64,000 nucleotides of DNA from Monocercomonoides exilis PA203. Lineage: Eukaryota; Protista; Preaxostyla. Under the pieces are notes generated by a model. The model did not search any database and was not told the DNA's origin. It worked only from the letters and a program-made list of their open reading frames with translations. Numbering within the stretch: the stretch's first letter is position 1; each line of letters begins with the position of its first letter. The stretch covers positions 62,001-126,000 of the forward strand of contig LSRY02000031.1 of the NCBI GenBank assembly GCA_001643675.2. Reading direction: 5' to 3'. This document shows, one piece after another, positions 1-64,000 of this stretch. The position numbers and the translations under genes were made by a program.

Positions 1-138
1 TGTGATATTATTTTCGAAAATGTATTTCATAAATGTGTTAGTGACTTATTATCAAAGAAGTACTAATAATCTCGCTGTTTGAGTTCAAACGTATAGGAAG
101 AAATATTTTAGCTTTATGAATTGTATTTAATGTTATAT

Positions 139-611
139 GGGGCAAAATATTATGCTTCAAGCATTTTCATTGAAAAATTATGAACTTTTCATGGACTTTT
201 TGAGACCAAAAAACATATTAAAAAAGGGTTCAATTTTTGACATTCGTGAAATGTTGGAAAACATTATGTTTTTTTTTTTTTTTTTTTACGACGATGCCTG
301 TTGAAGGAAATGAAAATCAAATTTGTTTTGAAAACATATGGGGGAAAATAGGAACTTTCAGGTTTTTTTTTTGCACCAGTCATTGAAAAATTGCTTCACT
401 CATAACTTTATTTAGCATTCTCAGAATTCAAAAAAAAATTTGATTTTCATATCTAGTTAACAGGCATCATTGATATAATAACAAAATGTTTTGTGTCATT
501 TCACGTATGTCAAAAAATGAACACTATTTTATTAAGTTTTTTGATCTCAAAAAGTCCATGAAAAGTGCATAATTTTTCAATGAAAATGCCTGAAGAAAAA
601 TATTTTTCCCC
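139..611. mobile_element. Foldback MITE-like element: a full ~272-bp unit (340-611) plus an inverted partial unit (139-~335)
   Basis: AT|GGGGCAAAATATT... at 139 is the reverse complement of ...AATATTTTTCCCC|AT at 611. Arms of ~200 bp are roughly 80-85% identical by eye. Related units occur at 34285-34553, 35330-35596 and 12362-12538. Confidence 0.75.
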
Positions 612-1113
612 ATATGTTATTTCAATATTTTTATGTTTAATGAATAGGAAATTGATGATTTGAAAAAAATAGAAATATAAAAATACAATAAAAATATTCA
701 TTTTAAGGTCATGATTAAAATGAATAAAGAATCAATTAATCGTCGCTCCAATTTGATGCATTAGCACCATCAGAAATCTCATCACTTGAAGAATTGTCAT
801 CTTCTGGAACAGAAATATCATCAATATCATCTATATCAGGAACATCATTTTCGATTTCTTCTTCTTCTTCTATGATTTCTCTCTCATTTTCTCTTCCATA
901 GACGATATATCCCACTATATTCAAAGAAGATACTTTCAAAGTTTTTTCATACTCCCCAAAAAATGATTATTTCCAATATATTTCTCCCTTATGCCATGCC
1001 TTAAAAAAAATTCTCAGATGAGACCACATTCATTCTACTGCATTTGTGTATGTCTACGAAATTTGATCCACTTTACACTTTGAATGATTAAATGTTGGAT
1101 GAATGAAACCATG

Positions 1114-3787
1114 GGCATAGGTGTAACTGCGTCCCTTTTGCAATTCTTGTTTTTAACAATTAATTTTATGATGCTTGAAAAGCAAAAATTATTTATAAAC
1201 TTTTGTATGGACCGATTTTTCGTAAAACTTTTTGTTTGTCGTGAAAAAATTTATTTTAAAAATGACCCATAAATATGAGTATTTGAATAAAATTTTTAAA
1301 ATCAAAAACAAATAAATCCTGAAAAATATCTTGAATGTCTCTAAATGCATTGTACACTTATATTTGTTTGATATTTTCACGAAAAATATAAATTTGAAAT
1401 TTAATTTATTTATATGCAATCATTTGATCAAACCCATATTTTAATTTTATTTATTTGGACAACTTTAATTTGACGGTGCGGGTTATGCAATGTTCGAACG
1501 TATGTATTTGTTGTTTCTATATGTGATCATTATCAAATGCAAATTATACCAATTGTGTTCGTGTCAGAATATCCTGTTTCTGCTTTTTCAATTGCTAATA
1601 CAAGTTTCAAAGAAAAATCTTTGCTTTCAAAATCTTTCATTTCATAAAATGCTGTTGTACAATTGACACATTTATTTTCTTTGCACAAGACTGAAATGTG
1701 AAGCCAACATGTATTGCAAAATGACAAAATCACGTATTCAACAATCTGTTTGCAATTTATTTTGTTTGGAACATTTGTTATTTACTCTTATATTTCGTAA
1801 AGTACAAGGAAAAGATCATTCCTTTAGGAAGGAATGCAGGAGTTTTGATATTGATACATAGAAGCTAAATTGAAGGGGCATTATCAGATAAGAGCAAAGA
1901 AGGAGGAGCACTGAAGATCGTTCTGAAGAATGGAGGATTTATGGCACTTGAAAATAGTTCATTTGTTGGATGTGTTTGTCAGAATGGGAGTGAGGGTGGA
2001 AAAGGAGGAGGGATTTATCTGGATTGCAGCTCAAATGGAGAAGCATTTCACCTTTCATCGATATCATTTTCTGAATGCTCAGCAACAGTTGGGAAGAACA
2101 TGTTTGTGAAGAGTGGGAATCTGGTGAACAGTGTGAATACAGAACGTTTTGCATTTGATTGCACAGATTACGTGGAGGATGGGAATGCATTTGTTGGAGA
2201 AGATGGGATTTGTGGAGAAATGGATCTTCGAGTGTTTCTTGTTGAAATGAAGGGAATGGAGGTTTGTGTGTCAATGGAGGGGTATGACACATTGGGATGT
2301 GGAAGTGAAAAATTCCCATGTGAATCGATGAAAAGTGGAATTGACCACATTGACATGAATGGAGGGGAAGGAGAAAGGAAAGTGAAGGTTAAAGATGAAG
2401 GGATAATTGAAGATATTTATTCTTTCACAGATGCACTTGCGATTGATGGAAGTGTGATTGATGAAGATGAAACCAAACACAAGCCTGTTCAGTTTAATGA
2501 GAGAATCAAAGGGAATTCAGCATTTGCTTCATCTGTTATTTCTTCAACTGCCTCGCTCATCTTGCTGTCTTTGAAGTTACAAATTCCAAGTCAATTTGCA
2601 CCAATCATGAATTCATTGATATCATCGAGTAATATTCTTCAATTTGAAAACTGTTTATTTGAAATCCAATCATCAACGACCATTCAATACTCATTGATAA
2701 CCACAACCAGTGGAAGTTGCACATTGATAGGATGCAGTTTAATGGGATCTTCATTTGTCAAATCACCATTGGTGATGGCTACTTCTGTTTTATTTGAAAG
2801 CAACAACTTTTCAAACATTAGGAACACTGGAAGTGGTGAAGAAGGAGGCGTTGCAAAAGTTACATTAAAAAATGATGAAAATTTGGCTATTAAATCAACA
2901 AATGCATCATCTTGTTCACTTTCATCGGGCAATGGAAAAGGAGGATTCATGTATTTGGATTGTCAAAATTGCTTTGTATGAAAGAAGTTCTGAATTATTT
3001 TCATTCATAATTTTATTTTCCGTTTTTTCTCACTTCTTCACCCAATTTTTGTTTTTTAAGATAAATGCGATTTCAACAAATACAAGCAATTAAAAGCAGT
3101 TTTGAAAGATAAAGAAATATAAATGAATATTATTTGCTTGAAAAAGTGAAGTGAAAGTCACAAAAGCGATCAATATTGTGAATAAAAAGATTAGGAACAC
3201 CAACACTGGATATTCAAATATTCGGGATGTGAACTTCACAGTAACATAGGGTTGAACAACTAATAAATATAAAATCACAAGAAATAACACAAAAATAAAA
3301 ATGATTCAAAACTTGATAAAAACAAACAAAGACATACATATATATTTAAATAAAAAAACCATTTCATATGATTTATAGCATGACTAACGATTGTTAATAA
3401 CATAATGTTCACAAAATGATTATTTACACTAATTAAAGTTATCCAAATAAATTAAATTAAAATATGGGTTTGATCAAATGATTGCATATAAATAAATTAA
3501 ATTTCAAATTTATATTTTTCGTGAAAATATCAAACAAATATAAGTGTACAATGCATTTAGAGACATTCAAGATATTTTTCAGGATTTATTTGTTTTTGAT
3601 TTTAAAAATTTTATTCAAATACTCATATTTATGGGTCATTTTTAAAATAAATTTTTTCACGACAAACAAAAAGTTTTACGAAAAATCGGTCCATACAAAA
3701 GTTTATAAATAATTTTTGCTTTTCAAGCATCATAAAATTAATTGTTAAAAACAAGAATTGCAAAAGGGACGCAGTTACACCTATGCC
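1114..3787 (+). mobile_element. Non-autonomous cargo-carrying TIR transposon, copy 1 (Pack-type, probably Merlin-mobilised)
   Basis: 357-bp TIRs (1114-1470 and 3431-3787) begin GGCATAGGTGTAACTGCG. Exact 8-bp TSD AAACCATG at 1106-1113 and 3788-3795. No transposase inside. Second copy at 36518-39190. Confidence 0.95.
1941..2981 (+). CDS. Captured fragment (346 aa) of the large Cys/Gly-rich surface-protein family
   Basis: Uninterrupted ORF with family motifs GGKGGGIYLDC, GCGSEKFPC and GKGGFMYLDCQNC. Its 3' end is colinear with 13010-13140. No signal peptide or TM segment. Confidence 0.7.
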   Translation: MALENSSFVGCVCQNGSEGGKGGGIYLDCSSNGEAFHLSSISFSECSATVGKNMFVKSGNLVNSVNTERFAFDCTDYVEDGNAFVGEDGICGEMDLRVFLVEMKGMEVCVSMEGYDTLGCGSEKFPCESMKSGIDHIDMNGGEGERKVKVKDEGIIEDIYSFTDALAIDGSVIDEDETKHKPVQFNERIKGNSAFASSVISSTASLILLSLKLQIPSQFAPIMNSLISSSNILQFENCLFEIQSSTTIQYSLITTTSGSCTLIGCSLMGSSFVKSPLVMATSVLFESNNFSNIRNTGSGEEGGVAKVTLKNDENLAIKSTNASSCSLSSGNGKGGFMYLDCQNCFV

Positions 3788-5159
3788 AAACCATGATCCT
3801 TCAGACTGCTGTATGCACGTTATTTATCGCTCATTATTGTTGTTCCAGGATGGATATGAGATTTTTTTAGAGCAATAAGTGTTTTAGCACTTCTGTCAGT
3901 AACAATAAAAACAAATCTTCTTTTTGTTCTTTTCTTGTCTTCATTTCTTTCAATTCCTCCAAATATCCATATCTGCTTTTTTCTTCTTCCTCTCTTATAT
4001 TTTCTTCTTCTTCAAACTTGTTTGTCTGTTTCAACTGTTTTTCCAACACCACCTATCATGATAAAGTTTCGATCAATGATATTCATGCACTCAACAATTA
4101 AAACACCACTCTTATATCCCACAATTTTTGGATAAACTTCTATTATAAAGCTTATCTGAGCTTGCATTAGCCCTTGTCATAGTAATAAAACGATTAATAA
4201 AAATTTTACCAGACCAATTTTGTTGCTTTCTAATCTTGTATTTTTGAAAACTGTCCGTTTTTTGTTGCAATTGAAGCACATCCGATATCTGTAAGTTCCT
4301 TTTTCATTCAATAAAGCCAAACTCTTATGGTGAATAGTACACTCTTGATGTTTGTCTTGTTAAACAAATCGATAAAACCACTCCCAAGCCTTTTCTTCAT
4401 CAGTGAATGTTTTCAAAAGTTCAAAATTATGTTCCTTTTCATCTTCAGGAAAATCCATTTTCACTGAAATTTTTTTTGATCAAACTCACAAAACGTTGGT
4501 TTCACTCATTATCATATTTTTTTATTAAAAATATTGGTGATTATTTTTAAAATTATAACATTTTTCGGGGTGTTTATTTTTCTTTGATTGTTTGTCATTG
4601 GGAAGAGATTTTGAATTCAAATGTCGAATTCATCGCAACTGTTTTAAAAAACAAATGTGAGAGCTGAATTGAAGATATAGATGTCTTTTATAAGTCTTTC
4701 ACTTTTCAGTGTTCATTTACTGATTTTCACGGAAATATTTCGAATCGAAAATATTGAATGAAAAAATATATTTTGAAAAATAATTACCCATATACTAATC
4801 ATTTTCAAGCATTTTTAATAACATAAAGATTGTTGGAATACACTAATAAATATGTTGTAATAGAAAAATAAAAGTTTTGAGCACTTCGATATAATCCCAT
4901 TATCCCTTGGACTGCAACTGAACAAATTGAATCCTTCAAATAAATTATTCTGGAATATCCTCTTCAATAATGAATCCAATAAATGAAAAACTTAGCAGTC
5001 TTTTGTCGAAGCTTCTGATAAACCTTTTCCCAATTTCATAAATTATTTCTGACATTATAAAATAAAATTATATAAAATTAATATTTTATTTGCGCTTTTG
5101 AATAAAGAAGCACTTTTTTTCTGAGCTCACAAAAGTGGGAATTTTTGATTTTTGGTGAG

Positions 5160-8100
5160 TTGTATTTGAATGAAAAAACTTTTTAATCACGAAAAACTTG
5201 AAGAAAGTGGTTCGTCAATTATTGTTTTAAGCTCTTCCATGTATTCATCACCAGTTTTCTTTTATTTTTGTTCTTTTTTGAAGAGTCATGAAACACTGTT
5301 GTCACTTTTTTCTGCACTTTTTTCCACATGGCCAATCGATGTTCATCAATGTTTCAAATATTGGTAAAAAAACATCTCCAATATATCCAAAATACACAAA
5401 AGTTCCTCCAAGAGATGATATAAACATAACAGCTGACACTTTTATTGATCTTTGGGTGACAATTACAGTTTTATCCAGTTTCAGTTTGATATTCACGCCA
5501 AAACACATGCTGTAATGAAGATCAAACCTATCAACTGTGGAGCCATTTTGAAAAGAAATATGGTTAAGAAGATGACCTCTATTTTGATATCCTTTTTTAA
5601 TAAATTCATCTTTCCTAAAAATGGAATTGACAAGCTCCAATGTTATGTTTGTTGACTTTGAACCACTGAAAACGCTATTCAGTCCACTCACTGTGATTTC
5701 TTCAATTGAAGATAAATAATTGCCATTTTTAAGCACTTGTTTGTTTGTGTGGCTTTGTGTAGGAATAGCTGAGTCAATTGATGCAGAAACTTTTATTGCT
5801 CTGCAAGTGGCTTCCCTATCAGATGAAAACATTGAAAAGAGAATGGAATGGTAATCGCAAATATTGATATCAACATTACTTGCATCAATGGATATCAAAC
5901 AGTTTTTTGTTGGTGGATAAAAACTGTTGCTGGAATTATATTCAATACATTTTTGACTGAATGAATAATTCTTATTGTTGTTCGATCCATTGATTACCCC
6001 TTTTTCAAAAAGTCAAGAAATTCAAATGAATAATAAAAATGAAAAAAAAATAAACAAACCAAATGTATCAAACAAGGTCCTACAAATTCCCAATTTTTCT
6101 GAACACTCATTTAATTCATTGACACATTCGCCCGAGTAATCCATCAGTGTCAGATCGACTGTGAAATTTTCATTATTAATTTTTTTCAATTGAACATTTT
6201 TTTCCGAAGTTGCATCAACAGTTGTTTTTGTTTCCTCAATGTTGAATAGGGCAATTCCCAAAATATTGGAAATTATTGCACCCAACATAAAAAACAAGCC
6301 CACTATAGAAATAAATCCTCCAAATGTTGTCTTTTTTATCTGCTTAATACTATTAGGGTCAACTTTTTAATGGGACTTTTTCCCTTATTGGCACTTTTTT
6401 TGTTTTTGACTGCCAACTTTCAACAAACGTTGATTGGCTTTCAGTACTTCAAAAAACCTTTTTTACAAGTTTAACACAATTTATTAACAGTTTGTTTTTT
6501 AATTTTTGCTTATTACACATTGAGAAATTACGTTTTTTTGTTAAATTTGAAAGGACTTTTACCAGCCAACTAGGCAACGTCCAAGAAATTGGATACATGT
6601 TTTGAATAGCAAATACTATTATCTAACTACTTTTAAATTCTTTTTTTTCATAAACACTTTTTTCTTGTTTTTTTCACATTTCATTTTTTTAACAACATTC
6701 TAACATAAAACCGATTATTTCTTTGTTAATATAATGAAATGAAAAAAATAAAAATTTGATATGGAAAACAAATAGTCTAATAATAAAGTGTTGGAAAAAT
6801 GAAACATTAATTTTTACTATTTATCTGAAACGGACAAATGGCGCTAACTTAAAATAATCGATGATCAAGTTTTTGTAAAAAAGTTAAGTTCTTGACAAAT
6901 TGTAAAAATTAATGTTTCATTTTTCCAACACTTTATTATTAGACTATTTGTTTTCCATATCAAATTTTTATTTTTTTCATTTCATTATATTAACAAAGAA
7001 ATAATCGGTTTTATGTTAGAATGTTGTTAAAAAAATGAAATGTGAAAAAAACAAGAAAAAAGTGTTTATGAAAAAAAAGAATTTAAAAGTAGTTAGATAA
7101 TAGTATTTGCTATTCAAAACATGTATCCAATTTCTTGGACGTTGCCTAGTTGGCTGGTAAAAGTCCTTTCAAATTTAACAAAAAAACGTAATTTCTCAAT
7201 GTGTAATAAGCAAAAATTAAAAAACAAACTGTTAATAAATTGTGTTAAACTTGTAAAAAAGGTTTTTTGAAGTACTGAAAGCCAATCAACGTTTGTTGAA
7301 AGTTGGCAGTCAAAAACAAAAAAAGTGCCAATAAGGGAAAAAGTCCCATTAAAAAGTTGACCCTATGTGTATCTGGATCAAGAGAATCAACGTATTTATT
7401 CGAATAGCCATCAAGCTTCCATAAATACTTCTTTGATGGCAAGCAGAGGAAAAGAAAAGCAACAATTACACCCAATACTGTTGATGCTGAGTATGCAACG
7501 ATATTCGCTTTGAGTTCATCTTCAGAAGGGATTTTATACAACTCTGGTTTGCTGGATTTTAATGATTCAGTCAGAGGATTCTTATTTTCTCTTGAGGCTG
7601 AACCCATCGGGCAATAATCATTATCCGAACAATTTTCATATTTTTTCGAACAATTTTTTCCTGAAAAATGACCAACTGGAACCGGAATGCATGCAAATTT
7701 TTTGGAACCAGAGAAAAATCCATATGTTCCTTCTGGGCATGGAACACACTTTTTGTGACTGAATTCATTTGAATAATAACCAATTTCACAAAATTTACAT
7801 TCTCCATTAATTTCAACAGAACCTGAAGCGCAATCGAATGTGTCATTTTGAAGCTTGAATATTCTTAAAGTGTCAAGTGCCGAAGCCATTACTGTCCCAT
7901 TTTCATTGATCTGTCTCCCTCCAAAGCAGAAAACCTCTCGCTTTTGAACAGCGCATCCAGCTTCAACAACATCAAGATTCTTTCCATTAGAAAATATTGT
8001 TCCGTCATCTTCTGTCACAGATGCTGTTCCATTCTCATAAAATTTGACAACTTTTAAAGTGTTCACTGCCCTTCCATCGTTTATCCCTCCAAACATCAAT

Positions 8101-10272
8101 ACTCTATCATAAAGTGGTAATGCAGTTCCTTTTTGGTTGAAAAACGTTTGATAGAAATTTTCATCCTTGACAACTTCATACAGTGAAAAGCCAATCTTTT
8201 CACCCTTCAACCATTCATCCATTGGGACTCGTTCAAAGTCAACATTTCGAACTTCATGTTTCATTCCGCCAAGATATATCAAATTTTGTATCCATTTTTC
8301 AGCACTGTTATATTTCTCTTTTTGATTTGTATTTTCCGTTTTCCTTGTTTCATACAGAGAGGAATTGGTATAGTTGTTATTATGAATGTTTGGATTACGA
8401 AAAGCATCCGATAAATTATTATTCCTTTTGTGATTTTGAGGATTTTCAAATTTTTCTTCTTTTTTGTGAACCTTCATGTCCATCACAAAAATTGTTGGAA
8501 GAAATGATCCACTAAATATCCCTGAAATCCATCTGTCGGACTGAAATAAAAATAACCCAAAGCGCTCAAATTCATTCCGTAATCACTTCTTCCTCCAATA
8601 ACAAACAAGTAATCCTTGTACATCACCTTTGCTGCACCATATACAGGAATAGGCTTAGAAATTGAATTTTTTCCCAGTTGCTTCCATTTATTTTCCAATA
8701 AAGAAAATTCCCACAATTCATTTGAAGGCTCCACTTTTCCTATTTGAGGATTTGGCCCAAGTCCTCCGAAAATCAATAGACGTCCGTAATCAAAGCAATA
8801 TGAAGCAAGTTCCCTTGCTGGATGAATTTCTGAATCCAAATGTGGAACAACTTTTTCCCACTGCCTGTTATAGCTTGACCAAAATACCATATCGTTAAAT
8901 ATTTCTCCTGTAATGGTATCACGACCACCATAAACAAAATAATGTTCTCCAACATAACCCACAATTGGATTCACTCTGGGCGAAGGTACATAATTATTAA
9001 CTTTAATTAAAGAAATAAACGAAGTGTTGAAATCAGTTGTGAGAAATGCTGAGTCAAAAGCTTTTGAAGAACCACCATTGAAGGACTTATCTGGCAAGGA
9101 AAGGCTATCAACATAAGTTAAAAATGCACTGCAAAATTGTCTTCTTCTATTAATGGAATAATCAGAAAAAATTTCCTTTTCGGTTTGATTCAGTGATAAA
9201 TCCTCTTTCATCACTATGACTAAATCTGCTGTAAGATCATTTGGAGTTTCTCCTCCAAAAATCTAAAGATTCACATCATTATCTGTAGTGTTAGTTCAAT
9301 CAATAAGATAAAAATATTTTTGTTAATGAAATGCTTCCTTAATATATGCAATTGATGGATTTTTCCCTTTTGTGACAACTTCACTGAGATCAAAGAAAAG
9401 TGACGAATTCATTATGTTTGATAAATTGTGAATGTGTTGACCACCGATAATATATGCATAAGCTTTATCTATTGTAACGAACGATGTGTGCCCGAAATTG
9501 GATCTCGATATTGGAACATAACCTTCATTTTTATCATTGCCAGTAATTTTCACATCTTCCCAAACAGGATAAGCATCAACTATTTTAGCTCTGAACATTT
9601 TGAGCAATGAATCTGTGCTGTTTCCTGTGTTACCTCCGAAAACAACAGCATATCCATTGGCCACCAGCATTCCTGAACATTTGCATGGCTTTGGAACTTC
9701 TCCTCTTGAAGTGATATTTAATTTTGTCCATTGATTCGTTTGAGTATCAAATTCCCAAACATTATTTAAAAGCTTAGAGGCACCGATTCCTCCGAAGATA
9801 TAAAGTCTGTCTCCGTCAAAGTCTACGCCATTGAGTATCTTGCCTCGGGAATTGAATCTCCTTGATCAATTTCTCTCCAAATATGAGACGAAAAATCAAA
9901 TGCCCAAAGAATATTTGTAAATCCACTATCTTTCCACCAACCCCAGATGAAAAATGTGTTATTCACTCTGAATTGAGCAAAATTTTTAACAAATGGTTTC
10001 AAACTTTCCAACGGCATGTCTATGCGCTCTATGTGCAAAGGATGTTGTTCAACAATAAAAGCATCTGTTAAAATGCTGTCATCATACGAGACACCTCCGT
10101 AAACGAATAAGCAATCTTTTCCATTGTTTGTGAAAAACTGAACGAAAGGAGAATAACGAGGATTGATCTGACATCCATATTCAGGAAATGTTTCCATTGA
10201 TAGCACAATCTTCTTTTTTTCATTGCTAACAGCACATTTGATGCAATATTAAAATAACAAAAAATTAACCAT
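5160..10272 (-). pseudogene. Kelch-repeat + Cys-rich (GCC2/GCC3, ephrin-receptor-like) + transmembrane protein, disrupted
   Basis: Repeated Kelch motifs (LFVYGG, VVFGG, FVYGGR, LLIFGG, FVIGGR with downstream Trp), then CKFCEIGYYS..CVPCPEGTY and hydrophobic helices. Signal-peptide-like start at 10272 with an early TAA, several frameshifts, and the 6356-7363 insertion. 3' end approximate. Confidence 0.8.
6356..7363. mobile_element. 1008-bp foldback element with 462-bp TIRs and TA target-site duplication
   Basis: Arms 6356-6817 and 6902-7363 are apparently perfect reverse complements (GGGTCAAC...GTTGACCC) around an 84-bp spacer. Removing the element plus one TA restores the host frame DPDTH-NSIKQIKKTTFGGF. 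Confidence 0.95.
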
Positions 10273-10310
10273 AACTTTTGATCTGTTATGTTTATTCAAA
10301 AATTTGAATA

Positions 10311-12344
10311 AAGTGATTTATAAACCCGAACTTTTTTTTTATTTTTGTTCGAAATAAAAAAAAATTTTTTTTCAAGCAATCATATTTTGATAACAAAAAT
10401 TGAAATGATTAATAATACATATAATCAACAAGTTCTCTCTTCATAATTTTTCTGGAATTTTTCTGCTTTGATTCATCATCCAAAATATCATCATTCAAAA
10501 TGTCTGATTTGCAAAATTTTCTTTTTTTGGGCTTTTCAGCTGCGAAAAGAATTTTTTCTTCTTTTTCATCATAATTATCTTTTCTTTTCTTATCTTCTTT
10601 CATTTTCTTTTCTTTTTTCCATTCTTCAAGAAATTTTTGTTCAGTTGTAATTTTTCCAAAAAAATCAAACCTGTGTGTTCTCTTTTTCAGTGTTACTGAA
10701 GGTTCCTTTGGAAGTGTTGATAGTACTGAATGCCACTCGTTTGAAAGCACGCCGCTTTTCTTGAACGAAGAAACAACAGTTGCAGGAAGTAATGCTGTCT
10801 GAAGAGCTTGTGGAAGAACGTTGGAGATGGCCTCACGTCGAGGAGAAATGGAAGAATCTGGAGGCACAGAGTATAGAGAGTTGATGCATTTCTTGAAGAC
10901 AGCAAACACACCACGATCAAGAGGTTGTGTGATGTGTGAACTGTGAGGAATAAAAGTGACGACGTCAATGTTGTTATTAGCAAATTTCTGCCATATGTCA
11001 GGTTGAACCCGAGAAGAGTGAGAATCCAAAAGCAGAAGACATCTCTCATTGGTTCTCATTAATATTTTCCTTCTTTCGATGATTCCAGTTAATAAAACCT
11101 CTTCTGCGTATCGTTGAAATATGCTTTCCGTCATCCATCCATCGTTGTTATCACAAACATCAATGAATGCGCTTAGAAGAACTCGCATTTCCTTTGGTAA
11201 TTTGTGGCATGGCCACAATACAACGCTTTTGAGAGAATATCCATCTGCAGCAGCTGCGACAACCAAAGTGGCATTTGGCATGTTTGTTGGTGTTGTATGA
11301 AATCCAGCTGGAACTCCTGTGGGGTGAATCACAAGAGTTTTGAAGGAATCCGATAAGCGGAGTGAAGATTCATCGGTGTTAAAGATTAAAGAAGGTGAAT
11401 AATGATGAGAATTGTGAAGATTCTGCAGAAGCTCGTAGAAAGGAAGAAGAGCTTGTTGATTGGATACTGAAAGACGTTGGATATCCACATTTCTGGGCAT
11501 GGACGCTTTGAGCTCAGAATTCCTTTTTGCAAATAGATATGGATTTGATTTGGACACACTGGTGTTTTCATCAACATCAGTTTCTGATCGTCTTTTTTTG
11601 TCGGAAAGGACGGATTCCATCTGAAAAATGTTTATTATCTAAAACGAAAGATAAATAAATGTGTTATCAAACTAATTCTCTTGTTCTCTTGGCATTAAAA
11701 CTTGTTCCGGATAAACTTTCGATTTTGATAACTCCAACAATAATGTTTTTGTCCTCTTCATTGAATAGTTCTGGCCTGCCAGGTTTTGCAACAGCTCTGC
11801 CACTCTCAACTGCTAAAACTGCTCTAATTATTGCTGAACAAGAGAACTCTTTGGTATTTATTGCATCAACGATTCTGACATGTCCATCAACAACAATACG
11901 TGCCATGCGTTCTAATCGATTTTCAATTCTTCGATATTCGAATGATATCATTTTTTCTCGAAGAATTAAATGTTCACGTTCTCTTTTGGTTTTCACAACA
12001 CTCATTGAAAAAATATTCTGGTAATGATCTTTTTTTATTTTTTTTAAAATAATTTTTTTTTGAAATGAAAAAAAATCAAAAAAAAAATTTTCCATCAAAT
12101 TCTAACTTTGTTCCGTTGCTATTACCTAATCTCCTCAGGGGAGGCACTAATCAAAGATGGAGGAGCTTATTCTCACATCTCCTCCCCATCAGAGAATAGG
12201 TGCAGTAATTTAATCCAGAATTTTAGTCATCGATTTTTCCTTATATACCGAAAACAATTAATAAAATATGAAAAGTGGGAAAAATCAACTTATTATTAAA
12301 AAAAAGTCAGGGTTTTTAAAAAAGCTCGGGTTAATAAATCACAC
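10311..12344 (-). mobile_element. pogo/Fot1-like (Tc1/mariner superfamily) DNA transposon
   Basis: ~27-bp imperfect TIRs (TA|AAGTGATTTATAAACCCGAACTTTTTT versus reverse complement TA|GTGTGATTTATTAACCCGAGCTTTTTT), TA on both sides, enclosing a DDE_1 transposase. Confidence 0.85.
10409..12005 (-). CDS. DDE_1 (pogo/Fot1, DD35D) transposase, 2 exons (12005-11673, 11620-10409), ~514 aa
   Basis: Motifs FNTDES, GWMT..IF, LLLLDSHSSR and SHITQPLDRGVF with 35 residues between the 2nd and 3rd Asp. N-terminal GRP motif. Phase-0 52-nt GT..AG intron at 11621-11672. Confidence 0.9.
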
Positions 12345-12361
12345 TATTTGAACCAAAATAT

Positions 12362-12538
12362 GGGGCAGAATTCTTGCATTTATGAAAAATTCAATGATTC
12401 GTTCCAAAAATTTACGGCAATTGAATAATTATAAATCTGACATTTCTTTGCAATATTAAACATAGAAATATCAAAAATCGAAAAAATCTTTGAAAGAACA
12501 GTGTGGAACAAAATTCATAAATCAAAATATTTTGTCCC
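12362..12538. mobile_element. Short MITE related to the AT|GGGG family
   Basis: ATAT|GGGGCAGAATT...AATATTTTGTCCC|ATAT termini, like 139-611. A fragment of its end recurs near 34219. Confidence 0.55.
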
Positions 12539-13009
12539 ATATATCTTTCAAAAAAAATATTTATAATGGAACGTAATTTTTTGATTTTTGAATTTTGTCC
12601 AAATGGATTAAACATGATAAGAATTTATGAAATGTACTTGAAATTGATTGATAAACTTTTTTGTTTAAAAAAGGCTTCTTTCGGATCATCGAAAGAACAA
12701 GAATAAATGGAAATAGCTAAGAAGACTAAAGTTTGAAACAATGCAAAAAATATTCATTTGTTATAAAAATGGAAAAGGCTCAATATGAAATATTTTCAAA
12801 GAGGAAATAGAGAATGTTCAAAAAAAAGAAAGAAAGAAAACACAAAAATCTTATTTTTTTGAATTATTTGGTAAACTGGAATTCAAACGAATGAAGACTC
12901 AAACATTCGGAGAAAAGTAATTGAAAATAATGACATTTTTCATATTCATTATTGTTAAATATAACAAAAAATTCCATTTGCGATGAACTGAAAAAGGAAC
13001 ATAAAAAAG

Positions 13010-16000
13010 GCGTTGTGAAAGTTATATTGCAGGTGAATGAAGAGTTGGTGATCAAATCAACCAATGCGTCATCTTGCTAACTTTCATTAAGCAATGGAAA
13101 AGGAGGGTTTCTGTGTTTGGGTTGTCAAAATTGTTTGAATGAAATACAATTTCTCTTTGATGTTGGTGTGACTTTTGAGAACAACAAAGCAGATATTGGA
13201 TAGAACATGCTCATTTTGGGAAAGGATTTTAATTCATCTGTGACAAATGAGTCATTTGCCTTCGATTATTCATCAATGATAAATGATGACAATTTGTTTG
13301 TAGGAAGTGATAACTTTCATTCAAATAAGGATTTGTTTATGTTCCTTATTCCATACAGCTCATTTGAGATATTTATCTCATTCAAAGGATTTGACGTTGC
13401 AAGACGTGGAAGTGAGGAAGAGCCTTGTTTCACAATGTGGAAAGGGATGAAAAACATGAAAAAGGAGAATAAAAAAAAAACAATTCAGATTGAAGGATCA
13501 ACTATTATTCGAGATTCATTCAACATGTCCAATTATCAGATCAAAAAGGGAGTAAAGATGGGAGAAGAAGATACAAAAGCGATATTGAATTTTGAAAAGG
13601 CAATTGGAAATCAACTGGAATATTTTATGGAAAATGATATTCATCTTGAATTGACGAATATCCAACTCCAACTGACAAATGAATTTGACAACTCAGCCAA
13701 AACAATTATTTCAAACAAAGGAGGAGATTTAGTGATATGCGAATGTTCATTCCATTCAGAAGCAAGAGCGAACAATGAATTTGATTGTGTGTTTGTGGAT
13801 GCGATTGGAGGCAGTGTGGAAGTGAATGAGTTGTCGATTGAATCATGCAATGTTGGAAATAGCATTTTTGCAATTAACAGTGCTGGAATAACTTGCCATT
13901 TTGTGAATGTTCGAGTGGAATCGTTGAATGAAAGTGGAGGATGTCTTCTTCTGATCAAAGGATCTGAATTAGCAACAAAGATGAATAAAGAAGGAATAAA
14001 TATTGAGATTGATAATTCATCATTTTCAGGAGTGAAGAGAAGTGATAATTGTGCAAGTGTTTTTGAATTGAAGAGTGAGAAAAAGATTTGTTTGATTGTG
14101 AATGAGGACGACATCACAGAAGACAAAGCAGAAACAAGTGAAAAAGGAGGAGCAATATTCTTCATATTGGGAATGTCTGGATCAATGAAGATGATTGACT
14201 CAATAATCACTAATTGCAACTGCAACTGCAACACAGGAAGGAGGAGGGGTGTATTTGGCAACAGATGAAAGAGGAGAATTGAATTTTTCATTTGTGGGGA
14301 TGAATTTCAGTGACAACTGTTCAAGTGTTGGAAATGATATTTTCATTGAATGTTTCAACATCACATCTCAAATCAATGAAAAACAATTCCAGTTTGATCT
14401 TCGAGAAGGTCATTATTCACGAATAAATGCGATATATGGAAGAGATGAATGCGATTATCCGAATGATACAGATCTGATTGAGTTTATCACCATTCATCAG
14501 AGCGACACAATTGTTGTGAGAAGTGTGGATGGATCGAATGACAAACAGTGTGGAACAAACTCACTTCCATGAAATTCTATTAATTATGAACTGATTCATC
14601 TGACTTTGGATTTCTTGAGCCAAATGTTCATTGTGGATGAAAACATGTTTAGCAGAGAGATTGATCCAAAGGAAATGAGTTTGAGCTCGAAGAATAGAGA
14701 CTTGTGCAACGTTGAAGTGAAAACAGATATTGAAAGCACAGGGGAAGCTTTGATAACATAAGTGGAACAGTTTCATTTGAGAGAGTGAACTTTGTATTTG
14801 ATTTGAATCACATTTTTTCACATGAATCACTGATATCTCCAGAGGGAGGAATTCTTGAAGTGATGAATTGCTCTTTTTCATCAAAGCAATTAATAGAAGA
14901 TGGAAATGAAGGTTTTGCGAGCATTCCATTTAACATTTTTAATATTGAAAAAGGAGAATTACAACTTATGGAATGCAAAGTGAAATATCAAATACTTCGT
15001 GAATCAGCGTTATATCTTTCATCTTCTCTTCCATCAGTAATTGATTCATTAACAATTTGCAATTCAACAATTAAAACTTCTTTGATAGATATTTATGAAT
15101 GTGGTCAAATAACAATTAAGGATTTCAATACAGAAAACATCACAGTTGAAGGAAATGAAGAATCATTGATATGTTACCTGTCAATGAAAAAGACGATGCA
15201 ATTGACAAATTGCACAATAAGTGGAATCTGTTCAAAAACCACAAAAGGAAAATTGATGAAAGTGGAGGATTGTTTGAATGTGAAAATGGACAGTTGCATT
15301 TTGGATGGAAGTTCAAAGGAAAGAAATGGGCAGTTTTTCAATGAGGGAAAAGAGATGTGCAGATGGTCAGGATCTCTTGTGGATGTTGTGAAAAGTTCGA
15401 TTTTTTATGAAAGATACAACAATCTCGAAATCACCAGAAGGTGGAATAACAATGAGTGGAGGAAATATGATAATTGAAGCAGGGAATATCTCAAATAATA
15501 ATCCATCAATTGAAGGATATCCATCATTGAGAAGAAACATCATCTGTTCAGATTCAGGAACATTGAATGTGATGAGTTTGAAAGGAGGAGATGGATTGAA
15601 GGAAAATTCTTCTCTTTGGATGCTGAATGATGGGTGCAGTTTTGAAGGGATTGTTTTTGAAAGAGCATCTCTATTTTTCATTCCAGTTTTGGTTGTGAAA
15701 CAGATTGGAGATAAAAGCAGATTGAAAAATATGTGTTCGATGAGAGTGGATATGTGTCAGAGACAGAGGCAGAAAGGAGAGTGCCAAAAGAGATGATAAC
15801 AGAAGCAGGAGAAGGGGTGGAAGTGAGTGTGTGCATTCAGTTTGGAGATGGCAATAATCCATCATCAACTGATTCTTTCATTCTGAAGAATACAAGCGAA
15901 GCAAAGGTGAATGGAGATGACAGAATTGCTGAAGGTGGAAAAGAAGGGAAATCTTATTGGTTGTTGATTGTGATTGCGATATTTGCTGTATTGTTTTTGG

Positions 16001-16491
16001 TTGTTCTAATTGTCTCCATCATATTCATTGTTCGATGGAGAAGGGCAAAAGAAGAAGCAAAAGATCTGAGAGAGATTGTGAATGATAACATCAGAAAGGA
16101 TCCGAAGCTGATTGAGATGGTGACGATGGAGATGTCACCTGAGGAGCAGTGGAGGAGAGCAGAGAGGGAGGCAGAGAAGAAGAATGAAGAGAGGATGAAG
16201 AAGAGAGTGTATGAGAAAACCTTGGGACATTCCGAGTCTTCAGAGCATCTTCTCTCTGAGAGTGGGTCAACTGAATACATTCTTGGAAGAGATTCAGACA
16301 AGATTCCTGATTGGGCTCTTGAGAAAGTTGAGGAAGAAGAAATTCAAAAGAGATCACCATCACCATCCATTTCATCCACTTCAACAACTGACTCAGATTC
16401 AACTTTTGTTCGGAGAGAGGATTTGTGCCCGACCGCCTCATCGATGTTGAATCTGGTGGGTGCAATGGCCTGTTCATCTTTTCATGATTAA
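13010..16491 (+). pseudogene. Large single-pass surface/receptor protein family member, frameshifted and 5'-truncated
   Basis: Overlapping ORFs 13207-14268, 14249-14572, 14785-15477, 15407-15796 and 15733-16491 with KGGAIF, CGTNSLP and YPSLRRNIICS. TM helix WLLIVIAIF..IVRWRR, then cytosolic EMSPEEQWRRAEREAE. Confidence 0.85.
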
Positions 16492-17403
16492 AAAAATGAT
16501 TCTGTTGATAAAACAAAATAATAATTGGTAAATATCAATCACGAATGTCAACTTTTTATTTTCCACTTACGAATCGTGATATAATCAATATTTCTAACCC
16601 AACCAGAATTGTGAAGTGAAGTGGCATATTGTTTTTGAAGAGAATAACAATGAAATTTTAAAAATGATTATGAAGTGGTTAATGAACAATAAAAACACTG
16701 TATTTTCTTTCGAGAGCATTTCAAAATGTTTTTGCAAATATCAATAAATCAATAATAAATAAGTGGTTCCTTTTTTTATATTTTTAATTGTTATTTTTGG
16801 ATTCAAAAAACCATACATTTGTGAAAAATGATTAAGTTTCTTAAAAACCTTTAAATAATTAATAAGATATTAATGTTTATATCTCATCAAATAACTCCAT
16901 ATTCCAACATTCAAGCACTCCTTTTTAATGATCATTTTGAAATTAACGCATGTGTTTTGCTGGAAAAAGATAAAGCCAATAAATCAAAAAATTAGCTCAT
17001 GAGTACAAAAGCAATTATCAATCCAAAACTTTTGACAGAAATCTTGAACAATATCAATGGATAATGGAATGCGTCTCAGGAACTGTTTTGAATGAATATG
17101 CATGGGCTAATAAAGTTGAGCCATCATCGAAGGAGCTTTTTGCTTCATGCAGATCAAAGGATCAAACATGAAATGCGGCTGAAGTTTTCATTCAAAAAGC
17201 ATGGGAATTAAAGGCGATCCCATTGGTGAGGATGTTGAAGAGTTGTTCGTAAAATGGTTGATGAAATTCTGTTGTTGTACCAAAGTTGCAAAAAAGGAGA
17301 AAACGAACAGGAAAATGAAGAGGAAAATGAAAAAGCAGTTGAAAAAGAGAAAAAATAGAAATGAGTGATTTTTGAGCTACAAAATTCAAAACATTCCATT
17401 CCC

Positions 17404-18830
17404 TTAAACGTTCACAAGATAATCAGAAATATCTAATGAAATTGAATAATATCCTTTTTCATAAAGAAAATTGAATCTTTTATGAAGGCTTGTGATGGTA
17501 TCTTCGTATCCTACTTCTTCCATCTTTTCAAATATCTTTTTTTCGTTTCCTTTCTTTCCTCTTCTTCCTTTTCATCTTTATTCATTTGTTTCAATCGATT
17601 TGAAACGTACGTAAAAAAATGTAAGCAATCAAATGTTGTTGCTTCGTCCAACGTCTGTTGCTGCATTTCCTCCAAAATAGCATCAACTGCACCTCCTTTC
17701 AATAAATCTTCAATTCTCACGCATCCGTTTCCCGACATTTGAATAAATATGAAAATGCACCACTTGTTTATTTCTCTGAATTTCTCCTTCGCTGCTCGAT
17801 ATATCTGAACAATGCTGCTTAAAAGCCCAATAAATTCTTCATTCCACAATTCGCATGAGTGAAAAAAGAACTTTATTGTTTTGAGCCACCTCATTAACCT
17901 AAACACTTTTTCCTTTTCTTTTTCTTTCTCCTCGTCTTTTCTCTTCCATTCAATGCATGCAGCCAATTCTTTCAACCCTCTTCTTGCTTCTCTCACGAAA
18001 TGGAGTTCATTCTCAATCACATCTTCCAACATTTTCTCTTTGGAAAATCTTATTATTAAAAACTCCCAAGCAGATTGATAACCAATACGCGTCAGGTTAT
18101 GATGCTCCTGATGATGCTGGATAATAGATTTTATCTCAATCAAATATTGTTCTTTATTAACTTTCTGTTCAAAAGCAAAAAAGAAACAATAAATGAAGCA
18201 AAAACAATTCAAAAAATACATTTTTCAATAAATCACACATTCCACTGCCAAATGTGACCCAACGCCAGTAAAGCCATTTCCACTTCTTTTTGAATCTCCT
18301 CATTTTCCATTTTGTTCAAGGCAACCTTCAGAAGGCAAGAAACACAAATTGAAAGTATTTCAGATGAGAAATCAATGCTTAGAAAAATATAGCATTCACA
18401 AAGATTGTCAAAAAGATTTTCGTTTCTTTTCTCTTTATTCTTCTGTTCTTCCTCAATCATCTTCTCAATTCTTTTGATCAATGCAGAATGACCAAAGCTG
18501 AAAATATGAATTCCTTTTAGCACGTTGCAAAATCCAACATTCTTCAATGTAAAAATAGCATTTCTTATTGATATATTCTTTTCTTCAATCATTTTATCCA
18601 GTTCATTGAAAAAGTCTATTGAAAAAATTGATTCAAATTCATCTTTATTCATAACATCCACTTGTTCATTCATTTCAAGGATTTTCTGTTTCTGGTCAAT
18701 TTCAGTGCAATGCTCCAGCTCTTGAAAGAATTCTTTTAGAAAAAAGTCAAAAAAACGTGAACTTCACCACTTTTGTCTCAGAAATGAAAATTTGCAAACT
18801 CAAAAGCTTCTCCAAAAACGAAAACTCCAT
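17404..18830 (-). pseudogene. Helical ~440-aa hypothetical family member (copy A), frameshifted
   Basis: Family motifs LKNVGFC, CLLKVAL..EEIQKEVEMALLAL, HHNLTR..YQSAW and NELHFVREA. Frameshift near 17530. Ends ISDYLVNV*. Confidence 0.75.
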
Positions 18831-19469
18831 TTTCCAGTAATTTGTTGACGCATTTTTGTTCGTTTTCATTCTGAAAATTGATACGTTTTTGAAGTTTGCG
18901 ATAGTTAATAAATCGAATTAAATTGCAAAATGGTAACATATTTTTGGACATTTCAAAGGTAACATTCTTTAAAAATTAAAAGTCATACCATAAAATGCAA
19001 ATAAACTTCTGAACTGGGTGGAATTAGCCAGGAAGGATTTTTTTGTTGATAATGAATCAAACAAGTAGTTATTCAATATGGGAAGTCGATCAAAGATAAT
19101 TAATTCAAAAAAATCTTTGAACATGAAAACATATTTTTTATTGTTGTTGAAAAAATAAAACTGTTGTTGGTTTTAATTCAAAGTTTATTCCATTGCTTAG
19201 ACCTTTGTGAAAGACCTACATTATAAGTTCACTCGACAAGTCAATAGACAAAACAGTAATCATGTTATTAATCATTATTGTGAAATCAAAAAAGAAAAAT
19301 GAAAGAAATGCATTAAATAAATAAACATAAACAACTCCATTACAAATTAATAGCGTTGAATTACAAAAATGATAGCTAAAAAAATTATAAAAACCCAGAA
19401 TTGTATTTGATGTTGAAATTATCTAATGGATGCATCTGGCAATGCTTATCAAATATTATTAAAAACATT

Positions 19470-22400
19470 TCAAGATTTTAATGCAATTGCTCTCAATTGT
19501 TCTACATAGGCATCACCCGCTGCTTTTGCCAAAGACAAGAATTTGGAGTTTTCTCTGAACAACAGCTCCTGAATAAACAGACAAATAAATAAATGAAAAA
19601 TTGTTTTTGTTAGAAAATAAAAAAGAAAAATATGAGAAGAAATAACAAGTGTAAAATACTCACAAAAATTGTGAAAAAAATCCAGCAAATATTTCAATTT
19701 CTCATTCAAAATTCAATCAATTGTACAAACCTTTGGTGCTCCACTCTCAACAAGCTTTCCGCTATCCATCACAAACACCAAGTCAGAGTCAGCAACAGTC
19801 GATAGCCTGTGTGCAATGGTGATGACAGTGCATTCACTGAAGCACTGCCTTGTCACCTGCTGGATCCTTTCGTCTGTCTCAAAGTCCACACTTGCTGTTG
19901 CCTCGTCCATCAGAATGATCCGCGAGCGCCTCAAAAGTGCCCGTGCCAAGCAAAGAAGCTGCCTCTGCCCCACCGAAAAGTTCTGCCCTTCGCTTGCCAC
20001 GTCTGCCCCAAGCTGCTCCTTCATCTGCTGCACCACCTCCCACAGCCCCACCTGTCCCAGTGCTCCCCACACCTCCTCCTCGCTGTGCTCTCCAAACGGA
20101 TCCAGATTGTACCGGATACTCCCACTCAGAAGTATGGGCTCCTGCGCTGTCACTGCCACTGCACCCCGAAGTTCTTTGAGGCCCAGCTGTGTGTGGATGT
20201 CTCGTCCATCAATCAGAATGGCACAGCCTTTCTTCTGCCACTCCGCCTCCACAATTCGAAGCAGCGCTAGCAGAAGACTCGACTTTCCCGATCCTGTCCT
20301 CCCCACAACGCCTACTTTGGCACCACCAGGAATCACAAACGAGACATCGTCCAGAGCCAATGGAAGATTCGGACGATATCTCAAGTCAACATGAGTGAAC
20401 TCAATTCTGCCTGCTGATGGCCAATTTGACAGCAGATGCGACAAAGAAGATGAAATTGAAGAAGAGGAAGAAGCAGAAGAAGAAACATTTGAAAATTTCA
20501 TTTCATTTCCATCCACAGATTTCTCTTCTTTTAATTAGCTGCATTTAATCATCTTGCTCTTTTCATTAACATCCTCTGGAACATTTATAGTACACTCTCC
20601 CTCTTGCTCCACATCACACAATTCTCTTATCCGCCCGATCTTCCCAACAACAAAGTACAACGACAAAAGCTGGCTGTACAAGTTCCTCCCTGCCGAAACA
20701 GCAGAATGTGACATCTGCAGCGCCATCGGTAGAAAATACGTGTTTCTCCCCGCAGCTTTCAAGACAATCGCTGTCAGATAAGTAAGCAGTTCAAGCGCAT
20801 CATAACACCAACTGCTGATGTTTACAACCAGCGCACGCACACTTTCCCTGTAAAACTCCACATCGCACTGACTTCTGCACAGCTCCCTCTGCCTCTCCTC
20901 CACCGCCTCCTGCACTCCAAACGCCCTGATCGTTGCCGCCCCTTCTACACACTGCTTGAAGAAGCGCCCTGATTCGCTTCAAGCAGCAACCAACGAACGG
21001 TCAATGCGGTACTTGGCAATGGACGTTGAATGGCTGATCAGTACCATCGCACTTGTTGCCAGCACAACATGCAGCAGAAGCAACTCCGGCATCGCTGAGG
21101 GGATTGCCACCATGGCCAAGGGCTGCTTCGCGAGGGAGGAGGCAGTGGCATTAAAGGAGTGGAGCACGCTGTAGCTGATGGAGTTCACTGCATTCAGCCT
21201 TCTGTACAACATGCTGGCGGGTGTGGTGTCGAAGAAGCGCATCTGTGCATGGAAGAGCTTTGTGTACATGTCTGTTTTGATGGCATGCGCAGACTGCTGC
21301 TGAAAGTGGTTGCTCAGCAGACGCACAGGAATCTTGCTGAACGAAAAGAAGAGACTCGCGGCAAAGAAGATGAAGAACAAGAAGCCTGAAGAAAGAATGA
21401 AACAACTCAGAAAGGAAAACAAAAACTTTTGCTTCTTTTGCTTTTTTATGCTTTTTGTGTTTGAAGGTGTTTTTCTGAGGTAAATGTTTGGATGCTTTAT
21501 CTTTGGAATTGATATTATTTTTGGAACTAATTTCTTGAGATGGTGATGATGATGATGATGATAGAAAAGGAATGTTATTTGCATATTCAATCTTCTTTTC
21601 ACAATTGTTTTCAAAATTATCACCCAATGTTTCTCTTTCTCTTTCTCCTCCCTTCTTCTCTTCTTCCTCTTCTCCTCCTCCTTCCTTCTCCTCCTTCACT
21701 ATCACCCCCATCTCCTTCACAATCCCCTTAAACTCCTCCGCCCTGCCAATCTTTCTGATACTTCCATCTTCCTCCATTGCGATGACTGTGTCAAAATAAG
21801 GCAGATATTTCGTGTGGTGTGTTGCCAACAAGACAGTCTTCCCTTTCAGCAGCTGGCTGATGCATTTGATGACCAGTGCTTGTCCCACATGAGCATCGAC
21901 ACTCGCCAAAATGTCATCCAACAGAAACACCTCAGCCGATGAACAGGCTGCCCTCGCCAGAGCTATCCTCACACGCTGCCCGCCTGACAGGTTGTATCCT
22001 CTTTCGCCCACTTCTGCTTCATCTCCGCCTGAAAGAATAGACAAATCTTGTTCCAGGCAACATTCTTGAATGACAATGGAGCGGTGACTGGGACGAAGGG
22101 AGTGTTGAAGAGGTTGTTGGATTTGATGGTGTCGTTGAAGATGAAGGGAATCTGGGTTGAAAATGACGGATATAAGAACAAACGATGAATATTATAAGGA
22201 GAAATAAAAAAAAATCAGTTCAGTAAAAGAATTGATGTTCAAAATGTTTATCATTAATTAAGAAATAAATAAAATAAAAAATAATAATAAATCATTCATT
22301 TTCATTTTTATTCATCTTTAATTACACACCTGAGGCACATAAGCCACCTTTCCCTTCAAAAATCCCTTCCCTTCCAAACAGATAGTCTCTCCCAGAATTG

Positions 22401-23650
22401 ATGCAAGCAGCGCTGTCTTGCCACAGCCAACAGGGCCGAAGATGAGAGTGTGTGAATGTCTCGGGAGGGAGAAGGAGATGTTGCGAAGGATGGGAAGAGG
22501 AGAAGGCAGAGGAGGAGGAAGAGGGTTAACGTAGGAGGAGACATCGAGACCATACAGCCAGATGAAGTTGGAGTGGAATGTGTGGAGGAAGGAGGAGAGA
22601 CGAGATGAAGAGGAAGATGATGATGATGTTGTTGTTGTTGTTGAAACTAAAACAGATGATTATGATGATGATTGTGATTTATCTTTCTCTTCTTTCTCTT
22701 CTTTCTCTTCTTTTCCATCTTTTCCATTTTTCTCATCTTTCTCTTTCTTCTCCTTGCTCTCATTCTCTCGGAGTGCTGGCATTTTGAATCGTCTTTTGCT
22801 TCCTCTTGTGAATTTTTTGCTCTTTTTGTTGGTAACTTCAAAGCGACTCCACGCAAATGATGCATTTGTCAGGCTAATCACAATGTCAGTATCATTGTTA
22901 TCATTATTCTCTTCTTTATCTCCTTTTTCTTCTTTATCTTTTACTTCTTCTCTTCCTTTTTTCATTCTTTCTTTCTCTTCTTTTCCTTTGCCTCTTCCGT
23001 TTTCTTTCTTTTCTACATTTTCTTTCATCTTTCTTTGATACGCCTCACTTCCTCCATCATCGTCATCACTTTTGGAATCTTCTTTGCTTGAGAGTGAAAT
23101 AGAACTTTTATCTTCTTTTTCCAAATTCATAGACAAATCATCAATATCTTCTTTCTCTTTCTCTTTCTCTTTCTCTTCTTCCTTTTTGTTCTTTCTTCTT
23201 TCTTCCTTTCCTTCATTTCCGTTATTTTCATCATTGCCTTCTCCCTTTTTATCATCCTTTCCATTTCCTCCCTTCTCACCTTCAACACTCTTTCCAAACT
23301 TCTTGATAACTCTTCTAACTTCTTTGACCTCCTCCCTCTCTTCCTTCTCTTCTCCATCTTCTTCTCTTTCCCCTCTTCTCTCTCTTTCTCCTCGTATCTA
23401 TCAGGCGACTCATCTGCCTGCAGCAGCATCTCCATTCTCTCAATGTCTGCCTTGTCCAGCCGGATGCTGTTCAGCATCGACGGAATGCCATTCAGCGATG
23501 TTCTGAGTGACTCGACTATTCTGATGGAAGGAAACAGCGCAGACGCCTTCAGAGGTAGATGCTGCCAGAAACGCAGACCAACGAGCACGATGAGGGTGAG
23601 TGTCTTCACAAGCGACTGGAGGATGTCCCCGATGGTGTTGAAGAGGACCT

Positions 23651-23704
<54 letters not shown>

Positions 23705-24900
23705 AAGAATGAATGAAAGAATAAGTTGTGGAATATTTATTATTATTTTCATTTATATGTTAGATTAATTAATTATGAAAATATAAAATAAAAAAATAAA
23801 AAATAGAAAATAGAAAATAAAATTGAGAAGAAAAGAAAGGAAAAGAAAAATAGGAAAATTTCAATCAAAAATTCATAATTAAAAAACAATACTCCTTTGC
23901 GAATGAGTTCATCTTGTCGTCTTCCTGATTGAAGAAGCTTGTCTTTTATCATTTCTTCCCAGCCGTTTATTTTTATTAACTGAAGTTTTAAGAACAGCGA
24001 TGCAACACAAAAAAAGAAAGAGAAAGAGAAAAAGTGAAAATATTAGATTATCATCCCCAAAAATAAAATAAGCAATTTTTTATATTTTTAGGATTTCTTT
24101 CTTTCTTTTCACTATTTTTTCTTTTTTCTAAAAATAACACAAATGGAATATGAAATTGGATAAAATACCTTTATTTGATCAAACACTTCAATTGTTGTTT
24201 GGTCTGTCCTGTCCGATTCGCCTCGATATCGCTCGTACTGTTTCTGCGTTTGCCTCGAAATCCACGCAGAAATCGGTGAATCAATGATTACCATCAAAAC
24301 AACACAAAATGATGATTTTCCAAAAAACGTAACAAGCGTCTTTACAGAAAAATACACGTCAAGCGGCATCACCATGAAGTTTTTAACAGATTTAAACGTA
24401 CTCAAAATTCCGCATGAGCTTGGTTCCGCATATTGCATTAATCTTCCTTCACCATCTCGACTTTGTTCATCTTCGCTCAGCCTCAAAGTCTTTTGTAATA
24501 AAATCTTTTTCAATACCCGATCAACGATGTTGTTCATTATTGCCTTGATTATGTCCCTTATGCGTTCAATTATCATTCGCCCTAACATCAAAAAAATGTG
24601 AATTGATGAAAGCTTGATTCCCTCCATCAATCTTCCTTCATCCTGAATAACCCACTCAAGAAACGAACTAATAATAAAATTATCCCGATAGCTTATAACT
24701 ATGCTCAACACATTAAAACTGAAACATTCACGGAAACAAGCAAACACCTTGAAATAACAGAAAAAATCATTTCTGAAAAGGAAAGCTTCCAGATAACTCT
24801 AAATGTGAGGGAAATAAGTGAAATACTAATGCGTTTTCATTTAAAGGGATATTAAAAAGCATGCACGATTTATGACAAACTGTTCCTTTTTTGTCACTTT
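19470..24900 (-). pseudogene. ABCC/MRP-type ABC transporter, multi-exon, with frameshifts and stops
   Basis: NBD2: [33 protein letters not shown]1: GPVGCGKT (~22420), LSGGQRVRI, FLLDD. TMD motif MRFFDTTP. Last intron ~19570-19730. In-frame stop at 20535 and a frameshift near 22355. 5' boundary approximate. Confidence 0.85.
23653..23700. repeat. (AG)24 microsatellite
   Basis: Pure AG run, lying immediately upstream of a minus-strand TTCAG splice acceptor (AG at 23650-23649). Confidence 0.95.
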
Positions 24901-25288
24901 TTTGTTTTTTTCTTAAAAAAGCTTTATTGCCTCTTCTTCATGCGGCTCAGAATGATGAAATGAAAAATTTTTTCACATGCAATACGATATATGTGGAATA
25001 TTTTTCAATACTTTCAACTATTCATCGAAATTCAATCCAGACACTTGGAATAAATTATTGTTGGTTCGATCAGAAAGAAACAAAAGATTTTCATTTCTGA
25101 TTCATACAGCCAATCATTGTGGCTTCTTCGCAATATCTTTTACACTTCTTTTTAAAGCAAAAATTTAACAGTTTGTATTACGATCGTTTTTATTTTGCAA
25201 GATAATCAATGTTGTTTGTTTTTATCTTTTATTTTATTATTTGTCAATCTTTGCTTTTTATTTTGAATATTTTTTGCAAAAAAACAGA

Positions 25289-26748
25289 ATGCGTTTACAA
25301 GATGATGATAAATTTGAAAAAGGAGTTCAGACCATGACCAAAAGCGAGCAATTTTCAAGTTTGTTCTTTTATTTTGATTAAGTAGTTTTGAACAAATTTT
25401 TTATTTTTTGAATGCTTTTTGAAGAATTATTTTGTGATCTGGAATGTTGCAGAGAAGATGAACAAATGCAGGAAATAGAGGGAATGAATAGATTAATTGA
25501 GGAAATGAATAAAGAAGAATTCAAATCAGTTTTCACAGAGGAGCTGTTTAATAAAATAAACAAAATGATTGAAGAAGAGAAAATTATATTGGGAAACACA
25601 ATCTTGCTGTTGAAACATGTTGGATATTGCAAAGCAATGAAACGCTTTTATGATTTTGCATTTAATGATTCTTTTTTGAGTGATCGATTTCAGGAAATGA
25701 TCGTTGATGAAAATGAAAGGAAAAAAGAAGAAAAGAACGAAAAGCTTCTGATCAATCTCTGTGAATGTTTTACTTTGCTGAATGATGATGACATTTCAGA
25801 TGAATTACGTTCAATCGCTGTGCCTCGCCTTCTGAAAGCTGCGTCAGACAAAGATGAAAGCGAGAAGACTCGAAAAGAAGTGGAAATAGCTTTGCTGGCG
25901 CTGAGCAACATTAACAAATATATTGTTTGAACACTTCTTTTTCCTTTTTGACGTTATTGAATTGTTTTTTCCCGCCTTATTTTTGATAGAAAGTGAAACA
26001 AGAACTGTATTTAAAGGAAATTACAGAAATCATCAAACATCAACAGAAACATAGAAATCTTACGCATCTGGCCTTTCAATCTGCTTGGCAATTTTTAATT
26101 AATAAATTTTTCAAAGATAGAAATTTGGAAGATACAATTGCGAATGAGCTGCATTTCGCGAGAGAAGCAGCAAGAGAATTGGATGAGCTTTCAAAGTGTG
26201 TTGATTGGAAGAGAAAGAAAGACGAGGAAAGAAGAGGAAAAGAAATGAAAAAAGTGCATATTATCAGGAGGTGGCTCGATGTAATTAATACTTACTTTAC
26301 TTGGTGCACATTGTGGAACGAGGAATGGGAATGGCTTATCCGCAGCCTTGTTCTGGTGTTTCGAGAAGCAAAGGATAATTACAGAGACATAGGCCATCAA
26401 TGCATTTTGTGCATTAGAAGAACAGCAGAAAACAGAGCTGAAATTAAAGACTTGTTGGAGAGTGGGGCAATTGATCTCATTTTGGAGGAAATCCAGCAAG
26501 CAATGTTTGATAACATAATGACATTTAATGGCTTGTTATTTTTATTGAATGTTACAAAGAAATTGAAAGAAGGCAATGACGAAATGATGAAAGTGAAAAA
26601 AAAGGCTTCCAAAAGGAAGATATTTGAAAAGATGGAGGAAGAAGGTTATGATGATGTTATCATTAACTTTTATGAAGTGATTTCTTTTCATGACAGATAC
26701 TATCGTGGATTATCAAATAATATTTCTGATTATTTTGTGAATATTTGA
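25289..26748 (+). CDS. Helical hypothetical family protein (copy B), 3 exons, 442 aa, intact
   Basis: Exons 25289-25358, 25425-25924 and 25990-26748 join in frame via GT-AG introns of 66 and 65 nt. Family motifs present. Confidence 0.85.
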
Positions 26749-27881
26749 GGAAATGAAATTCTGCGATAATTCTGTTTCTCTGAATAACAATATTTCTTTT
26801 TGGATTATTTCCTTCATCAGTTAACTATTATATGCTGTATTTTCATTTGAAAATTTTTATTGAATTGTTTTATGGATAATCAACTGATTATGTGAATGCT
26901 TGATGAAATGAAACTCCTTTGATTTCAAAACTCTGAATCGACATTTTTCTTTTTTTTTCTCAATATTTCAAAAAATAATTGATTGGAGAACTTTTATTGA
27001 TGTTTTTGTTTCCTTTTAAAAAAATGGGAAAAAAAAGAAAGAAAAATGAAAATTCTTTTCAATTCGTTGAATGGATTATTACACTCCATCATTTTCAACA
27101 AGATTCATGTTGAGCAATGAATTCAATTGTTCAGTTTTTGCCTCTTGAAGCCTCTGGTCTCCTTTGCTTATTCCCTTTCTGATTATATTCTCAATGAACA
27201 AGAAAAGGCGAAGGAGAAGAATCCAAAAGAAATGAAGAAAGAAATGTTAGTTGAAGAAATCTGTTATCAACTTCTTATGTGCAAAATGTTACAGAAATAA
27301 ATCCGATAACAAAGAAGAAAAATGAAAACCTAAGTCAAAAACTGCTTGACTGAAACAAGTCAATCTCAATCGAATTCTATCTCTGTTTTTCTTTCTCTTT
27401 TCCTCAAAAATCTTCAATAGAAGTTCCTCTCTTTTTTGTTTCATTGACCTTCTCTTCCATTCCATTCATCATCTGAAAGTTACTCAATCCCAATTCATCT
27501 GAGTTATGTGTCGTCTTCTTTGACGAAACGAATGAAGAAGAAGAAGAAAAGGAAGATCACAATTGTTGAAATAAAGACAGATGCTATGTGAATGTTTGAA
27601 TTAGTGAGGGAGAGTGTGTGAGTGAAGTCAAAGTGGAATATGAGAATGAGAAGATTGAACGAAATGAATGAAGAGCACACAATTTTTGTTGAATATTCTT
27701 CAAATTCAAGTGAAAATGTTGATTCTATGCGAATTTTTTTCATTTTTCTTTTCTCTTTCTATTTGTTTTTTTGTTCATTTTCAGCCATCTTTCTTCTTCA
27801 TCTCATTTTTCTCTTCTTCTTCAAATTTTCTTCTTTTCTGAGACAACAATGAAATGAATGGAAATGTGTAGAATATTCCAT

Positions 27882-29280
27882 CTACAGATGCATTAAATAT
27901 TCAGAAGGGATTTTTGATAATTCACGATAACCATTTTCGTTAACAAAAGAAATGAATCCACAAAAACTTGCAATGATATCTTCAAATCCATCTTTTTCCA
28001 TCTTTTCAAATATCTTCCTTTTCAACACTTTTCGTTTGGTTTCATCCGTTTCTCCATCCGTCTTTTTTTTCAATCTTTCTGAAATATTCAAAAAGAAATT
28101 CAAGCCATTCTGAATAATATCATCATCCAAAGTTGATTGCTTCATTTCTTCTGAAAATAAAACTATGATACCTTCCTTTGCAAAAGTATCAATTTTCGCT
28201 TTTTTCTTTTCTATCGCTCTTCTTAATGAAGAAAGGCAAAGATGGCATGTATATGGGTAATTATCTCTTGATGATTGATATGTCTGAACAATGCTTGCAA
28301 TCAGCCCAACAAAGTCGTCGTTCTGCAATGTGCTTGAATCGAAGAAATCACAAACCTCAAAGAGCCATCTCCCGATAATATGCGCTTCTTTTTCTCCATT
28401 TTCTTCTTCTTTCTTCTTCCAATTCACGCACTTTGTCAGCTCTTCCAGTTCTCTTGCTGCTTCTCTCGCAAAATGTAGCTCATTCACAATAACTTCTTCC
28501 AAGTCGTCATCATTGAAGAATCTGCTCATTAAAAATTTCCAGGCAGTCTGATAGGCAAGTCGAGTGAGGTTTCGATGTTCCTGGTGATATTCGATGATCT
28601 CCTTGATTTCCTTTAAATACAGTTCTCTTTTCATTTCCTATGCAAAAAAGGAGGAAAAAACAATTCAATAACGTCAAAAAGGAAATGGAAGTGAGCATAC
28701 ATAACATGTGCTAATGTGACTTAAAGCCAGCAATGCTATTTCCGCCTCTTTTTGCGTTTCCTCATTTTCCTCTTTATTCAAGGCAACTTTCAGAAGGCAA
28801 GGCACACAAATTGATATCAATTCATATGGACACCTATGGATAAGCAAAGCAAAACATTCGCAGACATCAATCAAATGCTTTTCATCTTTTTTCTTCCCGT
28901 TTTTATCAATCAATATCTCTCTCATTCTTTTGCTCAATAATGAATCATCAAAAGAAAATAATAAAAAGAACTTCAATATCTTGCAATATCCAACATGCTT
29001 CAACAGCAAGATTGCATTTTCCAATGATAATGTCTTTATCTCAATCATTTGGTGAATTTTATTGAATAGTTCTATTGTGAATACTGTTAGTAATTCTTCT
29101 TCATTCATTTCATCAATTAATCCATTCATTTCCTTGATTTTCTGCATTTGTTCCTCCTCATCGCACTTTTCAAGTCCATCAAACAATGCTTCAAAATTTT
29201 AAAGAAAGAAAGAAATGCAATTGCCAAAAATTCAAATGCAGCAATGGACGCAAACAAGTGAACTTTTCGGTGACACTCAT
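27882..29280 (-). CDS. Helical hypothetical family protein (copy C), 3 exons, intact
   Basis: Exons 29280-29256, 29188-28701 and 28637-27882 join in frame. Intron positions and phases match copy B. Confidence 0.8.
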
Positions 29281-30409
29281 TTCCTTCGACTTTATGCAAA
29301 ACGCATCATTCGGAAGATATCAACATTTTTATCAATCCAAATGAAAAGAATAATCGAGGCAGAGAAATAATGACAAATATAAAATTTACAAAACTATCTG
29401 GAAAATGTCTTTTCTCATACCATTCTTTTTATGAAAATACTTTTGGCAAGGTATTGTGAATAAAAAAATCGCTTAATACTTGTTGGTTTGTTGTAATGGA
29501 TGTTTTGATCAAAAACATTACAGAAATATATGAAGATGAATTGAATGATTTGATATTTTAAAATTCATTTTAATAACAAATCATCCGATAGATCCAGCGA
29601 AGTTTAAAAAAAATTTTGGAAAAGTATTCAAAAAAAGAACAAGCAATTTACACCACGAAAATTGGAAAAAACATTGATATAAAACATGTTATTTCTTAAA
29701 AGTTAATTATTACAACATTAACACACATTTCGGCAATAAATAAAATCAATTTTGAATTATTTTCATGAATGTTTGATTTCAAATTAAGAAAAGAGAAACC
29801 TGCTTTCTGAACGAATGCATTGAAGATCGAATAGATTTTTTTGAAACATTACGAGTAGGAAAAATGACATTAACAAAGATATGAATAGACAATGATAATA
29901 TGCAATATTTGAAGGGTTTCACGCAAGAAAAGAAGAAGTGTTAAGAAAGCGAGGAAAGGGCATTCTGTCTTTTGATTATCCAATTATCAGATTAACAGAA
30001 TTGAATTAAAAAAACAAAATTCAAAGCAAAATAAAGAAAAATGATTTCTTCCCAGACATTTTCAGATTTTGCTGTCTCTGTTGGAACAGAAAAAGACAAA
30101 GGGAAGATTCCAGTATCTGACATATTCGCTTTTTACACTCTCAAAAATTCTTATAGCGGTGAGATGAGTTGTGCAACTGTTCTTCCTGCATCCAAAATGA
30201 GGAACTTCCAATTTATTTAGTGCTCTACATAGTACAATTGCGGAGGATCGTATTTTATTATGAGTCAATCAACAGCTCCAAGCAACAACCTTTATTGCTA
30301 TTTCTTTTTTTTCCACGATTGCAGATTTAACGCTCCCGCTTCATATGGTCACGATGCAATTAATTATGGCTTTTATAATCATTTTAATACATCGAACAAC
30401 TAGTTCAAT

Positions 30410-30610
30410 GAATCTTGCGCAACGAACATTGATGAGAAGAGAGTGGGTTGTGACAACAATAATTTGGTTACAAAGAATGCAATAATGAAGTGGTGGCAAA
30501 AGGATGGATATAAATTATTTGTTGGAGTGAATGGAAACGACTCGGTTAATCTGTGTGGAATGAATAAGACAGAAGCGTTCAAGAAAGAGGATCGCATGGA
30601 GATCGGCTGA
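30410..30610 (+). pseudogene. Short fragment of a surface-protein family gene
   Basis: Translates SCATNIDEKRVGC..WWQKDGYKLFVGVNGNDSVNLCGMNKTEAFK, resembling the V..G.D...CG....PC motif seen at 14500 and 50040. Confidence 0.45.
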
Positions 30611-31072
30611 AACACAACAATAAACCCATACCAAGAGAATTTAAGGGGTTGCTTTGGAAACAACAGGAAAAACGAAACAAGAAAACACAACTAACCTGCA
30701 TTTTTCGTAACTCTGCTTTGATTACATGGGCAGCTCATTGGCTGAACGGAACAAGACAGACACTTCTCTTTCGGAACAAAAGATGGAACGTAATCTCTGC
30801 TCAGATACCTCAAGTTTCAACAACGTATGACATATCTCCCTATTCCTCATTGTTTCCCCTCTTTTTTTGTTATTCTCTTCTTCGTAGTTGTCTCCATTTC
30901 ACATTCGATAGCTTCAATGGATGATAATCGAAGCTGTTTTCCTCTTCTGCAGCAGAGTTTTCCGATCTGCTTCGGCTCTTCGTTCGGATTCAGTGCGCCA
31001 ACAGCTGAATCGGGTGAATCGGGGTGGGAGATGGAAGAAGTTGCGGACACATCACAGTCTTCAGCTCGATGA

Positions 31073-32150
31073 ATGACGCCGCCAAGAAGCGAAGAGAGAG
31101 GAGTGCAAGTTCAAATGGAAGAGGCAAAGAAGGCGGATTTCAGAAGCAAATTGAGCGCAGAGCAGAAGGAAGGAAATCAGAAGGAAGAGCCAAAGGCGAA
31201 GACTAAGATGGAGAAAGACGAGTTTTGTACATCTCAAATTTATACTTTTGATTCAAGACTTCAACATGCAGCAACAGAAAGGAGGAGGAGGGACAGGGGA
31301 AGAGAAGAAGGAGGTGATGAAAATGATGATGAACAACAGCAGGCATTTTACTCTTTTGACGGCACACCCTCATCAGCCCAGCTACACACTCAAAACATCA
31401 CAGCCTCCTCAACATTTGCTTCTCCACCTTTTTCTCCCTTGTCACACACACAATTGTCTGCCCCTTCTGATCTTATTGGAACTCCGCCGAAACCACTCAC
31501 TCCTTCATCTTCTGCCACAGACACCTCTTCACTCACTCAGAAGTTGCTCAACATATCAAGCCCAAGCTCTGCCTCTTTATCAAACATGTCTTCTTCTTCC
31601 TCTCCTTCTGCTTCTATTTCTTCCTTCTCGCTTCCACCGCTTGTGACTGTGCAGATCCCTTATGCGATTCTCGGGAAGAGCAGATTGGGCAATGCAGGTG
31701 TGTTTGCAAGCAGCAGCGTGTCAGCGACGAGGGATGTGTTTGAGCCACAGAGCATCCTTCTGAACAATGCAGCGTATGTGGCTAGCCAGGGGGGTTCGGG
31801 TGGGTGGTGAGAAGGAGGTGAAGGGAGAGAAGAAGGATGAGAAGAAGGATGAGAAGAGGAATGCAAATGAGTTTGTGAGTGATAAAGATGAAAATGGATT
31901 GTTGTCTCTAATAGATAAATGCATCTATAATGAGAAAGATGAAGAGGAGGAAGAGGAAGAAGAAGAAGAAGACTCAATTCACATAGACAATAGAAATGCT
32001 CGGAAAGAAAGGAACTCAAGAAAAAAGTTGGAGCAACAAAACAAAAGAATAAACCTGTATCGATTCAAATCACAATTAACTTTGATTCTCCATCAGAAAG
32101 CGGAAAAAAAAATAATTAGTCCAAGGTCATCAAAACGCTACACAATTACT
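31073..32150 (+). pseudogene. Low-complexity Ser/Glu-rich gene fragment, unknown function
   Basis: Overlapping ORFs 31073-31810 and 31767-32267 with coding-like composition. No recognisable domain. Confidence 0.35.
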
Positions 32151-32689
32151 CAACATTTGAAAATGTCAACACATCAAATTCTTTTTCCTCTTCTTTTCCT
32201 TTTTGTGCATCATTCAATTCCAAGAAGTGCAATAGAAATATTTATTCGAAAATTGAACAATGACTGAAATTCAAAAACACCAGAGGTGATTCAGAGTTGA
32301 CAAAAGCTGATGTGTTGGTGCGATATCAAAAAATTGGAGATTAAATCTGAATGATTTGAAAGTTGAAAGAATTAGCAGAAAACACGAATGATTGCTCATG
32401 AAAGGATATTTGGAATAAATGATTGTGGAGATGAACATCTTCAGATTTCTCAATGTGGTTCGCCTTCAACTTGTCACAGAAAATGATAAATGAATGAATG
32501 AGTTTTTAAAGAAATTCAAATTTGGAGGAGGATTCTAAGCAACAAGAGAATAAATGTCAGATGAGCAATGTTGATTTCATCAACCGCGTGTATGATGCAA
32601 ATTCTTCTATTTTATGTTCCATCAACTTTAATTTCTTCGACCTTGCCTTCATGTGCACGTAAATTCACAATTTGTCTGCTCATTCAATA

Positions 32690-33670
32690 TTATTTGCCAA
32701 CTTTCTTCACCTTCTTCAGAAGACCCATCGCGTTGTGTGTCCTCTTGTAGGGCATCTTTGATGTCCAACAATACATTGCTTTGATGCCAAGATGACCATC
32801 CACGCATTCATTGTCAGCTGTACGCCCGTTGAGAAATATAAACAAATCGACATTCCAATCACCGAATGCTTCTGTTCTGTCATGTCCAACAACCGAGTTG
32901 TCTTTCTGAGTGATGTTTCCCATGAAGGCGAACAAGGGCTCTTTCACAGAAGCGACAAATGATTCGCACACAAAATACATATCTCTTCCGACACAGGCCT
33001 TGTTGGCTGAAAACACGATATTGGTGATGGAAAAGGTTGTGGATGACACTTGTGAATCATCGTTGTACTCGATCATGAGAGCACCGCCTCTTCCTCCAGA
33101 ACTTGTAACCTCGCTCACAAAGCAGGTGGAGAAGATGGTGTTGCTTACTGAAAATGTGTTGGCAGGGGCAGATGACGCGTATGAGATGCATCCGCCATTG
33201 GTGGCAGTTTGTTGGCTCAACTGTTCTGAGTTGATGTTGGTGATGGTGCAGTTGGCGAGGGAGAGGGAGAGGGCAGGGGAGGTGGCAGAGGAGAGGACAC
33301 AGCTGGCGGGGGTGGCTGTGGAGGTGATGTGAGTGATGTTGGAGGAGTTGAGGGTGAGGGGAGCTGTGAGGGAGGTGAGGTGGAAGATGCTTTGGCTCTT
33401 GAGGATGAGACTGGTGATTGCTGTGTGGTTGAGGGCGAGGGAGCCAGCAGTGAGGAAGAAGAGGGGGGTTGTGATTGACGATGAAGATGGGGTTGTTCCG
33501 GTGATGGTGGTTGTGTTGAGGTTGAGGGAATGGGAGTTTTGGGAGAGTTGGAAGAGGATGGGAGTAATGGGATTTGAGGAGTAGTGTGCGATGGAAAGGG
33601 CAGAGACTGTGAGGGAGCCCTTGGTTTGTTGGAAGAGGGAGGAAGATGCAGTGGATCGTGTGAAGATGGT
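32690..33670 (-). pseudogene. Fragment of Thr/Ser-rich beta-helix-like surface protein, paralog of 49153-50876
   Basis: LFQQTKGSLTVSAL..TPLFFLTAGSL..ATSPALSLSLANCTITNINS..NGGCIS..GRGGALMI is nearly identical to 50350-50870 and continues past the point where that copy stops. Confidence 0.75.
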
Positions 33671-34284
33671 GATGATGGAACTGAAGAAGAAGAAGAAGAA
33701 ATAGAAATAGAAAATGTGATAAATTGATTGAAAATCGAAATTTGTGGAAAGGAACAACAAATAAAATAGAAACATTGTGAAATTCAAATCTTCGAGCTTT
33801 ATCTTTTGTTAACGTGTATTCTTCTGGAGAGAAGCCTTTGAATTTCTCACACTTTCTTCTTAACCCTCTTTCTCTATTGTAAAAAAAAAAAAAGAAAAAG
33901 AAAAAGAAAAAGAAAAAGGAGTCGGAAAACCATTTGAATCCCTCTTTTCTTTTTTGTTCCATCTCTTCAGTATTAAACTTTCCCTTATTTCCCTAGAATA
34001 ATCGTTCCTCGAAAATATTCTTCCCTTAAACCCAGTATCAAACAAGATGTTATATTTTGCTTTTCTTTTATCTTTGTGTTCTTCATATTCTTTCCCCTTC
34101 AGACAAGAATATTCACACAAGAAACTTTCATTTTTTCTTCATCGAATATTATATATACGAAACAATTAAATCAAATGGAATGACAAAAAACTATGAAATT
34201 ATTAAATTTGTGAACAGTAGGGGCAAAATTTTTTGCTTTATGAATTTTGTTTCATTCTGCTCTATTAAAAATTTTTCTCAATTT

Positions 34285-35596
34285 GGCGTAAAATATTTGA
34301 CTTCAGGCATTTTCATTAAAAAAGTTTTGCACTTTTCATTTTCTTTTTTAAATCAAAAAACTCAATAATAATGAGTCCATTTTTTGACATTCGTGAAATG
34401 TGGGAAATCTTAATGTTTCGATTTCAACAATACAAGTTCACGGAAATGAAAATCAAATTTATTTTGAGATCTTGGAAAGCGAATCAAAGTTATGAGTGAA
34501 GTAATTTTTCAATGCCTTGTTCAAAAAAAGCTTGAAAGTCCGTAATTTCCCCCATATTAATTCGACACTATCATATGAAAAAATATTTTCGACTTTAAAA
34601 GACAAAAATGAATATTTCATTGTTTTTCATGAAAATTTATTATTTTGTGCTATTTTTTTTTTTTTCTTTTCAAACTTTCTTTTTGTGAAGTGTCCATATG
34701 GCTAGTTTTTTTCGAAAACTTCCTTTTGTTTTATTTTCAAATTTTATAAAAATTTCATATTTCGATCAAATTTCTGTTTCCACTTACCATATTTTTCTTT
34801 CCTGAAAACAAAATCTTGATATTGGTTTTATTTCTATTTTTCTGAATTTTCATGAGAGAGAACAGAAAATTGATTGATATATGAAATTTTAATTTTATTT
34901 GAAAATAAAACAAAAGGCACTTTTCAAAAAAAATTTTGACATATGGAATTTGGAGATTTGATGCAGATGTTGATTTTGATGGTTATGATTCAAAAATTTT
35001 TTAAAGTTGATGATGATAATCTTTAACAAAGTGACTGCATAAAACTCAATGATGTTGCAGATTAGATAAAACATAAATTTTATCATTGGAATGGTTGGGT
35101 CTATGAAGATTGAAATAGATTTGTTGCATCACACTGAAAAGAAAGGTTCCAAACTTTATATTGATCACAAACATAATATTTGTTGTTTATCTCTTTCCTG
35201 GTTTCAAACTTGATTTTTTTCGTTTTGCATTTCAGATCCTTCCATTATGACTTTCTTTCTTCGTTCTTAACAAATTTCGTCTGTTATCATTCTTTGATCT
35301 GTATCGAATATATCTGAAATACAAAATATGGGGGATAATATGTACTTTCAAGCTTTTTATGCACAAAGCATGAAAAAATTGTTTGGCTTTTTACATCTTT
35401 TTCTTTAACAAGATTTCAAAAACAATTTGAAATTCATATCTGAAAACAAACATCACGATGTTATTCCAAAAAGTTTTGTGAAATTCCATGAATGTCAAAA
35501 AATGAACACATTTATTTCAAATTTTTTGAACACAAAAAGTTTATCAAAAGTGCATAATTTTTCAATTAAAATGCCTGAAAAAAAATATTTTGTCCC
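34285..35596. mobile_element. Two inverted ~270-bp AT|GGGG MITE units (34285-34553, 35330-35596) bracketing ~780 bp
   Basis: Both units align by eye with unit 340-611 (e.g. TTTTTGACATTCGTGAAATG and CAGGCATTTTCATT) and have GGGG/CCCC ends. Confidence 0.65.
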
Positions 35597-36517
35597 ATAT
35601 GGAAAAATGATGAATATTAAAAAGAAAAATTGACAAGTTCTAATAAAAAATTATTATGCAAAAAGTGATAGATATTCCTCCTCATTCTTTAAAAAATGAA
35701 GTTATTAAAGAAGTCAATGTGTTTCCAGGATTAAGCCTTTTCTTCATTTTCGTAAAATATCTAGCATTTGCTATCTTTTTTGCTTCTTTTCTTTCCAAAT
35801 AATCTTTTGTCATTTCATCCAAAAATCTTATATTTTATTCTGAATCTATTTCCATGAGAGGGAAATGAAGAATTAGAAAATTTGTTAGACAACTAGCAAC
35901 AGAAAAATAATCAACGATTTTTTCTATTTCAAAAACCCATTGTCTTCGAAAAACGGTGAATATAATTTTGAGAAGATTTAAAAATTGTCCAACAATCACT
36001 CTGACAAAAGTCATCTTAGGAGTTTCGATTTGTTTTGTGATAATTGCTCCTAATTCAGGCTGTGATCCAATATAAGCATAATCTGCGATTATTTTTGCAC
36101 ATTCAAATTGTGCTTGAAATATCGGATATTGATTCAAAAAAAATTAACTATTTGTGTAGAAGCAATAAATATGAAGCTAATCGTTTGAACAGTTCCAATT
36201 CTGGGATTCACTCCCACCTCTGCATTTTTATAATACATATGATGTTAGCCAGAAAAATTTTTCTCTCCGTTCTCAATATTTCTTCAAATCCAATTGATTG
36301 GTGTAACAGCTTAATCAACAATAATTCCAGTTTGTTCAAAACCAACAATTTCGTTGAGAAGAAAAGATTGAAACAAATGAGCCAGATTGTTTTTGGCAGA
36401 AAAAGTTGAACGGAATAGGCGAATTGTTGTTGATTGGGAATCTTCTTTTGGTTGTGTTTTCAAATGTGTCAAAGAATAAGATCCATGAAGAATGATATTC
36501 AGTTGTGAGAAAAGATG

Positions 36518-39190
36518 GGCATAGGTGTAACTGCGTCCCTTTTGCAATTCTTGTTTTTAACAATTAATTTTATGATGCTTGAAAAGCAAAAATTATTTAT
36601 AAACTTTTGTATGGACCGATTTTTCGTAAAACTTTTTGTTTGTCGTGAAAAAATTTATTTTAAAAATGACCCATAAATATGAGTATTTGAATAAAATTTT
36701 TAAAATCAAAAACAAATAAATCCTGAAAAATATCTTGAATGTCTCTAAATGCATTGTACACTTATATTTGTTTGATATTTTCACGAAAAATATAAATTTG
36801 AAATTTAATTTATTTATATGCAATCATTTGATCAAACCCATATTTTAATTTTATTTATTTGGATAACTTTAATTAGTGTAAATAATCATTTTGTGAACAT
36901 TATGTTATTAACAATCGTTAGTCATGCTATAAATCATATGAAATGGTTTTTTATTTAAATATATATGTATGTCTTTGTTTGTTTTTATCAAGTTTTGAAT
37001 CATTTTTATTTTTGTGTTATTTCTTGTGATTTTATATTTATTAGTTGTTCAACCCTATGTTACTGTGAAGTTCACATCCCGAATATTTGAATATCCAGTG
37101 TTGGTGTTCCTAATCTTTTTATTCACAATATTGATCGCTTTTGTGACTTTCACTTCACTTTTTCAAGCAAATAATATTCATTTATATTTCTTTATCTTTC
37201 AAAACTGCTTTTAATTGCTTGTATTTGTTGAAATCGCATTTATCTTAAAAAACAAAAATTGGGTGAAGAAGTGAGAAAAAACGGAAAATAAAATTATGAA
37301 TGAAAATAATTCAGAACTTCTTTCATACAAAGCAATTTTGACAATCCAAATACATGAATCCTCCTTTTCCATTGCCCGATGAAAGTGAACAAGATGATGC
37401 ATTTGTTGATTTAATAGCCAAATTTTCATCATTTTTTAATGTAACTTTTGCAACGCCTCCTTCTTCACCACTTCCAGTGTTCCTAATGTTTGAAAAGTTG
37501 TTGCTTTCAAATAAAACAGAAGTAGCCATCACCAATGGTGATTTGACAAATGAAGATCCCATTAAACTGCATCCTATCAATGTGCAACTTCCACTGGTTG
37601 TGGTTATCAATGAGTATTGAATGGTCGTTGATGATTGGATTTCAAATAAACAGTTTTCAAATTGAAGAATATTACTCGATGATATCAATGAATTCATGAT
37701 TGGTGCAAATTGACTTGGAATTTGTAACTTCAAAGACAGCAAGATGAGCGAGGCAGTTGAAGAAATAACAGATGAAGCAAATGCTGAATTCCCTTTGATT
37801 CTCTCATTAAACTGAACAGGCTTGTGTTTGGTTTCATCTTCATCAATCACACTTCCATCAATCGCAAGTGCATCTGTGAAAGAATAAATATCTTCAATTA
37901 TCCCTTCATCTTTAACCTTCACTTTCCTTTCTCCTTCCCCTCCATTCATGTCAATGTGGTCAATTCCACTTTTCATCGATTCACATGGGAATTTTTCACT
38001 TCCACATCCCAATGTGTCATACCCCTCCATTGACACACAAACCTCCATTCCCTTCATTTCAACAAGAAACACTCGAAGATCCATTTCTCCACAAATCCCA
38101 TCTTCTCCAACAAATGCATTCCCATCCTCCACGTAATCTGTGCAATCAAATGCAAAACGTTCTGTATTCACACTGTTCACCAGATTCCCACTCTTCACAA
38201 ACATGTTCTTCCCAACTGTTGCTGAGCATTCAGAAAATGATATCGATGAAAGGTGAAATGCTTCTCCATTTGAGCTGCAATCCAGATAATTTCCTCCTCC
38301 TTTTCCACCCTCACTCCCATTCTGACAAACACATCCAACAAATGAACTATTTTCAAGTGCCATAAATCCTCCATTCTTCAGAACGATCTTCAGTGCTCCT
38401 CCTTCTTTGCTCTTATCTGATAATGCCCCTTCAATTTAGCTTCTATGTATCAATATCAAAACTCCTGCATTCCTTCCTAAAGGAATGATCTTTTCCTTGT
38501 ACTTTACGAAATATAAGAGTAAATAACAAATGTTCCAAACAAAATAAATTGCAAACAGATTGTTGAATACGTGATTTTGTCATTTTGCAATACATGTTGG
38601 CTTCACATTTCAGTCTTGTGCAAAGAAAATAAATGTGTCAATTGTACAACAGCATTTTATGAAATGAAAGATTTTGAAAGCAAAGATTTTTCTTTGAAAC
38701 TTGTATTAGCAATTTAAAAAGCAGAAACAGGATATTCTGACACGAACACAATTGGTATAATTTGCATTTGATAATGATCACATATAGAAACAACAAATAC
38801 ATACGTTCGAACATTGCATAACCCGCACCGTCAAATTAAAGTTGTCCAAATAAATAAAATTAAAATATGGGTTTGATCAAATGATTGCATATAAATAAAT
38901 TAAATTTCAAATTTATATTTTTCGTGAAAATATCAAACAAATATAAGTGTACAATGCATTTAGAGACATTCAAGATATTTTTCAGGATTTATTTGTTTTT
39001 GATTTTAAAAATTTTATTCAAATACTCATATTTATGGGTCATTTTTAAAATAAATTTTTTCACGACAAACAAAAAGTTTTACGAAAAATCGGTCCATACA
39101 AAAGTTTATAAATAATTTTTGCTTTTCAAGCATCATAAAATTAATTGTTAAAAACAAGAATTGCAAAAGGGACGCAGTTACACCTATGCC
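36518..39190 (-). mobile_element. Non-autonomous cargo-carrying TIR transposon, copy 2
   Basis: Reverse complement of 1114-3787 (2673 vs 2674 bp, about five differences seen). Its own 8-bp TSD AAAAGATG at 36510-36517 and 39191-39198. Confidence 0.95.
37323..38363 (-). CDS. Captured surface-protein fragment (346 aa), copy 2
   Basis: Identical to the 1941-2981 product except GIY to GNY. Confidence 0.7.
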   Translation of the reverse strand: MALENSSFVGCVCQNGSEGGKGGGNYLDCSSNGEAFHLSSISFSECSATVGKNMFVKSGNLVNSVNTERFAFDCTDYVEDGNAFVGEDGICGEMDLRVFLVEMKGMEVCVSMEGYDTLGCGSEKFPCESMKSGIDHIDMNGGEGERKVKVKDEGIIEDIYSFTDALAIDGSVIDEDETKHKPVQFNERIKGNSAFASSVISSTASLILLSLKLQIPSQFAPIMNSLISSSNILQFENCLFEIQSSTTIQYSLITTTSGSCTLIGCSLMGSSFVKSPLVMATSVLFESNNFSNIRNTGSGEEGGVAKVTLKNDENLAIKSTNASSCSLSSGNGKGGFMYLDCQNCFV

Positions 39191-40202
39191 AAAAGATGTT
39201 CATCAAACGAGTTGATAGATTTTGTTTCACCTCTTCGTGAATATTCATACGGAGAAAGAAATCGAATCCGTCTATCAAACTGTGTTCGGAAAAATCATGT
39301 GAAATGATCGAACCTAAAAGATGGATCGGTTAACTTTTGAAAAGCAATATCGATGATTAATTTCTTTTCTTTTCTTTTCTTCAAAATAATGAGGAATTGC
39401 ATTTCTTTACTCCTTTTTTCCAAAACTTCCAACAATGGAATTTGCGACATAATTGTTAATGATAATAAAAGGTGACGAACATAATCACCCATATGTCGAA
39501 TTTTTTTTATTAAGTTCCTTCTGTTTAATTTTCAGACAAAATAAAAAATTTCATATTTTTATCAATTTTCTTCTCCCACTAACCAAATTTCGCTGTCATG
39601 AAAAAATTATCTCAACAATGTTATTATTTCCATTCTTGAAAAGTTTCGTGAGAGGAAACAGAAATTTGATCGAAATATAAAAATATTTCTGTATTTGAAA
39701 AATTTTACAAAATGAACTTTTCAAAAAAATTTAGACATATTTCATTATAATTCTTAATGATCCTTGAACACAGAATTGTCACTAATTGCTAAGAATTAAT
39801 CAATTCAAATTGGAACAAATGTTACTGGCGTTTTGTGAAACTCGAAAGGACTAGCTTGTGCAAATACCATGAGAAGAAATAAAAATGTTTCAGTAAAAAC
39901 CATTAAGTTATTGTGCGCAACTTTTTCCTACATTAATTTTTTTTGTTAATAATAAAAAATTTTATCAAATCTCTCTTTTTTCAAACATTCAAAAAATTGA
40001 TCTTAAAAAAAAAATTTGCAAAAAATAAAAATAAATAAAAAACAACAAATTTAAAAAATTAGTGCATATAATCCTGTTTCATATATGTTTTTCGTGTTTC
40101 ATTTTTTTTATGCATTAATCAAACATGTTCAATAAATGGTTAAAGATCATTACAAAATCATTTTCATTTTTAGGTTTTTTATTTCGAAGAGTAATTTAAA
40201 AC

Positions 40203-43200
40203 ATGGCGAGTGAGGAAAGTATGTCAATGTGCTCGACGTCTAGTGGAATGGCGGCAGAATATTCTCAAGCAGAAGGGTTCAGCAAGCTCGAAACAGTTGG
40301 CTTTTCAGTTTTTTTCCCTCTTTACGACCAGCCGAAGCATCCGAGTAAGACATGGGAAGTATTTGTATGGTCGGTAACAGTGCTGCAAATGGTCACGCTC
40401 AGTTTCTTTCGAATGGACACTTCGAGGCAGGATGTGAACAAGATTGCACGAGTTTGCGAGTTTTAACATTTGTGAAATTGAATTGTCGCTCAAAAAATAC
40501 TTTTTTTTCTTATTTTATGTTTTGCAAAACTCCGTCTGTATTTTTTTTATTTTTTTAAATGATTTTGCATGCTGGGTGCACATTTGGTTCAGTTTGTTTG
40601 CTTTGTTGACGGGACATCACTTGGATATCTGGCGGGGGAGTCGATTCCGATTGTGGCGATGGGGTGCCTGGGGTATTTTGTTTTGCTTGCTGCGTACTTG
40701 GTTGCGGTGGCGGCGTTTCAGGGGGTGATTTCGGGGACGCAGCCGTGGGTGATTTCGCTGCTGCGCTGGGTTGTGAATGTGACATACACCATCCTGTTTG
40801 TTCCGGTTATCTCCCTGTGCATAACGGCGTTTGACTGCTATGAGAGCGGGGGGCAGATTGTGCACAGGGGATTTGGAGGCAGTTGCACAGGCGACTTGGT
40901 GTCGATATTGGGATTTGTTGCGGGGATTGCGGTGCTGAGCTTGCAGCTGGTGTCTTCGTTTGTGGTGAAGAACATGATCTACAACCACAATCCGAAGCAC
41001 GGGGGGTTGTGGTCGTCGCCAAGCGGGGTGTGGCAAGGGGTGGAGTCGTGTCTTGTGTTTGGGTGTGTGTTTGCGATGAGGACGCTGATTGAATGGCCGT
41101 TCTGGCGCGGAGTGGTGACGGTTGGGGCTTCGGTGGGTATGGTGGTGTATTTTGTGTATGAGCAGCCGATATACAAACTAAGGGGAAACGTGCTGATGGG
41201 GAGCAAATGGTGCATGTTTGGGTGCTTGAGGCTTATTGATGAAATAGCATATGCGATAGAAGGAGCTACGGGCAACTGGATTGTGACGATTGTGCTTCAA
41301 GCGGTTGGGCTGGCGGCAGGAATTGTTTTGTGCATAGTGCTGTTGCCGAAGCTTGGTAAAATGTTCCGGAAAAAGAAATACCTGTTGAATGCATTTGAGC
41401 ATCAGCTGTCTGATATCTGCACCAAAAATCCTTCTTTGGCTCTGCCTCAGATGAAGAACCCCGAAAGAGTAGAGCCTTCTCTGAGCTTCATACAGGAGAA
41501 AGACTATCGTTCGATGATTCATTTGACATTTGCAGATTACGTGTACACACATGCACTGAAGACGAACATGAACAACAGCATGCTCTGCTTCCAGTATGCG
41601 TCGTTTCTGTCTGCCTACCGCAAGAACTACATGAAAGCGAACACGCTCATCCAAAAAGCCCGGTCGCTTTCTCCAGGCGTGTTTCTGAACTTTGTGCTGT
41701 TCTGCAAGGCGAAAGAGAACGGGGGAAGGACAAATGGAGATAGCCGGAACGGGACTGGGGACATGAACTCGTTTGCGTTCACGTCTCTTGTGGGGAAGGC
41801 GAAGAGGCACCACGAGCTGGCGGTGAGTGCGATGAAGGAGTTTTTTGAGAACATGACAGCGATCCACCCGGATTACAAGGCGGTTCCTGTTCTGCTGGAC
41901 ATGATTGTGAAGAACGAAGAGATTGCGCGAAAGAGCTACGAAGAGCTGATTTCGTCGCACAGGCAAAACTCGGAAGTGCTCAGGAGTTATGCGCGACTGC
42001 TTTTGGACATCTACAACGAAGAGGACGAGGCAGAGTTAATTCTGAACCGAGCAGATCTGATTGAAGAGGAATCTGTCGTGCATATTCAATCTTTATCCCG
42101 CACAAATACTGCCACTTTGATAGATGCTTCATATCCAATGGGAAATACAAGCGAATCAAAAAACGAAAAGATTGATGGAGAATTAAAGAGAGCCAGCACA
42201 GCAGGTGATTTTGTAACAGAATACGAGTCAAATTTCACACGTTCGCTGAGTCGTTTTAGCTTTGAAAATTCTGCTGGAAGTGCAAATGAGGATGCAAATG
42301 CTAATAAAGGAACTGAATGCAAAGAAGTGAAAGAAGCAGCATCTTGTGAACAGCAAAAACTGGAAGGAGAATCAGAAGTTCATACAAAAAAAGAGTTGCA
42401 ATGGCATCAATCATCTAACGAGTTAAAAAAACACCATACGTTGAATCAGAAGAATAAAAGAAAGAAGAAGAAGAAGGCGACAGCAATTACCGATCTGATA
42501 ATGGGAAATAATGGTAAACTCAATAGTTTTCAGAGCAATTACAACAAATTAAAATACACAGAGATAACTTTGCATTCTTTAAATGTTGCAGTACTTATAT
42601 CAGCGCTTATTGTGTACAAGACTATAACAGACAAATACCAGGACAACCTGCAAACGCTACGAAATGTGTGCGACTTGTCGTATTACACTGCCCGCTCAGC
42701 TGCGATCGCATACAGCTTTTTTGTGTATGACCAAAAGTTGAATTTCACTGATCCACCAACGGCGGATGAATGGCCATCAGGAATTATTCAGAAGAAGGAT
42801 CTGATGAACATTATGAAGGAGACATCAGACAATTTGGCAACAATGCTTGGCCGAATACATCAGTCAACAGAGAACATCGAAGTGTGGGAGACAGCAGACG
42901 TTAACACGTACCTATTCACGCTCACCACCAAAAACGAGACGCAGCCAGATGGAAGTGTGGATGAGGTGTTGGACACCAAAAGCCAAATCCTGCACTCAAC
43001 GTCAATGTTAGAGGTTATAGCAACGGTTTCTCAAATGATGCATCATCTGTATCTTACGAATGTTTCTTCACGTCCACAAGATCATGAGTATTTATCAAAC
43101 ATTCAGTATATGGTGTTCAATTGCCCCGTGCCTATATTGGATGGAGCAAAAAGAGTTATCTTTTACTATTATGAAATTTTGAATGAAGAATGCTTTGAAA

Positions 43201-46025
43201 TTATGGCAACGTTTACAATCATTATTTCGTCATTTCTAACGCCACTTACGATCATACAACTTGTGATCTATGTCCTTTTCACCAAAAAATCAGTGACGAA
43301 TCGGATGAAGGCGTATCAGATATTGCTGGATGTGCCAAAAAGCAAGATGCATAGCGTGATAAGCCGACTTATGAGAGATGACGATGCAGACGACGACTTT
43401 TCGATCAACGTTGAGATGGGAGAGATGCAAGAAACAAAGACATACGACAGCTTCTGCGACAATAAAAACGATTTTGTTGAAGAACCAGAGACTTCATCTG
43501 CGCGTGAAGAAACAGAGGGAAATGATCAAAACGACAATGAAAAGAAAAATGCAAAAGGAAGCAACAAAAACTCGTTGTCTTCGCTGAAAATGAAGGCTGC
43601 TATGAAACATGATTTGACTGAAATAGAGATTATCAATGCGAACTCAACGTCTTCTATTCTTCCTGGTGAAAGTTCTTCAGACGAGCCAATGATCGGTACG
43701 CCTTTATCTCCTGCATCTTCAAAGTCTCTATTTGTCGAACCAATTGATTCAACTGCTTCTACAACTTCAACAACTACATCATCAGGATTCAATTTGCATT
43801 CCACAAAAACAGGAGAGAATATTAGCGGAAAGCAAGCAGTCGGACAGAATGTGGGAACAAGATCATCATCTCAATCATTGCTGTTGAATGAGAATTCCAC
43901 CGCAAGTAGAGCAAAAAACGAGTCTGAATTAGCAACAAGCGAACGCCATTCCAACACCTTAAAAAATGATTCTTCACTTGCTGAACAAATGGGAATAAAA
44001 ACATTTGGAGCTGGAATTGTTGGACAAGAGATAAGAATGACCAAAAATACCGAAGATGGCGTTGGGCTGAATGGAGCAAACATGATGAGTACAGGAAACA
44101 TATCAAAGGCATCACTTAATCCGATGCTTGGCTGGAACAACAATTCAGGTATACTGATGATCAAGCCGCTAAAGGCCAATCAGGACGATGATCTATCAAG
44201 CATTTTCCAAACGCAATCACAGCCGTTTCTACCTTCTCTTTTTGCCACCAGCAGAAATCAGTCCTTCTCAACGCTGGCACCCTCAGCCCCAATTTCAGCG
44301 CAACACACAATGTCTGACTACGGCTGTAGCTCAGTCTACAACTCCCTGCAATTGCTGCCTCCTCTTGCTCCAGCCAGTCTGTGCCAGCAGAACAGAGCAC
44401 TGATGTGCAGTCAGAATGCTCTTTTGTCGCAGTTGGAAATGCTGTCAAGGACTTCAACGGCTTACGATCTTCATATGAAAACCGAACAGAATTCATTGGA
44501 TAGTAACGAGTCTGCTGTTCAAGAGCAGAAGCCTCAGAGCAACATTCCAGAAATAAAATACAAGTTCGATGACGAAGATTTGGAGGAATCAGAAAAAGAC
44601 AAGCAAAGAGGGTTGATTAGAAATGCAGTTGACGATGCAGCTTGGGAAGAACAAGTGGAAAAGGAGATAGAGAAACACGAAGCAGCATACAAACAGTTGC
44701 CACGTCCGATATCAAAATTAGTTGTTTTTACTGTTTGCTTTTCAACATTTATTGGTACAGCCACAATCGTATCAACGGATGTTGTTGCGTGTTATTATGT
44801 TGCTGATTATAAACCGACGTCCGCCAACATCATCGTATCCGGAATGCGTGCTTCTATTCTGTTCCAGATCCACTTTTTGCTCACATCCATCCTGCAACCA
44901 ATACCGATGCTGAAAACAGACCAGTCAATCACGTTCCCAACGTCAAGTAATCCAGTCATGCACAACTCTTCCCACTGTTCTGGTTCTCCAACTGTTGCCC
45001 GTGACATGCTTGTTCCGATGTCTAACTATTTTCAGGCAATGCATCATGACTGCCATTTTGGAGATTCAGATTTTTCGAGCATGAATGACAGAATATACGA
45101 TACGGTTCCTGTCTCTCGCATGACGACAAAGTTTAATGTGGAGACTCTGCTGCGAAAGGCTGACTGCTACTTGGCTGAATCTGAAGATTGCTCACGAGTT
45201 GATCCAAATCGAATGTATGGAATTAAAGGGACTATTTATGGACTCACAACACTTATTGCACGAATGAGGATAAATTTGGAGAGGATATCAAAGATGGAAG
45301 TTGAAAACATCACGTTTACTAACCCCGAAGCTCGCTTTGTTTCGAATGCTCTTCGAACTGATATTGTTGAAGGGATTGAGAAAATGACGAACATGATTTT
45401 GACCGAAGGAAAAGAAGAAGTTCAGGAATCAGTTACAATCTTAACCATTGTGATTGTACTGTTCTCTATTTTATTCATTATTTCGATGTTTGGAAATTCA
45501 AGGACATGGACGATTGAAGTGACTTTTGTTGAGAATGTGTCTCACAAGTTGCGTGAACTGCTTCCAATCAAAGAAGGCGAAAAGGAGATATTTATGGTGT
45601 CGTCGATGGTGACAGGGCATGAATCATTCGACAAAGGAAGAGAAGCAATTCTTGACGCTGCACAGCAATTGTTAACATCTGTTAATCAATATGAACAACC
45701 AGAAGTTGTGATGGATGCGTTCTATCAAGTGACATCTACAGCATTGGCAGTCTTCAATGAGGAGGAGAAGGAGATGGAAGCGAAGAACTATACGAACATT
45801 GAGAAGCACAAAAGAGAACATTTATTGTTGAGGCAGCGTCTGACACTGATTGGAGACCAACTCCGCTCAAAGAACGATGCGGTGAAAGCTGTCGGAAAGA
45901 GAAAACTTGTTTCGCTTTTTGACATGCACTTCACAGATGAAGATATCACCTTTGCAGACGCTGCTTATGGAATTGATTTTTCGAATCAGAAAAATGTTGA
46001 AATTGAGAACAGCAGTAATCTGTGA
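40203..46025 (+). CDS. TmcB/TmcC-like polytopic membrane protein with TPR-like region and C-terminal hemerythrin-like domain, ~1893 aa
   Basis: Exon 1 (40203-40451) and exon 2 (40593-46025) join via a phase-0 GT-AG intron. About 9 N-terminal TM helices, YEELISSH..NSEVLRSYARLLLDIYNE TPR-like segment, two paired TM hairpins with extracellular loops, and a C-terminal FNEEEKEM..Y..HKREH..HFTDED. Confidence 0.85.
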
Positions 46026-47005
46026 AGGAAATGAAAAGTGTACATATTTTTCAAATGAGATTAATGTCTTTTTTTTCCACTTTTTTTTGGCTGCAAAAAG
46101 TTGTATGGCCATTTTTTAGTGTAGTTATACAAGAATTTTTATTTCAACTAGTTTTTCTATTCAATTATTTTATCTTTATTTGCTTTTTGATCCAATTTTG
46201 TTATATGTATTTCTTATTCGATGCTCCTTTGAGAGCTCTTGCTTTTCAACCTTCATGTATCTCTCTATATATTTATAATTATTCGTTGATTTGTGAAGTA
46301 TTCGCATTTGTCAATAATGAAATTTGAAGGTCGAATTTTAAAACTTAGGTTTATTTCGTATGCTTTGAATTTTGCTTATTTTCATTTAGGATATTTTGGA
46401 AAGAGAATAATTATTTTTTTCATTTTTGTTAAATTTGTAGTAAAAATTTGTTTGTCATTTATTTGCTAGTCTTTTATTGTCATTTCTTCAATATTTTTTC
46501 TTTCGAACGAATGCAATTTTGTATCTTTATTTTCAAAAAGATTTACTTATTTTATAAAGTCATCCTTTTCTATAATTTTCTGTTATTTTGTAAATTTTGC
46601 TTTTCCCGAGTGAAAATTGTAAAAGAAGATTTTCTTTCATTTGTTGTACTTCAATTTTTTCTGAGCAAATAATAACATTTTCTTTTTGTGAATATTAAAC
46701 ATTTTTCTTTTTTATTTCATTTTGAGTGGATAAGTTCGTCTTTTTTTAAAACCTTTAAAATTTAAAGTTAATATCTGTTTTGGTGCTTTTTAAATTTGGT
46801 TGCCATTTTTGAATTTTGATACGTTGTGATTCCATCGAGCAAAGTAATATTTCATCAAAATCTGATTGAACTTTTTCATTTTTTTAAAGATAAAAAATAG
46901 ATTGAAAAATTGAGATTAAATACAGAATTTTTAATAACATTCAGCTAGCATTAAAGCTTAAAAAAATAAAAATTCGTATGGATCTTTCTTATTCTGTAAA
47001 TGCAA

Positions 47006-48079
47006 TGATACAATGAGTAAAATACGCGGAACATGGTAAAAAACCCGGAATTTTTATTAAAATTCATATATCTCGACAAGTTTAAAAAATTAATTTATAA
47101 AAATTCACACATTCACACATCAGTATATAACACATCTAACCATATTGAAATTTTTATTTATTGCGCTGTATTTATGAAGAAATAAATAATTTTTATTTTT
47201 GAAAATCTGACTTTTGATGAATTTTTCTATTTCAACAAAACGATTCAGTTCATCTTTTAAATATATCCCTTATTTTTTTTGTTGAAGATTTTTCTGATTA
47301 TTTTTCATTTTTGGCAATTTGCTCGTTTGGACTGAATAAAAATCTGTTATTTTCAAAAAATCACAGTCAATGGGATGACTTAAAAAAATATTTTATGCAA
47401 AACACGAGAGCATCCAAGTGAATTAAACACATGCAATAATAAATATGACAGTTATAAAAAATTGATTCATTGTTGAAATTTAAAATGATACAGAAGGTAT
47501 TTCAAAAATCAAGATTATTTTCATAATTGATGGTTGATAATGATCATTTTTGTTGAGTTTTCTACCAAATTGTATTTATCAAAATGAAAATGGAATTATT
47601 TTAAATTTCAACAATGAATCAATTTTTTATAACTGTCATATTTATTATTGCATGTGTTAAATTCACTTGGATGTTTTTGTGTTTTGCAAAAAATATTTTT
47701 TAAGTTATCCCATTGATAATGATTTTTCAAAAATGATAATGTTTTTTTTCGTCAAAAGGAGCAACTTGCCGAAAATGAAAAATAACCAGAATTATTTATA
47801 ACATAGAAAAAATAAGTTTTATATATAAAAGATGAACTGAATCGTTTTGTTGAAATAGAAAAATTCATCAAAAGTCAGATTTTCAAAAATAAAAATTATT
47901 TATTTCTTCATAAATACAGCGCAATAAATAAAAATTTCAATATGGTTAGATGTGTTATATACTGATGTGTGAATGTGTGAATTATTATAAATTAATTTTT
48001 TAAACTTGTCGAGATATATGAATTTTAATAAAAATTCCGGGTTTTTTACCATGTTCCGCGTATTTTACTCATTGTATCA
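47006..48079. repeat. ~1.07-kb foldback inverted repeat
   Basis: Arms ~47006-47486 and ~47598-48079 (TGATACAATGAGTAAAATACGCGG / CCGCGTATTTTACTCATTGTATCA), ~110-bp spacer. No clear TSD. Confidence 0.9.
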
Positions 48080-49152
48080 ATAAAAAATATTTTGCTTTAA
48101 ATTCTTAAAAAATTTTCTCATTTTCTTCATATTACAGTTTCCACTCTCAAAATATCTCAAGAATGATATTATTTGCAACATCAAGTTTTTGTTTCCAATA
48201 GATACAACGCATATTGGATCACATAATTTAAAATGAAAAATTAATTAAAAATTGTTGGGGTTATTAAAAAAAAACTACTGTTTATTTGAATTGACTGGCA
48301 AATTTTTAAAATACACAAGCAATTATGAATTGAATGTTTTAAAATTGAAAAAGAATAATATTAAATAATAAACAGAAAAGATTTTTATAAAATACTGAAG
48401 TTAATTTTGATTTTCTTTTTGATTATATTTTGATCTTTCAATAATCAACTTCGAAAAAATAGAATAATTCGATAATTCGTTTAAAACGCTATTCCAACTT
48501 ATGTTATCAGAAACATGAGCTTTATAATGCGAGTTTGAATGGTTATAACAATTATAAATTCGTTTTTCCCAATATACAAATCATGAATGCATCTGATTAC
48601 TTTCAGTTTTTTTCTTCGCAATTGTGAACTGTTTCTTTAAAACTGAAGCACCAACAACAACTTCTGTTCCATTATGCTCAGTCATCATTGGTAATTACTG
48701 CTTATTTCGTTCTTAGCAACAGCAATTTTCAAACAATATTGTTTTTTATTTTTCGCCTTGCTGAAAAACAATATTATGAAATATAAACAAGAAATATTTA
48801 AAACATTGAATGTTTAAAGGTGTATATGCTTCTTTTTCAAATTTTCGTTTTTAATAAAGAATATTTTATATTTCAACAAATTTTTCTTTTTCGATATTTT
48901 TCTTCTTATTTTGCAGATCACACAATTTTCTTATATGTTCCGAATTCAATAGACATTTTGTTTTTTGATGCTCCATATTTTTGACTCTCTTCATCCTCAG
49001 GATTACTCTTAAGTGCAAATAAAATTTCGACTATCCCATCTATTTATTTTCTCTCGTCTAAATTAACAGATTTCTATTCCAGCACGCTCAAACTATCATC
49101 AACAGTTCTATCTTCTCTTCTATTTACAGCTCCGACACTTTTTTCTCTGCCT

Positions 49153-50876
49153 TTGACACCTCCTTTCTTCGCCAAACCAGCTCTACACCAAATGCTCCTG
49201 TTGAACACACCGGAAATGAATCTCAAAGAAAATCACCTGGAAGATTGGCCACTTTTGATGAGAACAACCATCGCTTTGAGTGGTGTGAATGGAATGATTC
49301 AACTGGTTGCTCATCATCTGGTGGTGCACTTTATGTTGCTTGCACGAATGCCAATCTCACAATCACTTCCTGTTCATTCAACAATTGTTCAACAAGTGAT
49401 CATGGAGGAGCGTTATATTGCGATTATTTGTTAAAAGTTGATATCGCAAAATCCAATTTCACGAGTTGTTCAGCTGCTCATGCAGGAGCTGCTTATTTGT
49501 ATTGCAATCAACCTTATTCTGTTTGGACATTCTCAGATAACAGAGTGGAAAGTTGCTCAATAACAGATTGGTGTGGAACTGGTTGGAATTTCTGGCTCAA
49601 TAATATGCCATCAAATGCTCAATTCCTGTTTTCCAAATGTTAGTGTATCGCAAATTCTGGTGGTGATTCTGCTGGCTCTCTCACATTTCATTGGCCTCCA
49701 CAAAATAAACCAAGTCAGTTTTCAATCATTGAGTGTCAGTTCATCAGGAACAATCTGACTGCCTCTTCCACTTATGGTGGCGCTGCTCTATGTTGCACAA
49801 ACACCTTCACTTGGATGAGTGGAGTTAAATTCATCACATTCTGTTTCTTCGATGGAAATACAGCAGAAAATGGCAGGGGAAATGATGTGTTTTTCAATGG
49901 CAGCAGCATAACCCAATCACCATTCAATCAGTGTGGATCAACAACAGAATCAAAAAGAGTGTGGAATGCAGGAACAGCTGACAATGCAGTGTATAATGGC
50001 TGGCTCCCTCTCATTGCCCAGAACAAAATCGTTGCCAGCAATGGAACCAATACAGATGGTTGTGGCAGACCCCAACAGACCCCATGTGCCACCATCGAGT
50101 ATGCCCTCAACGGCTTCATTTCCCTCATCCAAGATGCCTCCCTCACCCTCCTCACCTCAACATTTGTTCCTCTTCAAACACTAACCTTCAGCGTGGTTGA
50201 TTCAAAAATCACTGGAAATGGAACAGATACCACCACCATCGCCTCCAGTGGCATTCCCCAACCACCAAACTCACATTCACAATCATCACAATCAACATCA
50301 TCATTTTCATCATTTTCATCATTTTCATCTGCATCTTCTTCACCAGATCCATCTGCCTCGTCTGCCCTCTTCCAACAGACCCAGGGCTCCCTCACAGTCT
50401 CTGCCCTCGCCATCTCCCACAACTCATCAAACCAAATCACCCCCATCCTCTTCCACCTCTCCGGAAACTCCCCTTCCCTCAACCTCAACACAACCACCAT
50501 CACCGGAACAACCTCCATAACAATAAAAACACCCCTCTTCTTCCTCACTGCTGGCTCCCTCTCCCTCAACCACACAGCAATCACCAGTCTCACCCTCAAC
50601 AGCCAAAGCATCTTCCACCTCACCTCCCTCACCGCTCCCCTCACCCTCAACTCCTCCAACATCACCGATATCACCTCCACAGCCACCCCCGCCAGCTGTG
50701 TCCTCTCCTCTGCCACCTCCCCTGCCCTCTCCCTCTCCCTCGCCAACTGCACCATCACCAACATCAACTCAGCTCCACAACACCAACAGACTGCCACCAA
50801 TGGCGGGTGCATCTCATTCGCCTCATCCGCCTCTGCCAACTCGTTTTCGGTGAGTGATTCAGCCTTCTCCACCTGA
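49153..50876 (+). pseudogene. Beta-helix-like (GGAL-motif) Thr/Ser-rich surface protein pseudogene
   Basis: GGALYV, GGALYC, FCFFDGNTA..GNDVFF and CGRPQQTPCATI motifs. In-frame TAG at 49641, and TGA at 50874 where the paralog has Cys; then truncated. Confidence 0.8.
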
Positions 50877-52319
50877 TCTGTGAGCGAAAGTGAAACGAGT
50901 GCTTTAGAAATAGAAGAGCTGATATATATAAAGAAAGAAAAATTCAAGGGAAACAGAAGCAAAGGTGGAAAGAAGAATACTTTCTTCTTTGAAAAGAAGC
51001 CTTCATAAGAGATTTGTGGAGATGAAGAGTGAAAAGGAAGAAAGAATTGATCACGAAAATAAAGATGATTTACAAGATGAAAAGAAAGAAGGAATTACTT
51101 GCAGAAAGGAAATGAGTTAGATCATATTGAAATTATGAGATTACGACAAAAGAGAAAATGAGTGAAAAAATGAAAGGAAATTGGAGAAATGATTAATGCA
51201 AAGGAAATAAATCTTTGATTCCAAAACTTCAGCATCGCCGTGCAATATTTGTTGTGAAAGTATCAACAGCGTGATGAAATGCAAGCAGGAAACTTTTTTT
51301 CTCACAAAATTGTCAGAATAATTCTTTTGTCTTTTATTGTTTTGATGAAAACAATAAAAATCTCAGCTTTGCTGATTTTTCTTATTTGAAACTCACATGA
51401 TTGAAATATCACTTTATTGACAAACTATTTTTATTACATCTATTTTATTAGATAAATTGTGAAATAAAAAAATATTTCAAGATATTTTGATTATTTCAAG
51501 ATTCCCCAGTAATTTTAAATAAAAGGCAGTGTTTTTAAGAAAAACAAGTGTTTTTAAATTGTGGCCAGAAAGTCTTGCATTTGTCAAAAAAACATTGTTT
51601 TGCACGTCAGTGCAAAAAACACATCCACATTACAATATTGCATGTGTGTTTCGCAAATTAAACATTTTTTGTTTGTTTTCCGAAAAGTTTTGATCATTTT
51701 TCTAAAAATTGGAATAGAATTGTTTGAAAAAAATAATAATTTAAAATGAGAACAATAATATCCAATGTTCAAAAACATCAATTGTTGAGTGAGTTTACAT
51801 TTATTTTTTGAAAAAACACTTAATTGTGGTATGATATTAATTCTGTTTTTAATTGAAACGATTAAACAATCATTTGCTATCCGTTCTTTTCAAATTTTTT
51901 AACAATATTTATCAATATTTGATATTTGCGAAACTTATTTTGAATGGTTCGAATTGAAGAATATTCATTTATGCAAATGATCAAATCACTTTCAAGATTT
52001 CTCTGTCCATATGAATTGAAAACAAAAATGCAATTAAAACCGGTTTGAGAGCATTTATTTTTGTCTATTTTAATTATTTTTAACCTATTTGAATTTCTTA
52101 TAAAAAACTTTCTCTCATAAAGTTTGAATAACTTTTAATCAGCGCTTTCTGGTTGACATGCATTCGAAAAAATACTGGAGAGTGACAACACAAAAAAGGT
52201 CATTTGTATGTAGTTGTTGTTGCGCATGATTTCTTGATATTCGGATTTATTACATTATTTTTTGAAAAGATTTGTTTTCCAGTTAGGAAGAAAGCAACGA
52301 AGAGAAAAGAAGTGGATAA

Positions 52320-53200
52320 TATTTGAAATGAATTCAATGAACGATGAAATGAATAAAGAAGATAATAAAACCGATTTTATTGATGATGTGTTCGATAAAA
52401 TTCATTTTATGAAAAGAAGGAAGGAAAAGTGGTGAAAGCAGGTGAGTGATATTTGCGAATGCTTAATTTTGCTTAATAAAGGATTCATTTCAGGGGAATT
52501 GATTTCAGTTTGAATACATTGTTTTCTGAAAGTTGCATTGAACAAGGAGGAAAGCGAGAAAGTCAGAAAGAAGTGGAAATAGCTTCACTGGCTTTGAGCA
52601 ACATTGAATGTTGCCATTTGTGTTTATTTTCTCTTTTTTTTGATGTTCAGAATTGTTCTTGCTTTTTTTTGACAGATAATAGAAAAAATATAGTATTTGG
52701 AAGAAATGATCAAAATTATCCATTGCAGTCAGGAGTTTAACAACCTCACTAACCTTTCCTGTCAATCTTCTTGACAGTTTTTCATTGACTGATTTCACGA
52801 GGAAAAAGAGATGCAAAAAGTGGCTGTGAAAGAGCTTCATTTTTTCAGAGAAGCCAAGAGAATTGAATGAACAGGAAAAAATGTGGATTGGATAAGTGAT
52901 AGCGGAGGGGGGGAGGAGAAGGAAATGAAGCAGAAGAAGTGCATATTATCAGGAGATGGCTCAATGAAATTTGAATTTTCCCTTATTCATGCAAATTAGT
53001 GAATAAAGATTTTTTTAAACTTATTAACAACACTGTTCATGTTTAAATAAATGTGAAAAATTATTTCGGAGAAATTTGCTGAATATGCATTTGCATATCA
53101 AAAATGGTAACAATTAACAAAACTGTGTTAATTGATTATTTGTTGTTGAAGAGTGAGCAGTTGATACCGTTTTTCAAGAAATACAAAAACAAATAATAGA
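52320..53200 (+). pseudogene. Heavily degraded helical family member (copy D)
   Basis: Remnants DEMNKE, ICECL, FLKVALNKEESE, SQKEVEIASLALSNI, ELHFFREA and VHIIRRWL in mixed frames. Confidence 0.7.
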
Positions 53201-53407
53201 TAACAAAATAACATATGTGTGCACGAGTTTTTTTCATGAATTGAAAAATCAATATAAAATTGTTAAAAAACATAAAATATTTCAACGGGCTAAACAACAC
53301 TTGAACGCTTATGCGCATTAGAAAGTTAGAAAAATAATGTTTAGATATTATTTTTTATGAACAAAAACAAAAACATAAAAATTTCGAAGACAAAATAATA
53401 CAAACAA

Positions 53408-53750
53408 TAGATGAATTTTGAATAGATTTTTTTTATTTGAATAAACCAGGTTTATTCAAATGAAGTCATGTTTATTTGAATAGATCGAGTTTATTTGAAT
53501 GAACTGAGTTCATTTGAGATAGACTGAGTTCATTTGAGTTACGAAAATTAGTATAAAAAAAACAAGTAATTTAAATGTTTATAAATTTGATTGTTAAAAT
53601 AAACAAATATTATTTGTTTCATAATGATGATGTTTTGCGAATGATTTTTGTTGTTTTCGTCAAATTCTTTCAATGATCATAAGGATCAAAATATTTATAA
53701 AAACGTGAAAATTCTTTTTCGCCAATACATGATTCAAAACATAAAAGTAT
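53408..53750 (+). repeat. Left arm of long inverted repeat, including an array of 19-20-bp quasi-palindromic units
   Basis: Reverse complement of ~60885-61221 (roughly 75-80% identical). Starts TAGATGAATT. Units ATTYRAATRAAC-nn-GTTY at 53436-53540. Confidence 0.85.
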
Positions 53751-54299
53751 CACGTTTTTCATATTGCCTCACTTTTCTTGTACATGATTTTGATCATGCT
53801 CTTTGTGAAAAAAGCAGGAATCTTAATTGCTGAGGATTTTCAAATGATTTATATTGATTTTGAACTTGTCGAACTAGTGAAAACGTTCAAAAACGAATTA
53901 TTTCATTGAAATAATAATTTACATATAAAAGTTTCAAATGCTTTTGCATACTTCAAATATAATGAACTGGATGATGCAAAAAACAGTTAGTAAGATGTTT
54001 GAAAGAAGAGATAAATAAAAAAGATTTGCTTCACCGCATTCAATTACATTTCATAGATTTGCATCGAGGAGCATGCTGGAGAGCTGAATAGAGTGAATCC
54101 GGTTAGATTGAACAATTTTTTTTTACGGCTACACACGAGTTCATCCAAGGAGAAAACAGAAAACCCGCTAGTAGTTGATGCACGCAAAATGTGAAGTTTG
54201 ATGTTAAGTTCTGGCTTATTACCTTTTCCTTATTGAGGTGAGCCTCTTTTGTCTTCACCATGAAACCTCAAGAAGAAGCATTTATGTGGATTGTGAAGT

Positions 54300-56750
54300 C
54301 ATCAATCGAGCGCATCACTAATCTTCTCCACTTTTTGTGTTAAGTGATAACTGAACTCCAAAGATCGTGTTGGTGGAGAGTCTATTTATTTTTTAATGTT
54401 GATTTGCTTCGATTTTTGTATTCATTTCATTTGTGAAGATTATCATGCTGGATGCATGATAATTGAGCTTATTCAATGTCATCCTAATTTCGTTATGCAA
54501 CATGTCCAACTGCCACATCGTCGAAAAAGCAAGCAGTGCCAGCTACTCTCCAAATACCACTTCCTCATTTTTCATCTTCATATCGATGTTGAAGGATATC
54601 GCAGAAACAGAAAAGAATCCATCAGTTCCTTAAAGTTTGGGCGGCCGCTCAGGGAGATTATTGCAAATGATTCAAGCGCGAAATACTTCCGTTCGAGCAG
54701 CATTGAAAATATGATGGAAAGGCTAAATCACTTGAGCAGCTGAGAGTTACTGGTTTTTAATATCAACTTCACACAGATAGTGTGCAGCGGCTCAAGTGGA
54801 GAAGGGAAAGTTGCAAAATGAATTTGGATGCGAGTGTGAACAGCAAGCCAGAGTTTATGTTCCAGAATGTATTATGTAACAATAACCCGGTAAGCCAATG
54901 GCTAGATATCTTTGTTGTGTTCAGGAATATTTCAAAGCAGATGAACTAAATGAAATTCCTGATCAACATGTGAAAAGGAGTGTTCAACTGGACTAATGAG
55001 AACTTCGGGTTTGACAATATGACTGAAGAAGCGTTCGGCTTGATCTCATTCATCATCACACATCAGTCTGTCGTTGTGCCTGTGTTGTCGACTGGTTTCG
55101 AGCCTGGAGGCTGAAATAGCAATTCGCGTTGCGTATTAGCAGGGAAATGTGTGTCACAAACGAACATGGACTGGGATATATAGCGTCGAGTTAGTGAGAG
55201 CTGTTGTTGTCGAGGGTGCTGAGCGATTTGAGGACATAGGCTTTTTATTTTTTGAAGGAAACCACATCCTTTCAAGGAATGGGCTTTGAGCGTTATAAGA
55301 TAAAATTTGTTTGGATAGTTCGATCTTTGGAATGGAACATAAGGATTTGCAATGCATGAGGACTCTAACGAGAAGAACAAAGCTGCGAGCACTTTTGCTT
55401 CTGTTAAAAGAAGATGGAGCTGTGTTGCATGCAATGAAAGAAGAAAAGAGAAGAATATGTCGATGATGCAGTTCAATAACTTTTCTGTTTGGTCAGATGA
55501 ACCAGCTTCTGTTTCGATGATCTTTCTGCAGACGCCGATTGTCATGCAAAACTGCTCATTTGTTGTCCGCATGCCATATGCCGAAAGAGGAAGAACAAAG
55601 TCGACATTGTGCTGCTTATCTGCTCGAGTATGTGCATGATTGTTTGATGGCTGCGCTGATGGATCCTCTTCATTTGCCAGTTCAGATACTGCTAATAGAG
55701 TGGAACAGAAGAGCAGCTAGAATGGATCTGCTGCAAATTCAGAACAGAGCGAAGTGGGGATGATTGGTGCCACAATTGCAAGCTACGCCGAAGTTGGATT
55801 GAATGTGTTGAGAGGGGGAAGGGGGAAGATGGGGTTGAGCGAGTGCAGCAGCTTCCAATTTCACAAGTCATGAACAATTGATCCCCTATTGCCAGATGTC
55901 CAGAAGAAATATGTTGTGCAACGCGAATTGGAAGCTGAAACAAGTGAGTGTGAAAGGAGGAAATGGAAAGCTGCCAGGCTCATCTCTGTGGATTGTCAAC
56001 GAAGGATGCGAACTTTTCCATTTTTGCAAGTTACCGGGCATCTTCTCCATTCATCTCCCTACTGATAAATATGACTATCTTGCAGACACAACCGCACAGC
56101 TTGTGTTTCGTGTGGCGTTTCTGCTTCGATATAAACTCCAACTTAATGTTAATACAGTGCTTTGTTGTGTGGAGGCAATCGAGAAAAACGAATTCCACGA
56201 GATCTAGTTTGTCTTTTAAGCAGAAGCTCATGGTGTCATTCACTCGTCAATACTCGAAGTCTTGCCAGACGAGGCAGAAGTTACTGTTTCGATTCTATTT
56301 GGACCAATCTGTTCGGCATCCACTTCTTCTGCGGTGTTGAAGAACAGAAGCAAAACTCTGACAAGAAAAGAAGGAAAACTTGTAGAAGGAACAAACGAAG
56401 TGAATACACTTTGGGAATTGGTTGTGATCATAATAACTGTTGTTATTGTTGATTATTCTGTTAACAGCTTTGTTTATGTTTGCTGTTTAACGAAGGAAGG
56501 CAAATTGACGAGCAGAAGATTTGGTCGAAATTTTGTGAGATGCAGTGAAGAAGGATCAGAAGGCGTTTGAGGTTGTTACAACGAAGTGTCACAAGATGAG
56601 CAATAGGGAAGAACAGAGAAGGAGGAAGAAAAGAAGAATATTTTAAATCTTTAAGAAATAAATCGAAAAAAGAAAATACAATTTTTTCGGTCAACGGAGA
56701 AAGTGGTAAAGATGAAAGCAGCTTCAACCTGTCGACTCGACTGAGAGCTT
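54300..56750 (+). pseudogene. Degraded surface/receptor family gene
   Basis: Remnants CSGSSGEG..FMFQNV..DIFV, RRNMLC..SLWIVNEGC and ILFG..TSSAVLKNRS..LVEG followed by a TM segment, homologous to 15400-16100. Confidence 0.7.
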
Positions 56751-56896
56751 CAAATTTATATGCTTTGTTGGCTGAAAATCACTCCACGAACATCAATAGA
56801 AACAAATTTTTGTTTTTCATATTTAATTATACAGAGATCAAATGAAAAACAAAGAAGTTGGAATGGAATAGAATAATGACAACAAAATGATATTTG

Positions 56897-57420
56897 CATT
56901 CATTTCTCTCTCTTTTTGTCAAATAAAATCTTCTTTAAACATATATCAAATTTTGTTTTAGAATACAGAAATATCTCAGATTTTTTGATTTTTTCAATTT
57001 TTTTGTTGATAAAGTGAAAGATAGAACACAAAAATATTATAATAAGTGTTCATAACATTTTCATAAAAACTTTATTTAAGTGTATCGCACTTTATTCAAG
57101 TGTCACTTCAATAGATGAATTGTGAATAGATTTTTTTCATTTGAATAAATTCAACTTATTTGAATGAACTAGGTTTTTCTTAAATGATGTCATGTTATTT
57201 TAAATGGTTGAAGCGACACTTGAATAAAGTGCGATACACTTAAATAAAGTTTTTATGAAAAAATGGTAAACACTAATTATAATATTTTCACATTTATTTT
57301 TAACTTTATCAACTAAAAATTGAAAAATCCAAATTAATTGTGATTTTTCAATATTCTCAAACAAAATTTGAGACATGTTAAAAGAAGATTTTATTTGATA
57401 AAAGAAGCTTGAAATGAATG
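56897..57420. repeat. Hairpin: ~215-bp arms (56897-57111, 57208-57420) around a 95-bp spacer
   Basis: Inner ~55 bp nearly perfect, outer part diverged. Spacer 57112-57206 is the reverse complement of 61224-61318 (2 mismatches seen). Confidence 0.85.
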
Positions 57421-57499
57421 ATAAGATAATTTAATTCTCAATATCAAGTCCTGTTTTTTCTCATTAACTAAAAATGTGATCATCACGTAATTAAAAATC

Positions 57500-60400
57500 T
57501 TTAACAAAAATTTGCTTCAATTGATGTTTGTGGAGTAATGTGCAACAAACAATGCATATATTTCTGAAGCGCTCATTCGAGTAGATAGATTGGTGTGTTT
57601 TCTCTTTTTCCACTTTCTCCGTTGACTGAATAAATTACGCATCCATTTATCGATTTTTTTTCCACAAATTCTCTCAATATTTTGCTTGACTGCATTCTTC
57701 CACGCTTTTCCCCATTGATAATCTGGAGATTTCTCTGTATTCAACATTCATATGCCTTTGGATCCTTCTTTATTGTGTCATCAACAACCTGTTTCAAATC
57801 TTCCGCTTCATTCGAAACCTTCTTCCAACGAGTAATAAACATTATAAATTTAATCAAAAAAAACAAAAAAATTATTGTAGAAATTTCTATTGCAATCGAT
57901 GGTCGAGACGGTTTTCTTTCTCTTCTTCCTTCAGCAATTCTTTCATCGTTTTTTATTAAACTTCGTTGCTGTTCCACAAAAGAAATTGTGCAGTTGATGC
58001 AACTGTTTTTGAGCTTTTTTTCCATGATGCTTGCAGCTACTTCAGTATTGTTGGATACCGAAGTCGCGATTGAGGCTGGATTATTGAATGGATTACAGTT
58101 TCATTTTCTGAAAGTTAAACTTACAGCGGATATTTTTAAGTTTGCAGAGGGGTTCATTGACAAAATCAATCTGGAGGAGCTAGTATCAAGGAATGAACGA
58201 AGAGATAACGAGATCCAGGGAAATGGCATTGCCTTCTTAACAAAATATCACTGAATTTTGCTGCGGGATAAAGAACGGGATGCTCTTTCTGAAGGCAATT
58301 TTATCATGATCTCTAACTGGTGGAAATCCAAAACGAAATGTTCGGAAGAAATCGATCCCTGACTTTTGGGATTTGAATATTCAGAAGCGCATGACCAGAG
58401 CAGGTGATGTTGTTCCTTATGAACGGATAACCCACTGCACTCGGCTGTTGTTGACAAATAATACAAATTGCACACAGGCGCTACAACAGAACACAGGAAC
58501 CCATCTTTTGAAGAGTTGGCAACACTCGTATCTATTATCCTTCCCAAGCAATTCTGAATATCAACCATAAAACCGCTCCACTTGCACAGATATTCGAAAC
58601 TATCTTCGTATGAACACAAACTGTTGCGCTCCTGTTACTCCATCAAACACACTCGAAGACGTGCAAGCATCCACCAAATCTGCCAACGCTGCAATGCAAC
58701 CTTTTTCAGTGTGCGAATCACACTTCTTGTCTGAGCAGTTCTCCAATTCCAGCAACAAGGACGAAGTTTAAGATGCAAAACAGCACAGGATAAGCGAATC
58801 TCGGGTAACAGTTTGATATGATGACTGCCTTATCCGGAATGTCGACGCATTTGATGCCACACTCACTGCTCATCCTTCTCCAAGAATTGTGTTTGAAATA
58901 GCCAAGAAATTCATCTCGATGTTTGTATCTTGGCATTTGACAGAAACAAAAGATTCCCTTGACACATGTGTATCATCGAATTCCATATTAATTCATTAAT
59001 TGTTTGAATGGACTCCTGAACCATCTGAGGAAAGCACAATCATGTTTGATCCACTCTGAGTTCCTCTCATCTGAATGTTCTGAAGCTGGGAGTCATTTCA
59101 GTTGCGAAGAATGAGGCCTGATCGCTGAGCGCTGCAATTGGATGCATGCACCTGCCGCATGAACAGCTTTGCCAGATCGTGGAAATTCAACAGCGATCCA
59201 GATATAACATCTGTGAAATTCAGAAATGCACACGAGAAATATTGACCACAACTTGCTGCCAGGCATGAAGAACTGAGATGGAGGCCAGCAAAAGTGCAGT
59301 CAGACATCGTCAATCTTCCACCACTCATTTCAACAATCGAGCAATTCAGTTCAATTTCAGATCCTCCACCAGAAACTTCTTGAGCAAAATTGTGTCTGCA
59401 ATCGACAAGTTTCCATCAGTCAGCGGTAATAAACTGGAGTGCAGAGAAGAAAAAACTCTTCCAAACAAAAACGAAAGAAACTCCATTTTAACTCTCGACG
59501 AGAACGCAACGAGACTGACCGTCTTGCTATCAATGCTGCTGTTCAGCATAATATTCCTCCTTACGCCTTCCTCATCCAGCGATTTGACCGTCATATCATG
59601 TGTACTTGCTTCACCAGAGACCAGAGAAATCTCATCTACGAGCAAGTTGCTGAAAACAGAAGGAATGATGTGAGACAATGCAATATTCAAGGAAGAGCAG
59701 GGCGCATTGATAGCTCTACAACTGGAGTGAATCTGAGACGTTGTCGGCTGAAGAAGATGAAAAAATAATCTCAATTCGATTTTCAACAACGAAAGCAAGA
59801 GATCTTGCTCGTCTCAATAGTTAGTTGCAGAGCACACACATAGCATGCTCCCAAACAAAGGGAGGTCTGAAGTCAAGCTGGAAGAGCTCGCTGCTTATTT
59901 GCGATTTGATGTTGGAGCATTTCGCAAACACTTCTCTTCCCCTGAAAGTCTTGTTCCCCAAGAATGTGATATTTTTGAAGAAGAAAGGCAAAGGGCCATC
60001 GCTTGCAATTGTTGAGCAGTCCAGGAATATCGCGCCTCCTCTTCCAGTTGCCGAGCAGAAACATCCTGAGATTGTGGAAAAACAGTTCTCAAAATACACT
60101 CCTTCGCTCAATTTCATGAATATTCCTTCGCCGCTCTCGCTCTGGCTGCTTCCACAATTCTTGATCAACTTGTTTTGCACAGACACGCTGGAAGGCTTGC
60201 TGCCGGAGCAGCTGATGACGGATTGCTCAGAAGGAATATTTAGGAGAAGTGAGCGAAGGAACAGCATTTGAGTTATGCTGTTGAACTATCGCCTTCATAT
60301 AATCCCTGTGACTCGTCTTGCAATTCAGCCTGCGCAAATACTTCCACAATGCTTTTGCGCATCGGTTCAATATTGTTCATCGAGACATTCGTCAAGTTAA

Positions 60401-60600
60401 CGCTGCTGCCTGCTGATTCCATCAGAATGTGACTTTTGCAAGACGGATTGGAACGAGCAGAATAATATTTCACAGTTACAGGCTGGAGACGATGTTTCAA
60501 GGAATGTCTGCTCGAGAAGCGCAGACAAATAGCAAGAGAAAGACGATTGCATTTCGTTCATTATTCAATGAAATAATGAAGACATGTTTCTTTGTTTTTT
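57500..60600 (-). pseudogene. Degraded surface/receptor family gene, convergent with 54300-56750
   Basis: CSATGRGGAIFLDCS..NITFLGNK..GREVF, CKWSGFMVD, and NDERIAEGRRE followed by TM and RWKKVSNEAEDLKQVVDDTIKKDPK. Many frameshifts. Confidence 0.8.
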
Positions 60601-60884
60601 TATCTTTTTCAAAAAAGTTATATCAATTTCATTTATTGTCCGGTTATTTTTTCCTGTCTTTTAATGCTTTTAAGCCGATCTAAGTGTAAATACCAGTTGT
60701 TTGCATATATATTGATGCAATCCAATTTGTTATTCAACACAATTTCAATTTTCTTTATTTGCGAATTTGATAAAAAGCTAATCATTTCATAATTCATAAA
60801 ATTCAACTTTTTATCAATATTTAACATATGTTAAAACATGTGGATTACATAATTGGAAAGTTTAACAACCTACGAATGTCATGA

Positions 60885-61318
60885 TGATGTGTTTTGAATC
60901 GTTTATTAGTGCAAAAGAATTTTTGCAGTTTAATAAATCTTTTGATCCTTTCGATCATAAAAAATATTTGATGAAAACAACAAAAAACATTTCTAAAATT
61001 ACATAATTATGATTCAAATAATTTATGTAAGTTTTTGCAATCAATTGAATAAACATAAAAAATACTTGTTTTTTTTCAAAATTTTCGTAACTCAAATAAA
61101 CTCAGTCTATCTTAAATGAACTCGGTTCATTCAAATGAACTTGATCAATTCGAATAAACATGAGTTCATTTGAATAAACCTAGTTTATTTGAATAAAAAA
61201 AATCTATTCATAATTCATCTAATCATTTAAAATAACATGACTTCATTTAAGAAAAACCCAGTTCATTCAAATAAGTTGAATTTATTCAAATGAAAAAAAT
61301 CTATTCACAATTCATCTA
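60885..61318 (-). repeat. Right arm of long inverted repeat plus tandem duplicated 95-bp terminal module
   Basis: Ends AATTCATCTA twice (61221 and 61318). Contains the same 19-20-bp palindromic units. Confidence 0.85.
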
Positions 61319-61959
61319 ATAACAATTCAGAACATTGTTGCAACCATTTTTCCATCAAAAATATTTCAATTCATTATTATTAAAAAACGTCCAGTAGATT
61401 TAAGTTTTCATAGATTATTTCAAAATAACTGGGTTAATTCAAAATTCGAGGCTGAAACTTGAAATAACACGATTAATTTGAAAAAACCAATTTATTTCAC
61501 ATTTTATCTATTAATGCTTGTTTTCATGCTTCTGTTGAATTATCAACATTTCATCATTTAAAAAAAACTGTTTAAAAATGGTTTGATTTTTCTTTTATTT
61601 CCACTTTATTTTAATAAGTGTTTTTTATTCGTTTTGTTTTCCTTTCTCACAATTATTATTAATTTATATGTTCTTTTCTAATTTGAATAAGGATGGTGAT
61701 TTTTAATATTTGTGCTTTTATTTGAATTGAGTGGTCTTTATTCAAATTAACATAGGTTTATAAAAAAAACCTCCATTAATTCAAATCTTCCAACTTAATC
61801 TGCATTGTATCTAATCATTGGACAATTTTTGAACGATCTTGTACCAAAAGTTGTAATCAAAAAAGAATAATCAATTTGAACCTATTTTTTCTATTATGAG
61901 TGAATCGTGACATCTATATTTCTGATCAGATTATTTTTTGAGAAAGAGTCACCATTCGC

Positions 61960-63396
61960 ATGTGCATATTCGAAGAAATCTGAGAAGGAATTTAGGAATA
62001 TAAGTGCTTCTCAAAAATTAACAAGTTTGCATGAAATTCACATTTTTTAGAAAAATAATAACAGGTGCATTTTGTTTTAATAATAGAAATGCTTTTAAAA
62101 CTGGAAAGTTGTCCTTATGATGAAAGAAAACAGACAATTACCAAAATGTGCAGAATGGTCAGCAACATGGACAAGGAGGAATTGAAATTGGTTATTGAAA
62201 ACAATATTTTCAATACAATTGAAAATATGGTAGAGAACAAAAAAATTGCATTGGAATGCTTATTTCCGTTGTTGAAAGAAATTGAATATTGGAAAGAGAT
62301 GAAAAATATTTGGAGTCTTCATTTTGAAGAATCTTTGTTGTGTCAAAGATTTGAAAAGATGATTGTTGATGAAATTGAGAAGAAAGATGGAAAGAATGAA
62401 AAGTTTCTGATCAATCTTTGTGAACGCTATCTTTTGCTTAATGACGTATTTTCTTCAGACTTGGCATCTATTAGCATACCTTATCTTTTTGCAGTTGCTT
62501 CAAGCAAAGAGGAAAACGAAGAGATTCAAAGGGAAGTCGAGATAGTTTTATTAATAATGTGCAACTTAATAGATGCTGATGTTTGATTTCATTCGATTTA
62601 AAAAGAGTAATAAAGAGTCTTTTTTATTTTGTTCAAATTTGTAATTTTTTTCTCAAAGGGTATTGAAAAAGATCTTTTTTCGAATGGACTTGCTGACTTG
62701 GTCAAGTATCATAAACAGCATCACAACCTAACTCATGTTTCATACGAATCTGCTTGGATGATTTTAATTTGCCTATCTTCTTATAAAAAAGTTCATCTGA
62801 ATGAGATGGATTTTGTTAAAGAAGCAATACGAGAATTGGAAGAACTCTTGAAAAGTGTTGATTGGAAGAAACAGGAAAAGGATATTGAAATGTCCAAAAA
62901 CGTGTGCACAATAACAAGATGGTACTCGTCATTTGGGAGATGTTTCTTTTCCAACGAAACGTGGAAAGAAGAATGCGCAGAATTGGTTGCATTCAACGCA
63001 AAGTTGTGCAAAATAGCTAAAAAGAAGAGTGGATCTATTTCGAATTGCTGCTTTTTGCTTTATGAAACAATGATTCGGTTGAAAAAAGTGAACTTAGAAT
63101 GCTTCGTGAAAGAAGGTGTTGTTGATTCCATTTTAGAAGAAATTGTCCAATCAACACTTGAAAAGGAACTGATTTTTTACTGCTTAAATTTTTTTTCAGC
63201 GCTTTCGAAAATGCAGATATCTGGCTTTGATATTGAAAACTATGAATTGAATATTAAGAAAACGAAAAAAGAATTGTTTGTAAAGTTGGAGGAAGAAGGA
63301 TATGACGATATGATTATCAGCTTCAATGAACCATTTTTAAAGAGCGATTATTCAATCTATTTTAAAAAGATTGAAGATTATAATGTTTCACCCTGA
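61960..63396 (+). CDS. Divergent helical family member (copy E); exon 1 start uncertain
   Basis: Exon 2 (~62087-62580) and exon 3 (62659-63396) join via a 78-nt phase-0 intron at the family position. Motifs ENEEIQREVEI, HHNLTH.SYESAW and KLEEEGYDD. Confidence 0.7.
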
Positions 63397-64000
63397 TTTA
63401 TTTTTTTCTGGCAAGGAATCACATTTGTCTTTGAAACAAATAACTTGAATAACTTTTTCACAAATGTTTTTGAAGATTTTGTTTTTTTATATAAATAAAA
63501 ATTATGAAGATAATTGTATTCAAGTTGATATTTTTTTCTTTACTCTTTTGATCACTTATACCACAAGCGAGACTATTTTTTTATGGCTGTGGCAACACTT
63601 ATTTTTCCAGGTAAAATTTGTTTTTCATAAAATATATACATCATTAAACTTTTTTTATTAATTTTTATTGCAGATGACTCTTTGAAAGAATCATTTGCCC
63701 AAGCACAAGTGCAGAAAAACAAACGTTGGATCAAGTGTGAAATTGAGAATGAGAAAATTGTAGAAAAGGACTCCGCACCTCCTTCAAACTCTGTTATTGA
63801 TGATTTTGAGAGCATTAGAAAATTTTTCGAAGGTTTGCAAGTGCCAATTAAAGTTATCACGAAAATATGTTAATTTTTTGTAATCTTGAATTATTTAAAA
63901 ATTAATTACCAGAATTTGAAGCTTGCTATATTCTATTTCGCTTGGACATGAACGATCCAAATTCCTGGATACTCATCAGATTTATTCATGAAAGATCTCT

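Follow-up and report, generated by a model that had tools for sequence, protein, structure and literature searches.

The element at positions 1114-3787 of the window (the 64,000-nt stretch of Monocercomonoides exilis PA203 contig LSRY02000031.1, positions 62,001 to 126,000, that was analysed here) is a real, recently mobile, transposase-less Merlin transposon. Its interior holds what homology indicates is a fragment of the host's tyrosine-kinase-like (TKL) receptor family. The explanation that we favour, and consider likely, is that this is a non-autonomous Merlin element with a receptor-kinase passenger that was captured once, that it is mobilised in trans, and that its cargo has been overwritten by host paralogues.

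Structure and recent movement of the element

Copy A, as we refer to the element at 1114-3787, is 2,674 bp long and is flanked on both sides by an 8-bp target site duplication (TSD). The arms of its terminal inverted repeats (TIRs) are 357 nt long, with 2 mismatches by script count and 99% complementarity in the repeat finder, and its termini, GGCATAGG...CCTATGCC, have GG ends. Neither the ORFs nor tblastn with a Merlin transposase revealed any transposase similarity inside 1114-3787, and host coding sequence makes up 43% of the element. A second copy, copy B, lies further along the window, which belongs to contig 27 (C27) of the assembly. The features of both copies and of the target site of copy A are as follows.

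1012-1113, minus strand: downstream half (about residues 225-259) of a stop-ridden Merlin transposase pseudogene, split by copy A; from tblastn and the reconstructed empty site
1106-1113, no strand: left TSD of copy A, AAACCATG; the same 8 bp recurs at 3788-3795
1114-1470, plus strand: left 357-bp TIR (inverted-repeat arm), which begins GGCATAGG
1471-1823, plus strand: AT-rich element-specific spacer, not derived from a host gene; genome-wide only in the C27 (two), C91 and C57 copies
1824-2983, plus strand: cargo, a 1,160-bp fragment assigned by homology to a receptor-kinase (TKL) ectodomain, host residues about 1203-1586
1941-2981, plus strand: 346-codon ORF within the cargo
2984-3430, plus strand: element-specific spacer; only in five copies, C27 (two), C91, C57 and C13
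3431-3787, minus strand: right 357-bp TIR (inverted-repeat arm)
3788-3795, no strand: right TSD of copy A, AAACCATG
3796-4050, minus strand: upstream half (about residues 141-228) of the same Merlin transposase pseudogene; from tblastn and the reconstructed empty site
36510-36517, no strand: TSD of copy B, one side, AAAAGATG
36518-39190, minus strand: copy B, 2,673 bp, inverted relative to copy A, TIRs with 1 mismatch
39191-39198, no strand: TSD of copy B, other side, AAAAGATG

Copies A and B are 99.81% identical and differ by four substitutions and one homopolymer indel in an A-run. Their identity ends exactly at the TIR ends, and the flanks past the TSDs are unrelated. When the Merlin transposase was used as a tblastn query, minus-strand matches were found directly on either side of copy A, and the empty site of this copy was reconstructed in silico by deleting 1114-3795, that is, the element and one TSD. 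The deletion turned the two flank matches into one ungapped 120-aa alignment over transposase residues 141-259, and the E-value of the match between flanks and transposase went from 7.5e-7 before excision to 6e-13 after it. Because excision merges the flank matches in this way, we conclude that the insertion of copy A was precise and that its target was an old Merlin transposase pseudogene, riddled with stops and from another family. The rejoined sequence at the empty site of copy B held nothing recognisable.

One might ask whether the two copies are instead an inverted segmental duplication, or an assembly artefact, that arose with no transposition at all: a single Nanopore-based contig holds both, just 35 kb from each other, and a homopolymer indel is among their differences. 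But a duplicated segment would not be expected to stop at the TIR ends or to give each copy its own perfect 8-bp duplication amid unrelated flanks, nor would its excision in silico restore a continuous transposase pseudogene, as that of copy A does. We reject segmental duplication on the differing TSDs, the unrelated flanks and the seamless empty site of copy A, and consider an origin by duplication or artefact extremely improbable. Two 99.8% identical copies that share the same cargo and have different TSDs also indicate mobilisation after capture, one of the features of Pack-TYPE elements, and the element is young and probably still mobile.

A preliminary description of this DNA had reported 357-bp TIRs that start with GG, an 8-bp TSD and the absence of a transposase, and had proposed that the unit is a non-autonomous, Pack-type gene-fragment element that moved recently by transposition. 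All of this stands: the repeat finder, the script and the sequence ends agree on the TIRs and the TSD, the ORFs and tblastn agree on the missing transposase, host coding DNA lies inside, and the near-identical copy with its own TSD, together with the seamless empty site, bears out the recent movement.

Other inverted repeats are present in the window. A foldback element at 6347-7372 has two 479-nt arms that are 99% complementary, lie 68 nt apart and start GGGTCAAC; a 31-nt stretch of it is 74% like part of the Merlin TIR, and it is possibly a TIR-only derivative of another family. At 135-615 there is a MITE-like pair with 139-nt inverted arms (87%) and GGGGC/GGGGA ends. Two further inverted-repeat pairs, at 47006-48079 and 25797-28828, differ in their termini from the present Merlin family; the arms are 273 nt long at 98% in one pair and 185 to 259 nt at 76% in the other.

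Transposase-encoding partners with shared termini

Genome searches covered the assembly of 82,301,135 bp in 101 contigs, and the best 40 candidates per query were scored. With the TIR as query, 155 candidates were found, several of them as pairs spaced about 8.2 kb. The first 171 bp of the TIR are about 92% identical to those of 8.2-kb transposase-encoding elements, with no difference over the terminal 20 nt. In one such element, on C40, a central 381-aa ORF matches PF12762 DDE_Tnp_IS1595 (E=2e-21, with 77 bits where the cut-off is 27). Residues D149, D214 and E252 of the partner transposase do not vary when it is aligned with 8 relatives, which are eukaryotic Merlin-like and bacterial IS1595 proteins. 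The closest public match of this transposase is 'ISXO2-like transposase [Monocercomonoides exilis]'. The ORF is intact in three 8.2-kb partners, at 98.4-100% identity, and 8-bp TSDs were verified on four large TIR-sharing elements. No matching TSDs were found for the 7-kb pair on C57 or for several other TIR pairs, which are probably old or recombinant.

Merlin elements are known by GG termini and by TSDs of 8 or 9 bp (PMC8101967, citing Feschotte 2004), and the window element has GG ends and an 8-bp TSD at both copies. The Merlin label that the preliminary description had proposed from these features is upheld by the partners, which have the same termini, encode an IS1595-type DDE transposase and make 8-bp TSDs. 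That description had also called for the autonomous partner to be classified; by PF12762 and the DDE triad it is Merlin, neither Mutator nor hAT. The shared termini suggest that the 8.2-kb Merlin elements move the window element in trans.

The autonomous element on C40 (L031, C40:438304-447522) has TIRs of about 2.0-2.7 kb, and both arms contain the transmembrane and kinase-domain end of the host family. At two other loci, host kinase-family sequence lies outside a Merlin TIR terminus: at L030 (C52:362561-365751) it abuts the terminus directly, and at L026 (C25:1203232-1206402) about 190 bp separate the two. Such copies may have inserted into a family member or next to one, which would make them possible raw material for capture.

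The captured receptor fragment and its mosaic history

In the genome search, host homology of the internal part of the element was confined to 1824-2983, and the cargo matched at least 185 host loci at 80-88% nucleotide identity. All 15 of the host loci examined are open over their full 4.1 kb. One host gene, at C36:891295-900402, consists of an open frame of 3,036 aa whose N-terminus is hydrophobic and whose C-terminal part holds a PF07714 kinase domain (E=4.8e-11). The cargo protein is 77-78% identical to residues 1203-1586 of this frame. It is also 24-31% identical to three other segments of the same protein, spaced about 320-380 aa. Because similar segments recur at this interval, it is fair to speak of about one repeat period, and the earlier view that the cargo amounts to roughly one period of the receptor family agrees with the match to residues ~1203-1586 and the ~320-aa period. 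The tyrosine-kinase-like family is the largest in the M. exilis genome (PMC6759080), and, judged by its homology, the cargo is a piece of the ectodomain of this receptor family. The neighbours of the cargo ORF in a feature search (Atlas) were right-handed beta-helix and Chlam_PMP-like proteins, which point to a beta-helix-like ectodomain. There was no Pfam match for the 346-aa cargo ORF, and AlphaFold2 on an 11-row cargo alignment gave a pLDDT of 36.5.

An in-frame TAA at 1866-1868 interrupts the captured host frame, so the 346-codon ORF is the remainder of that frame and not a whole unit. Public databases list this ORF as a protein, which is probably an artefact of transposon cargo. The preliminary description had contrasted 346 stop-free codons with frameshifted relatives resident in the window. 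The ORF at 1941-2981 is indeed open, but its frame is cut upstream, and the contrast is without weight because relatives genome-wide are intact giant ORFs. Among the residents is a receptor-kinase family pseudogene at 13003-16488, which covers host residues ~1544-2735 with four frame changes. Short fragments of the family lie at 32726-33652 (minus strand, host residues 717-1023) and 49137-50915 (plus strand, host residues 325-909). Positions 33226-33651 and 50353-50772 are inverted repeats at 87-96% with copy B in between, and the two short fragments could be arms of a larger composite element.

The spacers at 1471-1823 and 2984-3430 are found genome-wide in just five copies, C27 (two), C91, C57 and C13, and the junctions between cargo and spacer are identical across the copies of this sub-family. 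Since both junctions are common to the copies and the spacers occur in only these five, we conclude that there was one capture. The C13 copy, which is older than the window element, has a standard Merlin left end; its host fragment starts about 130 residues further upstream, and in this it is like a 13-kb element on C61. The C61 element holds more of this host region, and its piece begins at a point of its own, although cargo extents of the large elements on C61, C7, C8 and C25 are known from 3-kb end loci only. From the longer fragments on C13 and C61 it follows that the window element is a further-truncated derivative and that its one-module boundary is secondary, so this boundary does not appear to have been built into the element. 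Different parts of the receptor family are found in further elements of this TIR family, among them the autonomous ones, which hold them inside TIRs of 2-2.7 kb. In the sub-family copy on C57 (L035, C57:415805-423828) the spacer is enlarged by an insertion of 4.3 kb that includes a low-complexity ORF of 343 aa; the flanks of this copy showed no matching TSD.

Although the copies share their junctions, their cargoes have not diverged in step with the rest of the element. Between the C27 element and the C91 and C57 copies, the TIRs are 95% identical and the spacers 87-92%, whereas the cargo is just 81% identical. The cargoes do not form one clade in a tree; that of C13 has as its sister, at 100/100 support, a host gene located 63 kb from it. 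Over 180 bp the C13 cargo is 99-100% identical to this host neighbour. When compared in 120-bp windows, the cargoes of C91 and C57 show 98-99% identity at either end but diverge in the middle, where each is nearest to different host genes, and for the C27 cargo a host gene is nearest in almost every window. Searches for a donor with the whole cargo and with its three thirds (40 best candidates per query) found best host genes of no more than 88%, 87% and 90% identity. A different host gene was closest to each third and none exceeded 90%, so no single donor can be named. The dN/dS ratio is 0.38 from cargo to cargo and 0.34 from host to host, and this gene-like value implies that the differences were imported from genes under selection rather than accumulated by neutral drift since one capture.

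We infer from these sequence comparisons that the cargoes have undergone patchwise gene conversion from host genes. For C27, it is the discordant divergence and the dN/dS ratio that suggest conversion, and not an identified tract. The tract that C13 has in common with its host neighbour looks like host genes and not like other elements, which argues that conversion ran mainly from host to element, and conversion from host genes explains the open frame without any need for selection. On C13, L043 (C13:1135014-1139609, with the cargo) and L053 (C13:1199280-1203399, an intact host gene) share tracts of 98-100% identity against a background of about 85%, which by their sequence represent recent conversion between transposon and gene.

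It is also conceivable that no conversion took place and that related elements independently captured different host paralogues. One might then expect cargoes that are not monophyletic, as we see, and other elements with the same TIRs do carry other pieces of the host family, while the piece of the cargo region on C61 has boundaries of its own. Independent captures would have had to reproduce both junctions, however, and these match base for base among the copies, as do the adjoining element-specific spacers; nor is a pair such as C91 and C57, 98-99% identical at the cargo ends and divergent only in mid-cargo, a pattern that separate captures would be expected to leave. We regard this history as very unlikely.

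Under the favoured explanation of a single capture followed by conversion, the lineage of the element would once have acquired a piece of about 1.2 kb from the beta-helix-like ectodomain of a giant receptor kinase (TKL), and would either have lost its transposase or never have had one. The 8.2-kb Merlin elements with shared termini would mobilise it in trans. A very recent transposition within 35 kb gave rise to the two copies with different 8-bp TSDs, one of which landed in the old Merlin transposase pseudogene. Homology to about 200-300 host paralogues would let ectopic gene conversion overwrite the cargo patch by patch, for instance through a switch of template while an excision is being repaired.

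Does the cargo do anything for the cell? It could be expressed as a 346-aa protein, or read-through of the cargo and of the TIR hairpin could yield small RNAs that regulate receptor kinases. Nearly all family-invariant residues are kept over the 346 open codons, the ORF carries its annotation as a protein, copies A and B are mutually inverted, and the genome has at least four Piwi-domain (Argonaute-type) genes, which make small RNAs from the element possible. Yet the cargo ORF has no signal peptide despite its ectodomain origin, the captured frame is already stopped at 1866-1868, the sister-copy cargoes carry 1-3 stops, and the sub-family numbers just five copies. The substitutions private to the C27 cargo also fit neutrality: their ratio of nonsynonymous to synonymous changes is 21:7, compared with a neutral expectation of 3.4:1 and 1.7:1 for the hosts pooled, in a test of low power (p=0.29 against the hosts). 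With about 28 neutral changes, each with a 5.5% chance of creating a stop, roughly one premature stop is expected, and one is seen, at 1866-1868. Since the private ratio is near neutral and the stop count is as expected, the 346-codon frame needs no selection to explain it. We consider a functional cargo doubtful, and infer that it is a passenger.

These comparisons bear on two further readings. An open frame cannot be taken as evidence of selection when the private changes are 21:7 against a neutral 3.4:1. The role in shuffling modules that the preliminary description had proposed is without support as well: there are five copies, the genome search showed no chimeric loci, with the element-specific spacers in no locus beyond those five, and sequence appears to have flowed from host gene to element.

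Relation to known transposons and significance

The closest likeness is to the Pack-TYPE elements of plants (Pack-MULE, Pack-CACTA, Pack-hAT, Pack-PIF and Pack-Mariner; PMC8903248, PMC6379663), which are likewise transposase-less TIR elements with a host fragment and a TSD; there too, elements were mobile after capture and a new copy landed locally, within 100 kb. Here, by contrast, the element is a Merlin in an oxymonad protist, a single hugely expanded family supplied the cargo, which appears to have been overwritten by its paralogues, and the autonomous elements also carry host fragments, inside kilobase-long TIRs. Merlin is unmentioned in the plant Pack-type papers, genome-wide survey and 2026 review (PMC8903248, PMC6379663). 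Ordinary deletion-derivative DNA transposons and MITEs similarly keep the termini needed for mobilisation in trans, but differ from the window element, which is 43% host coding sequence.

Merlin has been described from Monocercomonoides sp. PA203, with more than 100 copies in at least 7 families and a DDE_Tnp_IS1595 transposase (PMC8101967). Those families share the genome, the 8-bp TSDs and the GG termini with the window element, whereas their TIRs are given as 23-29 bp, compared with 357 bp to about 2.7 kb here, with host gene fragments. The terms non-autonomous, MITE, cargo, host gene and kinase do not occur in the text of that paper, and a literature search pairing Merlin with Pack-MULE or gene capture found no report. 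Merlin in M. exilis is already published, then; the literature search brought up no case of gene capture by Merlin.

Capture of gene fragments by cut-and-paste transposons has been documented mainly in plants and in other superfamilies; here it concerns Merlin and an amitochondriate protist. About 35% of the M. exilis genome has been classed as 'unclassified repeat', which overlaps kinase genes (PMC8767320), and a gene-carrying Merlin helps to explain this. Annotation of transposon cargo as genes is probably the artefact behind short 'hypothetical proteins' like the 346-aa model. Conserved TIRs around a cargo that appears to have been overwritten make these copies a clear natural record of how ectopic gene conversion acts on a mobile element. 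We find it tempting to speculate, though we think it unlikely, that the Merlin elements are mobile members of the receptor-kinase conversion network, with a cargo that is rewritten and that may donate tracts back. If this were true, transposition would carry ectodomain variants between chromosomes and speed the diversification of the largest gene family, and such transposon-assisted receptor variation would be a route undescribed for Merlin or for any protist.

Follow-up and report, generated by a model that had tools for sequence, protein, structure and literature searches.

Does a hemerythrin-like tail without a full set of di-iron ligands bind metal, and what might such a tail do on a membrane receptor? 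Monocercomonoides exilis, a gut protist, is a model eukaryote without mitochondria. To our knowledge, little has been learned about the sensing of oxygen, redox state or iron in anaerobic gut protists. We analyzed a window of 64,000 nucleotides from M. exilis PA203 (contig LSRY02000031.1, positions 62,001 to 126,000 of the forward strand), in which a first-pass annotation had noticed a peptide with hemerythrin-like ligand spacing at the end of a large protein. All coordinates refer to this window.

MONOS_11592 and its C-terminal hemerythrin bundle

The peptide proved to be an exact translation of positions 45594-45965 (+), and its ligand columns align with those of bacteriohemerythrin 4xpw. 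It lies in an open frame at 40569-46025 (+) of 1818 codons, which contains exon 2 of MONOS_11592 (M. exilis) and is 100% identical to it. For the spliced protein we used the database's own record, P0001; its frame is intact over 1893 amino acids.

40203..40451, + strand: exon 1 of MONOS_11592, 83 codons with ATG at 40203; matches the N-terminus of annotated protein P0001; GT donor at 40452
40452..40592, + strand: intron of 141 nt, GT...AG (donor GTTTGC, acceptor ...CAG); FVCFVDGTS resumes exon 2 as in P0001
40593..46025, + strand: exon 2, which encodes the remainder of the 1893-aa protein and closes with the stop codon TGA at 46023-46025
41757..42074, + strand: TPR_TmcB domain (PF25474) at ORF residues 397-502; hmmscan 57.5 bits (cut-off 27), E 1.7e-15
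45585..45974, + strand: hemerythrin-fold four-helix bundle, domain residues 1-130 (AF2, Foldseek and profile matches); encloses 45594-45965

The PF25474 match exceeds its curated cut-off and places MONOS_11592 among TmcB/TmcC-like proteins, a family named after the Dictyostelium 'tiny macrocysts' proteins. The domain follows an N-terminal polytopic block, and a Kyte-Doolittle hydropathy plot of the whole protein (19-residue window) shows about 11-12 peaks that reach 1.5 or more. These results bear out the proposed fusion to a TmcB-like polytopic protein of an anaerobic gut protist. TPR_TmcB was the sole domain above cut-off in the 1818-aa frame, where Pfam detected no MCP, HAMP, GGDEF or PAS domain. 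A literature search returned nothing relevant on the function of TmcB or 'tiny macrocysts' proteins.

We asked whether the tail is a true hemerythrin or a generic helical segment that resembles hemerythrin spacing by chance. As a single sequence it matched Pfam PF01814 weakly (E 0.006, 17.5 bits, below the cut-off of 25.3), and phmmer against the PDB returned designed helical repeats only. Both observations are compatible with chance resemblance, and the latter made profiles necessary. A profile built solely from 25 Arg/x paralogs (Arg at the H25-equivalent position described below) matched solved bacteriohemerythrin over its full length with E 1.4e-8, and a 42-paralog profile did so with E 9e-19. 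Paralogs of MONOS_11592 exceed the Pfam cut-off, and jackhmmer joins all 49 loci; the domain therefore belongs to PF01814. AF2 modeled the domain with pLDDT 89.6 and pTM 0.81 as a hemerythrin-type up-down bundle of four helices (13-34, 39-66, 72-93 and 98-141, the last kinked), in keeping with the fold expected from the first-pass annotation. All top structural matches were hemerythrins, led by the DcrH-Hr structures of Desulfovibrio vulgaris (PDB 2avk, 2awc and 3waq; Foldseek TM 0.78/0.84, rmsd 2.0 A; profile match E 2.6e-15); the Foldseek E-values are weak (3.5e-3), though the TM of 0.84 and the ranking are clear. The profile and Foldseek matches refute chance resemblance, which we regard as exceedingly improbable. 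MONOS_11592 ends in some 130 folded residues that make up a four-helix hemerythrin bundle of the bacterial, DcrH-like type.

Ligand positions and their conservation in oxymonads

Hemerythrin holds Fe1 with three His and Fe2 with two His, uses Glu and Asp as bridging ligands, and binds O2 on Fe2 (PMC9388753); this review agrees with the ligand assignment given in the first-pass annotation. We located the ligand positions of MONOS_11592 from HMM alignments to 4xpw, and followed them through alignments of 42 paralogs (A1), of 25 Arg/x paralogs (A2) and of the 38 sequences of a clade that we call clade B. The alignments confirmed that the H25 and H54 equivalents are Arg and Val and that the equivalents of E58, H73, H77, H101 and D106 are all kept.

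45639..45641, + strand: Arg19 (AGA), H25-equivalent Fe2 ligand position; aligned to His of 4xpw
45750..45752, + strand: Val56, H54-equivalent Fe2 ligand position; aligned to the His of HFxxEE in 4xpw
45762..45764, + strand: Glu60, equivalent of bridging E58; invariant in 42/42 paralogs and in clade B
45807..45821, + strand: His75-x3-His79, H73 and H77 equivalents (Fe1), with His at 45807-45809 and 45819-45821; invariant in A1, A2 and clade B
45831..45839, + strand: Arg-Gln-Arg motif in helix 3, a hallmark of clade B; invariant in A2
45927..45944, + strand: His115-Phe-x3-Asp120, H101 (Fe1) and D106 (bridge) equivalents, with His at 45927-45929 and Asp at 45942-45944; H115, F116 and D120 invariant in clade B

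The domain thus retains five of the seven ligands that define O2-binding (bacterio)hemerythrin, and no replacement ligand was found within it. The sole other His, at position 12, is unconserved among paralogs and was rejected as a substitute. Asp113 was rejected as well, because it lies two residues from His115 and so faces away on the helix.

Far from being the single curiosity that it was first taken for, MONOS_11592 belongs to a set of ~60 genes whose ligand states differ. All hemerythrin domains detected in the M. exilis genome belong to this TmcB-like receptor family, and 59 of its 69 TPR_TmcB genes carry a hemerythrin-like tail. In this genome the tail is the family's usual C-terminal module, and the annotation's statement that relatives usually carry PAS sensors found no support: Pfam detected none in MONOS_11592, and its Atlas neighbors, TmcB-like clusters of Parabasalia, Preaxostyla and Heterolobosea, carry TPR_TmcB only (feature-search score below 0.9, and hence a lead only). 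Among the sequences looked up, the hemerythrin tail was seen on TmcB/TmcC proteins of oxymonads alone. The literature search found no paper describing a TmcB-hemerythrin family, and a one-sentence mention was all that it yielded on hemerythrin in oxymonads (PMC6759080).

A ligand census of the paralogs gave ~31 Arg/x domains, ~15 His/x domains in which the second His alone is lost, and 8 canonical domains. Canonical and His/x paralogs (for example C35:289542-289955 and C47:119094-119504) have the same TPR_TmcB domain and C-terminal tail as MONOS_11592. The eight canonical copies keep H-HxxxE-HxxxH-HxxxxD and exceed the Pfam cut-off, whereas the MONOS_11592 domain does neither. The tree places them elsewhere, in clade A (95/97), which, unlike clade B, has a Trp / Ile-Val pocket and lacks the RQR motif.

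The Arg/x domains form one clade (98/89), clade B, which includes proteins of Blattamonas and Streblomastix, and the pattern thus spans three oxymonad genera. Pairwise identity within clade B has a median of 38% and a minimum of 19%. Of 140 columns, just 9 do not vary, and these include every one of the five retained ligands (hypergeometric P about 3e-7). Arg occupies the H25-equivalent column in 35 of 38 clade B sequences and throughout A2. The annotation had asked whether both substitutions are conserved along with the five ligands: this is the case for Arg, while the H54-equivalent column varies within clade B (V19 Q6 T4 I3 A2 Y2 E1 H1). Three nested paralogs again carry His at position 19, which indicates that Arg is not absolutely required there. 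The Arg19 codon is AGA or CGA and in most copies is not one step from His CAY. All 38 clade B sequences keep the Gln and the second Arg of the RQR motif, at which clade A has [L][R/K][K/R]. The lining of the former Fe2/O2 pocket is also consistently altered in clade B, with W to L once and I/V to F twice.

In so large a family, where a few copies are disrupted or heavily degraded (L027, L033, L039 and frames containing stops), it would be conceivable that MONOS_11592 is a redundant or dying paralog whose hemerythrin domain is decaying at random. However, the same ligand state recurs in ~31 paralogs and two other genera within one clade, none of the five remaining ligands varies, the domain has a dN/dS of about 0.11 (dS being saturated), and the MONOS_11592 frame is intact. 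The tree, dN/dS and ligand invariance refute decay for practical purposes, leaving it a very slim chance. Since three oxymonad genera share the pattern, we consider it a selected variant. As first suggested, the Fe2 histidines have been lost cleanly; their loss is also ancient and under selection.

The Arg/x pattern also occurs in two bacterial stand-alone hemerythrins, P0154 (adjoining uvrC) and P0130 (adjoining the exonuclease VII small subunit). As in clade B, Arg takes the place of H25 in both and E-H-H-H-D is kept, with Tyr or Thr in place of H54; unlike MONOS_11592, they are short single-domain proteins. P0154 groups with a canonical bacterial hemerythrin (96/83), and its Arg/x state is therefore of independent origin. 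The placement of P0130 is unsure.

Receptor topology and comparison with known hemerythrin systems

Hydropathy and an AF2 model of the last 454 residues gave the order of elements at the C-terminus: a membrane helix, a domain of ~215 residues, a second membrane helix, a short linker and the hemerythrin bundle.

44718..44789, + strand: penultimate transmembrane helix, hydropathy peak at P0001 1459-1482; begins a 60-residue helix in the AF2 model
44790..45431, + strand: ~215-aa domain flanked by the two final membrane helices; pLDDT 84 in the AF2 model of the C-terminal 454 aa
45432..45488, + strand: last transmembrane helix, the strongest hydropathy peak (2.92), P0001 1697-1715; within model helix 234-300

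The inter-helix domain is probably extracellular. It contains a pair of cysteines, C169 and C177, each at least 90% conserved (alignment A3), and a Foldseek search with the 454-residue model gave no convincing PDB match for it, returning low-TM flagellar junction proteins only. The positive-inside signal (K+R bias) is weak; going by this bias, the conserved Cys pair of the inter-helix domain and analogy, the hemerythrin tail would lie in the cytosol.

DcrH, the closest structural match, is a methyl-accepting chemotaxis protein whose hemerythrin domain lies in the cytoplasm at the C-terminus; the N-terminal loop of that domain has been proposed as a redox-dependent transducer (PMC9388753). Like MONOS_11592, DcrH is a membrane receptor with a domain between two membrane helices and a hemerythrin tail at its C-terminus (PMC9388753), and both proteins come from anaerobes. 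DcrH, however, has the full set of seven ligands and a di-iron site that binds O2, whereas the MONOS_11592 domain is without the Fe2 histidines. The two also differ in their remaining architecture: DcrH has HAMP and MCP domains, which were not found in MONOS_11592, a eukaryotic TmcB-like polytopic protein. Bacterial sensors of the DcrH type fuse hemerythrin to an output domain (MCP, GGDEF or HD-GYP), in contrast to MONOS_11592, for which Pfam reports TPR_TmcB alone. We know of no output enzyme domain in TmcB-like proteins.

Hemerythrin-fold regulatory modules with non-canonical ligands have precedents in the C-terminal domain of P1B-5 ATPases, the H2 subdomain of BTSL2 and the FBXL5/BTS iron sensors (PMC9388753, PMC12022348). 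P1B-5 has an altered Fe1 ligand and still binds two irons (PMC9388753), while in MONOS_11592 it is the Fe2-only His that are altered. In BTSL2 H2, ligands and metal are both absent (PMC12022348), whereas MONOS_11592 keeps five ligands. Our literature search found no described case in which exactly the two Fe2-only His are lost and the other five ligands are fixed.

A putative single-metal site and its rivals

The reading that we favor, with a probability of roughly 0.45, is that the Fe1 site of the tail holds one metal, that Arg fills the place of Fe2, and that the tail acts as a cytosolic sensor or transducer module. The domain would no longer form the O2-binding di-iron site. Ligand conservation suggests that one metal ion, most likely Fe, would be held at the Fe1 position by three His, Glu and Asp. 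The Arg guanidinium might then sit in the vacated Fe2 position, paired with the former bridging carboxylates, in a geometry that is purely conjectural. Such a cytosolic domain could report metal occupancy or oxidation state, and a signal might travel by way of the N-terminal loop and the neighboring membrane helix into the remainder of the receptor, or in the reverse direction, as proposed for DcrH. Paralogs with seven or six ligands would cover O2 and redox sensing.

We also considered a metal-free bundle, in which His, Glu, Asp and Arg would form a buried network of hydrogen bonds and salt bridges that stabilizes a dimerization or adaptor module at the receptor tail. In the alignment, a cationic Arg beside two carboxylates could neutralize them without metal, the pocket is filled by bulkier Phe residues, and BTSL2 H2 is a known hemerythrin-like subdomain without a metal centre (PMC12022348). 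In that known case, however, the ligands themselves are absent (PMC12022348), whereas in clade B all five are held invariant at a median identity of 38%, and three buried invariant His without metal would be unusual. We consider this alternative unlikely, but it is the stronger of the two rivals.

The other is that the site is still binuclear, with a labile, more open second iron coordinated by the bridging carboxylates together with water or a further side chain, which would make the tail a fast-autoxidizing sensor of redox state or iron availability. The P1B-5 ATPase motif H-HxxxE-HxE-HxxxxD tolerates altered ligands and binds two irons (PMC9388753), and the ~15 paralogs that lack H54 alone plausibly remain binuclear. 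In clade B, by contrast, Fe2 would be left without a protein ligand of its own and would face a positively charged Arg at its former His, and pocket-facing positions show no new conserved His, Asp, Glu or Cys. We consider a second iron less probable again than a metal-free bundle.

More tentatively than the single-metal reading itself, we suggest that the clade B tails may be natural mononuclear hemerythrins, with a one-metal site of three His and two carboxylates and an invariant Arg replacing the second iron. Together with the six- and seven-ligand paralogs they could form a graded array of ~60 membrane receptors with which oxymonads, eukaryotes that lack mitochondria, would detect iron, redox state and oxygen. 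As far as our literature search shows, neither this type of mononuclear hemerythrin site nor such a sensing system has been described before.

These receptor-like genes constitute a newly defined, undescribed family of ~60 members, about half of which fix a state, the Fe1 half-site plus Arg, that is not known from any characterized hemerythrin. For bioinorganic chemistry, they offer a natural test case for what half a di-iron site does. For protistology, they provide concrete candidates for O2, iron and redox sensing, with the canonical paralogs of the same genome as built-in controls.

Gene structure and domain layout of MONOS_11592

The hemerythrin-like tail ends a long open reading frame that a word search matched to the M. 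exilis MONOS_11592 product, a protein of 1893 residues with the database label "uncharacterized protein" and PF25474 as its sole recorded domain. The gene has the following features in window coordinates.

40203-40451, + strand: exon 1, 83 codons, according to the database protein
40452-40592, + strand: GT-AG intron of 141 nt, between exon 1 and exon 2
40569-46025, + strand: open frame of 1818 codons, with 45594-45965 as its end

Exon 1 and the 141-nt intron precede exon 2, which places the first eight codons of the mechanically called ORF in the intron and the gene start 366 nt ahead of that long ORF's first ATG. The database record (P0001) was taken as the spliced protein.

Hydropathy analysis delineated approximately 6-7 membrane segments in an N-terminal block. 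The TPR_TmcB loop comes next, then two membrane segments around a 188-residue loop, a 481-residue low-complexity loop and the last part of the protein. The low-complexity loop is rich in Ser, Thr, Asn and Gln and lies between membrane segments (P0001 residues 978-1458, window ~43500-44700). The last 454 residues were modeled using AlphaFold2 with 34 paralogs (pLDDT 84). In this model, a membrane helix runs on as a long helix and is followed by a domain of ~215 residues with helical and alpha-beta elements, then a second long helix that includes the final membrane segment and, beyond a short linker, the hemerythrin bundle. The ~215-residue domain (window 44790-45431) is confidently modeled and gave no convincing PDB match. 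Across paralogs it shows a Cys pair that hardly varies, along with conserved Gly and Asp residues, and it may be the genuine ligand-binding ectodomain. The arrangement puts the hemerythrin tail and the TPR loop on one side of the membrane, probably the cytosol; the positive-inside signal for this topology is weak. Hemerythrin tails on membrane receptors are already known from DcrH, which has a sensor-like domain between two membrane helices and hemerythrin at the inner end (PMC9388753). MONOS_11592 probably shares this layout, without the HAMP and MCP domains of DcrH, which Pfam did not detect in its frame. The first-pass annotation held that relatives usually carry PAS sensors. This claim found no support, as Pfam detected no PAS domain in the frame and the Atlas neighbors had only TPR_TmcB.

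Hemerythrin fold and ligand pattern

Searched alone, the last 143 residues scored 17.5 bits against PF01814, below the 25.3 cut-off, with the match covering profile positions 10-120 of 127, and phmmer with the single tail sequence found no useful match in the PDB. Some paralogous tails in the genome exceed the PF01814 cut-off, and jackhmmer united all 49 fetched loci in one family. A profile of 42 paralog tails matched bacteriohemerythrin 4xpw (E 9e-19) and DcrH-Hr (E 2.6e-15); a profile of the 25 copies with the MONOS_11592 ligand pattern still matched 4xpw over its full length (E 1.4e-8). AlphaFold2 with the 42-tail alignment produced a four-helix bundle (pLDDT 89.6, pTM 0.81). Its top PDB matches were DcrH hemerythrin structures (TM 0.78/0.84, rmsd 2.0 A, ~130 columns), with worm hemerythrins and McHr ranking below. 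The profile matches and the model with DcrH as its best match therefore establish hemerythrin homology and fold for the tail, and we give very little weight to a chance resemblance.

In canonical hemerythrin, three His bind Fe1, two His bind Fe2, Glu and Asp bridge the metals, and O2 binds on Fe2 (PMC9388753). The peptide quoted in the first-pass annotation is the exact translation of window 45594-45965 (+), and HMM alignments placed its ligands as listed below. The annotation was correct throughout in reading Arg and Val at the H25 and H54 equivalents with the other five ligands present, and its ligand roles agree with PMC9388753.

Ligand positions in the MONOS_11592 tail (residue 1 is the Glu at window 45585)
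Arg19: His25 equivalent; Fe2 ligand, lost
Val56: His54 equivalent; Fe2 ligand, lost
Glu60: Glu58 equivalent; bridge, kept
His75 and His79: His73 and His77 equivalents; Fe1 ligands, kept
His115: His101 equivalent; Fe1 ligand, kept
Asp120: Asp106 equivalent; bridge, kept

Distribution, age and constraint of the Arg state

Six-frame searches of the M. exilis assembly (82.3 Mb, 101 contigs; the window is from contig 27) identified 69 TPR_TmcB loci and 63 distinct tail loci, forming 59 same-strand pairs (median spacing 3.9 kb). Only four tails lacked a detected upstream TPR, three of them in short or broken frames. All 19 PF01814 matches in the genome fell within such long frames or their fragments, and none was a stand-alone hemerythrin. 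Three tail copies with short frames or in-frame stops, L027 (C25:860519-860896), L033 (C47:218999) and L013 (C60:352071), are probably pseudogenes or fragments.

Approximately 31 copies combine the Arg/x state (Arg at the H25 equivalent, a non-His residue at the H54 equivalent) with the five kept ligands, and almost all of these carry Arg-Gln-Arg on helix 3. Another ~15 are His/x, having lost the H54 equivalent alone, eight are canonical, two are Asn/x and two are clearly decayed. In three copies, the H101 equivalent is Asp or Glu; these loci, L044 (C91:576509), L049 (C25:1074464) and L051 (C2:778087), retain both Fe2 histidines and represent the opposite type of variant. Ligand variation is thus concentrated at the two Fe2-only positions, with the Fe1 and bridging set almost universal, and the half-site pattern is a family trait rather than a curiosity.

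An exhaustive profile search returned 7634 matches at E <= 0.001, 25 of them at E <= 1e-30. Arg/x with Arg-Gln-Arg occurred in Blattamonas nauphoetae proteins annotated as TmcB/TmcC (P0014, P0025, P0029, P0035, P0047, P0060, P0072, P0073), in Streblomastix strix (P0027, P0031) and in JGI/IMG metagenome fragments labeled "hemerythrin". P0014 (3353 aa) contains two hemerythrin-like domains, His/Gln at 1496-1634 and Arg/Val at 3194-3331, and is either a true tandem or the product of an annotation that fused two neighboring receptor genes. In an IQ-TREE phylogeny of 77 domains, built without the two trait columns, the oxymonad domains fell into clade A (canonical and His/x, 95/97) and clade B (Arg/x, 98/89). 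Clade B holds members from M. exilis, Blattamonas and Streblomastix, and the Arg state is therefore older than their divergence. L024 (C2:90942), L026 (C58:1199961) and L029 (C58:1644253) are nested in clade B with His at position 19 and the H54 equivalent still absent, an apparent Arg-to-His reversal. The metagenomic P0125 (138 aa) has canonical ligands with Arg-Gln-Arg on helix 3; it adjoins the Arg clade with moderate support (92/70) and is possibly near the bacterial donor lineage.

The 38 clade B sequences are diverse (median pairwise identity 38%, minimum 19%), and invariance is confined to nine of 140 columns, namely Asp16, Glu60, His75, His79, Gln84, Arg85, His115, Phe116 and Asp120. 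These include all five retained ligands (hypergeometric P ~3e-7). Arg19 is kept in 35/38 sequences, and position 56 varies freely (V, Q, T, I, A, Y, E, H). For a set of 16 close paralogs, domain dN/dS was ~0.11 with dS saturated, and the Arg codon was AGA or CGA. Random decay is excluded by this constraint and retains very little probability; the first-pass annotation had also considered it the less likely reading, and the span of the Arg/x clade across three genera agrees.

The same Arg/x pattern with five kept ligands was found in two bacterial stand-alone hemerythrins of 167 and 196 aa (L067:1128-1631, L068:854-1444), one beside uvrC and the other beside the exonuclease VII small subunit. 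These appear to be convergent, and the state is therefore recurrent rather than unique to oxymonads. Another recurrent variant, Gln or Asn at the H73 equivalent, an Fe1 ligand (H-H-E-Q-H-H-D), is common in bacterial tandem-hemerythrin proteins (P0085, P0088, P0095, P0105, P0116, P0122, P0126, P0127).

A putative one-metal site

The residues around the H101 equivalent also differ between the clades, which suggests that the former Fe2/O2 pocket is being filled in.

Residues around the H101 equivalent
Four before: clade A, Trp in 18/21; clade B, Leu
Three before (aligns with McHr Leu114): clade A, Ile/Val/Leu; clade B, Phe in 34/38
One after: clade A, Ile/Val; clade B, Phe in 38/38

Fe2 is unlikely to bind because its own histidines are gone and a cationic Arg replaces one of them. 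From the His25 position, an extended Arg side chain could reach approximately to the Fe2 spot and pair with the two carboxylates. By this textbook geometry, Arg19 would stand near the vacated Fe2 position, paired with both carboxylates. A single metal at the Fe1 position would be the simplest role for the invariant three His, Glu and Asp. For this tail, with its demonstrated fold, homology, exact ligand pattern, age and constraint, we put the one-metal reading of the clade B site at a probability of roughly 0.45. A metal-free bundle, as known for the hemerythrin-like H2 subdomain of BTSL2 (PMC12022348), would leave the five invariant ligands without a metal and seems unlikely. Less probable still is a labile site that remains binuclear, which would keep Fe2 beside the Arg.

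Altered hemerythrin ligand sets are already known in P1B-5 ATPases (PMC9388753). Our literature search found no described variant that loses exactly the Fe2 histidines with the remaining ligands fixed, and no description of TmcB-hemerythrin fusions. In the M. exilis genome paper, "hemerythrin" appears only in a list of oxygen-stress genes of bacterial origin (PMC6759080), and the word is absent from the Preaxostyla genomics paper.

Signal transduction in DcrH is proposed to proceed through an N-terminal loop whose ordering depends on redox state (PMC9388753). By this precedent, the equivalent loop of the MONOS_11592 tail, which follows the last membrane helix and short linker and contains the clade-invariant Met8 and Thr10, is a candidate transducer. 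A one-metal site lacking Fe2 would be unable to bind O2 in the manner of hemerythrin, and could instead report iron availability or oxidation state.
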